Shown here one piece after another: positions 1 to 64,000 of a stretch of DNA of 64,000 nucleotides. A program made the translations under genes and the position numbers. Numbering within the stretch: the stretch's first letter is position 1; the number at the start of each line of letters is the position of its first letter. The stretch is from Raillietiella orientalis (taxonomy: Eukaryota): NCBI GenBank assembly GCA_036172245.1, contig JAYWIR010000022.1, positions 2,108,001 through 2,172,000 on the forward strand. Reading direction: 5' to 3'. The notes below the pieces were generated by a model, which worked only from the letters and a program-made list of their open reading frames with translations, was not told the origin of the DNA and made no database searches.

Positions 1-788
1 CACAGTTTTATTCCAGCGGTGCATTACGAAAGCTTCGCTAGAATTTGCCTATCTCGATTAAAAGTGACGATTAATTGGCTTCTCCCTTGCACATTTTCGT
101 CGTCTTGCTAAACTCCTGTCACGAATTCTCGGGCACAGTTTTCCAGTGGTTAATCGAAAAATAAAAATAAATAATGAGCGTTTGTTAGTTTTCTCTCTCT
201 CTCTCTCTCTCGCTCCTTCTCTTTTTCTCTCTTTCTCTCTGTTTTTCATTCGTTTTTCGTCTTCCGGGAAGATATCTTTTTGCTAATTGCGACTGTGCGC
301 TTACAGAGAATTCTGACCCCAATTATCATGGTCTCGGAGCTGGCAGTTTCTCCTTACTTTGCGCGATACGTGAAAAACCATGCTGCGCGAAATTAAAATT
401 TGATACTCGGAAAATCCATCATCCCACCGTTACTCGCACATCCTCCGTATGCTCTTCAAGAAACGCCGGAATATCCTAGTCTGGAAAACTGAAATGTACT
501 GATCTCGAGTATGAATAAATAATTCATCGAATTTCAAGTTTCGAAGAAATTGCTGCTGATGAAAAGTGCCTTTGAACGACTGCTGGGCAGCGCAGGTAAA
601 TGGCTAATCAATGGCACAGGAGGTATGGTGATTAACTTATTAATTTCGCGAATTCATTATGATTCGGATTTTCGGTGAGCTGAGTTTTTTTTTCTTTCAG
701 CAACCCGCGAAAACGAACGCATTCCAGATGGAACGAAATTCAAGCCAAGTTTGTTCCAACAATGAGCTGCATAGACGTTTTCACGGGA

Positions 789-944
789 CTCGTAACAATG
801 GGGAAACAAGAGCGCTCGTAACCATAGCAGAAGGACGGCGTTCGTAACAATGGAGGAACGACGGTGCTCATAACAACGGGGAAACGATTGCGCTCGTAAC
901 CATAGCAGAAGGACGGAGTTCGTAACAATGGGAGAACGAGGACG
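789..944. repeat. Minisatellite of six 26-bp units organised as a 78-bp trimer x2
   Basis: Units start at 789, 815, 841, 867, 893 and 919, each beginning YTCRTAAC. Units 2 and 5 differ at one base. Confidence 0.9.
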
Positions 945-3699
945 TTTGCAGCAGCGGAGAAACGTTTGGCGCGCACGCTAAGGGACGAAGCAAACGAGGG
1001 GACACCCAGAGTTGCCACCAAGGCGAACACGTCCTTTCTACCCTGATCTCTCTGCCCTCGTCTCCACCCTCCCTTGGTCGCATGCACAACCGCTTCATCT
1101 TGGAGCACCTGCTCCCGGCCTTCTCCCGCTAGCTAGTGGAGAGAGGGAAAGGGGAAAAGCGTCCTAGAGCCTAGCGGAAATTCTCGTAGGACCCCAAAGT
1201 TTTCTCTCCTCGTCGTCGCCGGTGCAGACGCTGAACTCACGAGGAGCCATCTCGGCAGGCAGCGGCGGGGGAACTCCCATCGCTTGCAGACCCATCTTGG
1301 TGCGAGCTCGTCCCACCTCCGGTCTGGTGTCCGAGGCTAACGGTACACGTCCGCCGTCATAAATTTGCGAGGCTCCCGAACTACCACTGCCTGGGGTGCG
1401 CGCGCAATAGGGGGAATTTCAAGCTCCACGGAGTGTAAAACGAGCATTGCCAAATTCCCGGGTTGTTCCGCTCAATCCTTTATTGCATCCGAGCGCACTC
1501 ACGATGGCCTCGCGCTCTCCGGGTGTCCCCGTTCCCTTCGCTGTCTCCGCCTTTGCGGTCAAGGGGGGAGAGCAGCTTCGGTGCTGCGGCCACGAAGGTC
1601 CGGGCGCGAGCCGAGGTTTTCCGCTTCCTCCCCGGAAAGACAGGCGAAGGAGTAGATACAGCCGCACCGATCCCAGGGAGTCTGGGACGGGGCGACCGCG
1701 CGAGCAGCCACTTCGTCCTCCGTCCTCCTCCTCTTCCCCTGACCCCTGGCCGTAGGACCGTTGCCTTCCGCACGCGCGGTTCCGTGCTCAAGAGGCGCGC
1801 GAGGCGGCGGCCGCCTCTCGCAGACGAAGGACCTCTGCCCAGCGAAGAGTCCGGAAAGGACCAGAGATGGCACGAGCCTGCGGGAGGCTCGGGGAATCCC
1901 CAGCCTCGCTCGCTCGCCTGCCATCGGCACGTCCCGCCCGCTCGCGGTTTCCGCCAGCCGCCGCGCAGCCCCCACGGCGCGAGCGAAACGCTCGGGGCCT
2001 TCGGGCACGTTTCCAGTTCCCGCCGCGCCTTTCTTTCGTTTCTTTACGTGACGCACCCCCCCCACACTCTCCCCCCCCTTCTCTATCCCTTTTCTCTCCC
2101 TTTCCTCTTCCCGAAAAAACAAAAAACAACAACAAACAGCGGCAACAACAAAAGAGGCCGTCGCCGATTTCCGCTTCGCGTGGGGGGATTCCCGCTCGCG
2201 GGAAAGGAGAGGTAGGGAGGGGACAGCCGGAATTCTCGCTGCGATAACCCCTCAGCCTACAGGGGGCAGCCTCCGCCCGCTCGGGGAACAGCGGGGAAGG
2301 AGAGGCACCGTTCGGCTCTTCGTCCCTGCCCTCTTTTTTTATTATTATTATTATTTTCCCCGAGCCCCTTCCTCCCCCCCCCCCTCTGTGCCGAAGGCGA
2401 GCTGTGGAGGACGCTCCGGTGAGCAGGACCCTGAATCCGCTACAAGGAGAGGAAGGGGTCGTCCTCCCCGTCAGGAGTCGCCCGGGATCGCCACCCCCAA
2501 GCCTTTCCGATTCCGGTCCGAGATGGGCCACGCGGAAGTACCGAGGGGCAGAAGGGCCGTGCCTTCCTCCTCCCTCCTTCCTTCCCCCCGGCCGGCCCTA
2601 GGCAGATGCACACGCGCACGTGGGCGGAGGAGAGCGTGAGCTGCGAGCAGAGAGGCGCCGACGCTGCGACCTCGCCATGCCTCAGACCGAAGGCCACTCG
2701 ACGCGGCCGCCTCCTCATTTCCAGGCTTGCTGCGCACGGCGCCGCTCTTATTCCTCCAGGGATGTGCAAAGTCCAGCCGCCCGGACTGGTGCCAGCTCTT
2801 CGGCAAGGGATAGAGACGAGAACCTGTTTAGACGACCTCTGGAGGAACCTCTCTAGTGGCCAGTATCCATGGAAACCGTGCAGGCTCGGCACACGAAGAA
2901 GTCAGCAACCTCCTCGAGAGAAGTGGGTTCTTTCCTGTCCCTTCCTTCCAAGCAGCAGCGTGTGAGGCGTAGGGATTGTCCGAACCTGGATCTAAAGCCG
3001 GGGGGGAGGGGGCAAGGGGAAGCATCTCCGCCTTTCCGGAGGATCCTCCCCCTCCGCAGACTCGCGGGCTGCAGTCAGCACGCGTCCCGGCGCCGGCTAC
3101 GTCCGTCGCCGTCGCTCCCAGCAGAGGTTACCGTTCTGCGAAGGAGGAGAGAGGCCAGACGAACCCCCCTTTTCTAGCCGGAGGCAGCTCAGAAGATGGC
3201 TAAAGGAGACGCTCACGACGGAGGGGCGGAGTGGGTACTCCTTCGGGGAAGGACCCCTTAACCCCCTACCTTCCAGAAGGGGAAGGTCCCGAAGACCGGG
3301 AAAAGCGGGCCAGGGCCTCCCGCTTTGCTCGCCAACCACGGCCGATCCTTGCCTCTTCCTCCTCCAGGGCACAGACGCGTTCCCTTCGTGACTTCCTCCG
3401 CGTGCTGCATGCACGAGAGAGGACCGCGTTACCCTGGAGGCGAAAGACCAGGCGACAGCTGCCTACGTCGCTCATTCTCTCTCCTCGCTGGCACAGGGCC
3501 CTTTTTCCTGCCCCCTTCCCCCTTCAACGGGCGCGCGAATTCGCCCTCCCCGGATCTCGGATGCGATTCGCGAAACTCCCCTTCCCAGCACACCGCCTCG
3601 AGGGCGCCGCAGATTCCCTCCAGAGATGGAAGGGTTTTCGTTCGTGGACTAAGCCACTCCAGCCCGCGAAGAGGGCAACCCGAGTGAGTTTACAGGCAC

Positions 3700-4550
3700 G
3701 AGATGAGAACAGTTCCGCGAAGATGAACGTCTGGCTTCCGGAACTGCCAGCCGGACTGGGGAGGAACGCACGCACATGCATCTGGCGCGTTGACCTTATT
3801 GATCCTGGAGACCCCTATGTGACCTCGCGTGGCAGAGTACACGAGAAGTTGAAGATCTGGGTTCAGTGCACGTGACCCAGTTAACTTTCTCTTCGAGCCA
3901 GTGCCACCTAAAGCGGAATGAACGCAGGATAATAATCGGGCGAGGAGTGACACGTGACTGTGTCCATTCCTCCCCCCTTTCTCTCTCTCTCCCAACCTTC
4001 AACTCCTTCTCTACCCCACTCCTACTATTCCTCATACTACTAAGCCTCTCTCTCTAAAACTAAAACTCATACTAAAGCTTCTCTCTCTCTCTTCTAGAGT
4101 TTCTGGGCGCAAGCTGACACTACAGAGACGTCCCATCGGCTCTCTTTCCCAAGGAAACGGATGTGCTTGCGAGGGCCTTCGATTTCGCGCTGAACACGTC
4201 GGCGAGCTCGAGAAAGAGGTATCCATAGGAACCATGCAGACGCAGTACACAAAGGCAGCACCTCCACGAGGGAAGGCGTCTCTTTCCTCCTCTCCTTCCT
4301 TTCAAGCAGCAGCGCCCGAACAGCTCGACAGATGTTCCTCTTTGGCTCCCACCCTCTGGCTGCCCTTTGTGGAAAATTGCCACCGGTGTGCTCCGGCGCG
4401 CCACATTCTCCGGAGATGCACTGGAAGCGCAGGACTTCTTTCGCTGCTGCCGCGCAATCCACGTAGAGTAGATTTGACTACCCCCTGAGGCATCTGTGCT
4501 CACTTCTGGTGGCTCACCTCTTAATCCCCTGCCCCCACCCCCCCAAAAAA
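3700..4550 (+). mobile_element. Degraded gag-like/ORF1 relic with CCHC zinc knuckle(s)
   Basis: CHRCAPARHILRRC at about 4378-4419 fits Cx2Cx4Hx4C exactly, followed by a decayed knuckle-like remnant (FRCCRAIH). A similar remnant (CLRLCGQGG) lies near 1540-1570. Confidence 0.5.
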
Positions 4551-4749
4551 CTGGAACGCCTGGAGGCAGCAGGCGATAGAGCCCCGGGTTGCCACTCTGG
4601 AAGTGAGCCCGGAGGAACTTCGACCGCTGCGGAAACTCCCATGCTAGCCTCTGGGAGATATCCTGCATTACTGGACTCAGCAGTCCCCGATAGCCGTCAC
4701 TCCTATTGCCGAATCACCGTCTGCCCTCAGGGAAAACCATGACGGCAGC

Positions 4750-5640
4750 ACCCGACTGGTGGGGAGGGAGTTCTTCTGCAAAACTGCAGGAGTTGGGAAA
4801 CTCCTCAAGGGCTGCGAGAGTTGGACGAGCAGAGTTGATGGACGGAGCCACTTCTTGTTCTCGGGAAAAGGGATTCTTTCGGCCGAACGATCTGCTCGGT
4901 ATGCCCCACGAGGAACTTGTGATCCCTTCCCTTTGTGTGCGGACACCTCCGTGTTCCCGCTCCGTTGGAAACGGGACGTTCTGCTGTTTCTGCACTGGGG
5001 GGATACCAATGCAACCAGCGCAGGCACTCGGTCTCCGGGGGCATTGCCTCCCCGAACCGTTGAAGTTGCGGGGCGATGAGATCGTTCCCGTACCTCTCTT
5101 GTAGGACTACAGTGCCCTGGAGGACACGTGGCGGAGACCAGCCTCGGCGCTCCGCCACTCTGAGGACACCTCCAAGGACTTGCTGCGACGGAGCTTCTTC
5201 ACTCAAGGCGTACTAAAGACGGGTACCGCGATCGCAACGAAGAGTTGCATCCGCTCATTGGTAACAGTCCGCCATGTGTTGGAGTCTCGTTCGCAGCAGC
5301 GAAGGGAGGCCACCATCATGGCAGCTGCCTTCATTAGGACGGCTTCAAGGTGGCCTCATCTGCCAGAAGATGTCATCAGTGAGATGGTATGCAGCCGCTT
5401 CTAGAAAGAAAGGAACGACTGAAACCAATGATCCCTGTTCCTATCCTCCCATCTTTTTTTTTTATTCATTTATTGTCCCCTCCCTCCGTTCTCTACTTCC
5501 TTAGAAGCTGGCCTGCGTGCCGGTGGTCATTCCCAAAGAGTTCCTCTTTTCCGAAAAAAAACACAAGTCAGAGGGACGCCTCTCCCCTCTGACTTGTGGT
5601 TTCTTTTTTAAGTCAATGTCCCGGAGCCACCGGGTGAAAA
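4750..5640 (+). mobile_element. Older, degraded 3' fragment (copy F) of the same LINE family
   Basis: Frameshifted matches SVFPLRWKRDVLLFLHWG and AAFIRTASRWPHL to copies A and B, a T-rich UTR, and the CCGG-N5-CCGGGTG hairpin at 5621-5636. Confidence 0.7.
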
Positions 5641-8329
5641 CCCTCTGACTGCACCTTTGGGTTCTTCCTACGCGGGTCCCAGCCGGATACTTGGGGAGAA
5701 GCCGTCGGTCCCCACGATCACCCTCGGCAATGCGCGACTCCCGGGAAGCAGCTTCTCGAGCTTGGGAGCTTCCTCGGATGTCGCTCCGCCGCGACGACGC
5801 GACCTCCCCAGATCCGTGCACGCGTCACCCTCCTCGTGAATAGGGAGGAACTTTCTCGCCCTCTTCGGGGGATGCACTTGGTAGTGCGGATCGAACGTGG
5901 AAGCTCTCTAATCCCTTCCTGGGAGAGGTGACCAGTGGGAACAAAATCCTCGTGGTCGTCCTTCTCCTTTTGTTCTTGTACCACAGAAGCGTCTGTTCAG
6001 GATCATGAAGAGCTCGGGGAGTTTTTCTGACGTCACTTTGCTTCGCCGAATTCTTCCTTTTCTGTTCCCCATGTCTTTGGCCTGTTGTCTTCCTGACATC
6101 AGCCGTCGTCGTCTAGCCTGACCCTGGCGGAAGGTTTGCACCATCGGCGCCAGCCAAGCCACCACAGTTGACCCGTTCCTATCACCTTTCGTTTGCTTCC
6201 GTTCTATGTGTTGCTGGATGTAAGGAAGGAGGGAAGCTGCGTGATCTGTTTAGAACCAATGATGGTGGTGATAACCTCAGGACCGACAGACCTTCCTTCC
6301 CTCGCGGAGTCTCATCCAGGAGTCCTCGACCGCTTGGAAACCATGGGAGAGGACCCCTGCAAAGAAGAACGAAGATCTCGTTCTGCAGAGAATATGCAGC
6401 CAACGGTTCTCCAGTTCCTCCGAGGACAGAAATCACTCGGAAGACGGACGGCGATCCTGGAGGAAAGAAAAGCCTCCTACAAGGTGTAGGAAAATCGATA
6501 CGGGGAGGACAAATCAACACGGGGAGAATTTTTAATCCATTTTTTTTTTTTTTCCGGCTGGACTTCAAAGGAGTGCCCGGAACGGAGAAAACTGGAAGCG
6601 CGCCTTGACAGGATGCTGGAAACGAAGAGGCCGACGACGGAGGCTGGGAGAAAGGAAAACAAACGTCGGTGTTTACATCTCGGCCGGTGGTGCAAACAGC
6701 CACAAGGAGCATCGCAAACAGGCAACTGCAAACAGCTCTGGGAGCAGCATCACGCCGACGAGGGCCGCGGACCCGCATGCCAAGGGAAGAGTCTCCAGGA
6801 AACGTCTCCCGGCACGAGGGGGAAGGGCCGGAAGAGAGAGAGATACCAGTTTCCTTCTTGTCCCTCCCGATGGAAACGCCCGCCACCTGCACGGTTCCTT
6901 GCGGCATGACCCTCCGAACCGCAGGACAGTCGCCGGCAACCTTCGCTCCACGGGAAGATGACGGCGAATCTCCCAGAGTTCCTCGCCGGAGAAGCTCCCA
7001 GGAGCGCGGCGCGCTCAGTGCCCACGCTGTTGAGGAGCCTCGAGGCGCTCCCCGTTCTCTTCGCCTTGCTCTGAGCGTTGAGCAGCAAGGAAGGCAAACG
7101 AGTGGATGACTGCTCTCTCACCACTGCTCAAGAGACTTCAAGACCAGAACACCAGGAAGTCTCCCTTGGCCATTGTGGATCCATATATACCAAATGGCGC
7201 AGCACCGCGTGGGTGAGCAGGACCCCTGTCATCTCGCCCTCGTCCGAGGTCCCTCGGAAGCGCCATCTGGATTCACTCGGTCTTCGTGAAGTTTCTCAAT
7301 CGGTTGCGGAGCTGCAAATATGCTCATTGGCGGATCCGCCCTCTGGGACGCAGACGGTGCTGTCCGCAGGGCGGAGGCGATCTCATCTACCCCGCCGGCA
7401 GACGGAGCTTCCGTCTTAGGCGGATGGGATCGGTCCAGACAAACCGGAGAGCGAAACTGCCTTCTCTGCTCTCCTGTCACCCTCGCTCCCGTTGAGACCG
7501 GTCCGCGGAATCCCCGCACTGCTTGGAGAGGAAGGGTAACTGCGGGCGGGCGGGTCTTACGCGACAGCTGCTGCCGGCAGCAGGAGAATTGAAGAACCCG
7601 ACGGGGAGCGCCCCGGGTCGATCAACAGCCGGAGGTTCGAGCGGTCCATCCGCGGTGGCAGGTCAGCCGAGGACTGCCAGGGAGACTGAAAAAAATGAAA
7701 ACCAAAAAAAAAAGGGGGGGGGGGATGTTCGTCTCCACTCGTGAGAAGACGCTCAGCAGCCGAAGCCGCCTGGAGGTCACGAAAAAAGCAGCTACCTGGC
7801 CTTTCTGCGACAAGGATGCTCCAACACGCTCACGGAGGCGGCTCTTCGCGAGTGGGGATGGGCGGGAGATTGGGCGTTGTGCACGGCTCGCGAGCGACCA
7901 GTAGCTTCGCTTTCCGTTCCTTCGAGGGCCGGGAGCAAGGTTGCCTGGGTTTCCCGATGTCCTCCTCCCGGCTCTGTCGAATCCGCGGGGCGAAGTGCAC
8001 GGATGCACCGTGGGAACCCCTCAAAGGCAGCGGGCCCGTTCGCTCCCAGTGGCTTCCGGTTTCACCTGGACGCGAGTGTCTTAACACTGATCCACGCCAC
8101 CCAAGGCCGCGTGTTGATTCTTTAAGTTAGGGGTTAGTCCGGGAGAGTGCCTCCCTGTGAATGCATGAAGACTCAGAGGGAAGTGGTGCATGACTCTCAC
8201 GCTTGGGAGGGAACCTCAAAGAGAACCACCTCTTCCTCATTCTCTCCAGAGGGAGCCCCCGGTTTGTGAGGTCACTCCTATTTCTTCTCCGAAGGGAACT
8301 CAATAAAGATCCGCTTCTGGTAGGTGAGG

Positions 8330-8520
8330 CCATCTCGAGGCTGTCCTCAGGCAGATCCGCGGCCAGTGGATGGCGTCCCTGCCATTTCGGCCCTCTTGTT
8401 CTGGAGTTCCAGGCCACTGCTATCCCGCGGAGGCAGCAGAAGACTGCGAGGGACGCGGTTGGTGGCGGCACTGCGGCATCGCCTGCGAAGAGGCGTCCGC
8501 AAACGTCCCGGGGCTGCCTC
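8330..8520 (-). mobile_element. Short minus-strand fragment of the LINE ORF2 C-terminus
   Basis: PPPTASLAVFCCLRGIAVAW matches PPASTLAALCCPKGIVAAW of copy A. Confidence 0.65.
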
Positions 8521-8659
8521 GCCGAGACACCTAGGATCGTTGCGAGGCGATCCCAAAGGGGTCAGAGGGCATGATGGAAAGGGACTGGATGGTGATGGAA
8601 ATTCTTCCGGGTTCTTCTGTTTTTGCTGCTTTCCTTCCGGCTTTTCCTTTTCGGGTTTG

Positions 8660-9255
8660 TTTTGGCTCGCCGTGTGCTGAAGGACCGCTCGCCCCCTCAG
8701 GGGGGCTCACGAAGCTCTTTCACGAACCGTTCCAGGCCACCCGAGGGTGCGTACGCTCATTCTTCAAGTTGGAGGGTGCCTTGGGGGAAGGAGGGGGGGA
8801 CCACCCTATGAATCCAGGAAGGGGCTCCGGATGAAGGGCTGCGTTGCTCCCACGCTTGGGAGGGAACCCTCGCCCTGGTTATCTCCACCACCTCTTCCTT
8901 GTTCTCTCCGGAGGGACCCCCGGAAGCGATCCTCTCCTGGTTTACTCCTCTGAAGAGAACCCCGAATGAACGCTTCCAGTTTTCCCTGAAGGACGCTTTC
9001 TCAAAGGGAGCAGGGCACTTCTGGACACTCTGGAGAGGTAACATCAATCCATCAGTTCCATGGTACGAGACGGAGTCTTCATCCGAGGAAGGGGGTGGCG
9101 GCTCCATATTCATAACCGGAGGGGACCCCTGAAGGGCTGTTTGGTTCCTGGAAGGACACCAGGAGGAGTTCAGCCTCCAATCCCGGCAGATCAATGGGGC
9201 ATCCGGCTTCCACCAGTGCCGCACCCGAATAGGCCACTAACGTCATCCTGCGGGG
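8660..9255 (+). repeat. Unclassified dispersed repeat family X (~0.6-0.7 kb), reference copy
   Basis: Shared blocks CCCTATGAATCCAGGAAG, CTCCTCTGAAGAGAACCCCGAA, CCGGAGGGGA and CCAATCCCGGC recur at ~8020-8330(+), 16175-16630(-), 18430-18585(+), 21160-21455(+) and 32950-33680(-). Confidence 0.8.
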
Positions 9256-9899
9256 TGAACTCGGAGCCCGGCAGCGAATTTCGGCGGCTTCTGTTCCATC
9301 CAGGAGACCGGGATCGTCGGTGGCCGAGAGAACAAGCATGGTGTCGGCCACGATGCTGTTCACTCCCGTATCCCCGGGTGCCGAAGCGGTCAGTTCCATG
9401 AATGAACGCCCGCGGTGCTTCCGCAACGAGGGGCACCTTCCTCCCGGGTCAGTGAGGCCGGGCGGGCAACCTCCAAGGGACCTACCGAAGCACCTGAACC
9501 CGAGGAAGGAGGGTCGCTTTCCATCGCGACCTGCCAGCTGGCGTCACGTCCTTCGCGCGAGAAACGTGGTTTTCTGCTCCTTGCCCTCGCAACAGGTTCC
9601 CAAGCTGCTGCGCCCCCGGCCTGCTTGGCTCGGAGCCGTCCGTTGCCACTGGAAACGGACGAACGGACGAGCAAGCAGACGTGCACGGTCTGGAAGGTGT
9701 AAGGACCGGCGTGCGTGCAGGGAGCTGCTCCGACCGGGTCGGCGGTCGTGGCGAGCGGGAGGGCAGACCTCGCCTACTGACCGCAGCTTCCACAACGTCT
9801 CCCAGCCTCTTTCTCCCTGAAACGATGGAGGGAGGGGCCTCGAAAATGAAAGTGCCGACGGTGTACCAAGCCATGATCGGGAAAAAAAGACAAAAACAA

Positions 9900-12800
9900 A
9901 AACATGGCGAAAAATGGCCTTCAGGAGGCAATGAGTGCGATGACGTCATCCTCGGGTTTCGCCATTCCAGTGACGCTGAACCGGCTCGTGCTAGAGGCGT
10001 CATCCGCGTATACCAACCTTCATTTTTTCTTCGCGTCTCCCTGGACCGTTCGGAAAAAATATTCCGCGAATCTCTCTGGGTCAACCGACTCTGTCCTTCC
10101 CCGAGACCGGATGGCTTTTCCAGTTCACCGCCTTCGATCTCCGGATCCTCTCGGGAAAAAAGACGGGAGTCAAAGATCGCGGATGGCGCGCGCGCGCGTT
10201 CCCACCCTCTCGCCGCGATCAGTTCACGCGCATCTTCCTCTGTGACCCAGCATGAAGACCCGATACCGAACACGGAAGGGGCATCCCCTTACACAATGCA
10301 TTCCCCTCCTGGAATTTCCTGGATGCTATGCTGAGCAAGGAGCTCCAATTCAGAGCCCCTCTCTGTTCCTTTCCTTCTCCCGCTTTTTCCGTCTTCGGCT
10401 CCCTTGAGAAGCGGTTTCCGGTTACGCGGGGTCCACGAGCGGCCTTCATTCGTTGGCGCAGGGGTCAACAAAGAAACGACTCGTCAGATCTCTTCGGAAC
10501 CTGCGCGGTCGCTCGTTTTCCCAGGAAACGAGGGATGCTGCCGCGCCTTCCGGAGAAAGCGATGGCGACCGGTGACGCGCGGACCAGCCGGAGCCTCGCC
10601 GCAGCTGCTCCTTCGACTGACGGAAGGCGGCGCCGGGAGCGGAGGCGCTTTGCTGGGGCGCCCCCCTAGCGTTTCTCCCGAAGATCCGCTTGCAGAAACG
10701 CTCGCCCGTCCAGGGTTGCCAGGTGCTTCCGCGCTGTGCCGCGCGCGAGCAGCGGCGGAGCGAGTCCAAACTGGAGGAGCGGTACGGCCGCCTCATCATC
10801 ACGGAGAGCCGTTCTCAGGCGCCATCGCCAGCTTGCAGGCGCCGAAACGATCCCACCTGGGATGCAGAGGAACCTTCCGCCCACTGTGGTCGGATTAGCC
10901 CTCATCCTCTCCCGGCTCGAAACAGGCCCTCGGGAATCGCGTCCACGATCCTTCCCCCATTGTCTACATTTATCCCTTCCTGGTTCCTGACTCCGGCGGT
11001 TCTTCTCCAGCCACCTAAAGTCGCTCCGGGTGAACCGCCCGACAACCAAGGATCAGGAGATCATTCCCGCTCGCAAGCCTCTCCCTGGAAAATTGACCGC
11101 TCTCGAGGCGGCGAAAGTCCTAACGATCTCGAAGAACACGCTTTCCGTCTTCGGCTCCTCGGCCTTCCCTCTTCGGGTCGCGGGGCCAACTTCCGTTATC
11201 GGCTGGCGAAGACGTCCCGCGAGATGGATTCCTCCTCAGTCGGGAAGGCGTTCCCGGATCGCAGTCTTCGCTCGATCCCGTCCCGTGGACGCATGCGGCC
11301 GAGAGGGCGCTCAAGAAGAGAGCCGCGTCCGACGCGGAAATGCGCCCACGGCCTTCCCTCACTCTCCGCAGAGGGAATCACAACGCGCGTCCTGACGGCA
11401 GCAGCACTTCTTGGGATAGAGTGGTGGGGGCAGTCCACGCGAACGGCCAACCATTTCCTGCTCCGTGGATGGAACCACGAAGCAGTCCGGGAGAAAGTGC
11501 GCGCATGGCTCCGTTGAGCAGTGGGACGCAATACCCAAACACGAGGACACAATCACTTTCTGCGCACAATCAGGAGGAGCAGCTCCGGATGCGCTCTGCC
11601 GGGGGGAGGTCTGGATTTCGCTCCATCTTGGAACCTCGAAAGAGCCGTTGCCCTTCTCGGGGAACGGGACGCCACCAGCTCGCGGCAACAACAGTAGGGT
11701 GGGCATCCGTTCCGCCAGGAGCCTTCGGGCCGAACGACAGCGAGATCGGCACCGTCAGCAGCAACCTTTCGAACATCCAGATGGTTGCACCACCTGCGTG
11801 CAGTCTTTGCGTGCGATTTCAGTACCGCTCGCAGCAGCGAGTGAAAGAGCACTTCCTCCTTCGTGGACCACGGGCTCACTCCGTTCCACCCACAGGCCAG
11901 TGGAACAGCAACTGCTCTGGCGACCGACGCGCAACATCCGTCTCTGCTCCCTGCCTACAGAGGTTTCCAGACGGTAAAGCGGCCACCGTCCCTCCTCATC
12001 GCACGGCGACAAGCCGGCGACTTCCGGTCGACGGGAAGCGGGAACTGCTCGTTTTTGTCTTCCCTCGGAACAACGCACTTCTCTTCTCTTCTCGTCCTAG
12101 TGCCCGATCCTGTTTCAAAGAACTTCCGCAAAAGAGGCGTGCGGAGCACATGACAGTTCTTCCTGTTGACCTCGTGGAGCCCGCAGTGCGTTGGGAGATG
12201 CAGGAAATTCGGCGCCGTGGAAATTTTGCGTCCGACCGATGGATTTTCTTTCGCGGAAAATTCACGCCACGACGCCCTCCGCCAAACCTCCTCCTCCGTC
12301 CAGAAGAGCACTTTCCGCGCATCCCTGTCGCACCTTCCGATGCCCACCATCTTCTCCCTCTCTCCCTTTCGGATTGCACATGTGGGCAAGACGAACGTTC
12401 TTCGAGGGGGAACCGACAGGACAAAAGGGTGGAGCTTGAAGCGCTTCCGAGGCACTCCCGAGCGGAAGGATCTTCCCGTTGTCCTGGCAACCGGTCTCCT
12501 GAGAGTGAGAAAGCATCGTGTTGCAGATTCCTCCTTTGTTCTCCTGGAGGAAGGAAGAAGATGCGAGATGCATCTCCGGTTTTCCATTCCATGCCTTCCC
12601 TCCGAAAGATGCGAAAGGATGCAGCCCCCCGCGCTCCCGAATTGGAAACTGCAGCCAAGCCGCGGCGGAGGAAGGTGAGATACTCGTTCTCTTGAGGTGC
12701 TTCTAGCTCAGCCATTGCCTCGGGAGCACCGAAACATTGAAAGTCCAGGGTCAGCAGCGGGGTTTGGCACGACCTCCGCGGGAGTCAACCCATGTCCGTG

Positions 12801-13100
12801 ATCGAGGATTTCCGCTCCTTGGCACACTAAAGTGGCACCTTGCTGGCCATCAGAGAGAGACAGCCGCGGCGGCATTCTGGAACTTTGTCTTGTGCTGGAC
12901 CATCTTCCCCTTAAAAGTGGACGAAAGGGTCCGGGAAACTGTCGGGCGCTGCTTCTGACGCGAACCACGGGGGTAGGCTTCTCTTGTAGGGAAGCACCCT
13001 GGAAGTGGGAGGGGTGCACATGAATGAAGAGTGAACCGGGACAAAGCAGCACCCCCTTCGTGGTGCTACTGATCTCGGAGGATCAGCATAGGGAAGGGCT
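9900..13100 (-). mobile_element. Probable additional BEL/Pao pol relics
   Basis: Weak remnants only: ELELLA (~10340, compare RLELLA), PTHCGLHE (~12180, compare PHFGGLWE) and an integrase-zinc-finger-like stretch at ~12700-12850. Heavily decayed, and boundaries are approximate. Confidence 0.3.
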
Positions 13101-13699
13101 TCGGATAAAGGATCGCAGGAAGGGAGGGAGAGGCTAATTTTAGCGCCCCGAGTCCGGCTATGATTGTTTTCAGCCGAGCCGGAATACACGGGCGACCCCC
13201 TTTTCCCACCCCGCCTCCTCGACCAGTGAGAACTCTGGAGTGGAAGCGTACAAGGACCAGGAGAGAGGTAGCAGTCTGCCTAGGGCGCCGGTGACACTGA
13301 GGGTAGGCGCGGAGGCGAGCGCGCAGCCTGCCGAACGGCCTCCACGAAGTCGCCGGTCCGCGGGCCTCTGGGTCACTCCCCGACCTTGGCTGGGAGCTCT
13401 TGGACTTCCTGCCTGCGCCATCCCTTCCCGGGGAGCGGAGAAAAAACCTTGCGGCGGCCACGACCCCAGGGGCCTCAAGGCTCGCCCGCCCTGCTCCACG
13501 ATCTGCTCGCCTCCCTGCGTCGGCGCGCTCTTGCGCGTTCAACCGCCGGGGTTTCGGGGCATCGTCCCGACTGAGTGCCATTTGAGAAAGGACGGAGGAG
13601 GGGAAAAAAGGCGGGAAGCTCCCCTTTCCTTCTAGCCCATGTCATGTGACTTTGAAAAGAAGAAGTGGAAGGACAAGAAAAAACACACACATACACGAA

Positions 13700-13950
13700 A
13701 GAGGCGCGAAATACTGTGCAGTGCTCTCGTTGCTAGGCAACGCGCCGAGTCCTGGTTGCAGAGCTTCCTCCTGTTCCGAGAACCTCCGAACGGGATCCGG
13801 GTGCGTCTTTTGCGGCTGCATGGTTGGCCGGCCTTTCACTGGAAGCGCGTAACCTTCGAGGACAACGTTCCGAGCATGCCAATGGCGCTCCCGCGGCGGC
13901 AGATGGCACGCTGTGCACCTGGAGCTTCGATACGCATCTGACCGATGGAG
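13700..13950 (+). mobile_element. Possible Tc1-like transposase relic
   Basis: RLLRLHGWPAFHWKRVTFED resembles the Tc1 pattern RLxFAxxHxxWTxxxWxxVxFSDE. No terminal inverted repeats were found. Confidence 0.3.
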
Positions 13951-16174
13951 GTGCAGATAAGAACCTAAGGAAACGGGTGAGGGTGAGGAGAAGAAGGAGG
14001 AAAGAGGAGGAGGATGCGTGGGGTGAGAGCTATTAGGATGCGCCACGAGCTTTCCGCCAGCGGGGCACCGGAGCCCCCGGGGCAAAGGGTTGTTCGCATT
14101 CTTCTCGGAGTGGCTCGCGTCGTTGGGATTCAAGGGGTCCTCCTTTCCATCGACTGCCACCGGGCGAGGGCGCGGGACACCAACCTCTCGGCGGCGGAGC
14201 CGCCTGAGCGACCGGAGAATCAAACGCCCGCGGCCCGCGGACGCTCCACGCTGGCGGTCCGGGCGAGCGGGCAGTCCGTGCGCATGTCCGGCCGAGTAGC
14301 GCAGGCGCGCCGCGACGGCGCTGCCACGTCGTCCAAGTCGGGGCTCGCCGCCCCGCCGCGCTCCTTCGGTTGCTGGGTTTTTTTTGTCGACAGCCCCTGC
14401 CCCGATCGCGGGCCCGGGGAACAAGCAGCGGCCCCGAACCTCTCCCCACCCCTCTGAAAAAAAAAACTCTCAAAATTTAGATTTAGACGGTTGGAAAGAG
14501 AACTGGGCTCGATTCTGGGCCGAACGAGGGCATTGGGCAGCGGTCCAACCCCCACAGCTGTCTCCCCTTCCTCCACTCGCCAGGCGAAGAGATTCTACCT
14601 GGTCTCGGCGAAGGCTGGCCGGGTAACAAAAAACAGTTGCCAGCTCTCGTGATCCCTGGGCTTCCCGGTCGACGACGCTTTCGCTCCCTGAGGGCTCGCG
14701 CCATTCTTTTTTTTCTTTTTTTCTACATGCGTGAAACCAGCGGAGTGCGCTCTGCTCGCGCGCCGAAGGCGGATCCTTGGGATGGCGTGCGGACTTCCCG
14801 AAGCAGGAAGCGGTTACCGCGCGTGTGACGCGAGCTCTTCTTCTCCTCCCCTCCCCCCCACACTCGAACGAGAGCGACTGTGTCGCGTGTCCTCGGGAGC
14901 AGCACGCAGCCTTGAGGTAAGCGCGCGCGCGGCAGAGGGGAGGAGACGCAACTGACCGCGCTCCGAGGCGCCGGCGGCGGAACCGCAACGAGGAGCGAAT
15001 CCGCGCTGAGCTCCGCAGGACGCTCGCACCGACGGACGCTGGCCTCCCCGGGAAGAGGGAAGAGCCCGAGAAGGAACCGGAGTCCTTTGGGACCGGAGGA
15101 GCTCAGGAAGGGGGGAAGAGGTTGGAGCGCGACACGTGCGCGCCAACTGGAGTTCCCGACGGCGAATAGAAGGAGTAGGGAAGCTCAGGAAGTGACCGCG
15201 AGGAACCAGAGATGGCTCCTTCCCGCGGGAATGCTCCCCTCCCTTCCGCGACGGCAGCTGGGATGCGCGCCCTACCCCGAATGCAGGGGTCAGGTCTGCC
15301 GACCGCGATCTCTCAGCGGAAGACGCACCTCCTCTGGCGGTGGCAGGTCACCGGGACTCGGGACCGAGTCTCCCCTCTCCCTTCCCCTCCCAGCATGTGG
15401 CAGGCTTCCGGCTCCCCCGAGGAGTATGGACCTTTCCGAGGAGGGACGGGGGAAGGAAGAGAGAGGGGGGGGAGGGAGGGGGGGAAGAAAGGCTGCAAGC
15501 AAGCGGCATCCCGGAGCGCAAGTCGATGGCTCGTTGACGAGCAGGCGCCTGCGTATCCCACCCCCCCTTCGTCTCCCCGGTCGAGTCGGGTGCTGAAGAA
15601 GCAGTGAATAAAGAAGAAACGAAAAGAACAACGCCAGCAAACGCGGCACAGCGGCGACTGCTTCAAACGGTCCCCCCCTTCCGCGCTCCGCGGGCGGAGG
15701 TGGCGCCACCCGATCGAAAATTCGGCTCCGACTGGGGTCGATTCGCCTCGAGACGGGGAGAGGGATGCCGCCTGCGGAGGGAACGGAGTTCCCAGGCGGC
15801 GCTCCGGATCCCCCGCAGAGTCGGGCTGGTGGCGTCCGCGCCGCAGCGAGGGGGGCAGGACCCGGCGGCAAGGCGCGTGAAGGAAACCGGAAGCAAATGG
15901 CGTGAGCGCCAGCAGCCCTCTCACCCTTCGAGAATCGCACCACTGCCTTTCGCACGAGGCGCGCCGGCACCCAGGGCGCATCGAGAACGCCATGCCACGC
16001 GCTGGGTCGCTTCCGTGCCATCCGAGCTCCCGGCGGGATCGGAGCATCTCAGCCTGCAGCGGCGGCGGCGGCGGCATGTGCCACCGCGCGGGGGGCCAGG
16101 CATCGCGGGTTCAAATCCCTCCCGAGGAAGGACCGACGCCGAGAAATGGGGGTGCATCATGGCGGGTCTGAGTC

Positions 16175-16630
16175 CATCCCGCAAGATGACGCTGATTGGC
16201 TGAGGGAAGTCTGAAGCCGGATGCCCCCGTTGACTGGCCGGGATGGGAGGTCGACCCTCCGGGTCATTCCGGGAATCAAAGAGCCCTTCAGGGTTCCCCT
16301 CCGGTGGTGAAGATGGAGCTGTTAACATGGAGCGCCTTTATGAAGCACCATGGAACTGGTGGATTGATGCTGCCTCTCCAGAGTGTCAGAAACGCCCTGC
16401 TCCCTTCGGGGAGCGGATCATTCAGGGAAAACTGGAAGCGTCCCTTAGGGATTCTCTTCAGAGGAGGGAATCAGCAGCAGGGTCCCTCCAGAGAAGAAAT
16501 TCCAGGAGTGAGGATCCTTTCCTTGTTCCCTTAAGAGAAGAAATTCGGGAGTGGCCTTCTCGGGGGGAACGACCCCTCCGGAGAGAATAAGAAAGAGGCA
16601 GCTCCCTTCAGGGTTCCCCTCCTAAGTGTG
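16175..16630 (-). repeat. Repeat family X copy
   Basis: The reverse complement is colinear with ~8850-9255. Confidence 0.78.
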
Positions 16631-17173
16631 GAACTATGTTGCCCTCCGGCCCCTGTGGCTGCTCTACGCAACAGCTCTTGGTGCACCGACGGAAAATTCC
16701 AAGGGCATTATAGAGCGCCTCTTCGTGCGCGGCACCCTTTCGCCTGCTGCATCCCCAGTAGCTCTTTGCTGCTGCCTACGCGGGATTGCCGCGGCCCGGA
16801 GCTACGCGAGAGGAGGACGGCGCGATCGGAACGCCATCTGCCCTTCGCCCTGCGCTTCATGAGGACGACAGCAAGATGGCCCCAGCTGGGGTATACTCGG
16901 ATGGAAGTTGCCGGCATCCTGGAAAGGATGCAGAGGACGTCCTCCAGCTCCCGCTGACCCCTTCCCTAACCCTCCCAAATTTATATATATATATATATTT
17001 GTTTTGTTTTTATTTTCGTTTGTCCCCTCCCCTTTCGCTGCCGAGGAGAACCTCTCTGGCCTGCGTGCCGGTCACTCGGCAGTTTCCGAGCATTTTCGGA
17101 CAATGTCGGGCACGATGGCCCTACACCTATGAGTCTGTTATTTTTTATAATAACTCCCCGGCACACCCGGGTG
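16630..17173 (+). mobile_element. 3' fragment (copy D) of the LINE family; left arm of an inverted repeat
   Basis: ALRPLW...RLFVRGTLSPAASPVALCCCLRGIAAA and RWPQLG..MEVAGILERM match the ORF2 C-terminus. The UTR and hairpin (17158-17173) are present. Confidence 0.82.
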
Positions 17174-17929
17174 TGAAAGCTCTGATGGCATAAGTTCCCC
17201 TGGCGATGCACAGCTGCTCGTGGCATCGGTCACCAGCAGCAGCACGCATGCGCTCGCGCGTCGCTATCGCGGATCGGAAGAACGAAGACGATGAAGAAGA
17301 TATGCCGCGCGCGGTTCGCCACGGGTAAGATTTATGGATCCGTTTCCGGGGCCCCCGTCCCTTTTTTTTCTTCTTCTTCTTCTTCTTTACTGGATTCCAC
17401 GTTTTGTCGAAGTTCGGGCGCGCGGTGCGGATCAACAGCCCTTCGACCCCGTCTTGGAAAGCACACAAGAGAGAGAGAGCTCACCCGGACGACTTTGGAA
17501 CGGAGACCTTGAAAAGCGGAAACGAAAGAGCAGCAAAAAGAAAACCTGAAAAACGAAAAAGGGAGGAGGAAGACCGCGAGGAGCAGCAACACCGCGCGCC
17601 TCAGAAGTGCAGCGACGTCCCCCGCGCCGCTCCTTCCGCCGTTCAAAGTGAATCCCCAGGATGAATCGACTCGCGGGTCCGCCGCGCGGAAACGGCGCTG
17701 GTTCGCGGCAAAGAAGCGAGGCGCCGAAGGCTGCGAACCAGGCATCAGGTCACAAACGCCTCCCTGGCTGCTCTGCGCGAGTCGCCACCGTCGCGGAGGT
17801 GCCCATGAATGCTCTCGGGGAGCTGCAGATTTCGGGAGGTGCACGGGGCACTAGCCACCCTTTTTCTGAGACCGCGGTGGGGATTGAGCCTTGCCTCCCC
17901 ACCACGGTTTCGACAAGGCCGTCGCCGCC

Positions 17930-18300
17930 ACCAGCTGCTGCTTCCCAGAAAGGCGCCGCAGGCAAGATTCTTCCACCGGCAGAGCCGTCGGCGCTTCCTT
18001 CCGGAAGATCCCGGTCTCGTTCCAAGCCAACGCCGACTCCGCCGAAACGGACGCGACCCATCCGTGGAGGAGGAGAACTCGTCCGTGGTACACCGATGGT
18101 TTCCGGAGGTACCAACAAACGCAAGAATTCTTCCTGGAGCGGTTTGTCCTGAAATACCCGGCACTCCTCCGTAGATGGCGCACCATTGGCCCGCAGAGCC
18201 GACTCTGCGGGCGACCGGTGAGTGACACCATTGCGAGCCTGTAGGCAAGAGAAGCCTCGAGTGGTGGACAGTCGCCGATGAGGGGAGATGCAAAATTCCG
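17930..18300 (+). mobile_element. Retroelement fragment with an RNase H-like motif; diverged direct copy at 19695-19862
   Basis: WYTDGF at ~18085-18102 and STDGS at ~19848-19862 in the second copy resemble the RNase H (Y/F)TDGS motif. The two copies align over about 170 bp. Confidence 0.45.
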
Positions 18301-18729
18301 CGGTCGTTTGGAGAGAGGGTGCCGTTCCCACGGAAACGGAGACCTGCAGCTCCACCGTCGCACTGCGGGGTCTTCCCCCCTTCCCCGCCTGGTTCGATGC
18401 GTGGCGTTAGCCGCGGCTACTCCAAGCTCATACGACCCGAGTCGTACCACTCAGGAACCGTTCGCCTAGAGGCTCCATGGAGCTCTTCGACCCCGTTCCA
18501 CTCCACCCGAGAGCGCGTGCGTTGACTCCTCAAGCTGGAGGGTGCCCCCACGGGGAGAAACCACCGTATGAATCCAGGAAGACCTCCATCCAGACGCTGC
18601 TTTATGCCCCCATAAGCGGCTGTCTAGTCGGTGTCAATACAAGGCCCAGAGCTGATTGCTGCCTAATTGGTTGGACGTGTGGCTCTCCGGAGGTGCTTTC
18701 CTCCCACCCTTAGGAGATTTATCGTCCGA

Positions 18730-19260
18730 TCACGTCGCGGCGTTTATTATAAAAAAATAACAAACTTATAGGTGTAGGGCCATCGTGCCCGACATTGTCC
18801 GAAAATGCTCGGAAACTGCCGAGTGACCGGCACGCAGGCCAGCGAGGTTCGCCTCGGCAGCGAAAGGGGAGGGGACAAACGAAAATAAAAACAAAACAAA
18901 TATATATATATATAAATTTGGGAGGGTTAGGGAAGGGGTCAGCGGGAGCTGGAGGACGTCCTCTGCATCCTTTCCAGGATGCCGGCAACTTCCATCCGAG
19001 TATGCCCCAGCTGGGGCCATCTTGCTGTCGTCCTCATGAAGCGCAGGGCGAAGGGAAGATGGCGTCCCGATCGCGCCGTCCTCCTCTCGCGTAGCTCCGG
19101 GCTGCGGCAATCCCGCGTAGGCAGCAGCAAAGAGCTACTGGGGATGCAGCAGGCGAAAGGGTGTCGCGCAAGAAGAGGCGCTTCGTCATGTCCCTGGGAA
19201 CGTCGGCCATCAGAAGTCGGGACACGCGTGGAACGTGCCTCTGGAGAATATCACGCTCTG
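18730..19260 (-). mobile_element. 3' fragment (copy E) of the LINE family; right arm of the inverted repeat
   Basis: The reverse complement of 18744-19182 is nearly identical to 16714-17152. Confidence 0.82.
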
Positions 19261-20349
19261 TAACCGCGGCTCCGTACGCGGAGCCACCGACTTTCGAAGT
19301 TCCCCCCCCCCTTTTGTGCCGACCAGTCGCTCGGGAACCACGCTGAGCTCCGCGGGGAGTTCCGGCGCGAACAAGAAAGGGGGAGTGGTAAGAGAGCGCC
19401 ACCTCTCCTTCCCGCTGCTATCGCTCCGCGCACCCCGCCCGTTGCTGCCGGCTGCTGCTTGCGTCTTCGGCCGGCTGTTAAACTCGGGAAATTAAGACAC
19501 ACCCGCTGCTCGGGCGGGTTTCCTGGGGAGCGAGACCCCGGCGCTCGGCGATGCGCTGCCAGGGAGGAGCAGGTCGCGCGTCTGCGGTGAATGGGCTGCC
19601 GCGGAGCCTGCGGCGGATCTCTCTCGCACAAGTCCTCGGGATGGAGGGCGCGCCTTTCCCACTATCTGGTTCTCAGTAAGACTTACGTCACCGTCAGCTG
19701 CTGCTTCCCAGGAAGGCGCCGCAGGGAAGATCCTTCCCCCGGCAGAGCCCTCCGTGCTTCCGTCCGAAAGACCCCAGTTGCGTTCCGAGCCGCCGCCGCC
19801 GAAAAGGACGCGACCCGCATCCGTGGAGAAAGAGAATCCGTCCATAGTCCACCGATGGTTCAAATCCTCTCCCGGCCGACAGGCTGTGTTTTGTGTGTGT
19901 TTACGCGCGTGTTTGAACGATTGAGTAACACAGCTCTGATTACAGTTGGCAAAAGCATTCTCAAGGATGCATTCAGCAGCGCTTTATTTTCATCAATCTG
20001 AGTGTCATATCAGCTGTTTTTTTTTTTTTTTGCTTCTGCTGGACCGATCAGAAGATCGAGATGCGAGATACTGGAAAACCCGCGAGTAGGGAAATGTGGA
20101 AAATTTGATGAATTCCTGATTCGTTTTTGATTGACGTGGCGCACGTTTTTTTTTTTTTCTTTTTCCCTCGTCCCTTCTTTTTTTGCGAGGCAGCGTTATG
20201 CAACCGCGCGTTGGTAATTCCTCGTGGGTTGCGACATGGCAAAGACTTCGGTTCCGCACTCTGTTTACCTTCGGGTCCCGCCGGATGCGTCTCCGTCCCG
20301 GGATCCGAGTGTAGCGTGCTGGTTGGTCCTGACCCTTGCTCCTGGGATC

Positions 20350-20950
20350 CTTGAGAGAGCCTAAGTCGGAGAGCAAAGAGGCGAAAGGAGAGCCCTGATC
20401 CCATAAGAACCTGTTGAGGGTTTGTTTGGAGAGCCGCTGAGCCTGCTGCACCCACCCACCTCCTTTCCTTCTGGCATGAACGAGCTCGAGTCTCTTTGGA
20501 AGAGAAAAAAAAAGGGGGGGGGATGGAACCTGGAAGTGGCATTCGTCTTGGCCCGAGAAAAATGATGCAACTCTACCAAGCGGAACAAAACGCGAGCGGT
20601 GCGCGCAGCATCCATTTCAGGTGGCCTCACGAGCACTCGGACTTTGCCGGACCAACTCCCTGCATTCAGAAATCCTCGCTGTCCATTGCGAAAAAAAAAG
20701 GCTCGTAACGATCTCTCTCGAGGTGTCCTTGCTTCCTTGTCTGGACCTTCGCGGAAAAAAAAAAAAAAGTGGCTGCGTTTCCGCACTCACGGCTTGGCTG
20801 ATCTGTTACGCTGTTAAGGCCCGAATTCGGAATGGATGCTGTTTCCTTCCTCTGTCTTCTGGATTGATGTGCATTAGTGACTTGGTGGGTCCACCGCCGC
20901 GTGCATGGTGGCGGCGCCGGCTGCCTCCGGGGCTAGTTCGGTTGCCCCAT
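20350..20950 (+). mobile_element. Ty3/gypsy integrase relic
   Basis: QAEQNASGARSIHFRWPHEHSDFAGP resembles the gypsy pattern CQxxQ...LHPWxWP...HxDFAGP. ISDLVGP downstream resembles xSDNGP. Confidence 0.45.
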
Positions 20951-21159
20951 TCGAGAGCTTTCGCGGCGGCTCTCTGACCACCGCGTGGATTCGGATGCTT
21001 GGCCGGCGTGGAGGAGCTCAAGATGGCGCGCGTTTCCGGAAATCATTTCAAAGTACCCGAAATCCTCTGTTGCACTGCACGCACGCGCACGCACACACAC
21101 ACACATGTATGTGCACGTGCATTCCTACACACTTGGGACGAAGGCAATCGCTCCCAGTT

Positions 21160-21455
21160 CCTTCCTCCTCCTAAGAGAACCCCGAAGGGACGCTTCCGGA
21201 TTTCTCCGAAGGGTCCGCTCCCCTAAGGAAGCAGTGCGCTTCTTGGAGCTCTGGAGAGTGACTGCCCCCGAGGGGGGGCATCAGTTGCTCCATGGTACCC
21301 GATAGAGGGCGGCTCCCTTCTCACAACCGGAGGGGAACAGCCCCTCGATTCCTGGAAGGACCCCAGGGAGGTCGACTTCCAATCCCGGCCAGTCAACAGG
21401 GAGACATCCGATTTTCGGCTTCCATCAGGTAGCCAGAGTCATCTTGCAGGGATGG
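21160..21455 (+). repeat. Repeat family X partial copy
   Basis: Colinear with ~8945-9255. Confidence 0.72.
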
Positions 21456-21699
21456 GGGGAGGGAGGGGAGATCCAGACACAAGACGCAGCGTGAGGATTC
21501 GAATCCGCAACGCTTGGTGACACGCGCGCAGACCGCAGCCACACGTCCGCCGACGCGGGCGTTCGACACGGTGCAGCGGGTTGCGGTATTTGTAAGCTGC
21601 ACGTCCTTTGATCCCCCTTTCAGAGTGAGGACGGTTCCCTGCACTCCAGAGACGCGTCCGGTCCTGGTTTCCGCGCGGCGACAGGGCGAATACCTCAGC

Positions 21700-24600
21700 C
21701 CACCTACCATCATCCCCTTTCTCCCTGCTTCCCAGAGCGGCCATCAAGCTTCAGATATCTTCGATTCACAGGTCGGAAGTCGGGCGTCCAACCTCGTGAA
21801 TCCAGGTCAGCGGGTTTCAGCTGGACAACCCCGAATCCTCTGGCGGAAGACGAAAATCCCCTTCCCTTTTTAAAGACGGGAGGCTGGTGCGTCCGGGATG
21901 CTCGCCGCTGCTTTTGCAAGCCCCACGGCACCGAGCGGACCTCTCCGGGGCTTTCCTCCCGAGGACGAACTCTTCCAGACGGCCGAGGAAGCCAGGTTGG
22001 GGAGGAAGCAGCACCTGCGGACCAGGAAGGCTCAAAGGAAAATTCCTCGGTCTCAGTCGTTCGCCTGGTTAATCCCGATTGCGTTCGTTCTTGAACCCCA
22101 CTGGAACCAAAGATGCTCGCAGCATCCTTCGAGGAGTGGCATGAATAATTGAACTCGCAGCATGCAGCTGACAATCACATCTTCATGATTTCTTCATGAC
22201 TAATTGAATTACTCCCATGAGCGGGATCTGGGATCCGGCGTGAGCGAATGTGCAGGGGGAGTAGAAGAGCCATCCCCCATTCGGCAGTTTAGTTCGCGTG
22301 GAGACCGGTTGAAAAATAAAAGGGGAAGTTCATAGGCGTCTCCTCTTCGGCACCCAGACCACCTCCGCTGTTGCTCTTGCAGCAGATAGCGACACAACAC
22401 GGAAAATGCTGACTCGATAGTCAACCACACGTGGTTGTAAAAAAAGAAAACCAGATTCTGGTTGCAAAAGAGTAAGAGAATAAAAGCATCCACGAGAGAG
22501 GAGGCGTCGGGCCTGACGCAGAACCTGACCTCATCTGTCACGAAGTGGTTAGCCAGAGATAGTCCTCAAGGAGAAGCACTCTTCAGAAGGGTGAATGAGT
22601 TTTATGAGACGGCGATGGGCGAGGCCGTCATTGGAAAGTTCAAGAGGGTGAAGAGGAAATTCCCGTTGGAAGGCGAAGATGTCTGTCTCCCTGAGCTATG
22701 CACAACGCGCACGCTCGTCTCGCTCTGACAAACGGAACCGTTGCTCGGCAGCTCCCGAACAGTTGACTGCAGAGCCCTTTCCAGACTTGCGTCGAGGGCC
22801 CCTGCTCCCTTCAGGGTGATCTTCCACTGCGCATGAGTGGCACAGAAACTTCCGGCAACACCGGAAAGCCATGCCGTCAGTCATCGCTAGCTGGTGAGCG
22901 ATTATGTTCCGCTTTCATCAGTACGGACGGCAGGGAGGTCATCTGAGGTAGCGGATTGACCGGTGAAAAGCGACCTGACCTTCCGCTTGCCTCCGCTGAG
23001 GCGGCTCCGATCGCGCCCTCTCGGAAAATGAGGAAGATGAGAGGAATAGTCACGTAATACCCTCGACAGATACCTCAGCAACCTACCATGGTTACAGAGA
23101 GGCATGAGGGGGGAAACGGAAAAAGGGAATCCCGGAACCAAGGAGTGCGGCTCCCCGCTTCTCCCGCGGGAGGAGCTCCCGTCGCCGTGGGGAGCATTCG
23201 CGGCAACGGGACCCCTGGGATCTTGGGACCCTGAAAACGAGGATGCGTTCCGGGAACTGGAAATCCCTAGGAAGCGAGGAAAGTGCATCAGAGATAATGC
23301 TCCCTAGCATTCAGTACTCCCGAGACACGTTTCGGTGGGGCACTGGGTGGGTTATCGTTAGCAGTGAAGAGAAAAGAGGAGAGAGATGCGAGGGGGAGGC
23401 GGTGGAAATCCCTCCCCTCCCTCCGCCTGCTCCCCTCTCACCATCAAGGCGGTTGGCAGATTTTGAAAAGGACGTGATTTCTCTTCCCCATGGGCCCCAT
23501 CTTCGCTTCGAGGGAGCGGGAAGCCGTCGCGACAGGAGAGAGCACGGAGGGTGCGGTGCAGTGACGCCCTCAACCCGAATCGCAAGAGTCGAACAAAGGT
23601 GGCAGAAGGCCGTGGAGGAGCACTGCGGGACGCATCGGGGCGGTCCCGGTCGACCGTTCCGCCTTCCCGTGGCGAATTCGCGGCGACGGGGAGACTCCGC
23701 GAAGCGCACTCGAAGTCTTCTGGCAGGATTCCGGGAGCACTTCGCACCCTCGCCCTCACGGAAGAGACCTACCTCGGGCGGACCAGCGTGTCTGCCCTCC
23801 CATCTTTGCTGCCCCTCGTGCACGCTTAGCCTTTGCCCACCGGGCCTGGATTTAGAGGAAGAGATGCAGAGAACCTGGACTAACCCTTGCGGTCTCTTTT
23901 GGAACCCAGATCTCTTCCATCTACCCCGAGATGTTCTCTGCCCTTCCCAGAGTCTCACATCCAGAAGAGACACTTGCAGGGCTCAGAGCAATGGTAGAAT
24001 CCTGGGTGACTGCCATCTGGAGAGGGACCCGCGTTGTTTCCTCCTCCTTCTTCTTCCTGCCGGTTGATCTTACCTGCCACACAAGCGGAAGTGGGCCTGG
24101 AGGACCAAATGATCCGCGATCCTTCTTCGGCTTCAGAAGTGTCTTTCAAGAAGCTACCAGAGCGTGGGGAACCGACCGCCTCGCGAGCATAGATGGCTCT
24201 GTGCGGAAGAAGCCACCTGAGGTGAGTCAGCCGAGCAAGGCAGCAGCTACTTCGGTGCTTCTCTCCAAAGATCGAGATGGACGCGGCAACGAATCGAAAG
24301 GATGTTCAAGCTCATTGCACCGCCTACTGCTCCACAGCGGCTACACTCACCATCCTTGCAGTACAGTTTGAGGCCTAAAGAATAGCAATCCACAGTGGAA
24401 ATTCAGCATGGACCGCGCGCTCTCTTCCCGTCAAGCACTGCAGCGCCATGGCGGTCGGCACGGGAGGCGTGAAGACTGGGATTACCCCCGGCTCTCCAAG
24501 CGATTTCCGAATCCGCCACCGCGTCGGTTGGTGCGTCGCTCCGAGAATCCATCCTGGACGAATCTTTTTTAGCTCTGTCCGCAACTCTAGGACGCGGAAG

Positions 24601-24810
24601 AACTGGACCTCCGAACAGAACTGCTGAGTTTCCTCTTCTGAGCTCGCCGGATCTCATAGGACGGTCGCTCTGGTGTCTGCCTTGGTGCCTTCCTGAAGCG
24701 GGCCTTCCCGAAAGCTGCTGCCTCCTCATTCTTCTGCACGGCGACCCCCGCCGATAGGCACTTGATAGGTCAGGTCCATGTGCCTCCGTACAAAACATGC
24801 AGGAGGGAAC
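21700..24810 (-). mobile_element. BEL/Pao relics: gag knuckle, integrase end and an RNase H fragment
   Basis: CMFCTEAH (~24790), VPGFPFSV and VRTDESGT (~22900-23140), IHPSEECFSLRTISG (~22560-22600) and KPADLDSRG (~21790-21820; compare the Pao NPADLASRG motif). 22363-22600 is a diverged direct copy of 25738-25995. Confidence 0.5.
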
Positions 24811-25739
24811 CTACACCACCAGTGAATGGGAGGTTTCGCTTTCCTTGGGCTGCAGCTCCCGATCGGAAGCTCCCCATATCGTGTAGCTGAGACTTACCCA
24901 ATCTTCCTCGGAAAGATCATGGGCTGTGGATGCGCCCTTTAGTCCTCGTCACCATGAAGGACTGATGCGGAAGCGTAGAGGACCGTCCAAAAGGACCGAA
25001 CCGAAATGCAACCACCGGAAGCTCTTCTTCATTCTTCACAGGATGCCCTCATAGGGGGATGCTGAGAACATTCTAAGGATCCTCGAGGGAGCTTTTTTTT
25101 GTTCTGTCTTCGCGTTCTTTCTCTGCACCTTACAACGACTGGGAAGGTGGTGTTTCGAGAGACTTCCTAAACACACCCGGAAACCTCCTCGACGACTCCT
25201 CCTTTGGTAGCAGAAAGGCGTATGAGACTCGCGACGGTTGTATCCGAAGTCCCAAGGGAAACCAGGTCAACCTTACAGAAGAGCTCTGCCGACCACCCAG
25301 ACCGACTGGAATCGCTGCTTTCCTATCCGCTTCGAAATCGCAACTGTGAATGTGCGCGAAGCAGCACGAGGTCGATGCTGTCTGATGGCCCGGAGACGGA
25401 AGGTAAGGCAAGACCATCCCAAAGGAAAGGGTGGAGGGAGAAATCGCCGAGTGGACCTTGATTTGAAATCTTCTGAAGATTCCGTTTTCGTGGTCACTCC
25501 TAAACGTGACTCGAGGAGCACCCTCTCCCACGCACCTCCAGTCGGCTGTCAGTGATCCAGACCAAGCGAGCTCTGCCTGTCTTCTTCGGAGGAGTTCCCC
25601 TGTAGCGGCACCGACGCAGGTGCGGGAGTCATGGACGCGCCTGCGCGCCCCAGGACAGTTCCAAACGAACCAAGAGTAAGGACGTGCCTTCCTCCGTGGT
25701 CGATCTCCCGCTGTGTCTCCTCTTCGGCTCCTAGACCCC

Positions 25740-27000
25740 TCCGCTGCTCTTGCAGCAGATAGAGACATCGAAACAGACGACGGAAAAGGCTGACTCGATA
25801 GTCATCCACGTGGTAACCATATGTGGTTATAAAAATACAAACAAACAGATTCTGATCGCAAAAGAGTAGGAGAATAAGAGCACATCCGAGAGAGGAAGCT
25901 GCGAGCGCCGAAGCAGAGCCTGACCTCATCTGTCACGACGTCGTTAGCCAGCGACAGTCCTCATGGAGAAACACTCTTCAGAAGGGTGGATGACCACCCT
26001 CTTCCACGCGAAGGGGGAAAGATGCACGTCATCGTCGATGCTGTGCGACTTTCGGTGGTGCCTACTGAATGGAGGGAGCTGCCGGTGGTCGTTGAGAACC
26101 CCGAATGCAATCAAAACGATCGCAGTGCTATTCGTCGTCCTGGTTCCGAATCTGCTCCTGCTCTTCCAGAGACCACCACCGTCTTCGTCAGCACCTAGGG
26201 CTAACTTTGCTTCAGGCAAGAATGATGGTTCGGTTGCAGGGACATGCGCGCGAGCGCCTCGCCGGAAGCGTGCAGGGAAACCTCGCCGGGGGTAGCACTC
26301 TCCACATGAGCAAGAGCGTTGCTGGTTCCTTTTCGTAGAGCACTTCCTGGAGGAGACTGCAAGAATCTTTTTGCTAAGGTGCTCGGACAGAGAGGACTCC
26401 TGCAGAGAATGTGGAAGAGGCGGCAGGCAAGCCGAGACCACCTGCATTTCTTACTGCGCCCGCGTCTCGTTCCATCCGCATGTCTGGGAAGTCGGTGCTG
26501 AAGACAGCGGATGGGGAAGAAGGCAAGGAGGATTGAAAGAGATGCTCACGTCCTTCCTAAGGAGCCTGGCCACCCTGCATCTGAGAAGGAAAGGTCGAAG
26601 CAGAAGCTCCGCAGCTGTCAGCCAGCCTGAGGCTACAGGAGACGAACAGTGGAGCTCTTGTTGAGAAAGCACAGCGGAAGCGCCGTCCATCGGCCAAGCA
26701 TTCTCTCTCGTCCTGCCACACTTCTCGCACATCATCCCTGATGCATCCTGCTGATCCTAGCTAGCCTGCCGTGTTCCCTTGGCCTCTGCATCGGTTGTCA
26801 TTAGTAATAAATTTGCCCTCTTCAGGCTGAGATCATGACCCCGTCTCACATGCCGCGAATATCCCTCTCCACATCCACAAGTGAGTCCTTCTCAGAGTAC
26901 TTCTTTGGATACCTCTTCTCCCTTTCAAGTTTAGCTGTTCAGCTCTCCTCGTCCTCCAAGCAGCCCTCCAAAAAGTGCCCACTAGAAAATGCTCCCCTTC
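25740..27000 (-). mobile_element. BEL/Pao LTR-retrotransposon relic (integrase and C-terminal region)
   Basis: Motif remnants occur in the expected order on the minus strand: CEKCGR (integrase zinc finger), SISFNPP, then LSPFAWKRVVIHP...MRTVAG (resembles the Pao C-terminal W..G.I...HP...VRT..G). Many stops and frameshifts. Confidence 0.55.
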
Positions 27001-28090
27001 GAAGGTGGGCGTCTTTCCTCACCGCGTTTTACTAGTGCCTTCCTACTGAGATCTACAGTTGAGGAGAGACCTACCAGTTGCGGCCGCGCCACCCACGCAT
27101 CATCTGATTGAGTCTGAGTTGGTGCGTGAGGACCGATTTCAGTGGTCGCTGCCACTGCTAGTTCCCCCTGGATTCGAGGAAGCTTGTATGCAGCTCTTGG
27201 GACCAAATGGAGGAACCTTCCTCCTTCTCCTCAATGGGTCCAAGACTTATGTCGGTAGAACCGCAAGCAGCAGCACGAAGGCTAGCTAGACAAGAGGTGC
27301 TCCCTCGTTTATTGTCTTAGAGTCCACTTTTAAGGACAAACAGAAGTCCTGCGGTGTTGATCCGCCGACACATCTGCCGCATCGGAGGTGGGTAGCCGAC
27401 CGACCCTTCCTTCAAAAGCAGCTGGCCTCCCTGAGAACGCCTTGGAGCAGCCGGTGGACCGCACCCTACAGCACTAGGGCAGCACCCTTTCGTGTCTCTC
27501 CGAAGTAATGACGAGGCGCCTGAAGCTCTCCTTGATCTCCAGGATTCTGGGAGGGCGAGCGCCTCCCGGAATGAGTCCCACTACGGAGGCAACCGACGCG
27601 GCGCCTCCGCCGTCCTGTCCACGGCCACACCCGAGGCCCCCTCAAACTCTCGCTTTTCCAAAGCTTTTCGGTGTCCCGGAGGCGCACTTGTTCCCGGAGA
27701 GTGAGGAAACCTCGGAAGGTCGTCCATGAGATCGTCGCGCCAGCTTCACACCCACCGGACGATGGGGCACACCGACGGATCTTGTTCCTCCTCGCGAACC
27801 GAGGTTCGCGGCGGCAGGAAGCGGTCAGGACCAGGGAAGCCACCCTGGAAATGAGCCCGGAGGAACCCCGGCCTCCGCTACCTCTCTCGGAGACACCCTG
27901 CAGGATAGGAGGAAGAGGCCTCGTCTGGCCCTCTCCCCTTGCCTCAGCCTTCGTCTTCCCCAAGGGAGAGCAGCGACGGTCTCTAGCCGGCGGAGGGGAG
28001 GGTAGGAGAGAGGGTTCTCCTGAATCCGTTGCCAAGCGATCAAACTCTCGGGCGGCCGGGAGGCGAGCGAGCTGGTGGATGCCGCTGCCG

Positions 28091-28265
28091 GGCGATGCCA
28101 CCCGGATACGCCGGAACGTTTATTTAAACTCTTGCATGGTCATTACATTACGTGGTACAAGGTCCCACAAACGGCCAAAATCGCGCCGGACCTGACGGGA
28201 CACCGGTACGCAGACCAGAGTCACTCTCCTCGTCAGTGGAAGGGGAAGGGGGAAAAACCAAAAAT
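28091..28265 (-). mobile_element. Isolated 3' UTR/terminus (copy C) of the LINE family, inverted and abutting copy A
   Basis: The reverse complement aligns with 38255-38427, including AATAAA, the hairpin and a trailing GCATCGCC. Confidence 0.8.
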
Positions 28266-28267
28266 GT

Positions 28268-30081
28268 AAGGCGTATGCTGACGATCTTTTGCTCCTGCTG
28301 CCCATGTCCGCTCCGGCTTCGGCAGTCGAGGATTTCTTCGACTTGCTGAGCCACGGGACAGGACTACGGGTGAACAGGACGAAGTCGTCGCTGGTTGCGG
28401 TTGGTGCAACGTGGGCAGGACGACCTGATTGGATCCGCCTGGGGATCCCCACGGAGAGGTACCTGAAGTGCCTCGGCGTTCCGTTGGGGGACTTCTGCCA
28501 GTCAGAAGCCTGGTCAGGTCGTCTCCAAAAAGTGGAGTCAGCGATCGGCCCGTTCCTGGAAGGCAAGCTTCACTTGCCGGAACGGGCCGCGGTGTGGAAC
28601 GCGTTCGCGGCCCTTCTCCTTCGCTCCCTGCTTTTTGTTTGCCCCGTACCCCGTGAACTGAAAAAAAGAACAAAGGACCTCCTACGCATCGCCCTGTGGG
28701 GCGGCGGGAGCCCTTGTGTGCCTTTGAAGGATTTGTGCGCTCCACGTCGGGACGGAGGTCTTAGCGTCCTGACGATGGAGCGAATATAAACACAGCTGCG
28801 GTGGCGTACTGTAGCCATCGCAACGAAAATGTGGAACACCCCTTGGGGCGTTCCAGCCCGCCTTCTCGCCAGACGTGTGTCCGGGACTGAAGGACTCGCG
28901 TCTTTTCTTCTGTGCCTCGGCCGGAAAATAAGAAGATGCGGACTTCTCCTAGGACGCATGGCCACCCTGGCAAAGGAGAACGGGTGGATGGCCTGCAGCC
29001 CCGCCAACTCCAGCGCATGGCTAAAAGAAACAGTTAAAACGTGGGCAAAGTTGAAAGACATCAGTGGAGAATCCTGCAACCGCCTGCGCACCGGCATCTA
29101 CACCCGCTGCACGCTGCGGAACATGATCGTGTGTCCCGCCAGAGGCACTTGGGCGGAGACGAACCCACTGGCCACGGCGCTGCCCTTCCTACGAAGGGCG
29201 CTTCAAAACAGCCGGAAGCCGAGATGGCAAGTCTCCTGCAGGATAGCGGGCAAGGAGAAGGATCTAAGCGGGTGGACCATGAGGGAACTGGCAGACGCCG
29301 CAACCCCAAGCGTTCACCCGCATGGAATACGGAGATGGGGCGAGCTGCTTGGCATCCCGGCGGATGACCTAGAGTGGCCCCCGTTGTTCATAGACTCATC
29401 CACCCTCCCCCTCAAGTGGCAGGAAACGGCGCTGCTGCTGCTGCACTGGGGTCTTCCCTGCAACGCGCGCCGCCACCACTGGACGTTGGGGAACGTGGGA
29501 CAGAACTGTGCAGTGTGCGGGGAGAAGGAATCCCTCCCCCACCTGTTAGTGGACTGCGCTGCCCTCCGGCTCTTGTGGGAACGTTTTGCTACGACCCTCC
29601 CTATGCGGGTCGGCAGTACCCCCAGAGACGTTGTGAGACTCCTCTTCGTGCGAGACGCCCTGCCACCAGCCTCAACCCTGGCAGCGCTCTGCTGCCCCAA
29701 AGGGATTGTGGCTGCATGGAGCGCAGCCAACAGAGGAAGCAGCGATCGGGACCCCATCGTACACGCGGGTCGCCACCTGCGAATCGCGATCGGCTGCTTC
29801 CATCTGGGAGCTAGTACGAGGGACCTCGAAGGCATCCTGGAAAGGATGGTCTCTTCCTCCAGCGGGCTGTGATCCCTTCCCGGCCCTCCAAATAGTTTCT
29901 TTTTGTTTGTTTCATTTATTTTTCTTCTTGTTTTATCCTCTATCCCCTTCCTTCCGAGAGTCAAGCCGGCCTGTGAACCGGCTTCCTGGCAGGTCCTATG
30001 AACTATTGGCCGTAGCGGGGCCTAGTACCGCAGATGTACTGTTTTTTTTTTTTTTAATAAACGCCCCGGCGTGACCGGGTG
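28268..30081 (+). mobile_element. 5'-truncated L1/Tx1-like non-LTR retrotransposon (copy A): RT C-terminal half, zf-RVT-type zinc finger and 3' UTR
   Basis: AYADDLLLL (YADD at 28274-28285), GLRVNRTKS, YLKCLGVPL, LCAPRRDGGLSV and CAVCGEKESLPHLLVDC are all in one frame, interrupted by a single TAA at 28787-28789. The ORF ends at 29872, followed by a T-rich UTR, AATAAA and a terminal hairpin. Confidence 0.88.
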
Positions 30082-30089
30082 AAAACTTC

Positions 30090-30760
30090 CCCGCGTCCAG
30101 TGGAAGCGGCGGGCGTTGCAGGGTAGGCCCCAATGCAACAACAGAAGCGCCGAATCCTGCCACGGACATTGGGGATCCTCTCGTAACGGCGGGAGTGTAA
30201 ATACGCCCTCTCGTTGCGAGTCCCCTCGCCAAATCCCCGGGTCAGGCGGTCCATAGGGAACTGCTCACAGAACTCGCGGACCGAGTCCTTAAATAGGTCC
30301 CAGTCGGCAAGACTCTGGAGCGTGACGCCTCTCAGGAATTCGCGAAGATGGTCTTTCGCACTTGAAAGTCGCGTCCAGTCTCCTAGCAAAGCCACGCCCT
30401 GGATGGCGGTCCCTTGTCGCGCGGGCGCATCTCCGCTGCCGGGCGAAGGAGCTCTTGCGCGTGCCCCCCGAAGAACGAGCGGTCCCTTCCTTGCGCTCGG
30501 ACACCTCGGCAGTCCCCTTGAACCGCGAGGACAAGGCGGTGCGCTGAAGTTCCTAGCGCAATTCGCGCCTGCTCCATGTTTTCCAGAGGAACCACATCCC
30601 CGAGCTGTTCCGGCCTGCGGGACGATTGGATCGATCTCGCTCCTGCTGCCGGATTCTTCGCGAACGGCGGAAAAGTAGTCTGCATCTTCAGCGCATATCG
30701 AAGACGCCGCCGAGGACTTGCTACAGGGATTCTTCGCGCGCGGCAAACTCACGGTGGGCG
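30090..30760 (-). mobile_element. Degraded LINE ORF2 fragment from the end of the endonuclease to the linker region
   Basis: LQSLADWDLFKDSVREFC resembles the W(E/D)xxKxxxRxF motif that follows the APE domain in L1/Tx1 ORF2. The rest is degraded. Confidence 0.5.
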
Positions 30761-32949
30761 CCGTGGGCGCAGCCGATCACGTGCTGGAGTCCCGGGTGCT
30801 TAGATACGAAAGACCGCCCTCGTGGAGGCAGCCGCTTTGCCGAGGACTACAGCGAGGCAGTGATCCCACTTTAGCGAGGAAGTTTTCCAGAAGGAAGAGA
30901 CGGCCACAACCAAACTCACCCTTCCCCTGCCCTCCCTTCTCTTCCTGTTTATCTGTTCTGCCCCCTCCGGACGTCTTCTCCAGAAAACCAGCCTGTGCAT
31001 CGGAAAATCCTCCCGACGGACTTCCCTCTGTTCCCTCTCTAGGAGTCTGGCATGTCCCTAAGGACTCTGACTGCTCGTCTTTTCCAGAGGCTCTCCGGAG
31101 TGACCGGGCGGAGACGAAGGAGCGCTTTGGTGGCCGAAGAGGAGGCGACACGGAGGACTGCCGACGCGCTTGTCTCCGGTGAAGATGGGCAGAAACCGGT
31201 AAGGGACTTCCGTTCCACGCAAGGTGGGGACGCCCTCCTCTTCAGAGTGGGGAAGGATCAATCATCGCGTGCGCGGAGAGGGAGCCAAGGGACGTTTGGC
31301 CATCGCGAAGCCGGACCGCGGACAGCGACTTTGGTCTGCTCACCCTCCTTCCCTCGCCCACATAAAATGAAATCTATTAATAGTTTCATAATCAAATCCC
31401 AATAAACTCCAAATAAACATCAACCTAAACTTCCAAACTAATAAACCATCCCTTACCCAATTACATCCTCCAACACACATTAAAGTAAAATATATAACTA
31501 TCAAACTTACTCTCCAAATAAATCCATAACTGAATACTACTATAGCATAAAATTTTTCTAATCCATTAACATTCCCTTTACACTATACTTTATTCACATC
31601 CAATTACTCATAGAGACGGGTCAGTCTTGGACCGGACCCGCCGCCTCGGGCAGCGACGTGGGGAGCCGCGTTTTCAGGGGGAACGTGTCTGCTAGAGATC
31701 CCCGCGGAGAGGGGAGGAGGGACCTCCCGGACTCATGGGCTCGGGAGGCACTCGTTCACGAGCGGGCCCCGGTTCCAGCGGTGGCGTCCCGAGAAGCGAG
31801 CGACCCTCGGCGGGAGTCACGCAGAAGCAGAAAATGGCTCGCACACGGTCCGTCGCGGCGGCGGCACGGTGCGCTTTCCCTGGGGAAATCCCCGTCGGGC
31901 AAGGCCACGTCCCGCGTAGGCGGTCGTACGGCACGTGCCGAGATGCCCGCGTCGTTCGCCGGGACAAGTCGAGGGAGGGGGGAGGGAGTCACTAGCGCCT
32001 CCTACGAAAACCACCATCGAAATGACCGTTAAAATAGTAACAAACAAACAAACAGACAAACAAAGACGAAAGCGCGCGCAGCGAAAAGAAACGAAGGCGT
32101 GGAGGCTGCTTAGAGGTGGGTACTGGAGAAAAGGTCGAATTCGCGAGCAACGCTGCCTCGGGGGACGGCAGTGGGAGTCCTCTCCCCCCTTCCACCCCAG
32201 TGGAGTATCCCCAGCAGCCAGCATGCAGAAACCCCCTACAAAAGTCCCTGCACCCCCCCACCTCTGCTGCGCTGCGAGCGAGAGCCCTCGCCACGGACGC
32301 GTTCACAGCAGCAGAAAGCAGGGCACCTGCCCTTCCAACCCCTACTCAGAAGGGGAGCCTCGCTCTAACAGGACGGATCGGGCGCCTCCTCCGTCGCCAG
32401 TGCCCCAGCAACTGAGATGGCGTCAGCGCGTTCGAAAGATCGATGACCAAGGGACACCGAAGGCGACCGAGGTCGCCTTTTTGACAAGGAAATGCCCGGG
32501 GCTCTAGAACCTGCTGAACATCCGGCATCTTCTCCGTCCGAGGGGAGATGCCTGACGCTACCTAGGAGACGGGAACCCCTCCGGTTCCCTGGCCGCGTCC
32601 CTCTAGCTCCTTGCTCACTAGACCACACCGTCGCGAGGTCACGCTCGGAACATCCGAAGGAAATCCACGCGCATGACGGAAGCGCGAGGACCCATCCCCG
32701 CTTCCTCCTCTCCCGAATGGAGAGGCAGGGAAAGGGCAGCGGGTTGCGGCACCCCGGAAGGCTTTTGAAAGATGAACAGAAGCCATCGGAGGTTTTGTGG
32801 TTAAGGCTTCCGCGCGTGGCACCATGCGTCGCGGAATCAAATACTCAGGCAGAAACTCTGACGCCACTGCGTCGTTTGGGTTCCGAGTTTCTCCTGCAAG
32901 ATGGCGCTGGTTGGCCGAGACATTCGGGCGTGGCACCGGCGGTGGATTA

Positions 32950-33680
32950 ATCCGAAAGGTCCCCGATGAAGGCCGGAACAATGGGAGTCGACCTTCGGGT
33001 CCTCCCAGGAATCAAGGAGTGAGGAGTGTCCCCTCCGGTCGTACAACGGAGAGCGAACCCCCCTCACTGGGGGGACCCTTCCGGTTTCAACATGGAGCAG
33101 GAGCCCTCACGGGCACCTCTCCAGTTGTTCAAAGGAGCGAACCCTCCCCGTTGTGCGGGGGTCCCTCCAAGTCGTCGCCTCTTCAGAGAGTGCAAGGAAG
33201 CAAGCGAGAGCGATCCCCCTGCGGGAAGCTGCAGCGCCCCTTCTGAATTTCGGAAGCGCCCCTTCGGGGTTCTCTTCAGAGGAGTGAACAGGAGCGGTTC
33301 CCTTGCGGGTTCCCTCCGGAGAAGAAATTCCTACAAGCGGATCCTTTCCGGGTTCCCTTCGGAGAAGTTGAAATGGAGAGGACCACCCTCCCTATTAGGT
33401 GGGTGTCCCTCCGGAGAGAATGAGGAAAGAGATTCCCTTCGGAGTTCCTCTTCGGAGACAACCAGGGTGGGAGGAACGGACTCCGAGTCCTTCCTGGATT
33501 CATAGGGCGGACCTCCCTCCCAGGGTGCCCCCTATACTGAAGAATTACACTGAACAATTTACACGCCCCCCTGCGGGCTGCCACAGGTGGAGTAGCGTGG
33601 AAACTAAACAGTGTTGTTTAAAGAGCCACGTGCGCCGCGAGGCACGCGACCGGCTCTTGAGGTACTTAGCGAACCAAAAA
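32950..33680 (-). repeat. Repeat family X, longest second copy
   Basis: The reverse complement carries CCCTATGAATCCAGGAAG and CTCCTCTGAAGAGAACCCCGAAGGGGCGCTTCC in the same order as 8660-9255. Confidence 0.78.
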
Positions 33681-36570
33681 AAAGAAAACCCGAAAAAAAA
33701 AAAAAAAACTGGAAGGAAAAAACAGCGAAGGTAGAAGGAAAAGAAGAACCCAAGGATTTCCAGCATGCAGAGGTCAATACTGCTCGAGGCGGGGACGTGG
33801 CCAAGGTAATCGGCACGCAGCCAGTCCTGTAGCGTGGGGCCAGGAAGGGCAGGGGCCGCTGTCCGTCGAGGTCTGCGCGCATGGCGGAAAAGCAAAGGTT
33901 CTCCCCGCCGCGCCGGACTTCCGGGAGATGCAGGGAGGAAGGGCCTGATCCTGCGGGCGAGCGTCTCACGAGGAGTCGGAGAGGAGGTGAAGCAAATGAA
34001 TAGAGGAAGGGCAGAGTGCGGGGCGGTCGCCCGGCCTCATCCATTGTGGCTCCCAGGTCCCTCATGAACGGGAGAGGCGTCCTCCCTTTTCGTTAGGGTT
34101 ATAGAGTCCACCTCATCCCCGGCCACTGCCGACACGTCTCAACCGGGCAAGCTGCCTGCATAGCGACAACCGCCGCGGCCGTCTCAAAGGGCTAAAGGCA
34201 GCGCCCTCCGGCCATCCCGCCTCCTTGTGAGGCTTCCTCTCAGCGCAGGGTCACCATCCCACCGAGTGGGCCCACCCTCTCTGAGACGAGGTCTTTTCCT
34301 GCCAGGTGGCCACATCATCCCCAAAAAGGGTGCGAAGCTCTGGAAGGACTGACCTCCAGAGGTAGGCTAGTCCCGCGCGGACTGATTGGAAGATGCACGC
34401 CGAACCCGCCAAGGAGCTCCGTGCTGACGCCTGGCATCAGAACCTTGCAACGCGCGCACCTTCCCAGCGACCTTGCGAAAGGGTGTCGGAGAAAGGGCTA
34501 GCTGTGCGACGGCTGCTCTTGCCCTCCAGGGATTCCGGAAGGAAAATTTCAAGCAGTGATCGGAACAGATCGGAAACAACCGAAACGGCCCCCCTCCACG
34601 CCCCCCTTCCTTGGAAAAATTGACGGGATCAGCCAGGACGGCGTGTGAACGAGGGAACGTCCGAGATGCGCCATCCGAGGCAGTCGAGGAGCCGTCCACA
34701 GGATCATGCTTCGTGGCCGCTTGCCCTTCCCGAGCCCCCGACCCGCGGTGGTCTCCTCTGCCCCTGTAGCCGGTCTTCCCCGACATTTTTTTTTCCCCCG
34801 CACCGCTTTTCAGTTTCCCGCCTCGACGGCAGATGGCAGCTCTGCGGGCTGGACGGCCACGGCGGCGCGAAAGAAGAAAAAAGAAAACGAAGAGGTCGCC
34901 ACCTTTTTCGGCTAGGTGGGTCGCCCTGCCCCCCCCTCGCCAAATGGTGACAGAAGGGGAACGCGTCTATCGTTCCTGGTTTTCAGGAATGCGACTTGTC
35001 CTCCCGGGAGATCCAGAGGGAAGGAGCGATTAAGTCCGGACTGGTTGAGGAAGCGGGGAGAGGGGCAGACCCTAAGGAGGACCCCCTATTGCGCGAGATC
35101 AAGCTGCAGAAGCAGCAGCAACTCCTTACCAACCTCCGTGCGGCCGCTCCTTCCCGGCGAAGAGAAAGAGCCTGGAAGCTCACGGCTTCCTGGAAACCAC
35201 CCAGCAGCCGATCGCGGGAGAGCCCCTTCCAGAGGCACGGACGCGACCCTCCCCTAGCACGGGATGGGTGTGATGCCCGGCGACGGCTAAGGTGGCCCGC
35301 ACGCCAGCGAGACACGCCAGCCCTCTCTCTCTCGGAGGTGATAGCCACTGGCAACCGAGGACCCTCCTTCCATCCTTTCTCCACGAGCCAGTGAGGCGCT
35401 CCGTGAGGCCGTTTTGTAGCCGTGGGGGGCGCCGACGACTCCCTCTGCACTCACCACCCCTTGGACCCATGCCTGGCCCGTAGATCGGTGGTGGTGTTGG
35501 CTCGGGCACAGCCTCCGTCCATGAATCGATTCGCCCCCCTACCCCTCCTACGCCTACCAGCATCTTCCGGGCGGCACATCGTCTTCCGCGTTACGCCCCT
35601 CCGGACGAGGATATTACCCATCGCTGTACCTTTTCGCGAGGAAGATGCTGTAGGCAGGTAACACCGACGGAGACGAGGGGGCGTCTTTGATAGCCAGCTG
35701 GCCGCCAGAGCACACGTCTTCGTGTCGCCACCGCCCTCTTCCCCCCCTCGCCGTCGTCCGGAAGGGTGGATGGCCCCGTGGCAGTGAAAGGAGCAGGAGG
35801 CGCATGTGGGGGAGCCGCGTGGCGCGCGTAGAGGGGGAGCGGGAGGGCCGCCATTTCGTTCGTCCTTGCGCGCGCGACTCGCGGGATGCGGTGCCAGCAG
35901 CTCCGCTCCGGCCCTTGCGGGAGGGTGAGCTGACCTCGGAAGGTGCCCGCCCGCAGACGGAACGGCGGTGGCAACCAGACCGTCCAGGGGCACAAACCCC
36001 GGATGGCACCCTGCGCCCTCCAGCCATCTCCAGCGGTCGCTGGCGAGGTCCGCGCCGAGATCCAACAGCACTCCATGAAGGGCGTTGCGACGGAGATGCC
36101 CCTTCGGAACGCCTGTCAAGGGCACGCGCTGCCGCCCTTGGAAACCGATCGTGGGGTGTGGTGTGGGAATATGGATGAGGATCCTCCCTGGAATCCGTAC
36201 TCCAAAAGCTCGAGGGCAAAATGAGCGCTGCTCCGGCTTCTACGGGGGAGGAGGAGGAGGATGGCGTGGCACCCTATGGCAGCCGTGAACGTAGCTGGGA
36301 TGGGGTTAGGCAGGCTCCAGCGCCCGAGGCGCTCCGCTCCATCAGGCCTTACTTCCCAGCGCTGGGGAGGAACGTGCTTAGACCACTCGACCTCAGGAAA
36401 GAGCAGGGACGTTGTCCGGCCCGGGGCTCGCTCCCCAGGGTCAAGACTCGGGCGAAGCGCCATATTGGACTTTTGCCTGGTCGGAGATGCGGGTCGCTTG
36501 GCAGCCCTCCCGCTTGGCGGAGACACACGACAGCGCGCGCGCGGAGAGGGGCAGAATGAGGCACAGCAAC

Positions 36571-36744
36571 CTCCCCTTCTTCCTCCTCCCCTTCTTCCTC
36601 CTCCCCTTCTTCCTCCTCCCCTTCTTCCTCCTCCCCTTCTTCCTCCTCCCCTTCTTCCTCCTCCCCTTCTTCCTCCTCCCCTTCTTCCTCCTCCCCTTCT
36701 TCCTCCTCCCCTTCTTCCTCCTCCCCTTCTTCCTCCTCCCCTTC
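36571..36744. repeat. Perfect 15-bp tandem repeat (CTCCCCTTCTTCCTC), about 11.6 copies
   Basis: Directly visible; a pure polypyrimidine/polypurine tract. Confidence 0.97.
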
Positions 36745-37159
36745 CCCGGCTGGGGAGACGCGGCTATTCATCCTGAGCGCCAGCGCGCTGGGAGACGGCA
36801 GCTGCCTGGGCTGCTGGAGATCGCTGGGGATCGATCCCTGGGAAGGAGCTACGGGATCCATTTCGTTTGGTCCAGGTCAGCCCACCTCGATGAGGAGGAA
36901 GAGTCTCTCCCGTTACATATCTTCCCCGCCCTCCTCCCTCTGTCTCTCTCTACCTCCCTCTCTCCTCGGCAGACAGAACTCGCGCGAGTTTATGCAAGCC
37001 CTCATAGATGTCGCAGCTGGGCGGCCGAGCCACTGACTTTCGACGGGAGAGGTCCCGTCGAAAGTCAGGGACCTCTCCCATGAGCGAGAGGGAGAAAGAA
37101 ACCCCATCTTTCAGAAAGAAAGACCCTCATGCCTCTCGCTGGAAGGGGATGGATCTCGG

Positions 37160-38427
37160 CCCCTCCTCGCGAGGCCCCTGCGTTTCCCTCTCGCCTCGCC
37201 GTCGCGGCGAGAGGGAAACTGCTTCTGTGCTCCGGCCGGAAGATCCGAAGATGCGGCCTACTTCTGGGGCGCATGGCAACCCTGGCGAAGGAGAACAGCT
37301 GGATGGTTTGTAGCCCCGCCAACTCCTCCGCCTGGCTGAAGGAGACTGCTGGCACCTGGGCTAAGCTAAACCAGAGGAGTGAAGACCCCATGAATTGCCT
37401 GCGTGTCGGCCCATACGCCCGCCGCACCCTGTGGGAAATACTTGAATTTCCCGCGGGTTGCACGTGGGCAGAGACGACCCCCCTTGCTACGGAGATGCCC
37501 TTCCTCCGGAGGACGCTTAGCGGCAGCCAGAAGCCGAGGTGGCAAGTCTCCTGCCGAATCGCAGGCAGGGAGATGTTAAGCGGCTGGACCACAGGAGAAC
37601 TGGCGGACGCCACGACACCGAGCATCCAGCCGAGAGGACTTTTGCGATGGGGAGAGCTGCTCGCCATCCCTACGGATGTGCTGAAGTGGCCCTCGGTACT
37701 AAAGGAATCCAGGATCCTGCCCCTTAAGTGGCAAGAGTCGGCGTTGCTACTGCTGCACTGGGGTTTACCCTGCAACGCACGCCGCTTCCACTGGACAAGG
37801 GGAGCGGTGAATCCTTAGTGTGCCAAGTGCGGAGAGCGGGAATCGCTCTCCCACCTACTTTTGACTGTGCTGCCCTCCGTCCCCTCTGGGAACGGTTCGG
37901 GACGACCCTCGGTCTCCCTGTGGGCAGCCAACCCAGCGACGTTCTCCGTCTTCTCTTCGTGCGGGACGCCCTTCAGCCAGCTGCAGCCGTGGCAGCACTC
38001 TGCTGTATCCGAGGCATCGTGGCGGCCTGGAGCGATACCAGCGAGGAGGGAGTGGATTCAAACGCGATGGCTGTCATCCCATATGCTGTTCGCTTCCTGC
38101 GGAGAGCTATTGGATGGCCCCAGCTGGGAAGATTGAAGATGGACCTCGAGGGTATCCTGATGAGGATGGAACCTCCTCAAAGTGGACCGTGATCCCTTCC
38201 CTTCCCTCCAAAAACTCTTTTTTTTTTCTTTGTTTTCTGGTTTATTTTTCTTTTTGTTTTTCCCCCCATTCCCTTCCACTGCCGAGGAGAGTCACACCGG
38301 GCTGCGTCCCGGTGTGTCGGCAGGTCCGGCATTACGTGGCCGTTAGTGGGGCCTTGTACCACATACTGTAATGACGAGTGAAACCTTTTTTTTAATAAAC
38401 GTCCCGGAGTACCCGGGTGGCATCGCC
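37160..38427 (+). mobile_element. Second 5'-truncated, disrupted copy (B) of the same LINE family
   Basis: GRKIRRCGLLLGRMATLAKEN...LPLKWQESALLLLHWGLPCNARR aligns with copy A. There is a stop at 37816-37818 and a frameshift in the zinc finger. It has the same UTR and hairpin organisation. Confidence 0.88.
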
Positions 38428-40255
38428 GTCGCGGCGCCGGGATCGCGCGCGCTTTCCTAGCCCCATGAGCCCCCATGAGCAGCCCCCATGGCAGGCCCCA
38501 TGAGCGATGAGTCTCGGGCTGCCCCCTCCCCGATCTCGAGCGGTTCCAGAGATCAAAGGCCGAGGCACGCGCGGGCCCCCGTTGCCGTGGCTGCACCGTG
38601 CTCCCCGGTTCCTGGACACCGAGCAGCCGGCCATGTGAGCGGCGGCGCCGAGAGGGAAGGGCAGCGCGCGCACGCCTGGGGACTCCGGCGCACCCAGTTT
38701 CCACTGTCTCCCGAGCAACAAACAATGTTTGCCCTTCGGGTGGAAGGGGACCCCTCTTCCAGGTGCCGGAGGCGTGAGGCGGAATGCTCCCTCTCCGAGC
38801 ACGCCTGTCTTCCCGTGGAGTGGGGCGTTACCTTCCCCTTCCCTACCTCCCGATTCCCTGAAATCGCATTGCTGGGTGCCGACGGCGTGCCATCGCCGAG
38901 AGAGAGCACCTGCGAGCACCCTCGGTCGCGATAGCTTCCGGGTTTCAGGATCGGGGCAGTCCCTCTCCTGGCCGCGGTGGACCTCGCAGCTGCCGAGGAG
39001 GAGGCGAAGGCCACCCGGCGCCTACTTCCCGACCGAAGCCGGCTCCTTGGCCCCGTCTCTCCGGCCCACGCTGCCTCTGAGGAGCGGGCGGCAGTCGCCC
39101 TCCCTCCCGCGGTGATGTCACGCGTGGAACGTCCGACGGAGGTCCGCGCGCTTGGCAGAAGCGCGAGGGCCCACCCCCGGCATCCCCCGGTGCCGGGAAG
39201 GGGAGACAGGAAAAGGGCGCCATGTTGCGGTACCCCGGGAGGCTTTTGGGAGTGGGCAGAAGCGCACCAGTCCTGGACGTCTCGAAGACCTCCGGCCCTC
39301 ATCCAGTCCTGAGGCACAGGGCAGAGCAAGGCAGAGACGTCGGTGCCCAACATCCCCGGGTCGAGCAGACTCCTCCCTCTCCCACATGGCTGCCTCTCCC
39401 CTTACTCGTGCGCAGGAGCCGGACTGCCGTCGCCGCTCCTCCTCTCCCGTCTCACCCCTCCCGTGAAAGCCGTGGGAAACCCTCGGTTCCCCAGAGCCGA
39501 GGAGACCGAAAGGGCTGCGGGACGCATTGCGCCGCTGTCCCCCCGCACGAGCGTCGAGAAAAGGGGTCTCGGAGAATTCACCGGAGAGGTGAAAAACAGG
39601 TACGCCGGGGATGGGTGGGCGGAGAGATCACCCAGTTTCCCACCGAGGAGGGATGACTTTCCGTCGCGGCCGCACGCGAGCGATCGAACCCCCCCTGTGC
39701 GTATGGTCTTCTGCCGCGAGGCGGGGAGCACATCCGCGCCCATGCCCGCCCTCTCGGCTCCCGGCCGGTGAGAGCGTCGACCCGTAGCCGCCCGCTTCCG
39801 TGCCCCTGCGGGAGTGCCCGCGGCGAGGAGAGGAGGACCCCACCGAGTCGCCGGCTGGTGCTGCCATCTCCCGTGCCGCTACGGAAGCTCCAACCACCCT
39901 CCTCCGCAAGCTCGCAACTCCGAAAACAGTCCCGGGTTTCCCCTTCCCCTCCCCATGGGGAGAGGGGAGGAAGGGGAGGAAGCGCCACCTGCCTGCATCT
40001 CGGTCGACGAACGCTCCCGAAGGTCATCCCGGCCGGACTCGCCTCGCCCTCTGGCTTCTCTCTCGTCTTTTCATGCCCACTAGTAGGCCCACCTCGGGGG
40101 TCCTTCCGTACCCGGTGCCCGCTCCCCTCCTCCAACAACCGCCTCCTCGAGGGACGGAACGGAAGGGCATTTTCTCCTCTGTCTTTCTGTATTCGGGTGG
40201 TCAGCTGCGGACCGGGCCTACCCTCGGGCTGCCGGATGTCTCGTCGATGCCTCCC

Positions 40256-43200
40256 TCAGCGGTATCCGGGGTAGCCTGGGTATTCGGGGTAGCCTTCGTA
40301 GCCTCCTCCATAAGTGGGGGGGGCAGGTCCGTCCGGGCCCTCGGTCGTGGTTTCGCCAGGGCTCGGTCTGGGAGCGGTTGTGTCCCACGCGGAGAAGTCC
40401 ATCTCGGGGATGTCGTCGGAGTCGCAGGGGATCACCGGGTTCCTAGAAAGAGGGAGGAGAGGCGCGGGAAGGACGGGAGGAAGGAGGACGGCGCAGTCCC
40501 CGCGCTGCCCTCGACGTCCCGAAGGAGGAGTCGGCGAGGGGGAGCCTCAAGGCAGCCACCGTCCCGCGATGTCTCCTCCTTGGCCCGCTGCGAACCTCAC
40601 CGCGTCTGCGAGCCTCCCGGCGAGAGGGAGCGCTCCCTTCTCCGGGAGGAAGGGCGGAGGCCCTCGCCCCTCACCTTTCCTGGTCGGACAGATACATGGG
40701 CCACGTGTAGACCTCGGCTTCCAGTTCGGAGTTGTCACACAGCAAGCGCGCCATCCTGGCCTTATTGAGCTCCTGGATCTGCTCTGAGGGAGAGGTGCGG
40801 GCGTGGAGCCGCCAGACTTCCCCCACCTCCCACTCCACCCCCATCCCCTGCCCCCGGAACACACTTACGGGGCGTGAAGGCGCTCTGATGCTGCGTGTTC
40901 TGGTACCAGAAGCGGTCTCCCGCCTTGAGGCTGCTGAACTGCTCGGCCACGATGTGCCCGAAGGTGGGGCCCAGCACCGCGCTGGGCACCTTGATCTCCG
41001 CCAGGCCCCCCGTGTACAGGTCGATATCGTCCGGCTGCCTGCGAGAGGAACGCGCGAGAGTGTGGAATGTGTGGGGGAGGGAGCCTCCGCCACTCCCGCC
41101 CCGTCCCCAGGGGTACTCACGAGTACAGCAAACGCAGGATCTTCAGGGTTGCGTTGGTGAAGACGGCCATCTTGGAGAGCTCCTTCCAGTCGTTAGAGTG
41201 GGCCAGGCGGAAGAGCCTTCTGGATGGGCAGGGAGGCGTGGGAAGGCGAGAAGGGTCCCAGAGAAGTGGGGAGGAGGGGGAAGGGGGGAATGATAGAGAG
41301 GTCGCAGGCACGCGCCAGGGACGGCAACAAGCGCCCCGTCATGTCATCCCTCGAATCCGCCTGGGATTGGAGACGGAAGGGTGGGCCTGGAGGGAGTGCA
41401 AGGACTCCTTGGTGTGCCATCCGGGCCGTCGGCTCACTGAGCGCTTGGCAGCGGGGCCTCCCTAACCGCCCAGCCCATCCCGGGAACCGCGGGGGGGCAG
41501 GAAGAGGAGGTGGATCGGCCGGATGGGACGACCCGCTCACTTCACGAGAGGTCTCCCAACTGCCGCAGCCGCCAGAGCTGGGTGCGGCACTCCCACTCCC
41601 TACCTGCCTGAAGGACGTTCCCTCTCACCCTTCCCCCTCCCTCAGGAAGGCTGCGATGTCCGTTCAGCATCCCTGAAGGACTGAGATCTTCCTGACTTCC
41701 CGGGAGGGGAGGAATTTCTTCCCCACCCCACTTGCCACGGTTCCCGGAGCGCCCCTCTCCGCCTCCCCTCCCTCCTCCAGCTGAGAAACGGTGCAGCGCC
41801 GCTTCCTGCTGATGCTGGGACCACCCATGGGAGGGGGGAACGCAGCCCTTCGGTCTGCCTGTGCCCAGACGAAGCGGGGATGGGGCCGCCGAAAGGAGGG
41901 GCCAGGAGGACAGCGCCATGAGCATTCAGCAGGCAACCAGAGCACCGATCTTGGGAGGGTCACTGCACTTCACGATGCGCTTCCTTTTTCTTCTCTACTC
42001 TCGTTCCCTGGGATGGTTCTTCCGTCCCTTCCGTCGCAGTGCCACGGGATGGAGCAGAACCACTGGGACAGTAGAGGGAGAGTGCAGGAGCTCTCCCTCC
42101 CCTTCCCTCCTCCCCGCAACAATAGAACCCGGTGCTACTGGCGGGAGTGCACATCCGCCTCTCGGAGGGATGAGGCTTCCCGAGGGACAGCCCGCAGCAG
42201 GCGGGCAGGCGGACGGGGGCTCTCCGCCGCGTCCCTGCGACGCGCGGTCGGCCGTTGCCAGCGGCTTCCCAGCCGCCACGGGGAGAAGCGGGGGATGCCT
42301 CGAAAGACCCCAGTGGGAAGGGCTGGAGGTAATGGGGGGTGCGATAGGTCACCTGTAATGCATGTATCCCGGGAGGCCCACGTCCCTCCCCCTCTGTATG
42401 TCGATGGACACGAGGTCAAGGCCAAACTCCTGCTTGGGGTTCTCGAAGAGGTGGTTCCTCAGCTGGAAAGCAGAGAGCGGCTCCTGGGACGCAAAGGAGG
42501 GAGGCACCTGACCTCCAGTGTGACCAATTCGTCGAACTCCGAGGAGGCAGTCGTGTAGAGCCCCCTGAGGAACTCTTCGAAGGCCTCCGGGGATTGTAGG
42601 AAGAAGGGCATCAGGAAGGTAGAGCCCAGGCGGTGGGCGGCTGCAACGAAGTGCCCCCCGTTAGGAGAGAGCAGCCCTTCCTCCCCCCCCCTCGCACACT
42701 CTAGGTCCCCGTCCCCGCACCCAGGCACGCCAGCCGCCGGGGTCAACGCGCCCGAGAGGGAGCATCATGCCAGCCGGTCGAGCGGCAGGAGGAAGGGGTA
42801 CGCACGGCGTGACCTCTCTAGCCAGCGGGCCCCACCCTTCGCCCCCTCGGCCGAGGCCGGTGGTGTGATCTCTCGGAAGCGGACCGAGGGACCCATCCTG
42901 GAGACCCTCCTTCCCTGCGGAGGGAGCCGAGAGGGTCCGGCCCTCCCGTTCCCTGGACGCTGAGAGGAACGCGGCGTCCCGAGCGTCTGTGCGTGTGAAG
43001 ACGCACCCGGCCACCGACCCGAGAGGGGCTCCGGACCTCGGCGGGCCACGACCTCGCACTCCACCCCCTCCTCCCTCCTCCAGATGGCCGACCCCTTCCC
43101 TCGAGCACGTTCGCTGGTCTCCCTCGGTAGCTTCCACGGCTCGTTCTGCATCCCGCGCGGCGAGCGTCCTGGGATCGAGCTGCCGGAGCGGCTCGGGTCC

Positions 43201-46200
43201 ACCCCTGACCCGGAAGAGGGCTTCCTTTCCCTCACCCGGAGGATGGGCCGGACTAGGTGTCCTGTGGAGGGTCGGACCGCGGGCCGCCCTTGCCTCCCCG
43301 GGCAGTTGCCTCCCCCGCCTCGCGTAGCGCATCTACACGGCTGCTCTCTGCCAGCGCGTCCTCGAAGCTCTGTCGATGGGCGCCGAGACCCCGGAAGGAC
43401 CAGGAGCGCGGGGGGATAGAGGAGGGGTGAACCCACGAGACCAGCATCTTGAGACCTGAGCCCGCTCAGGGGTTCCCCCGAAAATTTTCGTTTTCCCTCG
43501 ACCGAAAAGTGGAGCGACTCGGGGAGAAGGACGACGGGATGAGGCAGGGCAGTCGGGGAAGAGTGGTTGTCGCCCCGGACGAGGTGTGCGCCTGCGCCTT
43601 CGAGGTCCCGAGAAGCGGGAGAGGGCGCCTCCGAGCTCTCTCGAGGGGAGCATCGCGGGGGGAGGTGGAAAGGGCCGGTGCCGGAGAGCGCCAGTAGACA
43701 GTCGGGGGAGGGGAATCCGCCCAAGGAGGTGACCTCGGGGGGCGCCTCCGACCCTCAGGATCTGGTCTCCTTTCCCCCTACCAGGATCGAGACGGGAATC
43801 CGGGAGAAGAAAGGAAAATCAGCCTCTACTTCGGGAAGGGGTCGCAGCCTCTGCAGCCGCCCGCTGCTGAGCCTCCGCCCCTGCGGTCTCTCCAGCCGGT
43901 CGAGCAAGGAGGAAGGGCGAGGTTCTCCGCGCGCCCCATTTCGCCTCCGATCGACGGCTCTGCTGGCACTGCCCGGTCAGCCTCATCGCTCGCGTTCCCA
44001 AGTGCCGCCCGGAGAGACCCTTGGATCCTGGTCAGCATGCTTGGATCGAAGGGTCGAGCCCTCTGGCAGGTTCAGGGGTCAAGTCCAGAGCCGCCGCCGG
44101 TGGCATCAGCAGCGGCAGTCCCCGGCGTGCTGCGGAGCGGAACCGCCAAGAAGACCACGAGAAGGTCATCGCCATCCTCACCAGACGGCGCTTTCTCGCG
44201 GCTACCGGGAAAACAAGCCTCCCTTGTTTCCGCTGGAAACAAGGGGGGCTGGCGAGCTCGCTTCGCTTCCTCCGCCTTTCCTCCGCCGACAGCGGCGGAG
44301 CGGCGTCACGCAGCCAGACCGCGGGAATTTGCCGCCCCCCTCATCCAGCATCTTCCCTTTTGCTTTCCTAACCTGCGTATGGGCGCCCCCTCTCGCCAGA
44401 GGGGAAAGGAGGGTCTCCTGCTGTGTAGGATGGAGAAAGATCGCGCACGTCACCTAAGCGCAGGAGGGAAGAAATTTTTTTTTCGAGGAGCGATTGCACG
44501 AAGAGAAGGAAGGGAGAGGGGGAAGCGGCGCCTCTCTGAATCGGATGCGGGGGGCAGGGGGAAACAGAGCGCTCGAGGGAGAAGGTTCGTGTCCGGAGTG
44601 CGCGCGCTCAGCGCCGGCTAGCGGCCAAAGAGTTTCGCCCGAGCGCTTCGCCGCCAGACGGCAGCGCGCCGACGCATCCCCCCTTACCTATGGGTATGCG
44701 CTCCTTGTCCACCCTGTCCAGCATGGGTGGCACGACAGAGTGGCCAAACCTGAAGGCCGCGGCGGCGAACTCGATCGAGCTCGTTGGGTCGACTTTGAAG
44801 TCGTACTTGTAGTTCTAAACGCCCCCCCGCCCGCGAGATGCTCCAGGCGCACCCCCGACCCTCTTACCTTGTCCAAGACCAGGTTGTAGAAATCCATAAA
44901 GTCCACCCCCAGCAGCGCCGGCAGGAACTCGTTGTAGGTGACCACTTGCATCTCGGCGGCCACGATCCTGCGGGCCGTCTGCACCGGGAGCCCCGAAGGG
45001 AGAGAGATGAGTCAGCAGCAGACCACGGAGACCCCACCGCCGCCCCCATCACCCCTCTCCTGTGGGTGCGCGACAAACCTGGAACAGAGTCTCGTCGTCC
45101 CACTCTGGGTTCACCCTCTCCAGCTCCTCGGCGACCCGGTTGTGCTCGCTGAGCATCAGGATGACCATCTGCGCTATGCCGATGTTCATGTTGGCCCGGA
45201 CGTCCCCTGAGGTGGCAGACTCGGCACTGCCGCACCCCACGACCGCGATGCCCCCTTCCTCACCTGTCTGGAAGCAGAAGACCTCCTTCTTCATCCTCAG
45301 GCAGAAGGAGTCGGGACCGTCCTTCTTGAGAGGCGGAAGCGACTCCGTGTCCAGCAGCATGCGGCCTCCCTGGTTCTCCCTCAGGGTCCTAAGGCAGCGA
45401 ACAGAACGCGGGTACGCCCTCCGTGAGTTCTCCTCCCGGCCGCGGGAGGTGCGCCGCCACACATGCGCGAGAAGCGCGTGCAGGTGGGAGGGTTGGAACA
45501 GGGGAGTGCCGAGGCGGGGAGGGCAACCCCCGACATCCCGGGGAAGCCGCGGGCGGAGCTGGACCGTGGTGGTGATGGTGAGGTGGAGGAAGGAGTGCGC
45601 ACACTCCCGGGGTCCGACGGGCACGGTACGCAGATCCTTCGGTGCCTGCGGTGCACGCCAAGGCGGCGGCGAACAGGCCGCGACCCTCCCAGAGGGCCGG
45701 TCGCCCCATCCCGCTTAAACCCGACCACCCCCTTTGCTCATGTGGAGGGGACGCAGCCCCCCTCTTTCCCTTGCCTCGCCTTGGGTCGGCGCCACCCGGC
45801 CGGCGTTTCCGTCCCACTTCCCTCAAGGGCGTCTGAGACCCTTTACGACCCCGGGATTTATCAGATGGAGAGAGCGGAGGCTGCCGCCCCTTCCCGCCTA
45901 GCGCAGCCACTTCCCGGAGGGGCCCGTCAAGGCCCAAACATCCGGGGCAGGCCGCCTCGCCCCTCTTCCCCTCGGGGGCTGGCAACTCACCTCAATAAAT
46001 CCGGATCGACCCCGTAAATGGAGCTGCCGTCGATGGTGGAGGTCACCAGGTTGAACCCATTCCTTTGCCCTGGGGCGACGGGAACCCTTTTACGACCCGA
46101 CCAGCCGCGACCTCGCGTACCCAGCCTGCAGGACTCCCTCAGCCCGGGGTTTATCCTGAAGTTGTCGAAGCAGGTGACCCCGTAGGGGGAGTAGAAAGAG

Positions 46201-49200
46201 TCGTTGAAGAGCACCTGCACCCTCATACAGTGCTGAGGTGGGCGCTCGCCCGCTGCGTGGTCGCCGCAGCACTTACCGACGCCCCATCTGGCGTAGTCTG
46301 TTGCGGAAGTGTGAAGAGGGATCCGAGCGCCCACCGCTCCCGCCTTACCCAGGTCGATGGCCGCGAAGGTGGTCTCCAAGTAAAGCAGGTGGCCCCAGTA
46401 GGCAAACACCTTGCTGAGCGCCGCCGCCGCGTAGTCGGCGGTGCTTCCGTGCACGCGGTTGGACACCACGCGCTCCATCGGCAGCCCCCGCTGCCGGGGG
46501 GACTGTAGATCGTCGTCGTAGGCGGCCGGCAGCAGCCTGATGAGCAGACGCGCGCGCGCGCGTGGGAGGAGGGGGAAGTAGGACCGTTTCTGCCGGACGG
46601 CCCGGCGGACTGCGGGTCGCACCACGGGACGCCAGGGGACGCGCCCTGGAGTTTCCGCAAGCACCGGAAACCCTGCCCGAACGCACGCTCTCCACCACTT
46701 CGCGTGAACCCCAGGCAGCCCTGACGCTCGCCTTCCCTCCCACGTCTCCTCCGCCCGGAAACAGCCCGCGCGTGGCCGTGCCGGTGGTATTCGGGGAGGA
46801 AGGACACATGATCGGCCATCACTAGTGCAAGAGCCCCTCCTTTCCCTGCCCCCCTTGCCGCTGTCAGGAAGCGGAGCCATGCGACGGAAACGGAAAGACG
46901 GTGGCGCCGTCGAACGCAGTTGGCGGAGAGTACAGCAGCTGCCGTCAGGGAGAGGGACGGGGCACACGGCAACAAGGGGAGCGTGCGCCCACGTCATCCC
47001 TTCAGAAGTCGCCTGCGGACGGGTGGCAAGCAGCGGGTTCGCGCATTTTCCGCGAGCGTTTCCTCAGGGGGCAATGGGCGGGCGCCAAGCTCCGGGCTGG
47101 AGCCACAAAAACCGAAGCACCGGCAGGCCGGTCGCTCTCCCCGGTGGCGTGTCTCCTAAGGCGCCACAGGTGTCCGCTCGGAGGTGCCGCGCTCGAGGCC
47201 CTCCGTTCGCACGCAGCCCCGCTCTTCCCGGGGACTCAAGTAGCCTTCGGGGATCGTCGCAGAAGACCCCAGCGACCTCCCCTGACCAGCACCCGGAGTC
47301 TGGGCTGGTCAGGCATCCCTCTTTCCGAAAGACTCCCGGCGTCGGGCGGGGGGTTAGGGGGCGAGCTCACCAGAAGCTTGTCGCGCTCGCCTTGCCGCGA
47401 CCCCCCCAGAGTCGCACGGCCTTAAGACTACAAAAAGGGGTGAGGGGGACAGGGTGACTGCGCCTCATCAGACCTCGTTCACGTGGCCTTGAACCGCTGA
47501 ACTCCTGTGGCTTCCGCCGTACGAGGATCCCTCTCAGAGCGCGCCGCCCCTCCCCTCTCCTTCTGCACGACGGGAACCCCAGGAGCGAGGGAGGATTCAG
47601 AACCACCACCTCGGGCGGCGGCAGAGGAGGCTCTCAGGGGGCGCGGACAAACGGAGAGGCCTCTGGAGGGTGCTTGGTCTCGCTGCCCGGACTCTTCGGC
47701 TCCTGAACAAAGGACGTGCTGCCTCTCCCCTTCCTCCTGCCCACCGGGCCACGCCGGTGCACGGAGCGGGAGGAGGCTCTCGAAGGGAATGGAAGTACGG
47801 TGCCCCGCGCGGAGTCTGGGTCAGAAATGGGGGGCTCCTGAAAGACGCGGGAGGGGGTCCTCTCGGAAAAGGGAGCCTTGGCTTCATAGCGCCCCAAGGG
47901 GTGGTCCCTCAACACGAAGAAAGGAGAGCCCCGGGAGACTCAAGGGGCGTGTCGTGGCAGGGGCGAAGCCCCCGACTTCCCCCATGTTCTCCCTCCGGAG
48001 CCCTGGGATCTGATCGAACTTTCAGGTTCGTGGAGCCGCACGCTACCTACCCCACGAAAGCGCATGCTTCTTCCTTGTGCTCGACGGATGCAGCAGGGAA
48101 TCTGATATTTGCGGAGGGGGCGCGTCGAGGGACTTCTCGTTCCGCAGTTGTGGGTCCGCTATTCCGCAACCCTCCTCCCGAGACCCTCTCTTCCTCGCTT
48201 CCCACGCGAGAGCCCCCAGCAAATCAACGGGCCGAGCTCTGCGAGAACCAAGCGGGGAGGGGGGTTGGAGCTTCTGCCGCCGGCCGCGAGATGTCTCTGC
48301 TTTCCATCTCTGTCTTTCCCGTCTGGCGGCGGCGTCCGAGAGCACGACTCCGCGAACACCGAAAAGAGAGACCGCGTTCGAGACAGGAGACCGAGGAAAA
48401 GGTGGAAGCTCTGAGGCGTGCGGGAGACGCACGCATCCCGTGGTGTGGACAAAGTCCGGCGGCGTGGAGTCTTCGCGATCCCTCAGGAGAGCGGAGGAGT
48501 AGGAAAGGCGCCACGACGCCGAGAGAGGGAAGGCAAGGAAGGCCCGTGACCCTCGGGGCCCCGGGAAAGCGACGTCACCGGACCCCATGGGGCCTCGGGC
48601 ACCTGAGCTTCCCTTTCCTCACTCCCGTAAGCCTCTGACCCCGTGCTCCGAGCCGAAATGCCAGAAAACGCAGCACGCGAAGACCTTCGCAAGGGCCATC
48701 GCCTCCCTCAAAGCCGGGATGTCCGGCCATGCAGAGTCTCAGCGGCTGGAAGACACTCTGTCGGGCTGCTTCGTTCCAGATGGAGAAGCAATTGGTCTCT
48801 GAGCTGAGCGGGAGCACTCCCTCAGGTAGGGGCCGACAGCTCTCCCCCTCACGAAGCTCACGACGGCGAGGTCCACAGGCTAGCAGGACCGGAGCGGCCC
48901 CATGCCTGCGCGCTGCCCCAAACTCCGTCCCGATCGAGCTGTTTCCTTCTCTCCTCCCGCTCCTCCCGAGCGGAGGGGACGTGTCCCTTCCCTTCCTTCG
49001 GGAAGGACGGGTGGATACTGTCCCCGGGCTCACCCTCCACCGCCGCCGGGCGACGCGGCGCGGGCCGGAACGCACCTCCTGTACTGGGCCATGGCCGCTC
49101 CGAAGATCAGGTGCTCGACATTGTTGCAGATGCCGTCAATGTCCTGGGGTGCGTCCTCGTTGCAGGTCAACTTCCAGAAGATAGAAGGGCAGAGCTTCTG

Positions 49201-50973
49201 GACGGGGGTGTTGGCGAGGTCCAGCATCGGCAGCTTGAGGGCCAAGTGCTCCGCGGTCAGCTGGAACCTGGGGGGAGAGGGTGTGGCGCCATCGCCGTTG
49301 GGTCTCTTCCTCCTCCCCCCCCCTTCCACCCGCGCTCACTGCTCCTTCAGCAGCTCCGTGGTCTTCAGCAGGACGGCGGCCAGCCTGGAGACACTCTCGA
49401 CGTCCGGTGGATCCTTCAGCGGTCTCGACTTGAAGTCTGGAACGGGGACGAAGGAGAATCGGGGCTCCAGCAGGTCCAACCGTGCCGCGAGCGGGCTCGG
49501 GAGCTCCTCCTGTGGTCGGTGCTCCCGGGGGGAGAAGAGGAGGCGGAGACAGCATGCCTGGCTTCGGCGAACAGCTCGCGTCCGTGGCGCTATCCCCGGC
49601 GCGAGCGGCGCTCGCACCGGTACGCGGGTGCTCATGGCGCGCAGAGGGAGCTCAGCGGCTTAGTTACACCGCTCGCCAGCAGAAAGCGCTCACGTCGCAT
49701 TGCACCCACCCGTTGCTCGTCGTCCCACCCCCTCCGGCGCGATCGGAGCAACGCGCCGAGCAATGCAAGGCCCGGGGAGGGAGGGAGGAGCTCCTCCTCC
49801 TTCCCCTCCCGCGAGTGGGGCTGTTGCACCCCGCCATACCTTCGTCCAAGAAGAGCACCGCCTTCTGGAAACTCTTGGTGATGTCTCCACGGGTGATGCA
49901 CGCCCTGGAAAGAGAGGGGGAGGGTGGTTACTCCCGGAACCAGGAAAGGGTGGGAGGAGAGGGAGAGAGGAGGCAGTAGGTCTGCACCAGGATGTCCGAG
50001 GAGGGCGAGGGCGAGCTGTGGCTGCTTCCCAGTTGGCGGAGCTCGGGGGGGGAGAGGGAAGGGGCCTCACTTCCATCTCCCCCGCCACGCCACTTCCGAT
50101 GGTTAGTGAGGAAGGCAGAACACCACCGCCATGGAGGGCGCGGCTATCCAAGATGGCGGCGGTGGGACATCCTCGAGCCTTCCCCCGGCAACGGCACCTC
50201 CCAGTCGTCCCCTCACAAGCTGGGAAAGGGCGCGGTTCCCTTGGCAGCCCCTGCGTGCGGGGAGCGGGGGGCACGCCTGCGGCTACTTACTTGGACGGCA
50301 CCTCTGGAAACGACAACAGGCACTCTTCGGGCTTTCCGTGACCTGCAAAGGGAATCGATGTCTTCGTCGAGAGTCCTCGGAGGGGCCGCGGTCCCTCGGT
50401 TCACCCGCCCCGCCCCGTGGCTCACCTCCTTCGCCTCCCAGAAATTCCCCAGTCCCGTGTTGCGTGCCGCTGCCGCCAGTCGGGGTCGGCTGAATGGTCG
50501 GCGAGTATCCCCCCGAGAACGGGGGCGGCTTGGCGTACCCCTCGTAGCCCCCGTAGGGCTTCCCGCCGCCACCGGGGTAGTAGCCTCCCCCGTGGGCAGA
50601 GGAGCCGTAGCTCTCCGACTGGTACTGGGGGGCGCCATGCTCGTAGTCCTGCCAGGAGAAGGGCGGGATCTCCTCGTCGGGCAGCGAGTAGCCCACCAGG
50701 ACGTCTTCTCCGTCGAGCCTGGGGCCCGAGGTGAGGGACGGTGCTCTCCTCCCGTGCAACCTCCCCCGGCTCACATCCCGTACTCCTCGAAGCCGCCGTG
50801 CATCCTCTGTCTCGTGGGCGACGGCGACGACTGCGACGGCTTGGAGGTGCCCTTGCCGCCTTTGCCGCCCGCGGACTCCCCCGTGGGCGGGGTGGAGGCC
50901 TTCCGGGAGACCTGCGTCGGCGGGTTCTCCAGCTGGTGGCACAGCTGGGCGACGAGCACGCAGAAGGAGAGCT
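40256..50973 (-). CDS. Animal haem peroxidase (peroxidase-cyclooxygenase superfamily; chorion peroxidase/peroxinectin-like) protein with a degenerate distal site; first exon not located
   Basis: 19 GT-AG-bounded, phase-compatible exons: 50973-50775, 50718-50426, 50342-50291, 49904-49840, 49436-49340, 49267-49076, 46536-46349, 46297-46121, 46069-45991, 45388-45264, 45206-45079, 44978-44868, 44814-44688, 42640-42513, 42462-42353, 41219-41121, 41038-40869, 40783-40675, 40442-40256 (about 878 codons). Motifs: DIDGICNN, RRLLPAAYDD, VTSTIDGSSIYG, CFQTGDVRAN, EHNRVA..NPEWDDETLFQTARRIV, TYNEFLPALLG, EFAAAAFRFGHS, GLDLVSIDIQRGRD, DIDLYTGGLAE, LKAGDRFWY, ARLLCDN. A hydrophobic signal-peptide-like stretch (LSFCVLVAQLCHQ) lies at the 5' end. 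Confidence 0.9.
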
Positions 50974-53900
50974 CTGGAAAAAAGAGGGCGCCGGCATCGG
51001 CGCCGAGGTGTCCGGGACGGACGCGGGGAGGCACGGCTGTCGCGAGCGCGGGACGCGTCCCCTTCAGGCGCGCGGCGTCCGTTGCCCGGGACAACCTGCA
51101 GGAGGGGCGCACACGCGGTGGGAGCACCGCGCAGGGCGGGGAAGCCAGAGGTCAGGGAGAGGACACTGGGAGACCGACGGGGAGGGAACTCCTCCAGTAA
51201 CCTCCTTCGGTCGACCAGCTCGCGGGCACCCGCGGCTACCTCTTCAGAGACCTCGGCGACGAGAGGTCCGCGGCCGCAAACGCGGTCCGTGGGCGGCATG
51301 ACAACCGGCGGCGAGGTTCCTGCCTCCGTCCGCGTGCGGGGATCGGGTGAAGGGTCTGGACCAAGATTCGGCTAGCATCGAGGGGTGCCCAGGCGATCCT
51401 GGACCAAAGGACACTGACTCCTCCCTCACGCGCCCTGGCGGTTCCCAAGGGATAGGAAGGAGAGGGGGGGGAGGAAGAAGTCGAGGGGACAGCTCTGGAG
51501 GGCGCGCGCGTGCGGCGTTGCCATGGAGCGCCCCGCGGGGACGGCGGACGGAGATGCCGGAAGCGGAGCCGGTCGCCGTCTCTGGAGATCTTCCCGGGCT
51601 CCCCCTCGCGAAAGAAGTGGAGAGGAATTCGTTGTCCCCCACCCTCACCCCTCCCTGGAGTTTCTCCGACGCAGCGGCGAACCCCGTGGCACTCGCGCGC
51701 CGCTTCCCCTTTTCCTCCCTTTGTTCTCCGCCTGCCATCATCTCCCACCAGTCCGGGGACCTGCGTCCACCGCCCTCGCGCGCGACCACCTCGGCGCAGA
51801 GTCAGCTTAGGGGCGCAGCGCTAGCAGAGTGCGCCATTTTACTTACTCCACGAAAAGAGCGCCATTCCTCCTCAGGGCGAGCGCGTTCCGGGCCGGAGAA
51901 CGACTGAGGTCGCAAGCGCTTCCTCCCGCGGGAAGACTCCCGAAGGCACCGTCAGCGGAAAAACCTCCGGAGCAAGCAGGCGAGCGCGCCCTCCTCCCCA
52001 TTGCCACGGAGACGCAAGCAGGAGGAGACGGGAGGGAGAGGAGGGAACAGGCGAAGAGGCGCTGCACCCATACCGATCGGGAGGCGAGGACGGGAGCGGG
52101 ACATCAGGAAGGGAAGAGAGGGCAGAGGGACGTCCTCTTCGGGAGAGCAGAGGGGATGGGCCGAGCCGACCACAGCGGCGCCAAGGGCCGATTACCGCTT
52201 TGAATGCCGGAAAAGCGGCAGGAGGAAATGGGGAACGGGAGGCAGGGGATAGCCTCAGGGCCAGGAACCACAGAGGTGGGACGGGGATGAATTAGGGGGT
52301 GCTGTTCTCTGTCGACGCGTGGATACGGTCCGTGAGCCTCCCCGAGCCCAGCTCTTCTGCGCCGGGCTGACTTCCCGGCTTTTCCCCCCAACCACGCGAA
52401 AAAAGGGGGGAGGATTGGCGCGTCCTCCCCTTCCCTGGAGTGGGAAGCGCGTGAGCGGGAAGCAGCCCGGGAGTCTGCATCCCGAGAAGGAGGCCGGTCC
52501 GCCGGAGGTCGTGTCCGTGGTAACGAGCTCCCGTCAGACCGTGGCGTCCTCCCGGAAGGTCTGCCGGAACTCGCAGAAGAGAGCCTCCTGGGACCCTTTC
52601 CATTTCTGAGGAGACCAACGTTCTTTCCCACAGCCCTATGACTGGGCCACGGTGCCCTGCTACGTGACAGCTTCCTACGGGGGCCCCGACCGGGACCGGA
52701 CGCAGCAGGAGTGGGGACGGCATCCACTTCCCACGTCCGCGGATCCCTGGGTCCCTAGAAAGAGAGAACAGTCACGACTATCCTTCTCGCGTTCCTCCCC
52801 AGCTTCCCTCTAAGAGTGAGTGAGGAGCAGGAGAGGATACCCAGCGTTCTCCCTCCCGGCGGGAGATGGCAGCACGGAGGTGTTGGAGTTCGCGACGAGA
52901 GGTGGCAGCACATCGGGAACCCAGTCCGACGCGCTCGGTGCAAGCATCCGTTGGGGGAAGGCCGACTCATCTGCTGTATTCTTTTCCATCTCTCCGTACC
53001 TTTGCCACCCCTACCACCGTTCTTTCCTCTCGGACTGATATTGGATTTTTTTTCAGGCGCTCCTTCCTTCCCTGCCAGACTGGAGGAAGGGTGGGGGAAG
53101 AGCCGCTTCTTTTTCCTCCCTTTCTCGGCTCGAACTCTCCTTAATCGAAAACCTCGTATGGTTAAAGGGGAATGGGCGGGCGGTCCCCCGGATTTCTGGA
53201 GGACCGAGATCGATCAAGCAGGAAGCAATCAGAGGAAGACGAGCAGTTCAGTATTTCCCCTCCTCTCTAGCGGAGCCTGCTGGCTCTCGCAGCACCGCCT
53301 CGCGGAAGGATCCCCCGAGAGCTCTGTTTCTCCTCCCTCCTCCGAGATGGAACCGTGAGCGCTCCTTCGAGAAAGCGAGTGGGAGGGGAAGAAGAGCCGT
53401 CTTGTGGGCTGAACCCATCGCCGTCCTGCAGATTTGCTGCATCTCGCTGCCAGGTGATTACAGAATCCTTCCTCAATCCCATCCTGCCTCGTGACTCCTG
53501 CTGTGGGGGATGACGTCACTAATGGCTGAACGCACCTATTCATTAGTGTTGTGCAAAGGATGAAGGCGATTACCGGAAAACACGCAAGCTAATTGCGATG
53601 TTCCTCGCGAGGCCCCTGGGCGGTCTCCATGCGGCAACTGCATGCCTATGTTGGATGCAGAACCCCCTTCCCCGCGCCGGAGACGTCTTCTCGCGTCATC
53701 CAGCGGGACGACTGGGAAGCGCGCGGTCATGCCGGGAGAGAACGTGTGCTTTCGGGTCGCTAACAGGAAACGCCTAAGGATCCCTTTCTTTCGCCCCCCA
53801 ATCTCACAAGCGCTCGCAAGTCCCATCGCGCACGTCATCCTTCCCGCCCACAGGAGAGCCTTGGGCCGTGCCATCTGAGATCACCTCAAGCGCCCCCCGA

Positions 53901-56282
53901 TGGCCGGACTTTTTTCTCCCAGGCGCTGCGCAAGCCCGGCCCTGGCGACTTGTGAGCGCACCTGCCCACCCACCCGCGAGCGCACCCTTCCTGCTCCCCC
54001 TCGTCCACGGCAGCAGGGCTTCCTCCGTCTTCCTCCCCACTTCCGCCTCCGCCATCTCCTTGGCTTCCGTTGGCTCCGCGGTAGCCACCTTCGCGCGTGG
54101 TCTCCGAGCTTCCCGAGCGCACCTGACGGCCGTGCAGAGCACGACGGCTGTCAGGTGGCGGCAGCCGCGGAGAGATGCCCCTGCGTGGAGGGGCAGGTCG
54201 CGAAGCCGCTGCCACGCAAGGTGGGTGCGGCTCCGGATGGGGTGGGGCGAAGCGGAGAGCGCTCTCCGAAGCGCACCGTCCGGGGCGAGCACGCGTACCA
54301 CCAAGTCATTCTTTCGGCAAGCTTCACACACACCTCTCTTCTCTTTCGTCCCCGTTCTTCGTGGGGGCAGGCACACGTCCGCAGGGGGTGGGGAAGGAAG
54401 GGTGACGTCCGGCGGCTGACCCCGGATAAGTCCCCGGAGAAGAAGCCTGGCCTGGAGCGGCGGCGGGCGAGCGATCCGGGAATGCGAACCCTCTTCCCCC
54501 TCCCCTCGAGCGCATCTCCTCGGACAGGCTTCCACCCTCGGACCTCCGCCTGGAACGAGAGATGTCGGGGAGCGCCCCCGGCACATTACGCGGATGCCAG
54601 GAGAACGGGAGACTTCCGGAAGAGCGCGCGAGGAGCGTCCAAGGTCGCCTGAGGCCTCGGGACGCACCCCGCGCGTGCTCGCAACGAGGTCACAAGGAGG
54701 AGGGGGAGAGGGGAAGGCAAGGGACTCACGTGACCCGGAGGGCAACAGTAGCCAAGGCGACCCGGTTCCAGGGGCTCGCCTCACGTGCAGGAAGAACCGC
54801 TCTTCACCCCCTCCGGCGCCGACAGCTCAGCGGAAGAGGCCCTGGCTGTCGGAGGTCCCGGTTTTTATTATTTTATTGGGCTCCTGGCGATCCACCTTTG
54901 CGCGCGGTCCCCCTCTCCGAGCCCAGCCATAAAAACCCGAGGCGATCCCCGAAGAGTGCCTCCTCGAGGGGAACGAGCAGCAGCCACCGCCACCACCACC
55001 ACGGCGCGCGTGCGTGCACGCGCGCGCCTCGCCTCATCGCGCTCACGATTGCGGCGGCGGCGGCGCGCGAGATCGAGGAGGAGGAGTAGGGGGGGGGATG
55101 GGACGGCTCTCTCCCGGGAGCGAAAGTGCAAAAGCCGCGCGCGCTCTGCTCTCCGGTCTCCTATGGCAACGGCACGGTGGTCGCACGCGGCTCCGTGTCA
55201 CCGAGCCAGCGCTGGTGTGCTCCAGAAGAGAGAATTTTTCCTTGTTTCCCATCAACCTCTGCGAGATGCCGTCTCCCGTGGGGAGGCTTCCCCGCCCGCC
55301 CGCCCGCCTGCCCTCGCGTCCCGTTTGCGAGCGACGGTGCCGGCTCTGGCGGCGGGCGAGCAGCCTGGCCAGGCGCCGCCAAGCACCGACCCGTCGATGC
55401 ACGCGCCAGCGACGCTGCGGTCCGCCTCCGCAGGCACCCTTCCCTCGGTGCCACCGCCCCCCTTTCCGGTGTGCGTCGGTCTTCCCGATGCCGTCATGAG
55501 TCTCTCGGAGCAATCCCTCGATCTCTCCCTCCCTCCCCTGCCGGCGGGGAGAGAAAGGCGGAGAGGAGGTGAGATGGAAAAAGGTGGAAGAAGCGAAGCT
55601 CTGTCCTGCGCAGATTTCGGTTCCCCGCCTCCTCCTCCCACCAAGCAGCCACCTCCAGGACAATCGAGCCGCTTGCAGTGTTTCCCCCCGGCGCGCCTGC
55701 TGCAAACGGCCGTGTTTTCCCATACCGTCGCGGGCGAACGGCCAATGGGTATCGCCTCGGTGCACCGAACTTTTATCGTGCTCCCTTTGGCGATCACTGC
55801 CATTAACGAATGATCATTACTTGATTGGGGATTCGCATGATCCTGGCCGGGCGGAGCTCGCCTATCCTTCCCCCCGCTGGCGAGGGACGCGGCTCCGGGA
55901 CGCGCCGGATTCCGCCGGCTCCCCAAGGCTTGGGGAGCTCTTTCCTGGCGGATTCGCCCGCCGCCGCCCGCCTTTTGCTGCCGATCACGTGACCAGCGGC
56001 TCTCCGACTGCGAGCGACACTTCAGGGAAAGGAACAACACCGCTGGTCGCGAGTTCTTCTCCTGCACGCGCACCTCCCTCCCCCCCCCCCTCCCCTCCCC
56101 TCCCCGACTGGTTTCCCCGATGCGCGCGCTTCGGGCGACTCGGCGGCCAGCTCGTCCGCGAGAACGCGGAAGGCTGCGTGTGCCCCACCTGAGGCTCAAA
56201 GGGTTGCCCAACGGGGCCGGAGCGGAGCAAAGTGCGCCGGAGAGAAAACGACTACCGTCGATGCGACGCAACGCAGATTCCA

Positions 56283-56322
56283 GCACGCACGCACGCACGC
56301 ACGCGCGCGCGCGCGCGCGCGC
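56283..56322. repeat. (GCAC)n(GC)n alternating purine-pyrimidine microsatellite
   Basis: Directly visible, about 520 bp downstream of the sob-like stop codon. Confidence 0.9.
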
Positions 56323-56842
56323 TCTGCGGATGCCTGGCAGTTAGGCGCGGAGCCGCGCAGCACTTATGAATTCGAATTGGCTAATTCGAGCCGACACACG
56401 TGGCGTTGGTTTCGCGTAGTATGTGTGTCAGGGAAGGGTCATTGCATGATGGACGTATGCGATGCTCCGGCGCTGCGCCTCCCCATTAGCAGGAAAATTC
56501 GGCACGACTCGTGCGCGCTCGAAGCAGAGCATTCTCTCTGCAGCAGCGTTTCCTAGCTGCGCCGCCTCCCGTTGCTACGGAGCCAGTTCTGTCGAAAAGA
56601 ATAAACGCGCCTCTCTCTCTCTCTCCTCCCCCCCCTCCTCGTATTTCTTCTTTGTTTTTTTTTTTTTCTTTCTTTCTTTCTTCCTTCCTTTCATTCTTTC
56701 TCTTCCCCCCCCCCCTCTCCCTCTCCCGTTTTCTCTCAATCGGTTTGAGCGGAACGGTGATTTTATTTCCTTCAAATCCGCGCATCCCATGACGATCTCT
56801 TCGGATTCCTGTCGAGATCCGGCACCCCCGAACAGTCATCTG

Positions 56843-59800
56843 TCACGCAGTCTGTTTCATGATTTCGGCGATGCAGAACTTGGACAGGCTGTCAGTGTCC
56901 GGGGGGCGTTCGGAGCTCTCCTCGCACTTTCCGCCGCCGCCACCTCCTTCCTTCGCAGCTTCCGCCACCGGCGGACTGTCTCCCGGCTGGGGATCGCGCG
57001 CCGACGACGACGACGCGCAGTCCGCCTCGCCCTGGAATGTCGAATCGCTTGATGTGGGGGACGCGGGGAAGGGCCGGAATAATGCTGAGCGCTGCTGAGG
57101 AGCTGTTGTCGGAACCGATGAAAGAGAAGACAGGCGCTTTTCGCCTTTCTCCCTCGCGGCCGCTGGTCCCTGATCTTCGTGCTGCCCGAAAGGTGCAGCG
57201 GAGGATTTCTTGAAGTCTTCTTGAAACGCGAGCGATTCGCTGTCGCTGCAGAACATCTCCTCCTCGGTGAGGTCCTCGACGTTTATTTCGTTGATCTCCG
57301 CCTCGCACAGGTCCTCCTCGTACTCTTTGGAACAGTCTTCTTCGGCCCCCTCGCATTTACTAGAGGATCCTCCATTGTGGGTGAGGCTATGACGTCGTAG
57401 ATCACAGTTTCTCCGAAAGACCTTTTTACAAGCATGGCACGAATAGGGTTTAATGTTGGTATGCGTAAGGAGGTGGGTCTTTAAATTAGATCTTTGGTTG
57501 AAAGAACGACCACATGTAGGGCACTTGTGAGGCGATTCTTCCATGTGTAGTATTTTATGCACCGCCAGAGTTCGCGACTGGCAAAATCCTTTTCCACATT
57601 CTGTGCACTTGAATGGCTTCTCCTTCGAGTGGATGAATCTGAAAGCAGAATCCTCGTGAAAAAAAAAAAAAACCATCAATTCGGCTGCAAAAACGGAATT
57701 TTCGAAATGTCATTCGAGAGAGGAGGAGAAAAGGAAGAAAAACAAAAAAAAAAAAAAAAAAAAGATCAGCAGAAGCGGCCGTTCATCACGGGAACTAAAA
57801 GCCGGTGGATGGTAGGAGTTTGCGCAACTCGAAAAGCGATCCTTTGATCAAGGGGAGGAATTTTACAATCAACAAGAAGAATTTTAATTTGAAGTTTTTC
57901 GGAAAGGCAGTTCGGACCTTTGGGAGGAGTCAGCGTTTCTTCTCTTTTTGTGCTGCGTGTGTCACTCTGGAAGTCTATGGAATTATGGGACCTGGGGCAG
58001 AGATCCGGACGGAAGACAAAAACGAAAACGGAGCACTATCGGCTGATGGTCTCCGGCGGTGACGCGGTGGCTTCGGCCTCAGCCGGGGCGAAGCAATCGC
58101 GTCAAAAACGGAGGAGAAGAAAAAATGGAAGATTCGCGCGCTCGTGTGCTTCGCTCGTGGTGGTGGGCACGAAACGCACCACCCCGTGCCCGAACACCGG
58201 GGTCGGCTTGGCCGGTAACCCCCGCAGGCCAGGAGACCGCGGGTGGAACGCGAATGTCCTGGGCGGGCGCCGTAGACGGGCACGGAAGCTGCCTGGGCCT
58301 CCTGGTACGTCCCACACGGATTCCACACCTCGGAAGAGAATGGGGCGAACCTCCCCCCCTTTTCCTCCCCCCCTCCCCACTCGCATTTGTTTCAATTTGT
58401 TTTTGCTGGGGATTGAGGCGGTTTCGATTTGGTAATAAACAAATTAAAATTCAATCCGAGGTTTCGAACGCGCTCAATTTTAGTTAATGAATGCAGCGTC
58501 TTCCGCCCTTCCTTTTTTCTTCCCCCTTCTCCTTTCTTCTGTTGGTGATTCGAAAAGACTGTCGGAAACGAAAGCGTTATTTGCTTTGATGCTAAGCAGG
58601 TATCCGTTCGAAAAAATTGATCTCTCGATTTCGAGACCAATTAGCCGGCCATCAAACCGACTGACCAGTGACTAATTCTTCTGACACGAATCCAAACGCT
58701 CACAGCAGTCGCGGAGACTTCTGAAGGATCCGACCGCGCCGCTAAATCTCCCTCGGTCCTGTGGCTTTCGGACGCTGTGGCCCCGCCGAGAAAGACGGAA
58801 GAACGGAAGACTCCCGGTTAATCCGAAGCAGCAGGATGGGAGGAGGGAAACCGTCGCTCGGAGCTCGGTGGAGTCTCCTTGGCAGCAGCGTCCGGGATCC
58901 GACGGAACGGAACCGCCGCCGCACCGGCCCGTGGCTACCGTTGCTTTCAGGAGCGCACAAAACTTGGCGGCGCTGAAAGATGGCGGCGATATTTCATGAC
59001 CGATCCTCGCCCTACATGCTTCTTACACGCTTTGGACCCTGGCGGAAAGCACTGGCAGAAGACACCTCGCTCGAGACCTTCCACACCCATGGCTTTTCAT
59101 CAAAATGCATCGGGAAAAAACTGATGCACCGCAAAAAAAAAAAAAAAAAAAAAACTTTCCGACCGGCGGAAAAATCACGAGCGCTTAGAACTTGAGAATC
59201 GCTGTTCGAGAGCGTCTCCGCATCCATGGAAACCGAAAAATGACTCAATTAAGCGCTGGGTTTTTGCTAAGGACAAAAAAAAAAAAAAAAAAAAAGGAAA
59301 ATTCCGAAGGAGATCATTCCTAGTGTTGCAAGCTGCACCTTTGCAAAAAAAAAAAAAAAAAATTCCTCTTCCAAGAACGCTCTTTCGTTATTTGTTGGTC
59401 TCATTTCGCGTTCATTTCCAGCGCTTTGGGCATGTTTAGAAATCTGGACTTTGGCACGCTCCTCTGCCTCTGCCCGCGATTAAGAGAGGCTGGACCATGC
59501 TGTCGGTTTGCATGTAAGCTGGCGGCAAAGGACTGGACTACCGTACGAGACTTCGCGTTACGTGGGCCGAGAGCGGTCGCGCGCCCGACCCCGGTGCGAC
59601 CCCGCCGCAAAGCGCCCGTTTCCGCCGGAACGCGCGCGTGTTCTCCCGGCTCGCACGCTGCAGCCATCACGGGAGCCGGACGGGCTACGCGACGCGTCTC
59701 CTGCCCAAGGAAAACACCAGCGCGAAACACAGGCACACTCGCCCAGCCGGTGACGTCGAGAGAAGAGGAAGACGCGCGCGTGCGCGCGAAGAAGGCGGAC

Positions 59801-61449
59801 GTCGGGGGCTCAGAAAAGCATGCGGAGTCCGGGAAGAGAGTTGGCCCGAGCCCCTCCAGATTCCCGGCGGCAGCCGTGGTGCGCAAGCGGCAGCCAATGC
59901 TGCTGCAAGACATCCCCTTCCGCTTCCCTCCCCCCTGGCCGTGATTGACGAGAGAATGCTCTCGTCGTGATGCAGCAGCAATCCTTTCCTCCCTTCATGA
60001 GCATTAGGACAGCTCCTTGTCACGAAGGTCAGTTATATTTATACGGCAGGCTCCTCCATCAGCACTGCCTGGTGGCAGATTACTTGACCCCTCTCATTCC
60101 AAAGACTCGAGACGGCGCTGTTCGCAGGGCGAAGGTGTCTGTCTCTCGCGCGGCACAGCGTGCCTCGCGTTTCGGGGACGAGACTGGAAGAAAATCCCGG
60201 TCCCCGAGCCAGCTCCCTGCCCGCGCGCGGTTTCGGGAGCTGCGCTTGTCGAAGAAGTCCGGAACGAGAGGAAGGGAAAAAACAAAAAAAAAAGGGAGTG
60301 GAGGGGGAGGGAGGGGTTGGGTGGGGAAAGCACGCTGCCCCTTTGTTCCTGCCCGAAACTCATCAGCCCCTCAGAGCCGAATTTCAGAAGGAGCTTCCGG
60401 TGGAATGGACTCTTCCAGCAACCACGTGGTCGGAGGTGCCGCCCCTGGTGACTACCACGAGCTCCAGGAGGATCGAAAGACTCCGCGGAAGGGAAGGCCC
60501 AGCAGCCTTCGAGTGTGGGTCGGGCTGGCGGCCTCGCTGCCCAGCGCCCGCTGCCGTTACCTGTGATCTCTGAGGTGATCTTGCCTTCTGAAAGCTTTTC
60601 CGCAGATGTCGCAGGTGAAGGGGCGCTCGTCCGTGTGCGTCCGCTCGTGGATCAACAGGTTGTAGGACTTGGTAAAGTGACGGTTGCAGAACTTGCAGAT
60701 GAACTGCTTCTTGGGCCTGCTGGACCTCCTGCTGCTGCACAGCTTGCGGCTGTAAGGACAATCTGCAGCCAGGGAGGCTCCAGAGTCAACGCGCCGCGCC
60801 GACCCGCGCGCGTAGGACGGAACTCACCGGCAGGGTTGGGGGCGAACGGGAACGAAAAGGGGAACGACGGGCTCGTATCCCCGGGTTTGCCATACAACAC
60901 TTCTGCAGAAGAGTACAAGAAGGCGGAAGTGCCGGGGAGCTGTTCACCGGGATCGAGGCTCCACTTGCGCGTTCCCGGAATCCCCGCCGCTCCTCCGGGG
61001 CTGCTGCTGCATTTGGAAACGCTCTCCGCCAGATGGGCGTAATCGAACTTGCTGGCACTCTGGGACCCTCCGGCTCTCTTGAAGTGCATGACGTCCCTCT
61101 GCATCACTTCGCTCAGCTTCAGGTGGTTCCACCGGAAGGCGTTCATCGTCTGCAGGCACTGCTCGCAGGAATGAAGGGAATCGCCGCCACCACATGGGGA
61201 GGTCCTGGGATTCGTGGGGAGCACGGCGCTGAAGGCTGAGGAGCTGACCGGGAAGCTCCTCATCGTGGGGTTCCCGAAGACACTGAAGGGGGAGCACGCG
61301 CCGTCCTGCAAGTAGTGGGCTCGGTTCCTGTCTGCACCCGCGACTTCCAGGGCGGGGCGGGAAAGAGGGCCAGGGCCGCCGTCGTCGTTCACCGGACGTG
61401 TGCTGCGCCAGCAGGAGGGGCCGACGAAAACGGGAGCCGTGGAAGGCAT
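56843..61449 (-). CDS. sob: Odd-skipped family C2H2 zinc-finger transcription factor with five fingers (sister-of-odd-and-bowl / bowl type)
   Basis: Exons: 61449 (or further 5')-60828, 60762-60561, 57638-56843, with GT-AG introns and compatible phases (G|AT, AG|A). The spliced protein has [10 protein letters not shown] (resembles the Osr RFDFANLA box), then [140 protein letters not shown], and a C-terminal eh1 (Groucho-binding) motif FCIAEIM. Family assignment is very strong; sob versus bowl is less sure (IKPY...HSLTH recalls sob). The start codon is unresolved. Confidence 0.92.
57841..58680. promoter_or_regulatory. Candidate intronic enhancer with TCF/Pangolin-type sites
   Basis: CCTTTGATC at 57841-57849, GCTTTGATG at 58583-58591 and CATCAAAC at 58650-58657, plus TAAT/AATTA motifs, in an intron with no recognised TE. 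Motif evidence only. Confidence 0.3.
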
Positions 61450-64000
61450 GTCGCTTTCCTTTGGCACCCCGGAAAGGCGTCCGGGATCACTGAAGAACGC
61501 GAGGGGAAGAGGAGGAGACTCGTCCGAGCTGAAATCCAAGGGAGATTCCTGACGATGTTGCACTGATGGAGGAGGACCGGGTCGGGAGCTTAGCCGGGGG
61601 ACAGCACATGGCAGCCTTCCTCGAAATACCTCGGATCCTTTTCCCTCTCTCTCTCTCTCTTTTTTGTCTTTTTTTTTGTTTTTTGTTTTTTTTTTTTACA
61701 GAGTGCGCCGCGGTGGCGTGGTGCAGCGGCGTCCGCTGCCCGATGGCTTAGGCACGTCACTACCCGGAGCGCGAGATGTTCGGAGGCACGTCATCGCACT
61801 CTGGCGAACGGCGTTCTCTCCTCGTAGCCGCGCGAGAGAGTCGCTGGTTACCGAGGAGCTCCGGTTCGCAAAAGTTTCCAGAAACCACGGGCTGTGGGGG
61901 GGGGACCTCTCCCCCGGGAGTGAGGTTCACCCGGGCACGGTCTTCCTCCCGACGCGGTAGGAAGGACAGCCGCCGCAGTGAACTCCGAGACCTCGATGCA
62001 CACCAACTGAGCGCCCGCCGCGACAACCGCTCGGCACGCACGCACCAAACTGCCGCCCGATCCGCTCCGACCTCTCCATCTCGGCATCTCGGCAGCATCG
62101 CCCCGAGGCACTTCCATCTGTCGAAAAAATCGGCTTCCTCTTTAAACCACCGAAAAATTTCTCTGGGAGGAGGAGGAAGGGGAGGGAGGGGTGCGAATAA
62201 TCGACGGAAAGTCTTTTCCTTCGCTTTTGTTTTCGCTAAACGAAAACACGCGATCGTCTCCAGCGGGAAGCGGGCGCTTCTGTGCGCAGCGAGAAAAGAG
62301 GGGAAGGAAGGAAGGAATGCGTTCCGCGGGTGTCTGTTCCCAACCCCTGCGATCTGTCCGAAGGGATCCGCATCGGGTATCACAAGGTGCGGATGCGACC
62401 GATTGCCGCGAATTTCTCCTGTGCCTTCCGATTCGGTTCTCCCGACAAAAGGGGGGAGGGAGAAAACGCAGCAGCTTTACTGACACACGGGAAGTTCTCT
62501 CCTCCTCCCCCCTTCATTCGTCACTCGAGTTTCTGCGGATCGTGTTCGCTCTTTTTTGTCTCCTCGAAGGCTCGCAGAAATCTCTGCGGACTTGATTTCA
62601 GATTTTCCTTTTGAATAAGAGTTCTGGAAGCAAAAATTTTCCGTCCAGGCGCACTTCTTTTTTTTTTTTTTTTTTTTCCATTTCGCTTACCTCTTTGTGT
62701 GTGCGTGCGTGTGTGTTTTGTTTCGTAAAGACCACTGGATTCCAGGAGCAAGCCCGCGTTGCTGTGATGCGGCTTCGAAATCTCCAGCGATCTGTGCGAT
62801 TCCCTGATTTCGGCGTTTTCCAAGGCGGGAGGAAGATCGGCCGAGACGCTGCCGGCTCCTGGCTGTAGTGGGACAGCGGCAGCACGCGATCCATTTTTCC
62901 CTTCCCCCTTTTCACCGATTTCCATTGCAGGAGCATTTTCGAGGCTGGAATAAGCGAAGGTGGTCGCGTCCACGCACCTGGGGCACACAGCAACGAGGGA
63001 GGAAGAGTACCTTCCTGGGTACACCACACGTAAACCACTCCGACGCGGCACGACGTCCTTTCGTTCGCGGGGGTGGAAAGAGCCCCGGCGCCCTGGGTCT
63101 TTCCTAACGCAGCAGGCAACAATGGCAAACGGGCGGCGCCGCCGTGCCACATTGTCGCTCCATTGTTTGCTCTATTTTGGTCACCTGACAAAAATAGCAG
63201 CGCTGAAGCCGTAGGCCTAGTCCGAAGGCCCGGTGCTGGTCGCAGCCATCTTGGAGTGCGCATCCCCAGGAGGCGCGCAAGACGGTAGGCACTTCGAATG
63301 CCACACAAACCAAACGGAAACGATGCGCGCCCGCCCTAAAACTCTTGGAAAAGGTCAGCATGTGCAGCAGCGCATCGCACTGGGCTCCGAAAAACGCCGA
63401 AAGAAGAAGGAAGAAGAGACGATTGCATTCCAGCATTTCCATGTTCGTTAAACACGAGGTCAGAGAGCCATAAGTTCCTTGAATTCTTTAAAAATGAAAC
63501 CTAGCCGCACATTCCACCCACCGCCACCACCACCCTTCTCCTCATCGCGGTGCATTTGGATTCAGAGAGACGCAATTCTTTCATCTATTTAAAAAAAGCT
63601 GCTCCTCCAATAAAAGAATAACCCATCGGAAGCTTAGAGCTAATATGATCCGAGCAAACTTTTGTTGAATAATTCAAACCAGATTCCATCGCACGCTAGC
63701 ATAGTAGTAACACTAATGCAAATAAATTGGATCAATCACGGAATTTTTTCGTCCAACGCATCCTTAGAGGAAAAAGGAAAAAGAAGGAATGGTGTTCAGC
63801 GGTGAACCGAAATTCCCCCTCCGATTCTCTCTTGCGCAGAAACACTAACCGTTTTTCCTTTCGGAACAAACAAGTAGTGTGAAAGATGAAGCGCTGCCAT
63901 CCCCAGCAACGAAGGCGAGGATGCTGGGTGCCGTTTCAACAGATTGCTTCTTTCGGCTTCGGATTCCGCCTGGGAATTCCACTTTCACTGGAGTTAAAGT

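Follow-up and report, generated by a model that had tools for sequence, protein, structure and literature searches.

How a sequence of about 250 nucleotides can be almost free of G on one strand while lying in GC-rich DNA is the question raised by a locus in the genome of Raillietiella orientalis. A sequence-only reading of this locus had interpreted the sequence as a footprint of strand-specific hypermutation, in which deamination of cytosines on the opposite strand of retroelement-like DNA would have converted most G to A. The locus was analyzed here within the 64-kb stretch of DNA that contains it (hereafter the window).

Composition and borders of the tract

Base counts on the plus strand of positions 31361-31612 (252 nt, hereafter the tract) were 108 A, 63 C, 5 G and 76 T. 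This recount was identical to the 5 G against 63 C given in the sequence-only reading, and the elevated A (108/252) and the absence of CpG that it had noted were also found (CpG 0, GpC 1). In the 1-kb flanks, G amounts to 29.6 and 31.9%, C to 32.2 and 31.9%, and T to 19.7 and 14.2%. Across the 64 kb, the number of G per 250-nt window averages 74.8 (s.d. 13.0), and the tract is the sole place where such a window contains 20 G or fewer. Given the G frequency of the whole stretch (29.9%), the probability of observing at most 5 G in 252 nt is 1.7e-31, and that of observing at most 5 G among the 68 G+C, which are actually split 5:63, is 3.8e-14. Near-total depletion of G on one strand is therefore confirmed. 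The remaining G-depleted segments of the 64-kb window are CT-rich low-complexity runs that lack A as well. The tract itself is complex in sequence: analysis with TRF and a repeat finder detected one 11-mer present twice and nothing else, in agreement with its earlier description as non-repetitive.

The sharp borders described previously were also recovered. On the right, G resumes at once after the last base of the tract (at 31613, 31615 and 31618-20). On the left, the AT-rich core starts at 31360 and runs to 31612, and the G-free zone opens 21 nt before it, at 31339, so that the maximal G-depleted segment covers 31339-31612 (274 nt, 6 G). The bases that come after the five residual G of the core, namely A, T, T, A and C, show no pattern, and none of these G is in a CpG context. 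The features of the locus are collected in Table 1.

Table 1. Features of the G-poor tract and its immediate surroundings (positions in the 64-kb window)
Feature	Position	Strand	Remarks
Left flank, GC-rich non-coding	31043-31338		No family match; no paralogue within the 64-kb window
Polypyrimidine lead-in, 21 nt	31339-31359		Single G, at 31356, within a CpG; could belong to the flank or to the insert
AT-rich, G-poor core, 253 nt	31360-31612		Plus strand A 43%, T 30%, C 25%, G 2%; GC skew -0.85; non-repetitive
Open frame P0001, 74 codons	31361-31582	-	T/G-rich strand; hydrophobic; no relatives; may be chance
Minus-strand start of the tract, 30 nt	31583-31612	-	Two in-frame stops ahead of the open frame; no tRNA
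Right flank, non-coding	31613-32000		62-74% GC per 100-nt window; abrupt start; no family match

Genomic surroundings

The tract is located in non-coding DNA. Its surroundings had been described as GC-rich and retroelement-like; the first term applies, whereas the second finds little to rest on, the only such element being a zf-RVT match in a plus-strand ORF (28790-29869), with flanks that match no family. This ORF ends 1.5 kb upstream of the tract and is followed by a T-rich stretch. No Pfam family was found in the flank ORFs from 30054 to 34036, and no homology to reverse transcriptase, gag or LTR sequences was detected in the tract or in the ORFs of its 1.4-kb flanks. On the other side, an animal haem peroxidase gene extends on the minus strand from ~47063 down to 40765, which places the tract ~9 kb past its 3' end; a search with the haem peroxidase ORF as query returned no match. 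A C2H2 zinc-finger ORF is found at 56846-57709. Neither a tRNA nor an Rfam family at gathering score was detected anywhere in the 64-kb window. No deaminase family was present among the Pfam hits obtained with 207 of the 211 window ORFs of at least 140 aa and with 91 shorter minus-strand ORFs in 24-45.1 kb, and we know of no deaminase in R. orientalis.

Coding and RNA content of the tract

The 74-codon minus-strand frame (31582 to 31361) has no stop in either the standard or the invertebrate mitochondrial code, and the remaining two minus-strand frames contain 7 and 8 stops. Among 2000 dinucleotide shuffles, at least 74 open codons in some frame were observed in 59 under the standard code and in 110 under the mitochondrial code. 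Base usage in the frame showed no clear difference between codon positions. Pyrimidines occupy the second position in 37 of the 74 codons, a value that is higher in mitochondrial membrane proteins. The frame is thus a weak hint of a coding past.

Searches with the 74-aa translation gave no match at E<=10 in Pfam or the PDB, no match at E<=1e-3 among 1.84 billion representative proteins, and nothing in two word-index protein searches ('longer' and 'near' modes). Protein-pattern scans of metagenome and viral contigs produced 124 and 4 pattern matches, respectively, none of which was confirmed. In a protein atlas, the table-11 reading showed low recognition (892), and its top matches, all of them unnamed clusters, scored 0.77 at most. 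The table-4 reading gave a Pfam match to DUF4400 (E 0.0097; 15.9 bits for a cut-off of 27) that was not reproduced and was attributed to chance. Frame pieces of the plus strand had only chance matches (PDB E 1.9, Pfam E 0.13).

Scans of the tract for tRNAs, including the mitochondrial mode, detected none, and Rfam gave no family on the tract at E<=10 and none on the surrounding 2 kb. RNA folding compared with shuffles yielded z values of -0.01 for the minus strand and -1.9 for the plus strand. When four rRNA primer sites were matched with G read as A, the best match was 19/25, reached by 4 of 300 shuffles and, being one of eight tests, regarded as chance. A 7-base motif of the nad4L/nad4 overlap was found a single time on the minus strand, out of the required frames, and was rejected; by our estimate, such a motif would appear by chance in about one of eight such tracts.

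Comparison of the tract with local DNA when G is read as A

Conversion of G to A on the plus strand leaves C and T unchanged, and therefore the levels of these two bases provide a test of editing in place. T amounts to 30.2% in the tract, versus 19.7 and 14.2% in the flanks, and C to 25% versus 32%; the earlier statement that C stays near the flank level was therefore not quite accurate, and it had left the rise of T aside. With G converted to A, the T level of the tract was reached by 4.4% of the 252-nt windows in the 64 kb. A change-point scan of T alone over 30600-32400 placed the top segment at 31330-31628 (LLR 14.8), with 31330-31611 nearly equal (LLR 14.7), and these segments are co-extensive with the G-free zone. 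When the change-point analysis was carried out in three-letter space, the strongest nearby segment was not the tract but a pyrimidine-rich one (30915-31085, LLR 18.4), indicating that the region is heterogeneous.

Markov models (orders 1 to 4) fitted to the remainder of the 64-kb window with G merged into A placed the likelihood of the tract at the 1.3, 0.6, 0.24 and 0.16 percentile, respectively, of 2532 background windows. The arrangement of purines was also unusual. The longest purine run in the tract is 4, for a mean maximum of 12 in the background, and a maximum of 4 or less was found in 0.28% of 6324 background windows, all of them poorer in purines than the tract, and in none of 431 composition-matched windows. 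In random sequence with the purine content of the tract, a maximum of 4 or less occurs in 6.6% of cases. These results show that the tract is unlike the nuclear DNA of the window even with G read as A, where nuclear background means one 64-kb window sampled with overlap, a standard that an atypical AT-rich resident element could fail too.

A relative of the tract that had kept its G was also searched for. When the tract and the two 1-kb flanks were each compared with the 64-kb window by plain blastn, only self-matches were returned. The best match of the tract in the window with G read as A scored 40.1 bits, and 20 shuffles gave 34.6-44.6 bits. A 33-mer of the tract, taken in the same reduced alphabet with A written as R, was absent from metagenome and prokaryote contigs. 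Matches by blastn to phage and plasmid records were at chance level only (E 0.3-0.9), which makes a spike-in or vector source less likely. From these data, deamination by a deaminase is neither shown nor refuted.

Proposed capture of a foreign fragment

Considered together, the observations point to a captured foreign fragment that was G-less on arrival, and not to resident sequence edited in place. We assign this reading a probability of roughly 0.55, because the borders of G loss and T gain coincide, because the tract is foreign in purine/pyrimidine space, and because it has no repeats, duplication or tail. The last point was assessed at the junctions. The best alignment between the flanks at the tract borders, as expected of a direct repeat, scored 20, a value reached by 6.6% of 286 control pairs, and no terminal inverted repeats, internal repeats or A-tail were found at the tract. 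Against capture stands the fact that no source was found in the protein, RNA, phage, plasmid, metagenome or viral searches.

In the proposed sequence of events, a foreign fragment already nearly G-less on the plus strand would have been joined into GC-rich non-coding DNA. Given that target-site duplication, poly(A) and terminal repeats are all missing, a chromosome break closed by end-joining would be the most likely site of entry. We infer that the tract is an insertion, for which extrachromosomal DNA, for instance mitochondrial DNA or a cDNA, would be the likeliest source.

Two routes, to which we give similar weight, may have led to the lack of G. The fragment may possibly have been G-less by native bias, for example as a mitochondrial stretch that is non-coding or little conserved, or as an AT-rich low-copy repeat. 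Such a strand bias would need an unusual source. Alternatively, and also no firmer than a possibility, a single-stranded fragment may have undergone near-complete deamination before synthesis of its second strand. Conversion of some kind is supported by the count of 5 G in 252 nt, which is too low for mitochondrial DNA with the usual strand bias (P 1.7e-6 to 4.9e-4 for GC skews of -0.3 to -0.5), and by the lack of any recognized mitochondrial gene. In its most explicit form, which we put forward only tentatively, the tract would be a fossil of single-stranded DNA, either leaked mitochondrial DNA or cDNA, in which nearly all C were deaminated and which was then made double-stranded and captured at a chromosome break in the germ line.

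The two routes differ in what they would mean. If the fragment was natively G-less, the tract would be one more captured fragment, but from a source with an unusually strong strand bias. If it was deaminated, the tract would represent the first trace in an invertebrate genome of near-saturating cytosine deamination on a single strand, would imply a potent cytidine-deaminase activity on single-stranded DNA in such an animal, and would connect the removal of stray DNA with the way in which nuclear inserts arise.

Alternative explanations

An artefact would have arisen if bisulfite- or EM-seq-type converted DNA, or some other systematic miscall, had been built into the contig. Laboratory conversion is the one well-known process that removes nearly all C of a strand regardless of context, as the tract would require. 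However, none of the residual G is in CpG, and five sites left unconverted would be many failures for a chemistry of this kind. The two junctions are seamless, the flanks being unconverted up to the last base, and a converted read of this locus should resemble the local genome once G is read as A, which the tract does not. The chance-level matches to phage and plasmid records also speak against it. A G-to-A artefact described for Sanger sequencing is, according to the available text of that report, tied to AGA/AGG and not saturating (Zaranek et al., PMC2873906). An artefact is thus unlikely. For annotators, nonetheless, such a block evades every homology search, and a check of the reads is advisable before it is interpreted.

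The tract could also be a copy of a naturally G-poor, AT-rich interspersed repeat of the SINE or MITE kind, an explanation that would fit a short insert with sharp borders in repeat-rich DNA. The window, however, contains no second copy, the tract lacks the terminal inverted repeats, target-site duplication and A-tail of such elements, and we know of no repeat family that combines complex sequence with 2% of one base. We therefore regard a repeat copy as having a small probability.

Editing of resident DNA in place would have required the locus to become single-stranded, through an R-loop, a resected break or melting of an AT-rich island, and nearly all C of its minus strand to be deaminated. 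This would account for a near-total depletion on one strand with sharp edges, and since an AT-rich island in GC-rich DNA would melt first, it could even explain why the borders of the two compositional changes coincide. Nevertheless, in-place conversion of ordinary local DNA is disfavored, because T and C shift at the tract borders and because the tract remains foreign in purine/pyrimidine space: the rise of T spans the same stretch as the loss of G, the likelihood of the tract stays at the 0.16-1.3 percentile with G read as A, and its short purine runs are unmatched in windows of like composition. Moreover, a C-poor partner tract is missing on the left, where 1 kb contains 32% C, and there is no flanking inverted repeat to keep a loop open (score 22, reached by 6.2% of 304 controls). 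DNA editing also went undetected in a published screen of 19 invertebrate genomes, as far as the available text of that study goes (PMC4866542). The probability left to editing in place is slight.

The least tenable explanation is an ordinary NUMT, that is, an unmodified mitochondrial piece with the usual strand bias. The A+T content of the tract (73%), an excess of A over T and of C over G as on the majority strand of arthropod mitochondrial DNA, a hydrophobic open frame on the T/G-rich strand, and the absence of target-site duplication and poly(A) would all suit such an origin, but no mitochondrial protein, tRNA or rRNA was recognized (non-coding or poorly conserved mitochondrial regions would escape these searches), rRNA primer sites matched at chance level over the eight tests, and second-position pyrimidines are below the level usual in mitochondrial membrane proteins. 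At 27% GC, the probability of at most 5 G is 1.7e-6, 3.1e-5, 4.9e-4 and 0.056 for GC skews of -0.3, -0.4, -0.5 and -0.7, respectively; the A+T content is in the mitochondrial range and the GC skew of -0.85 is not. A normal mitogenome is very unlikely to have supplied the tract as an unmodified piece, because this skew is far beyond the values quoted for crustacean mitogenomes, where the available text gives standard skews of -0.18 to -0.27 and a second highest positive one of 0.313 (bioRxiv 10.1101/2020.05.09.085712).

Comparison with known systems

Although an ordinary NUMT is an unlikely explanation of the tract, the preferred reading of a captured fragment shares several traits with NUMTs. 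These are also short AT-rich blocks with sharp borders in nuclear non-coding DNA, without target-site duplication or poly(A), and the strand bias of the tract has the same direction as that of the arthropod mitochondrial strand. By contrast, the protein and RNA searches recognized no mitochondrial gene or RNA in the tract, and its G content and skew lie far past those of the mitogenomes quoted above. Among the papers listed for NUMTs with APOBEC hypermutation, none dealt with deaminated or edited NUMTs by its title or abstract.

Bisulfite and EM-seq treatment resemble the tract in removing nearly all C of one strand independently of context, to leave a three-letter sequence. They differ from it in three respects, since the residual G of the tract is outside CpG, the flanks are unconverted, and the three-letter sequence is unlike its surroundings.

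Among natural systems, G-to-A hypermutation of retroelement cDNA by enzymes of the APOBEC3 type has been fixed in vertebrate genomes (Knisbacher and Levanon, PMC4866542). Retroelements edited in this manner share with the tract a clustered loss of G on one strand in repeat-rich DNA. According to the available text of the same study, what defines them is an unedited relative together with a dinucleotide motif, neither of which is available for the tract, and their depletion is partial, whereas that of the tract is near total. The tract differs further in lying outside any demonstrable retroelement.

A partial precedent for deamination before capture is the editing by human APOBEC3 of mitochondrial DNA that has leaked into the cytoplasm, for which about 12% C-to-T with a preference for TpC/CpC is given (PMC6395610). 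This system differs from the tract in being somatic and human and in an extent of editing that is far from saturation, and the available text of the report makes no mention of chromosomal capture of edited fragments. It nonetheless provides a route by which AT-rich organellar single-stranded DNA can be deaminated outside the chromosome and before any capture, and if the tract did arise in this way, it would parallel, in the germ line, what APOBEC3 does to leaked mitochondrial DNA in human cells.

Other G-poor stretches and pairing across the tract

When the segments of the window were ranked by their lack of G, the pyrimidine microsatellite, which contains no G and almost no A, came second in strength to the tract (the G-poor, AT-rich core at 31360-31612). 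A further G-poor stretch, at 3963-4096, is made up of CT dinucleotide repeats interspersed with more complex, A-containing sequence. This stretch is probably native low-complexity DNA, and it resembles the tract as a weaker look-alike.

The potential for pairing across the tract was also assessed. Within the lead-in, the polypyrimidine run at the left of the tract, positions 31343-31358 could pair at 14 of 16 positions with a polypurine run (31706-31721) located 95 nt past the right end of the tract. Since 6.2% of control pairs equalled or exceeded the score of this pairing, the complementarity is probably due to chance.

Surrounding features

On the 3' side of the end of the LINE-like ORF, an ORF with a zf-RVT match, a conserved motif, 'GATCCCTTCCC...CCCTCCAAA', is followed by a T-rich tail. 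Similar 3' ends were observed at two further sites of the window, 16914-17077 and 38148-38309. The arms of a 75-nt inverted repeat, separated by 598 nt, enclose the end of the ORF together with the T-rich tail.

The surroundings of the C2H2 ORF, with a GC content of ca. 40-45%, are AT-richer than the remaining window. In the haem peroxidase gene, pieces 22-165, 163-259, 255-295, 295-332, 374-413 and 444-502 of the An_peroxidase profile are collinear, running from 47063 to 40765.

Features of the window, with coordinates
Feature	Position	Strand	Details
End of LINE-like ORF, motif and T-rich tail	28790-30055	plus	zf-RVT match
Inverted repeat, 75 nt	29416-29490 and 30089-30163 (arms)		83% complementary
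Pyrimidine microsatellite, CCTCCCCTTCTT-type unit	36567-36755		ca. 185 nt, pure pyrimidine
G-poor stretch	3963-4096		134 nt; G 2, A 28, C 57, T 47
C2H2 zinc-finger ORF, fingers in tandem	56846-57709	minus	zf-H2C2_2, E 3e-18
Animal haem peroxidase gene	40765-47063	minus	at least 6 exon-like ORFs with Pfam An_peroxidase matches

What the first reader, a model, noticed from the sequence alone, without database searches (positions are those of the whole stretch)
40256..50718. Gly/Tyr-rich tails at both ends of the peroxidase-like protein: an enzyme fold turned cross-linking substrate?
Seen: the N-terminal exon 50718-50426 encodes YQSESYGSSAHGGGYYPGGGGKPYGGYEGYAKPPPFSGGYSP, and the last exon ends PTYGGGYEGYPEYPGYPGYR*. 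The motif GGYEGY occurs at both termini, and a signal-peptide-like segment lies upstream. Established: GGY/GY-rich segments are typical of cuticle, eggshell, silk and adhesive proteins that are dityrosine or quinone cross-linked by peroxidases. Inference: a catalytically degenerate peroxidase with Tyr-rich ends may be a secreted structural node in an extracellular matrix or glue, cross-linked by an active paralogue. This is the best candidate for an undescribed system in the window.
Basis: partly seen in the sequence, partly recalled or inferred. Interest (0 to 1): 0.78.

Follow-up and report, generated by a model that had tools for sequence, protein, structure and literature searches.

The report
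Disabled peroxidase with tyrosine-rich tails
This arthropod gene is an intact copy of a cuticle-hardening enzyme that has lost its key catalytic residues and gained short tyrosine-rich ends, so it may be glued into the body covering by its working relatives, but nothing here shows where it is made or what it does.

Summary
A 20-exon minus-strand gene (51865-40256, 884 aa, all GT-AG, no internal stop) encodes a signal-peptide-like start, a long disordered Gly/Pro/Tyr extension, a Curly Su (Cysu)-clade heme-peroxidase domain and a 42-aa Tyr-rich tail. The GY exon is exon 3, not the first. GGYEGY lies at both ends, differs only at three silent sites, and its coding pattern occurs nowhere else in the genome search.

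The distal site is rebuilt (Q91H, D94Y, H95L, E242M). The proximal His, 14 of 16 family cysteines and 87 of 107 deeply conserved positions are kept, so this is a maintained pseudo-peroxidase, not a decaying gene. None of the orthologues whose ends could be delimited, nor three paralogues on the same contig, has such tails. An intact Cysu gene lies about 45 kb away.

The tails are small (17 Tyr) and only modestly richer than normal Cysu tails. Inactive peroxidase domains are already known (PXDNL, Duox), no close orthologue was found and no RNA run was listed. Passive cross-linking into cuticle or egg coat is plausible (about 0.4) but unshown. Verdict: new variant of a known kind; interest 0.42.

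The parts
51847..51865 (-). Predicted exon 1 (ATG, first 6 residues of the signal-peptide-like leader, GTAAGT donor). An alternative first exon at 53874-53808 also fits the phase.
50775..50973 (-). Exon 2: hydrophobic core of the leader, then a Ser/Pro/Gly/Lys-rich disordered segment
   Evidence: GC3 0.97 in model frame; 9-residue hydropathy peak 2.5
50426..50718 (-). Exon 3: acidic segment, GY block (50624-50499) with GGYEGY at 50552-50535, Pro/Thr/Gly linker
49076..50342 (-). Exons 4-7 (50342-50291, 49904-49840, 49436-49340, 49267-49076): Cysu-type N-terminal helical domain with conserved ECLL and CIT cysteines; RGD at residues 193-195
46374..46397 (-). Rebuilt distal motif in exon 8: WGHLLYLE in place of WGQFxDHD (Q91 to H355, D94 to Y358, H95 to L359, D96 to E360, mature MPO numbering)
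45187..45198 (-). Distal Arg kept (R499 = R239); heme-ester Glu replaced (M502 = E242)
44740..44751 (-). Proximal Arg and His kept (R597 = R333, H600 = H336)
40675..46536 (-). Exons 8-19: animal heme peroxidase domain (PF03098). Introns fall at the same places as the breaks between exon matches in the intact neighbour paralogue.
40256..40442 (-). Exon 20: conserved end of the domain, Pro/Thr linker, then a tail with Tyr at every third residue (40318-40259), GGYEGY at 40306-40289, stop TGA; 18-bp tandem duplication at 40261-40295

Best explanation
A secreted pseudo-peroxidase derived from a duplicate of the arthropod cuticle peroxidase Curly Su. Shown from sequence: an intact gene, a fold under constraint, loss of the distal His/Gln and both ester residues, and disordered Tyr-bearing extensions at both ends. 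From established peroxidase chemistry: without the distal His-Arg pair it should not split H2O2 efficiently. Inferred: it is secreted with an intact Cysu paralogue into a cuticle or egg coat, where that enzyme, fed H2O2 by Duox, oxidises the exposed tail tyrosines to di- or trityrosine. The protein is thereby fixed by both ends as a bulky two-handled spacer or scaffold. My odds by step: real secreted protein with both tails 0.9; no canonical peroxidase activity 0.8; tails serve covalent anchoring about 0.55.
For: The gene is a 20-exon open frame. It keeps 87 of 107 deeply conserved positions but only 22 of 143 variable ones, and 14 of 16 family cysteines; the two lost align to MPO C440 and C497, recalled as one disulfide. 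The distal changes lie in a gap-free alignment, and no alternative exon with an intact motif was seen in the introns. Mutating the equivalent Gln and Asp erases peroxidasin activity (PMC8533639, passages). The N-extension is 169 aa against a median of 49 in 103 of 117 orthologues that could be delimited; the last 20 residues hold 6 Tyr against at most 4 in 107 of 117. The shared motif has only silent differences. An intact paralogue lies about 45 kb away and a Duox-like gene is present. Cysu with Duox bonds fly cuticle (PMC4654585, passages). Several cuticle proteins of this genome end in Tyr/Pro/Glu-rich tails.
Against: There are no expression, location or cross-link data. No close orthologue was found in two word-index searches and one phmmer search with exon-sized queries, so tail conservation is untested. 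Tyr density exceeds orthologues only modestly: the best 20-residue N window has 5 against at most 4, and the best C window 6 against at most 5. Normal Cysu tails already carry extra Tyr (78 short tails, 5.9% against 3.8%). The motif match is post hoc (p about 0.01) and partly follows from both ends having Tyr every third residue. GGY is absent from 13 of 13 cuticle-protein frames examined. The proximal heme side is fully kept, which a purely structural role would not obviously need.
Confidence: 0.4

Rival explanations
1. A non-catalytic partner or modulator of active Cysu, comparable to PXDNL beside peroxidasin. The folded domain does the work (binding the enzyme, substrates or cells), and the tails are generic low-complexity linkers or non-covalent, possibly sulfotyrosine, binding segments rather than cross-link handles.
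For: The domain surface and cysteines are kept. Many tail tyrosines sit next to Glu/Asp, the recalled context for sulfation (sequence). There is an RGD at 193-195. Cysu orthologues often carry long unconserved extensions of 350-870 aa. The C-tail shows a recent-looking 18-bp duplication and weak codon bias.
Against: The same Tyr motif at both ends, with silent differences only, suggests a specific Tyr function. An RGD is expected by chance in roughly 1 of 5 proteins of this length (my estimate).
Confidence: 0.27
2. A rebuilt rather than dead site. Heme still binds through H600, and the new H355 (at the Gln91 position) or Y358 acts as a substitute base or sixth ligand. The protein is then a weak or altered oxidase, or a secreted heme-sequestering protein, tethered by its tails.
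For: The proximal Arg/His, distal Arg, R424 equivalent and the Thr/Asp/Ser of the Ca loop are kept. Duox peroxidase domains were reported to cross-link tyrosine ester (PMC2196470, passages), although the fly domain lacks both His (PMC4654585). Mitochondrial gene order hints at a parasitic ichthyostracan crustacean, where heme handling could matter (inference).
Against: Four active-site residues are changed at once, and smaller changes at two of the same positions abolish peroxidasin activity. Asn421 is replaced by Asp. The geometry of H355 was not modelled.
Confidence: 0.23
3. A decaying duplicate or a wrong gene model, in which the GY exon is not spliced to the peroxidase exons or the gene is drifting toward loss.
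For: Long branch (3.2-3.3 changes per column). No transcript evidence. Exon 1 spliced directly to exon 4 would also be in frame.
Against: No stop or frameshift in 2655 coding bases, 19 GT-AG introns, strong codon bias in exons 2-3, and a constraint gradient of 81% against 15%. Skipping exons 2-3 would delete the hydrophobic leader.
Confidence: 0.1

Closest known systems
Curly Su (Cysu, CG5873) clade of arthropod heme peroxidases
   Same: 35-39% identity over about 680 aa to the best hits, same N-terminal ECxLL/CIT domain, same loss of His in the QRGRDHG motif; falls inside the Cysu clade at SH-aLRT 100.
   Different: Distal Gln, Asp, His and ester Glu are replaced, one cysteine pair is lost, the N-extension is three times the median length, and both ends are Tyr-rich. 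Its position within the clade is unresolved.
PXDNL (peroxidasin-like protein), an inactive peroxidasin paralogue
   Same: A secreted paralogue kept beside an active enzyme, with changes at the same distal Gln and ester Asp, and Asp as one of the variants at Asn421 (PMC8533639, PMC3533774; passages).
   Different: PXDNL belongs to another subfamily, with LRR/Ig/vWC domains, and the distal His is described as conserved in peroxidasins. Gly/Tyr tails were not mentioned in the passages read.
Duox peroxidase-homology domain; degenerate first domain of arthropod double-domain peroxidases
   Same: Peroxidase fold lacking the distal His (PMC4654585 passage; P0011 first domain has WASFILDD).
   Different: Those are domains of larger proteins and also lack the proximal His. 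This is a stand-alone protein that keeps it.
Tyr/Gly-rich cross-linking substrates (chorion proteins, resilin, cuticle proteins)
   Same: Gly/Tyr/Pro low-complexity segments of the kind cross-linked through dityrosine (PMC13409908, PMC2196470; passages). The resemblance of SESYG and SGGY to resilin repeats is recalled, not tested.
   Different: Only 42 + 20 residues with no repeat array and no chitin-binding domain; no Pfam or Atlas match for the GY exon.

Membership tests
Animal heme peroxidase fold (PF03098) | Profile match above the curated cut-off | tested here: met
   3 of 7 window pieces scanned score 58-70 bits against a cut-off of 25; the other 4 lie outside or at the edges of the domain
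Cysu/CG5873 clade | Groups with Cysu orthologues, not with other arthropod peroxidases | tested here: met
   SH-aLRT 100 in two quick trees; best bit scores about 470 against at most 353 for other subfamilies; long-branch caveat
Cysu/CG5873 clade | Conserved cysteine scaffold | tested here: met
   14 of 16 columns kept
Active peroxidase-cyclooxygenase enzyme | Distal His95 | tested here: not met
   L359 (codon TTG). The Asp-His pair is found in 110 of 117 orthologues, and the His in all 3 paralogues
Active peroxidase-cyclooxygenase enzyme | Distal Gln91 | tested here: not met
   H355
Active peroxidase-cyclooxygenase enzyme | Distal Arg239 | tested here: met
   R499 aligns with LPO R255
Active peroxidase-cyclooxygenase enzyme | Heme ester residues Asp94 and Glu242 | tested here: not met
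   Y358 and M502; VNE is found in 105 of 117 orthologues
Active peroxidase-cyclooxygenase enzyme | Proximal His336 and its partner Asn421 | tested here: inconclusive
   H600 kept; the partner is D681, a variant also seen in another paralogue of this genome
Active peroxidase-cyclooxygenase enzyme | Ca2+ site (Asp96 plus LTSFVDAS loop) | tested here: inconclusive
   E360 for Asp96; loop Thr, Asp and Ser kept
Active peroxidase-cyclooxygenase enzyme | Heme binding and H2O2-dependent turnover | not testable with these tools
   Needs recombinant protein
Dityrosine-cross-linked matrix protein | Secreted, no membrane anchor | tested here: inconclusive
   Hydrophobic leader present; best later 19-residue hydropathy 1.17; no signal-peptide predictor was on hand
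Dityrosine-cross-linked matrix protein | Tyr/Gly-rich disordered segments | tested here: met
   Both ends are 71% G/P/S/E/Q/K/T, with 11 and 6 Tyr, but short
Dityrosine-cross-linked matrix protein | Found in matrix, with dityrosine at these residues | not testable with these tools
   Needs proteomics
Peroxinectin-type adhesion protein | KGD/RGD near the C-terminal end of the domain | tested here: not met
   The only RGD/KGD is at 193, in the N-terminal domain; the canonical site is C-terminal (PMC4519255 passage)

The most novel reading that the evidence does not exclude
The cuticle cross-linking enzyme Cysu has been duplicated and turned into its own substrate: a heme-disabled globular scaffold with matching Tyr-every-third-residue handles at both ends, polymerised into cuticle, hook or egg coat by its intact neighbour. 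It would be the end point of a graded series of four Cysu copies on one contig (intact; one ester lost; both esters lost; distal His lost as well).
Probability: 0.3. Interest if true: 0.65.

Novelty: new variant of a known kind. Interest (0 to 1): 0.42.

Why it matters
Inactive heme-peroxidase domains are known, but their jobs mostly are not. If the tails are cross-link handles, this is a clean, testable case of an enzyme co-opted as a structural part of the matrix it used to harden, with enzyme and substrate encoded close together. It would also suggest that the mildly Tyr-rich tails of ordinary Cysu enzymes tether them in cuticle. The four graded paralogues are a natural series for asking what each active-site residue is kept for. 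If the animal is a parasitic crustacean, the protein may bear on its surface coat or eggs. If the tails are incidental, it is one more pseudo-peroxidase.

Tried and rejected
RNA evidence: no RNA holder was listed.

Orthologue hunts with exon-sized in-frame pieces gave 0 hits among 7689 candidates, 1 distant hit among 175 and 13 weak phmmer hits; these are insensitive queries. Two alignments of exon pieces to a full-length homologue were misaligned and not used.

The GY exon had no Pfam family and no usable Atlas hit. Both tails have no other match in the genome better than E 0.2. An alternative exon with an intact distal motif was sought and not seen: all 10 HMM hits map to model exons.

Other reading frames of exon 3 are open but score -26 and -42 in codon bias, so they were rejected. 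A sister relation to the paralogue C22b was rejected as long-branch attraction. The careful tree did not finish, so only quick trees are cited. My recall that PXDNL has Gln-to-His was wrong; the paper says Trp.

Hemocyanin_M and 7tm_6 searches were blank without a positive control and are not used. No structure or complex job was sent, because the spliced protein cannot be given as a window reference.

Paper searches listed no description of a His-less Cysu paralogue with Tyr tails. The library lacks most subscription journals, and no supplements were read.
Full report
Setting. The window is G000:C22:2108001-2172000 of a 210-Mb, 491-contig genome. The animal is an arthropod: 14 matches to the cuticle domain Chitin_bind_4. 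A 9.2-kb mitochondrial contig shows cox2-trnD-atp8 with no trnK called between them, trnR next to trnK after nad3, and tRNAs of 54-63 nt. The pentastomid and fish-louse tables I read share cox2-D-atp8 and R-K (PMC12856591, PMC10999652; table passages). Other tRNAs here are ordered differently and the trnK call is on the other strand, so 'ichthyostracan crustacean' is a hint only.

Gene model. Nineteen exons from 50973 to 40256 join through GT-AG introns into one open frame. A short exon at 51865-51847 supplies an ATG in the right phase and gives 884 aa; one other phase-compatible first exon (53874-53808) was found within 6 kb. It is needed for frame between exons 2 and 4, and its product runs into the ECLL motif that matches the Cysu N-terminus. 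Its synonymous-codon score in the model frame is 10.8, reached by 0 of 5000 intron windows; the other two frames score -26 and -42. The C-tail is not distinguishable from intron by this test (14%), but needs no splice. The leader has a hydropathy peak of 2.5 and no later segment looks membrane-spanning (best 1.17). No RNA run was listed, so the splicing is predicted, not observed.

The tails. The N block is 42 aa with 8 Tyr and the C block 20 aa with 6 Tyr. GGYEGY stands at residues 129 and 869. Composition-preserving shuffles gave a shared 6-mer in 0.7% and 1.2% of 20,000 trials, and the two DNA copies differ at three third positions and no replacement site. The degenerate pattern for this peptide has 2 exact matches in the genome search, both in this gene; the reversed control pattern has 3. 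The test is post hoc, and both ends place Tyr at every third residue, which raises the chance of a match. The C-tail includes an 18-bp tandem duplication.

Tails in relatives. Among 117 Cysu-type orthologues (120 listed; the Strigamia double-domain and two spider proteins were left out), the N-terminus could be delimited in 103 and the C-tail in 107. The extension here is 169 aa against a median of 49 and a maximum of 91. The best 20-residue Tyr count is 5 against at most 4 at the N end, and the last 20 residues hold 6 against at most 4. No orthologue contains GYEGY. Against the reading: 78 short orthologue tails already hold 5.9% Tyr against 3.8% in the core, and seven long-tailed orthologues reach 5 Tyr per 20. 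Scans of 25 fetched loci around the other peroxidase genes found no Gly/Tyr-rich segment; the last exon of the intact neighbour may not be fully known. Of 13 cuticle-protein frames, none has GGY, though four end in Tyr/Pro/Glu-rich tails of similar flavour.

The enzyme domain. Three pieces match PF03098 above cut-off. The protein is 35% identical to an Orchesella Cysu over 720 columns and sits in the Cysu clade at SH-aLRT 100 on a branch of 3.2-3.3, with its place inside the clade unresolved (quick trees, long-branch warnings). Bridged to myeloperoxidase through that protein and to lactoperoxidase directly, the residues named essential in PMC3533774 (passages) read as follows. Changed: Gln91 to His355, Asp94 to Tyr358, His95 to Leu359, Asp96 to Glu360, Glu242 to Met502, Asn421 to Asp681. 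Kept: Arg239, Arg333, His336. The Val in QRGRDVG is not degeneration, since Cysu orthologues have Phe there (109 of 117). No intronic alternative exon restores the site. Changing the equivalent Gln and Asp erases peroxidasin activity (PMC8533639, passages).

Constraint. The fold is maintained: 87 of 107 positions conserved across subfamilies are kept, 63 of 134 Cysu-specific ones, and 22 of 143 variable ones. Fourteen of 16 cysteines are kept; the two lost align to MPO C440 and C497, which I recall as a disulfide pair.

Paralogues. Three more Cysu-type genes lie on the contig. C22a (about 2.084-2.104 Mb, same strand, about 45 kb away) has an intact site. C22c (about 3.02 Mb) keeps His and Glu but has Asn for Asp94. 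C22b (about 2.04-2.05 Mb) keeps His but lacks both ester residues. A gene on C25 has Duox-like motifs (the label is recalled). So an active partner and a peroxide source plausibly exist. In the fly, Cysu acts with Duox to bond cuticle (PMC4654585, passages; PMC5225594, passages).

Mechanism. Best reading (0.40): a secreted pseudo-peroxidase fixed into cuticle or egg coat through tail tyrosines oxidised by the intact paralogue. The loss of catalytic residues is shown, loss of activity follows from known chemistry, and cross-linking and tissue are inferred. Rivals: a non-catalytic partner with incidental or non-covalent tails (0.27); a rebuilt heme site with weak activity or heme binding (0.23); decay or a wrong model (0.10). 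For the second rival, the proximal side is intact, and Duox peroxidase domains were reported active (PMC2196470, passages) although the fly domain lacks both His.

Comparison and novelty. It works, at best guess, like a chorion or cuticle dityrosine substrate (PMC13409908, passages; a paper on a 'dual role' of chorion peroxidase appears there only as a reference title). It is a member of the Cysu clade but fails membership of the active enzymes. Inactive peroxidase domains are known: PXDNL, Duox, and the first domain of P0011. The combination with matched Tyr tails was not found in searches, which cover an incomplete library. PMC4937341, PMC4519255 and PMC9138014 were seen as passages and add little; no supplements were read. 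Verdict: observation confirmed, interpretation partly supported, new variant of a known kind, interest 0.42.

Noticed in passing
window about 61600-56843, minus strand (zinc-finger exons 60763-60561 and 57638-56843): A five-finger C2H2 gene ending in an FCIAEIM motif, 5 kb upstream of the peroxidase-like gene on the same strand. Pfam zf-C2H2 is confirmed; the assignment to the odd-skipped/bowl family is recalled.
   Followed up: partly
G000:C22 about 2036000-2054000 (L005-L006, +) and 3022000-3030000 (L007, -): Two further Cysu-type paralogues with partial loss of heme-ester residues (GQAIAHD with RVNQ; GQAINHE with RVNE), forming a graded series with the intact neighbour and this gene.
   Followed up: partly
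L010 (G000:C5 about 55700-56700): The first domain of a double-domain peroxidase appears to lack the proximal His motif.
   Followed up: no
L026 (G000:C282:1-9200): A C-rich, G-poor mitochondrial contig with rearranged short tRNAs and a 560-base gap between cox1 and cox2 that holds a cox2-like open frame. The genome has 54 COX1 matches, mostly broken nuclear copies.
   Followed up: partly
G000 whole genome: No Hemocyanin_M (hemocyanin/prophenoloxidase) match (no positive control). If real, cuticle hardening here would lean on peroxidases or laccases.
   Followed up: no
window 28790-29872 +: A weak zf-RVT match (E 1e-4, below cut-off), probably a decayed LINE fragment.
   Followed up: no
window 36570-36744 and 789-968: A perfect 15-bp tandem array (11.7 copies) and a 26/78-bp degenerate array.
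   Followed up: no
L032-L033 (G000:C8 about 4846000-4854000): A pair of near-identical cuticle-protein genes on opposite strands with long Gln/Gly/Arg/Ser/Tyr repeats, candidate cross-linking substrates.
   Followed up: no

Follow-up and report, generated by a model that had tools for sequence, protein, structure and literature searches.

The minus strand of the window (the whole 64-kb stretch of DNA that was analysed) carries a complete and intact many-exon gene of the animal haem peroxidase family, spanning 51865..40256, in which none of the five residues responsible for the chemistry or the covalent haem links (Q91, D94, H95, E242 and N421 in myeloperoxidase numbering) is kept. We consider it probable that this gene is in use and that it encodes a secreted pseudo-peroxidase of the Curly Su lineage, whose fold would have been kept for a non-catalytic job.

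Gene model and protein architecture

The spliced model has 20 GT-AG coding exons and a CDS of 2655 nt (884 codons), and its sole stop is the terminal TGA at 40258-40256, with none internal. The initial annotation had described 19 exons within 42353-46536; they are in frame and free of stops as stated, but this range covers only nine of them (exons 8-16), and the whole model consists of 19 exons and a tentative first exon of 19 nt. The assignment of this exon 1 (51847..51865) is a guess based on the ATG at 51865-51863, a GTAAGT donor downstream of it and a phase that matches exon 2; it would supply six codons at the start of an N-terminus resembling a signal peptide, whose mean hydropathy exceeds 2 over residues 7-18. 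Exon 2 (50775..50973), placed by AG/GT borders, phase and open frame, contains the remaining signal-like stretch and a Ser/Pro/Gly/Lys-rich region, and exon 3 (50426..50718) was recognised by composition as a Tyr/Gly/Pro-rich low-complexity region. For exon 4 (50291..50342), the splice AA/GTAAGT gives the phase required by exon 5, and the in-frame TAA that follows falls within this donor.

Colinearity with Curly Su orthologues begins in exon 5 (49840..49904; blastp against the panel), which also encodes an RGD at residues 193-195 (49891-49883); a single RGD in a protein of this length is about what chance would give and is no evidence of function. Exon 6 (49340..49436) is part of the spliced model, and exon 7 (49076..49267), matched by tblastn with P0044 (E 3e-9), forms the Cys-rich N-terminal edge of the peroxidase domain with the motif DGICNN. 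The distal helix lies in exon 8 (46349..46536; motif and alignments) and is followed by exon 9 (46121..46297; spliced model and alignment), exon 10 with the Ca-binding loop (45991..46069; alignment), exon 11 (45264..45388; spliced model and tblastn), exons 12 (45079..45206), 13 (44868..44978) and 14 (44688..44814), exon 15 (42513..42640; borders, phase and tblastn) and exon 16 (42353..42462). The domain continues through exon 17 (41121..41219; alignment), exon 18 (40869..41038), which reads DDIDLYTGG and then GDRFWY, and exon 19 (40675..40783; spliced model and tblastn), and it ends in exon 20 (40256..40442; spliced model), which also encodes a Tyr/Gly/Pro-rich tail and the stop.

When single-exon or single-ORF pieces were searched against Pfam, six of eight matched An_peroxidase (PF03098) at 33-70 bits (cut-off 25), among them exons 12, 13, 14, 16 and 18 with 49.5, 35.7, 33.2, 44.6 and 69.6 bits, respectively; one piece, exon 7, stayed under the cut-off at 16.7 bits, and one was unmatched. 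Searched by itself, exon 15 had no Pfam match, no Pfam family was matched by exons 2 and 3 or the C-terminal tail, and no family besides An_peroxidase was found with the exon pieces. A profile built from 79 orthologues aligned with the model over positions 5-570 at 491.6 bits. Judging from the signal-like N-terminus, the product would be a secreted protein of 884 residues, in which this N-terminus is followed by a Tyr/Gly/Pro-rich stretch (residues 21-187: G 21%, P 13%, 11 Tyr), one animal-haem-peroxidase domain and the short Tyr/Gly/Pro-rich tail (6 Tyr per 49 residues).

GC content by codon position is 0.585/0.435/0.869 in the CDS and 0.677 in the introns. The third-position GC of 87%, compared with 68% in introns, supports true coding sequence; moreover, the codon pattern spans the whole CDS, including exons 1-4 (GC3 = 0.872), for which no homology to the relatives was found. 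Read in its five remaining frames, the CDS contains 23, 6, 3, 29 and 27 stops, and the non-coding frames of this GC-rich window are rich in ORFs of 200-400 codons. Stops are thus rare in such DNA, and an open frame is weaker evidence than usual. It is the intactness of the gene together with its codon pattern that suggests that it is maintained.

Relatives and position in the tree

By blastp, the closest relatives are arthropod orthologues of Curly Su (CG5873), which are 36-39% identical to the model across about 640-700 residues (E between 1e-148 and 1e-161), and among 1.84 billion representative proteins no closer relative or orthologue was found. Its colinearity with Curly Su-type proteins extends from the Cys-rich region on the N-terminal side as far as the C-terminal Cys, and across ~650 aligned residues no frameshift separates the model from them, with 61-64% of positions differing. 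The Curly Su orthologues are often automatically named 'chorion peroxidase' or 'peroxidase', and one match carried the name 'HPX5 family'. Membership of an already characterised subfamily with the same substitutions had been considered in the initial annotation; no such subfamily was found, and all but one of the 120 closest relatives listed are canonical, [WF]GQxxDHD and likewise the RxxE pattern being present in 119/120 listed relatives of P0007.

In trees computed without the named outgroups MPO, Pxd, Pxt, Irc, cardinal and Duox, the model was placed on the Cysu side of the best-supported split, with support of 98/100 (IQ-TREE) and 0.99 (FastTree), outside the myriapod, crustacean and hexapod Cysu members and adjoining that clade. 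Its terminal branch measures 2.7 changes/site, compared with a median of 0.15 (18x). Because this branch is so long, the placement beside Curly Su is unsure; the extreme length is also compatible with relaxed constraint.

Active-site replacements and the retained fold

Myeloperoxidase numbering was transferred to the model in two steps: the springtail relative P0007 was aligned by phmmer with the myeloperoxidase chains 5mfa_A and 6bmt_A, and the spliced model was aligned by MAFFT with P0007 and nine others. This mapping gave Q91>H355, D94>Y358, H95>L359, D96>E360, R239=R499, E242>M502, H336=H600 and N421>D681. The two chained alignments thus yielded the same five replacements as the initial annotation had read from its own alignment, with R239, H336 and the Ca-binding loop kept, and the motifs quoted there were all located at the given positions on the minus strand: WGHLLYLE in exon 8 (residues 353-360, 46397-46374), GDVRANM in exon 12 (R499 at 45198-45196 and M502 at 45189-45187), FRFGHS in exon 14 (44754-44737; proximal His600 at 44742-44740) and LDLVSIDIQRGRDV in exon 16 (42420-42379; Asp681 at 42402-42400). 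Its overall description is supported: the gene is undamaged and encodes an animal haem peroxidase fold, in which the catalytic and covalent-link set is replaced and the proximal His and R239 are retained.

The distal motif -G-Q-x-x-D-H-D- is described as providing the catalytic His, the ester-forming Asp, the Ca-binding Asp and the halide-binding Gln (PMC4420034). In the model it reads G-H-L-L-Y-L-E (46394-46374), where only the Gly is kept and Glu replaces the Ca-binding Asp. The motif -R-x-x-E-, with the catalytic Arg and the second ester-forming Glu, reads R-A-N-M, with the Arg unchanged and Met in place of the Glu; proximal His600 is kept, and its partner position is Asp681 instead of Asn. 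The pseudo-peroxidase reading follows from the replaced distal His and Gln and from the replacement of both ester carboxylates: the classical peroxidase cycle would be lost with the change of the H2O2-splitting distal His to Leu and of the halide- and H-bonding Gln to His, and the covalent haem links would be lost with both haem-esterifying carboxylates (Asp>Tyr, Glu>Met). All haem peroxidases are reported to require the distal His-Arg pair for the heterolytic cleavage of H2O2 (PMC3533774). These replacements are less surprising because an Asp at the Asn421 position has already been described in the vertebrate Pxd2/PXDNL group (PMC3533774), and because replacing just the Gln91 and Asp94 equivalents is reported to abolish peroxidasin activity (PMC8533639).

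The fold, by contrast with the catalytic set, looks maintained rather than decaying, since it retains 52% of the columns in which 79 hexapod orthologues reach an identity of 97% or more (148 of 282), together with 11 of the 13 invariant Cys and the Ca-binding loop (T437, D441 and S443 of TSTIDGS, 46043-46023, align with the myeloperoxidase loop); in P0005 and P0009, canonical peroxidases from other subfamilies, 58-60% of the same columns are kept. The lost Cys pair corresponds to Phe700 (exon 17) and His758 (exon 18), which align with two Cys that presumably form one disulphide of myeloperoxidase. Moreover, all four basic residues that we take to hold the haem in peroxidases (R239, R333, H336 and R424) have kept equivalents in the model, i.e. 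Arg499, Arg597, His600 and Arg684. The proximal His is missing from the fully dead domains compared (chelicerate domain 1, P0133 and L001 gene 1). This difference speaks for retained haem binding here, and it is a counterpoint to the reading of the fold as a mere scaffold, because a scaffold would not need haem.

Alternative readings and known peroxidases

Such retention leads to an alternative that we judge unlikely, in which haem b would be bound non-covalently by His600, itself hydrogen-bonded to Asp681, and by the kept arginines, with a distal pocket made hydrophobic by Leu359, Tyr358 and Met502 and with His355 one helical turn away. The protein might then be a haem carrier or store, a binder of gas or small ligands, or a slow oxidase or peroxidase working via His355 or Tyr358. 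Losses and retentions do split by role, with 0/5 for the chemistry and 4/4 for haem holding against 52% of the invariant columns overall, the other degenerate domains compared are without the proximal His, and His355 precedes the former distal His by four positions (i-4) within one helix. However, these are few sites (4 and 5), and haem-holding roles are assumed for R333 and R424. Besides, no haem peroxidase without the distal His-Arg pair is described in PMC3533774, and according to the same paper the inactive Pxd2/PXDNL group, too, can have Asp in place of Asn421. It thus seems doubtful that the product is a non-catalytic or differently catalytic haem protein, be it a carrier, store or sensor of haem or small ligands or a protein with Tyr358/His355 chemistry new to the superfamily; if true, this would be an altered haem protein in a lineage without close relatives in public protein collections.

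The very long branch, the missing catalytic set and the scarcity of stops at this composition could also be expected if the gene had been silenced recently or were not expressed, as a young unitary pseudogene with a frame that is still unhit. We regard this as improbable, because the phase of 20/20 exons and 38/38 splice dinucleotides are preserved, frameshifts are absent despite the divergence from the relatives, and the strong codon-position periodicity persists. Moreover, both Cys of the presumed disulphide were lost together, and the codon at the His95 position differs from every His codon at all three bases, so that the catalytic loss is not very recent.

An exon restoring QxxDH, which according to the initial annotation would overturn its reading, did not emerge from the six-frame and tblastn scan of the 64 kb: [WF]G[QE]xx[DE]H[DE] is absent from all six frames of the window, and no additional peroxidase exons were found in it, the best tblastn matches outside the model exons having E of at least 0.067. 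An assembly error or a wrong exon choice, with a real transcript using a canonical exon 8, is hence barely credible, for apart from the long introns 7 and 14 (2.5 and 2.0 kb), which could conceal exons, nothing positive points to it, and the substitutions are spread over four exons (8, 12, 16, and 17/18 for the Cys pair) with motif flanks that all align in frame.

Under the preferred reading as a secreted pseudo-peroxidase, the nearest comparison is the cuticle-crosslinking peroxidase Curly Su (Cysu, CG5873) of Drosophila and its arthropod orthologues, which likewise have one peroxidase domain after a signal peptide (predicted here). Cysu is reported to act with Duox in wing stabilisation and has been proposed as a helper in crosslinking wing molecules (PMC4654585). 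The window protein would most likely serve as a component of the extracellular matrix or the cuticle, or as a binding partner, and its Tyr-rich ends could be a cross-linking substrate of an active peroxidase/Duox pair. In contrast to the Curly Su orthologues, reported to be >70% identical among invertebrates (PMC5225594), the window protein reaches just 36-39% identity with them, is without Q, D, H, E, N and one Cys pair, and has the added Tyr/Gly/Pro-rich ends. Peroxinectin is described as an invertebrate peroxidase-fold protein that mediates cell adhesion via an integrin-binding motif (PMC4420034), and the window protein has the RGD noted above. By description, however, peroxinectins are enzymatically active and carry KGD.

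Peroxidase domains that are dead or altered have been described repeatedly, as in PXDNL, DUOX and the nematode short peroxidasins, and three more were found among the proteins compared here. PXDNL carries replacements of the distal-motif Gln and Asp and had no measurable activity, being described as inactive for that reason (PMC8533639), and the Asn421 position is variable in the Pxd2 group, Asp included (PMC3533774). The window protein appears similar in its replaced Gln91 and Asp94 equivalents; unlike it, PXDNL has retained its distal His, also contains LRR, Ig and vWC domains and belongs to a different subfamily. This peroxidasin architecture is absent from the window protein, as judged by Pfam on exon pieces. 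The peroxidase homology domain of DUOX is without the proximal His and is fused to an NADPH oxidase, whereas the window protein keeps this His and stands alone. Nematode short peroxidasins, compared by description only, share the single domain and the loss of the Gln91, Asp94 and Glu242 equivalents, and the distal His motif is reported as conserved in peroxidasins (PMC3533774).

The first domains of spider and scorpion proteins (P0123, P0127, P0129, P0131, P0132) and of the metagenome locus L001 have an aromatic residue (Tyr/Phe) at Asp94 and a replaced Gln91, as here. They differ from the window protein in that the distal His is still present and the proximal His and Arg333 are missing, in having a canonical domain fused or next to them, and in their position on the other side of the tree. 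Two peroxidase domains are also reported for the salmon-louse LsPxtl-1 (PMC10579435). In arthropod peroxidases with two domains, the degenerate first one is shared in conserved form by distant species, and these spider and scorpion proteins and L001, with a degenerate beside a canonical domain, provide a precedent for dead domains that are kept for a long time. The window protein most likely adds one further dead-enzyme relative to the Curly Su peroxidases.

Gene model and surroundings

The peroxidase-like gene lies on the minus strand, in DNA of 58–69% GC per 2 kb around positions 42353–46536, and was modelled as a single gene whose 20 coding exons run from 51865 down to 40256. With junctions set by script, every intron is of the GT...AG type and all phases are consistent, giving a coding sequence of 2655 nt and 884 codons whose sole stop lies at 40258–40256. 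The initial annotation had placed 19 exons in 42353–46536; this count equals that of the 20-exon model without its 19-nt exon 1, but the range itself, whose ends are exactly the outer borders of model exons 16 and 8, holds nine exons. The 19-nt first coding exon is putative, a guess from an ATG, a GTAAGT donor, a fitting phase and a hydrophobic start. Exons 1–4 received no homology support; the coding signature of exons 5–20 is also present in them, as GC at codon positions 1/2/3 was 0.62/0.55/0.87 in exons 1–4 and 0.58/0.40/0.87 in exons 5–20, with 0.68 in introns. The open frame of the model is real, yet less striking than in other DNA, as the other five frames of the coding sequence contain 23, 6, 3, 29 and 27 stops and long spurious ORFs occur everywhere in this DNA.

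Six of eight single-exon or single-ORF translations matched Pfam An_peroxidase above the cut-off (33–70 bits versus 25), one matched below it and one had no match, and a Pfam scan of the low-complexity N- and C-terminal exons matched none of five pieces. Introns 8 (46298–46348), 9 (46070–46120) and 11 (45207–45263) on the minus strand are 51, 51 and 57 nt long; being multiples of three without in-frame stops, their retention would add 17–19 residues and cause no truncation, and an ORF at 45987–47063 runs unbroken through exons 8–10. An extra 53-nt exon at about 50250–50198 was dropped, the true donor being AA|GTAAGT at 50291.

Tyr/Gly/Pro-rich low-complexity stretches (GGYEGY-type) are alike at both ends of the protein (50426–50718 and 40259–40330, minus strand). 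Due to this likeness the exon at 50718–50426 was first considered to be the final exon of a tandem paralogue lying upstream, an idea rejected since this exon splices in phase into the peroxidase-like gene; no peroxidase exons were found upstream of it. An RGD tripeptide (49883–49891, minus strand; residues 193–195) stands just ahead of the peroxidase domain, where orthologues of Curly Su, the arthropod cuticle-hardening peroxidase, read differently, and one RGD in 884 residues is about the chance expectation.

Directly upstream on the same strand is a C2H2 zinc-finger gene of two exons and five fingers in all, with Pfam zf-C2H2 matches on 56846–57709 and 60560–60823; its sequences resemble what we take to be the odd-skipped/Osr family. 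Downstream, when the 150 ORFs of 120 aa or more in 1–37.8 kb were compared with Pfam, the sole match was a weak one to zf-RVT (23.4 bits, below cut-off) in a 360-codon ORF at 28790–29869 on the plus strand, which is probably a LINE remnant. A long tandem repeat at 36400–36770 reads GGRRG, EEEEG or KKGRR by frame on one strand, and in the ORF list its opposite strand gives PPPLL, SSSSP or FFLLP runs.

Replacement of the catalytic residues

All the motifs quoted in the initial annotation were recovered on the minus strand: WGHLLYLE at 46397–46374, TSTIDGS at 46043–46023, GDVRANM ending at 45187, FRFGHS at 44754–44737 and LDLVSIDIQRGRDV at 42420–42379. To number the residues, the springtail relative P0007 was aligned to the myeloperoxidase chains 5mfa_A and 6bmt_A (in the latter, chain positions 257, 260 and 261 are the distal Gln, Asp and His), and the model was then aligned with P0007 and nine other sequences by MAFFT, with no gaps around each motif. 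In myeloperoxidase numbering, Q91 is replaced by H355, D94 by Y358, H95 by L359, D96 by E360, E242 by M502, M243 by N503 and N421 by D681, while R239 (R499) and H336 (H600) are kept. These chained alignments give a mapping identical to the one proposed earlier from the sequence alone.

An alternative exon restoring QxxDH, named by the initial annotation among the findings that would overturn its reading, was looked for across the 64 kb and none was found. The pattern [WF]G[QE]xx[DE]H[DE] was absent from all six frames in a regular-expression scan, and tblastn with seven peroxidases gave no match outside the model exons better than E 0.067. The weak matches (E of 0.05 or worse), which include 3510–3575, 48046–48162 and a few within the first 14 kb, are mixed in strand and have no flanking similarity; hence the window was judged to contain neither another peroxidase gene nor an alternative exon.

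Relatives and other degenerate domains

Searches used the 182-aa exon 8–10 ORF, in which two short in-frame introns are read through. Exhaustive HMMER against 1.84 billion representative proteins returned 13 proteins at E ≤ 0.001, not one of which reached E ≤ 1e-10; the five of them that were examined comprised three full-length peroxidases (34–41% identity, P0007 among them), a fragment and an unrelated repeat protein. The collection thus contains neither this protein nor a relative above roughly 50% identity. A word-index search for longer proteins found none among 7660 candidates, and phmmer against solved structures gave nothing at E ≤ 0.01 and, when loosened, only a lactoperoxidase at E 0.39. 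The 103-aa exon 11–12 ORF had P0133 as its sole match (33% identical overall). Of two metagenome scans, the first gave no relative and the second one locus, L001, of another subfamily.

Scoring 8000 candidates against P0007 gave 2938 relatives at E ≤ 0.001, and the best 120 of these include proteins named ‘CG5873’ in Drosophila busckii and ‘Cysu’ in an ant. CG5873 is Curly Su, described in PMC4654585 and PMC5225594 as a haem peroxidase that stabilises the fly wing together with Duox. A 16-exon model aligned end to end with Curly Su-type proteins at 36–39% identity (E 1e-148 to 1e-161). Among the best 120 of the 2938 relatives, 119 carry [WF]GQxxDHD, the sole exception being named ‘partial’, and 119 carry the RxxE pattern. 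In IQ-TREE of 26 domains, a split with support of 98/100 put the model together with Curly Su, though not among the proteins of myriapods, crustaceans and hexapods, and its terminal branch was 2.7 versus a median of 0.15, a kind of row about which the program warns; FastTree with two sequences added placed it on the same side (0.99). Since neither tree includes reference sequences of named subfamilies (MPO, Pxd, Pxt, Irc, cardinal and Duox, for example), the subfamily assignment is provisional.

Degenerate peroxidase domains are common. According to PMC4420034, the GQxxDHD, RxxE and His-Asn signatures are superfamily-wide except in cyclooxygenases and dual oxidases, and the DUOX peroxidase domain has lost both the proximal His and activity. 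PMC3533774 notes that equivalents of Gln91, Asp94 or Glu242 are absent in nematode short peroxidasins and the vertebrate Pxd2 group, and that the Asn421 position in Pxd2 is Ile, Asp or Asn. PXDNL is inactive, and Gln>Trp with Asp>Glu suffice to erase peroxidasin activity (PMC8533639). In our own comparisons, spider and scorpion proteins of about 1500 residues (P0123, P0127, P0129, P0131 and P0132) have two tandem peroxidase domains, of which domain 2 is canonical and domain 1 degenerate (FGEF[VI][YF]HD, with Gln91>Glu and Asp94>Tyr/Phe, and with the proximal His and Arg333 lost). The metagenome locus L001 (6400–10700 and 13300–15050) encodes the same degenerate and canonical pair in tandem, and each of its domains clusters with the chelicerate counterpart in the tree, which indicates that the dead domain is old and conserved. 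P0133, a 733-aa Ala/Arg/Leu-rich peroxidase-like protein from an anonymous, transcript-sized contig of 2706 nt, reads WTQFVEHD, GDVRANT and LKFGLS, has lost the proximal His and carries Ala in place of Asn421; placed on its own long branch, P0133 is 33% identical to the protein of the window. The substitution pattern found here is matched by none of chelicerate domain 1, L001 and P0133, and, whereas all three have lost the proximal His, our protein keeps it as H600.

Possible function of the protein

The observation of the initial annotation was confirmed. Its interpretation, a maintained pseudo-enzyme or a non-covalent haem protein with new chemistry, was supported in part, namely as far as an intact gene with a replaced catalytic set. 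The gene joins a known class, the catalytically degenerate animal haem peroxidase homologues. On sequence grounds we consider the protein probably a pseudo-peroxidase, since the distal His, Asp94 and Glu242 are all gone. Heterolytic H2O2 cleavage, described for all haem peroxidases in PMC3533774, is not expected without the distal His, and without Asp94 and Glu242 no ester links to haem are possible. Such a protein would be secreted and retained for its fold. With 11 Tyr in residues 21–187 and six in the last 49 residues, its Tyr/Gly/Pro-rich ends could serve as a tyrosine cross-linking substrate for an active peroxidase/Duox pair, a role suggested solely by the known biology of the family.

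It is possible, although in our view rather unlikely, that the protein binds haem non-covalently, with a distal pocket that is hydrophobic and a His that is displaced. This reading is based on what is retained: none of the five residues for chemistry or linkage survives, but all four residues that we take to hold the haem (proximal His, distal Arg and two propionate-binding Arg, R597 and R684) are kept, and the proximal His survives here but not in the three other dead domains. This pattern speaks against a purely structural role.

Decay of a young pseudogene is less likely than haem binding, and we regard it as improbable. Conservation was scored on 79 of the 120 listed relatives, those with a length of 640–1000 and a strict WGQxxDHD (38 were excluded by length and three, P0090, P0097 and P0114, because their motif begins with another letter). 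Identity in this panel is 97% or higher at 282 columns, of which the model keeps 148 (52%; a second alignment gave 146 of 280), versus 58–60% in canonical peroxidases of other subfamilies (P0005 and P0009) and 87% in a crustacean orthologue; this is the distance of a separate subfamily rather than of a rotting copy. Moreover, 11 of 13 panel-invariant Cys are kept, and the two lost sites, F700 and H758, align with what we take to be the partners of one myeloperoxidase disulphide, C440–C497, so that a pair would have gone together. An artefact, again less likely than haem binding, is scarcely credible, because the active-site and Cys changes are spread over four different exons and the former His95 codon differs at all three positions from any His codon, for which a single assembly slip is no explanation.

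Dead-enzyme relatives of haem peroxidases are known, such as PXDNL and the DUOX ectodomain, and their jobs are mostly obscure. The protein described here is the cleanest split that we met, with the chemistry residues all gone and the presumed haem-holding residues all kept, and would hence be a good natural test case for the role of the peroxidase fold once oxidant making is lost. Together with it, the three further cases bear on how often the family yields dead domains. If haem is not bound, the protein would be another matrix pseudo-enzyme; if haem is still bound, it would illustrate a route from a peroxidase to a haem or ligand binder, and it is chiefly because haem may still be bound that the case is of moderate interest.
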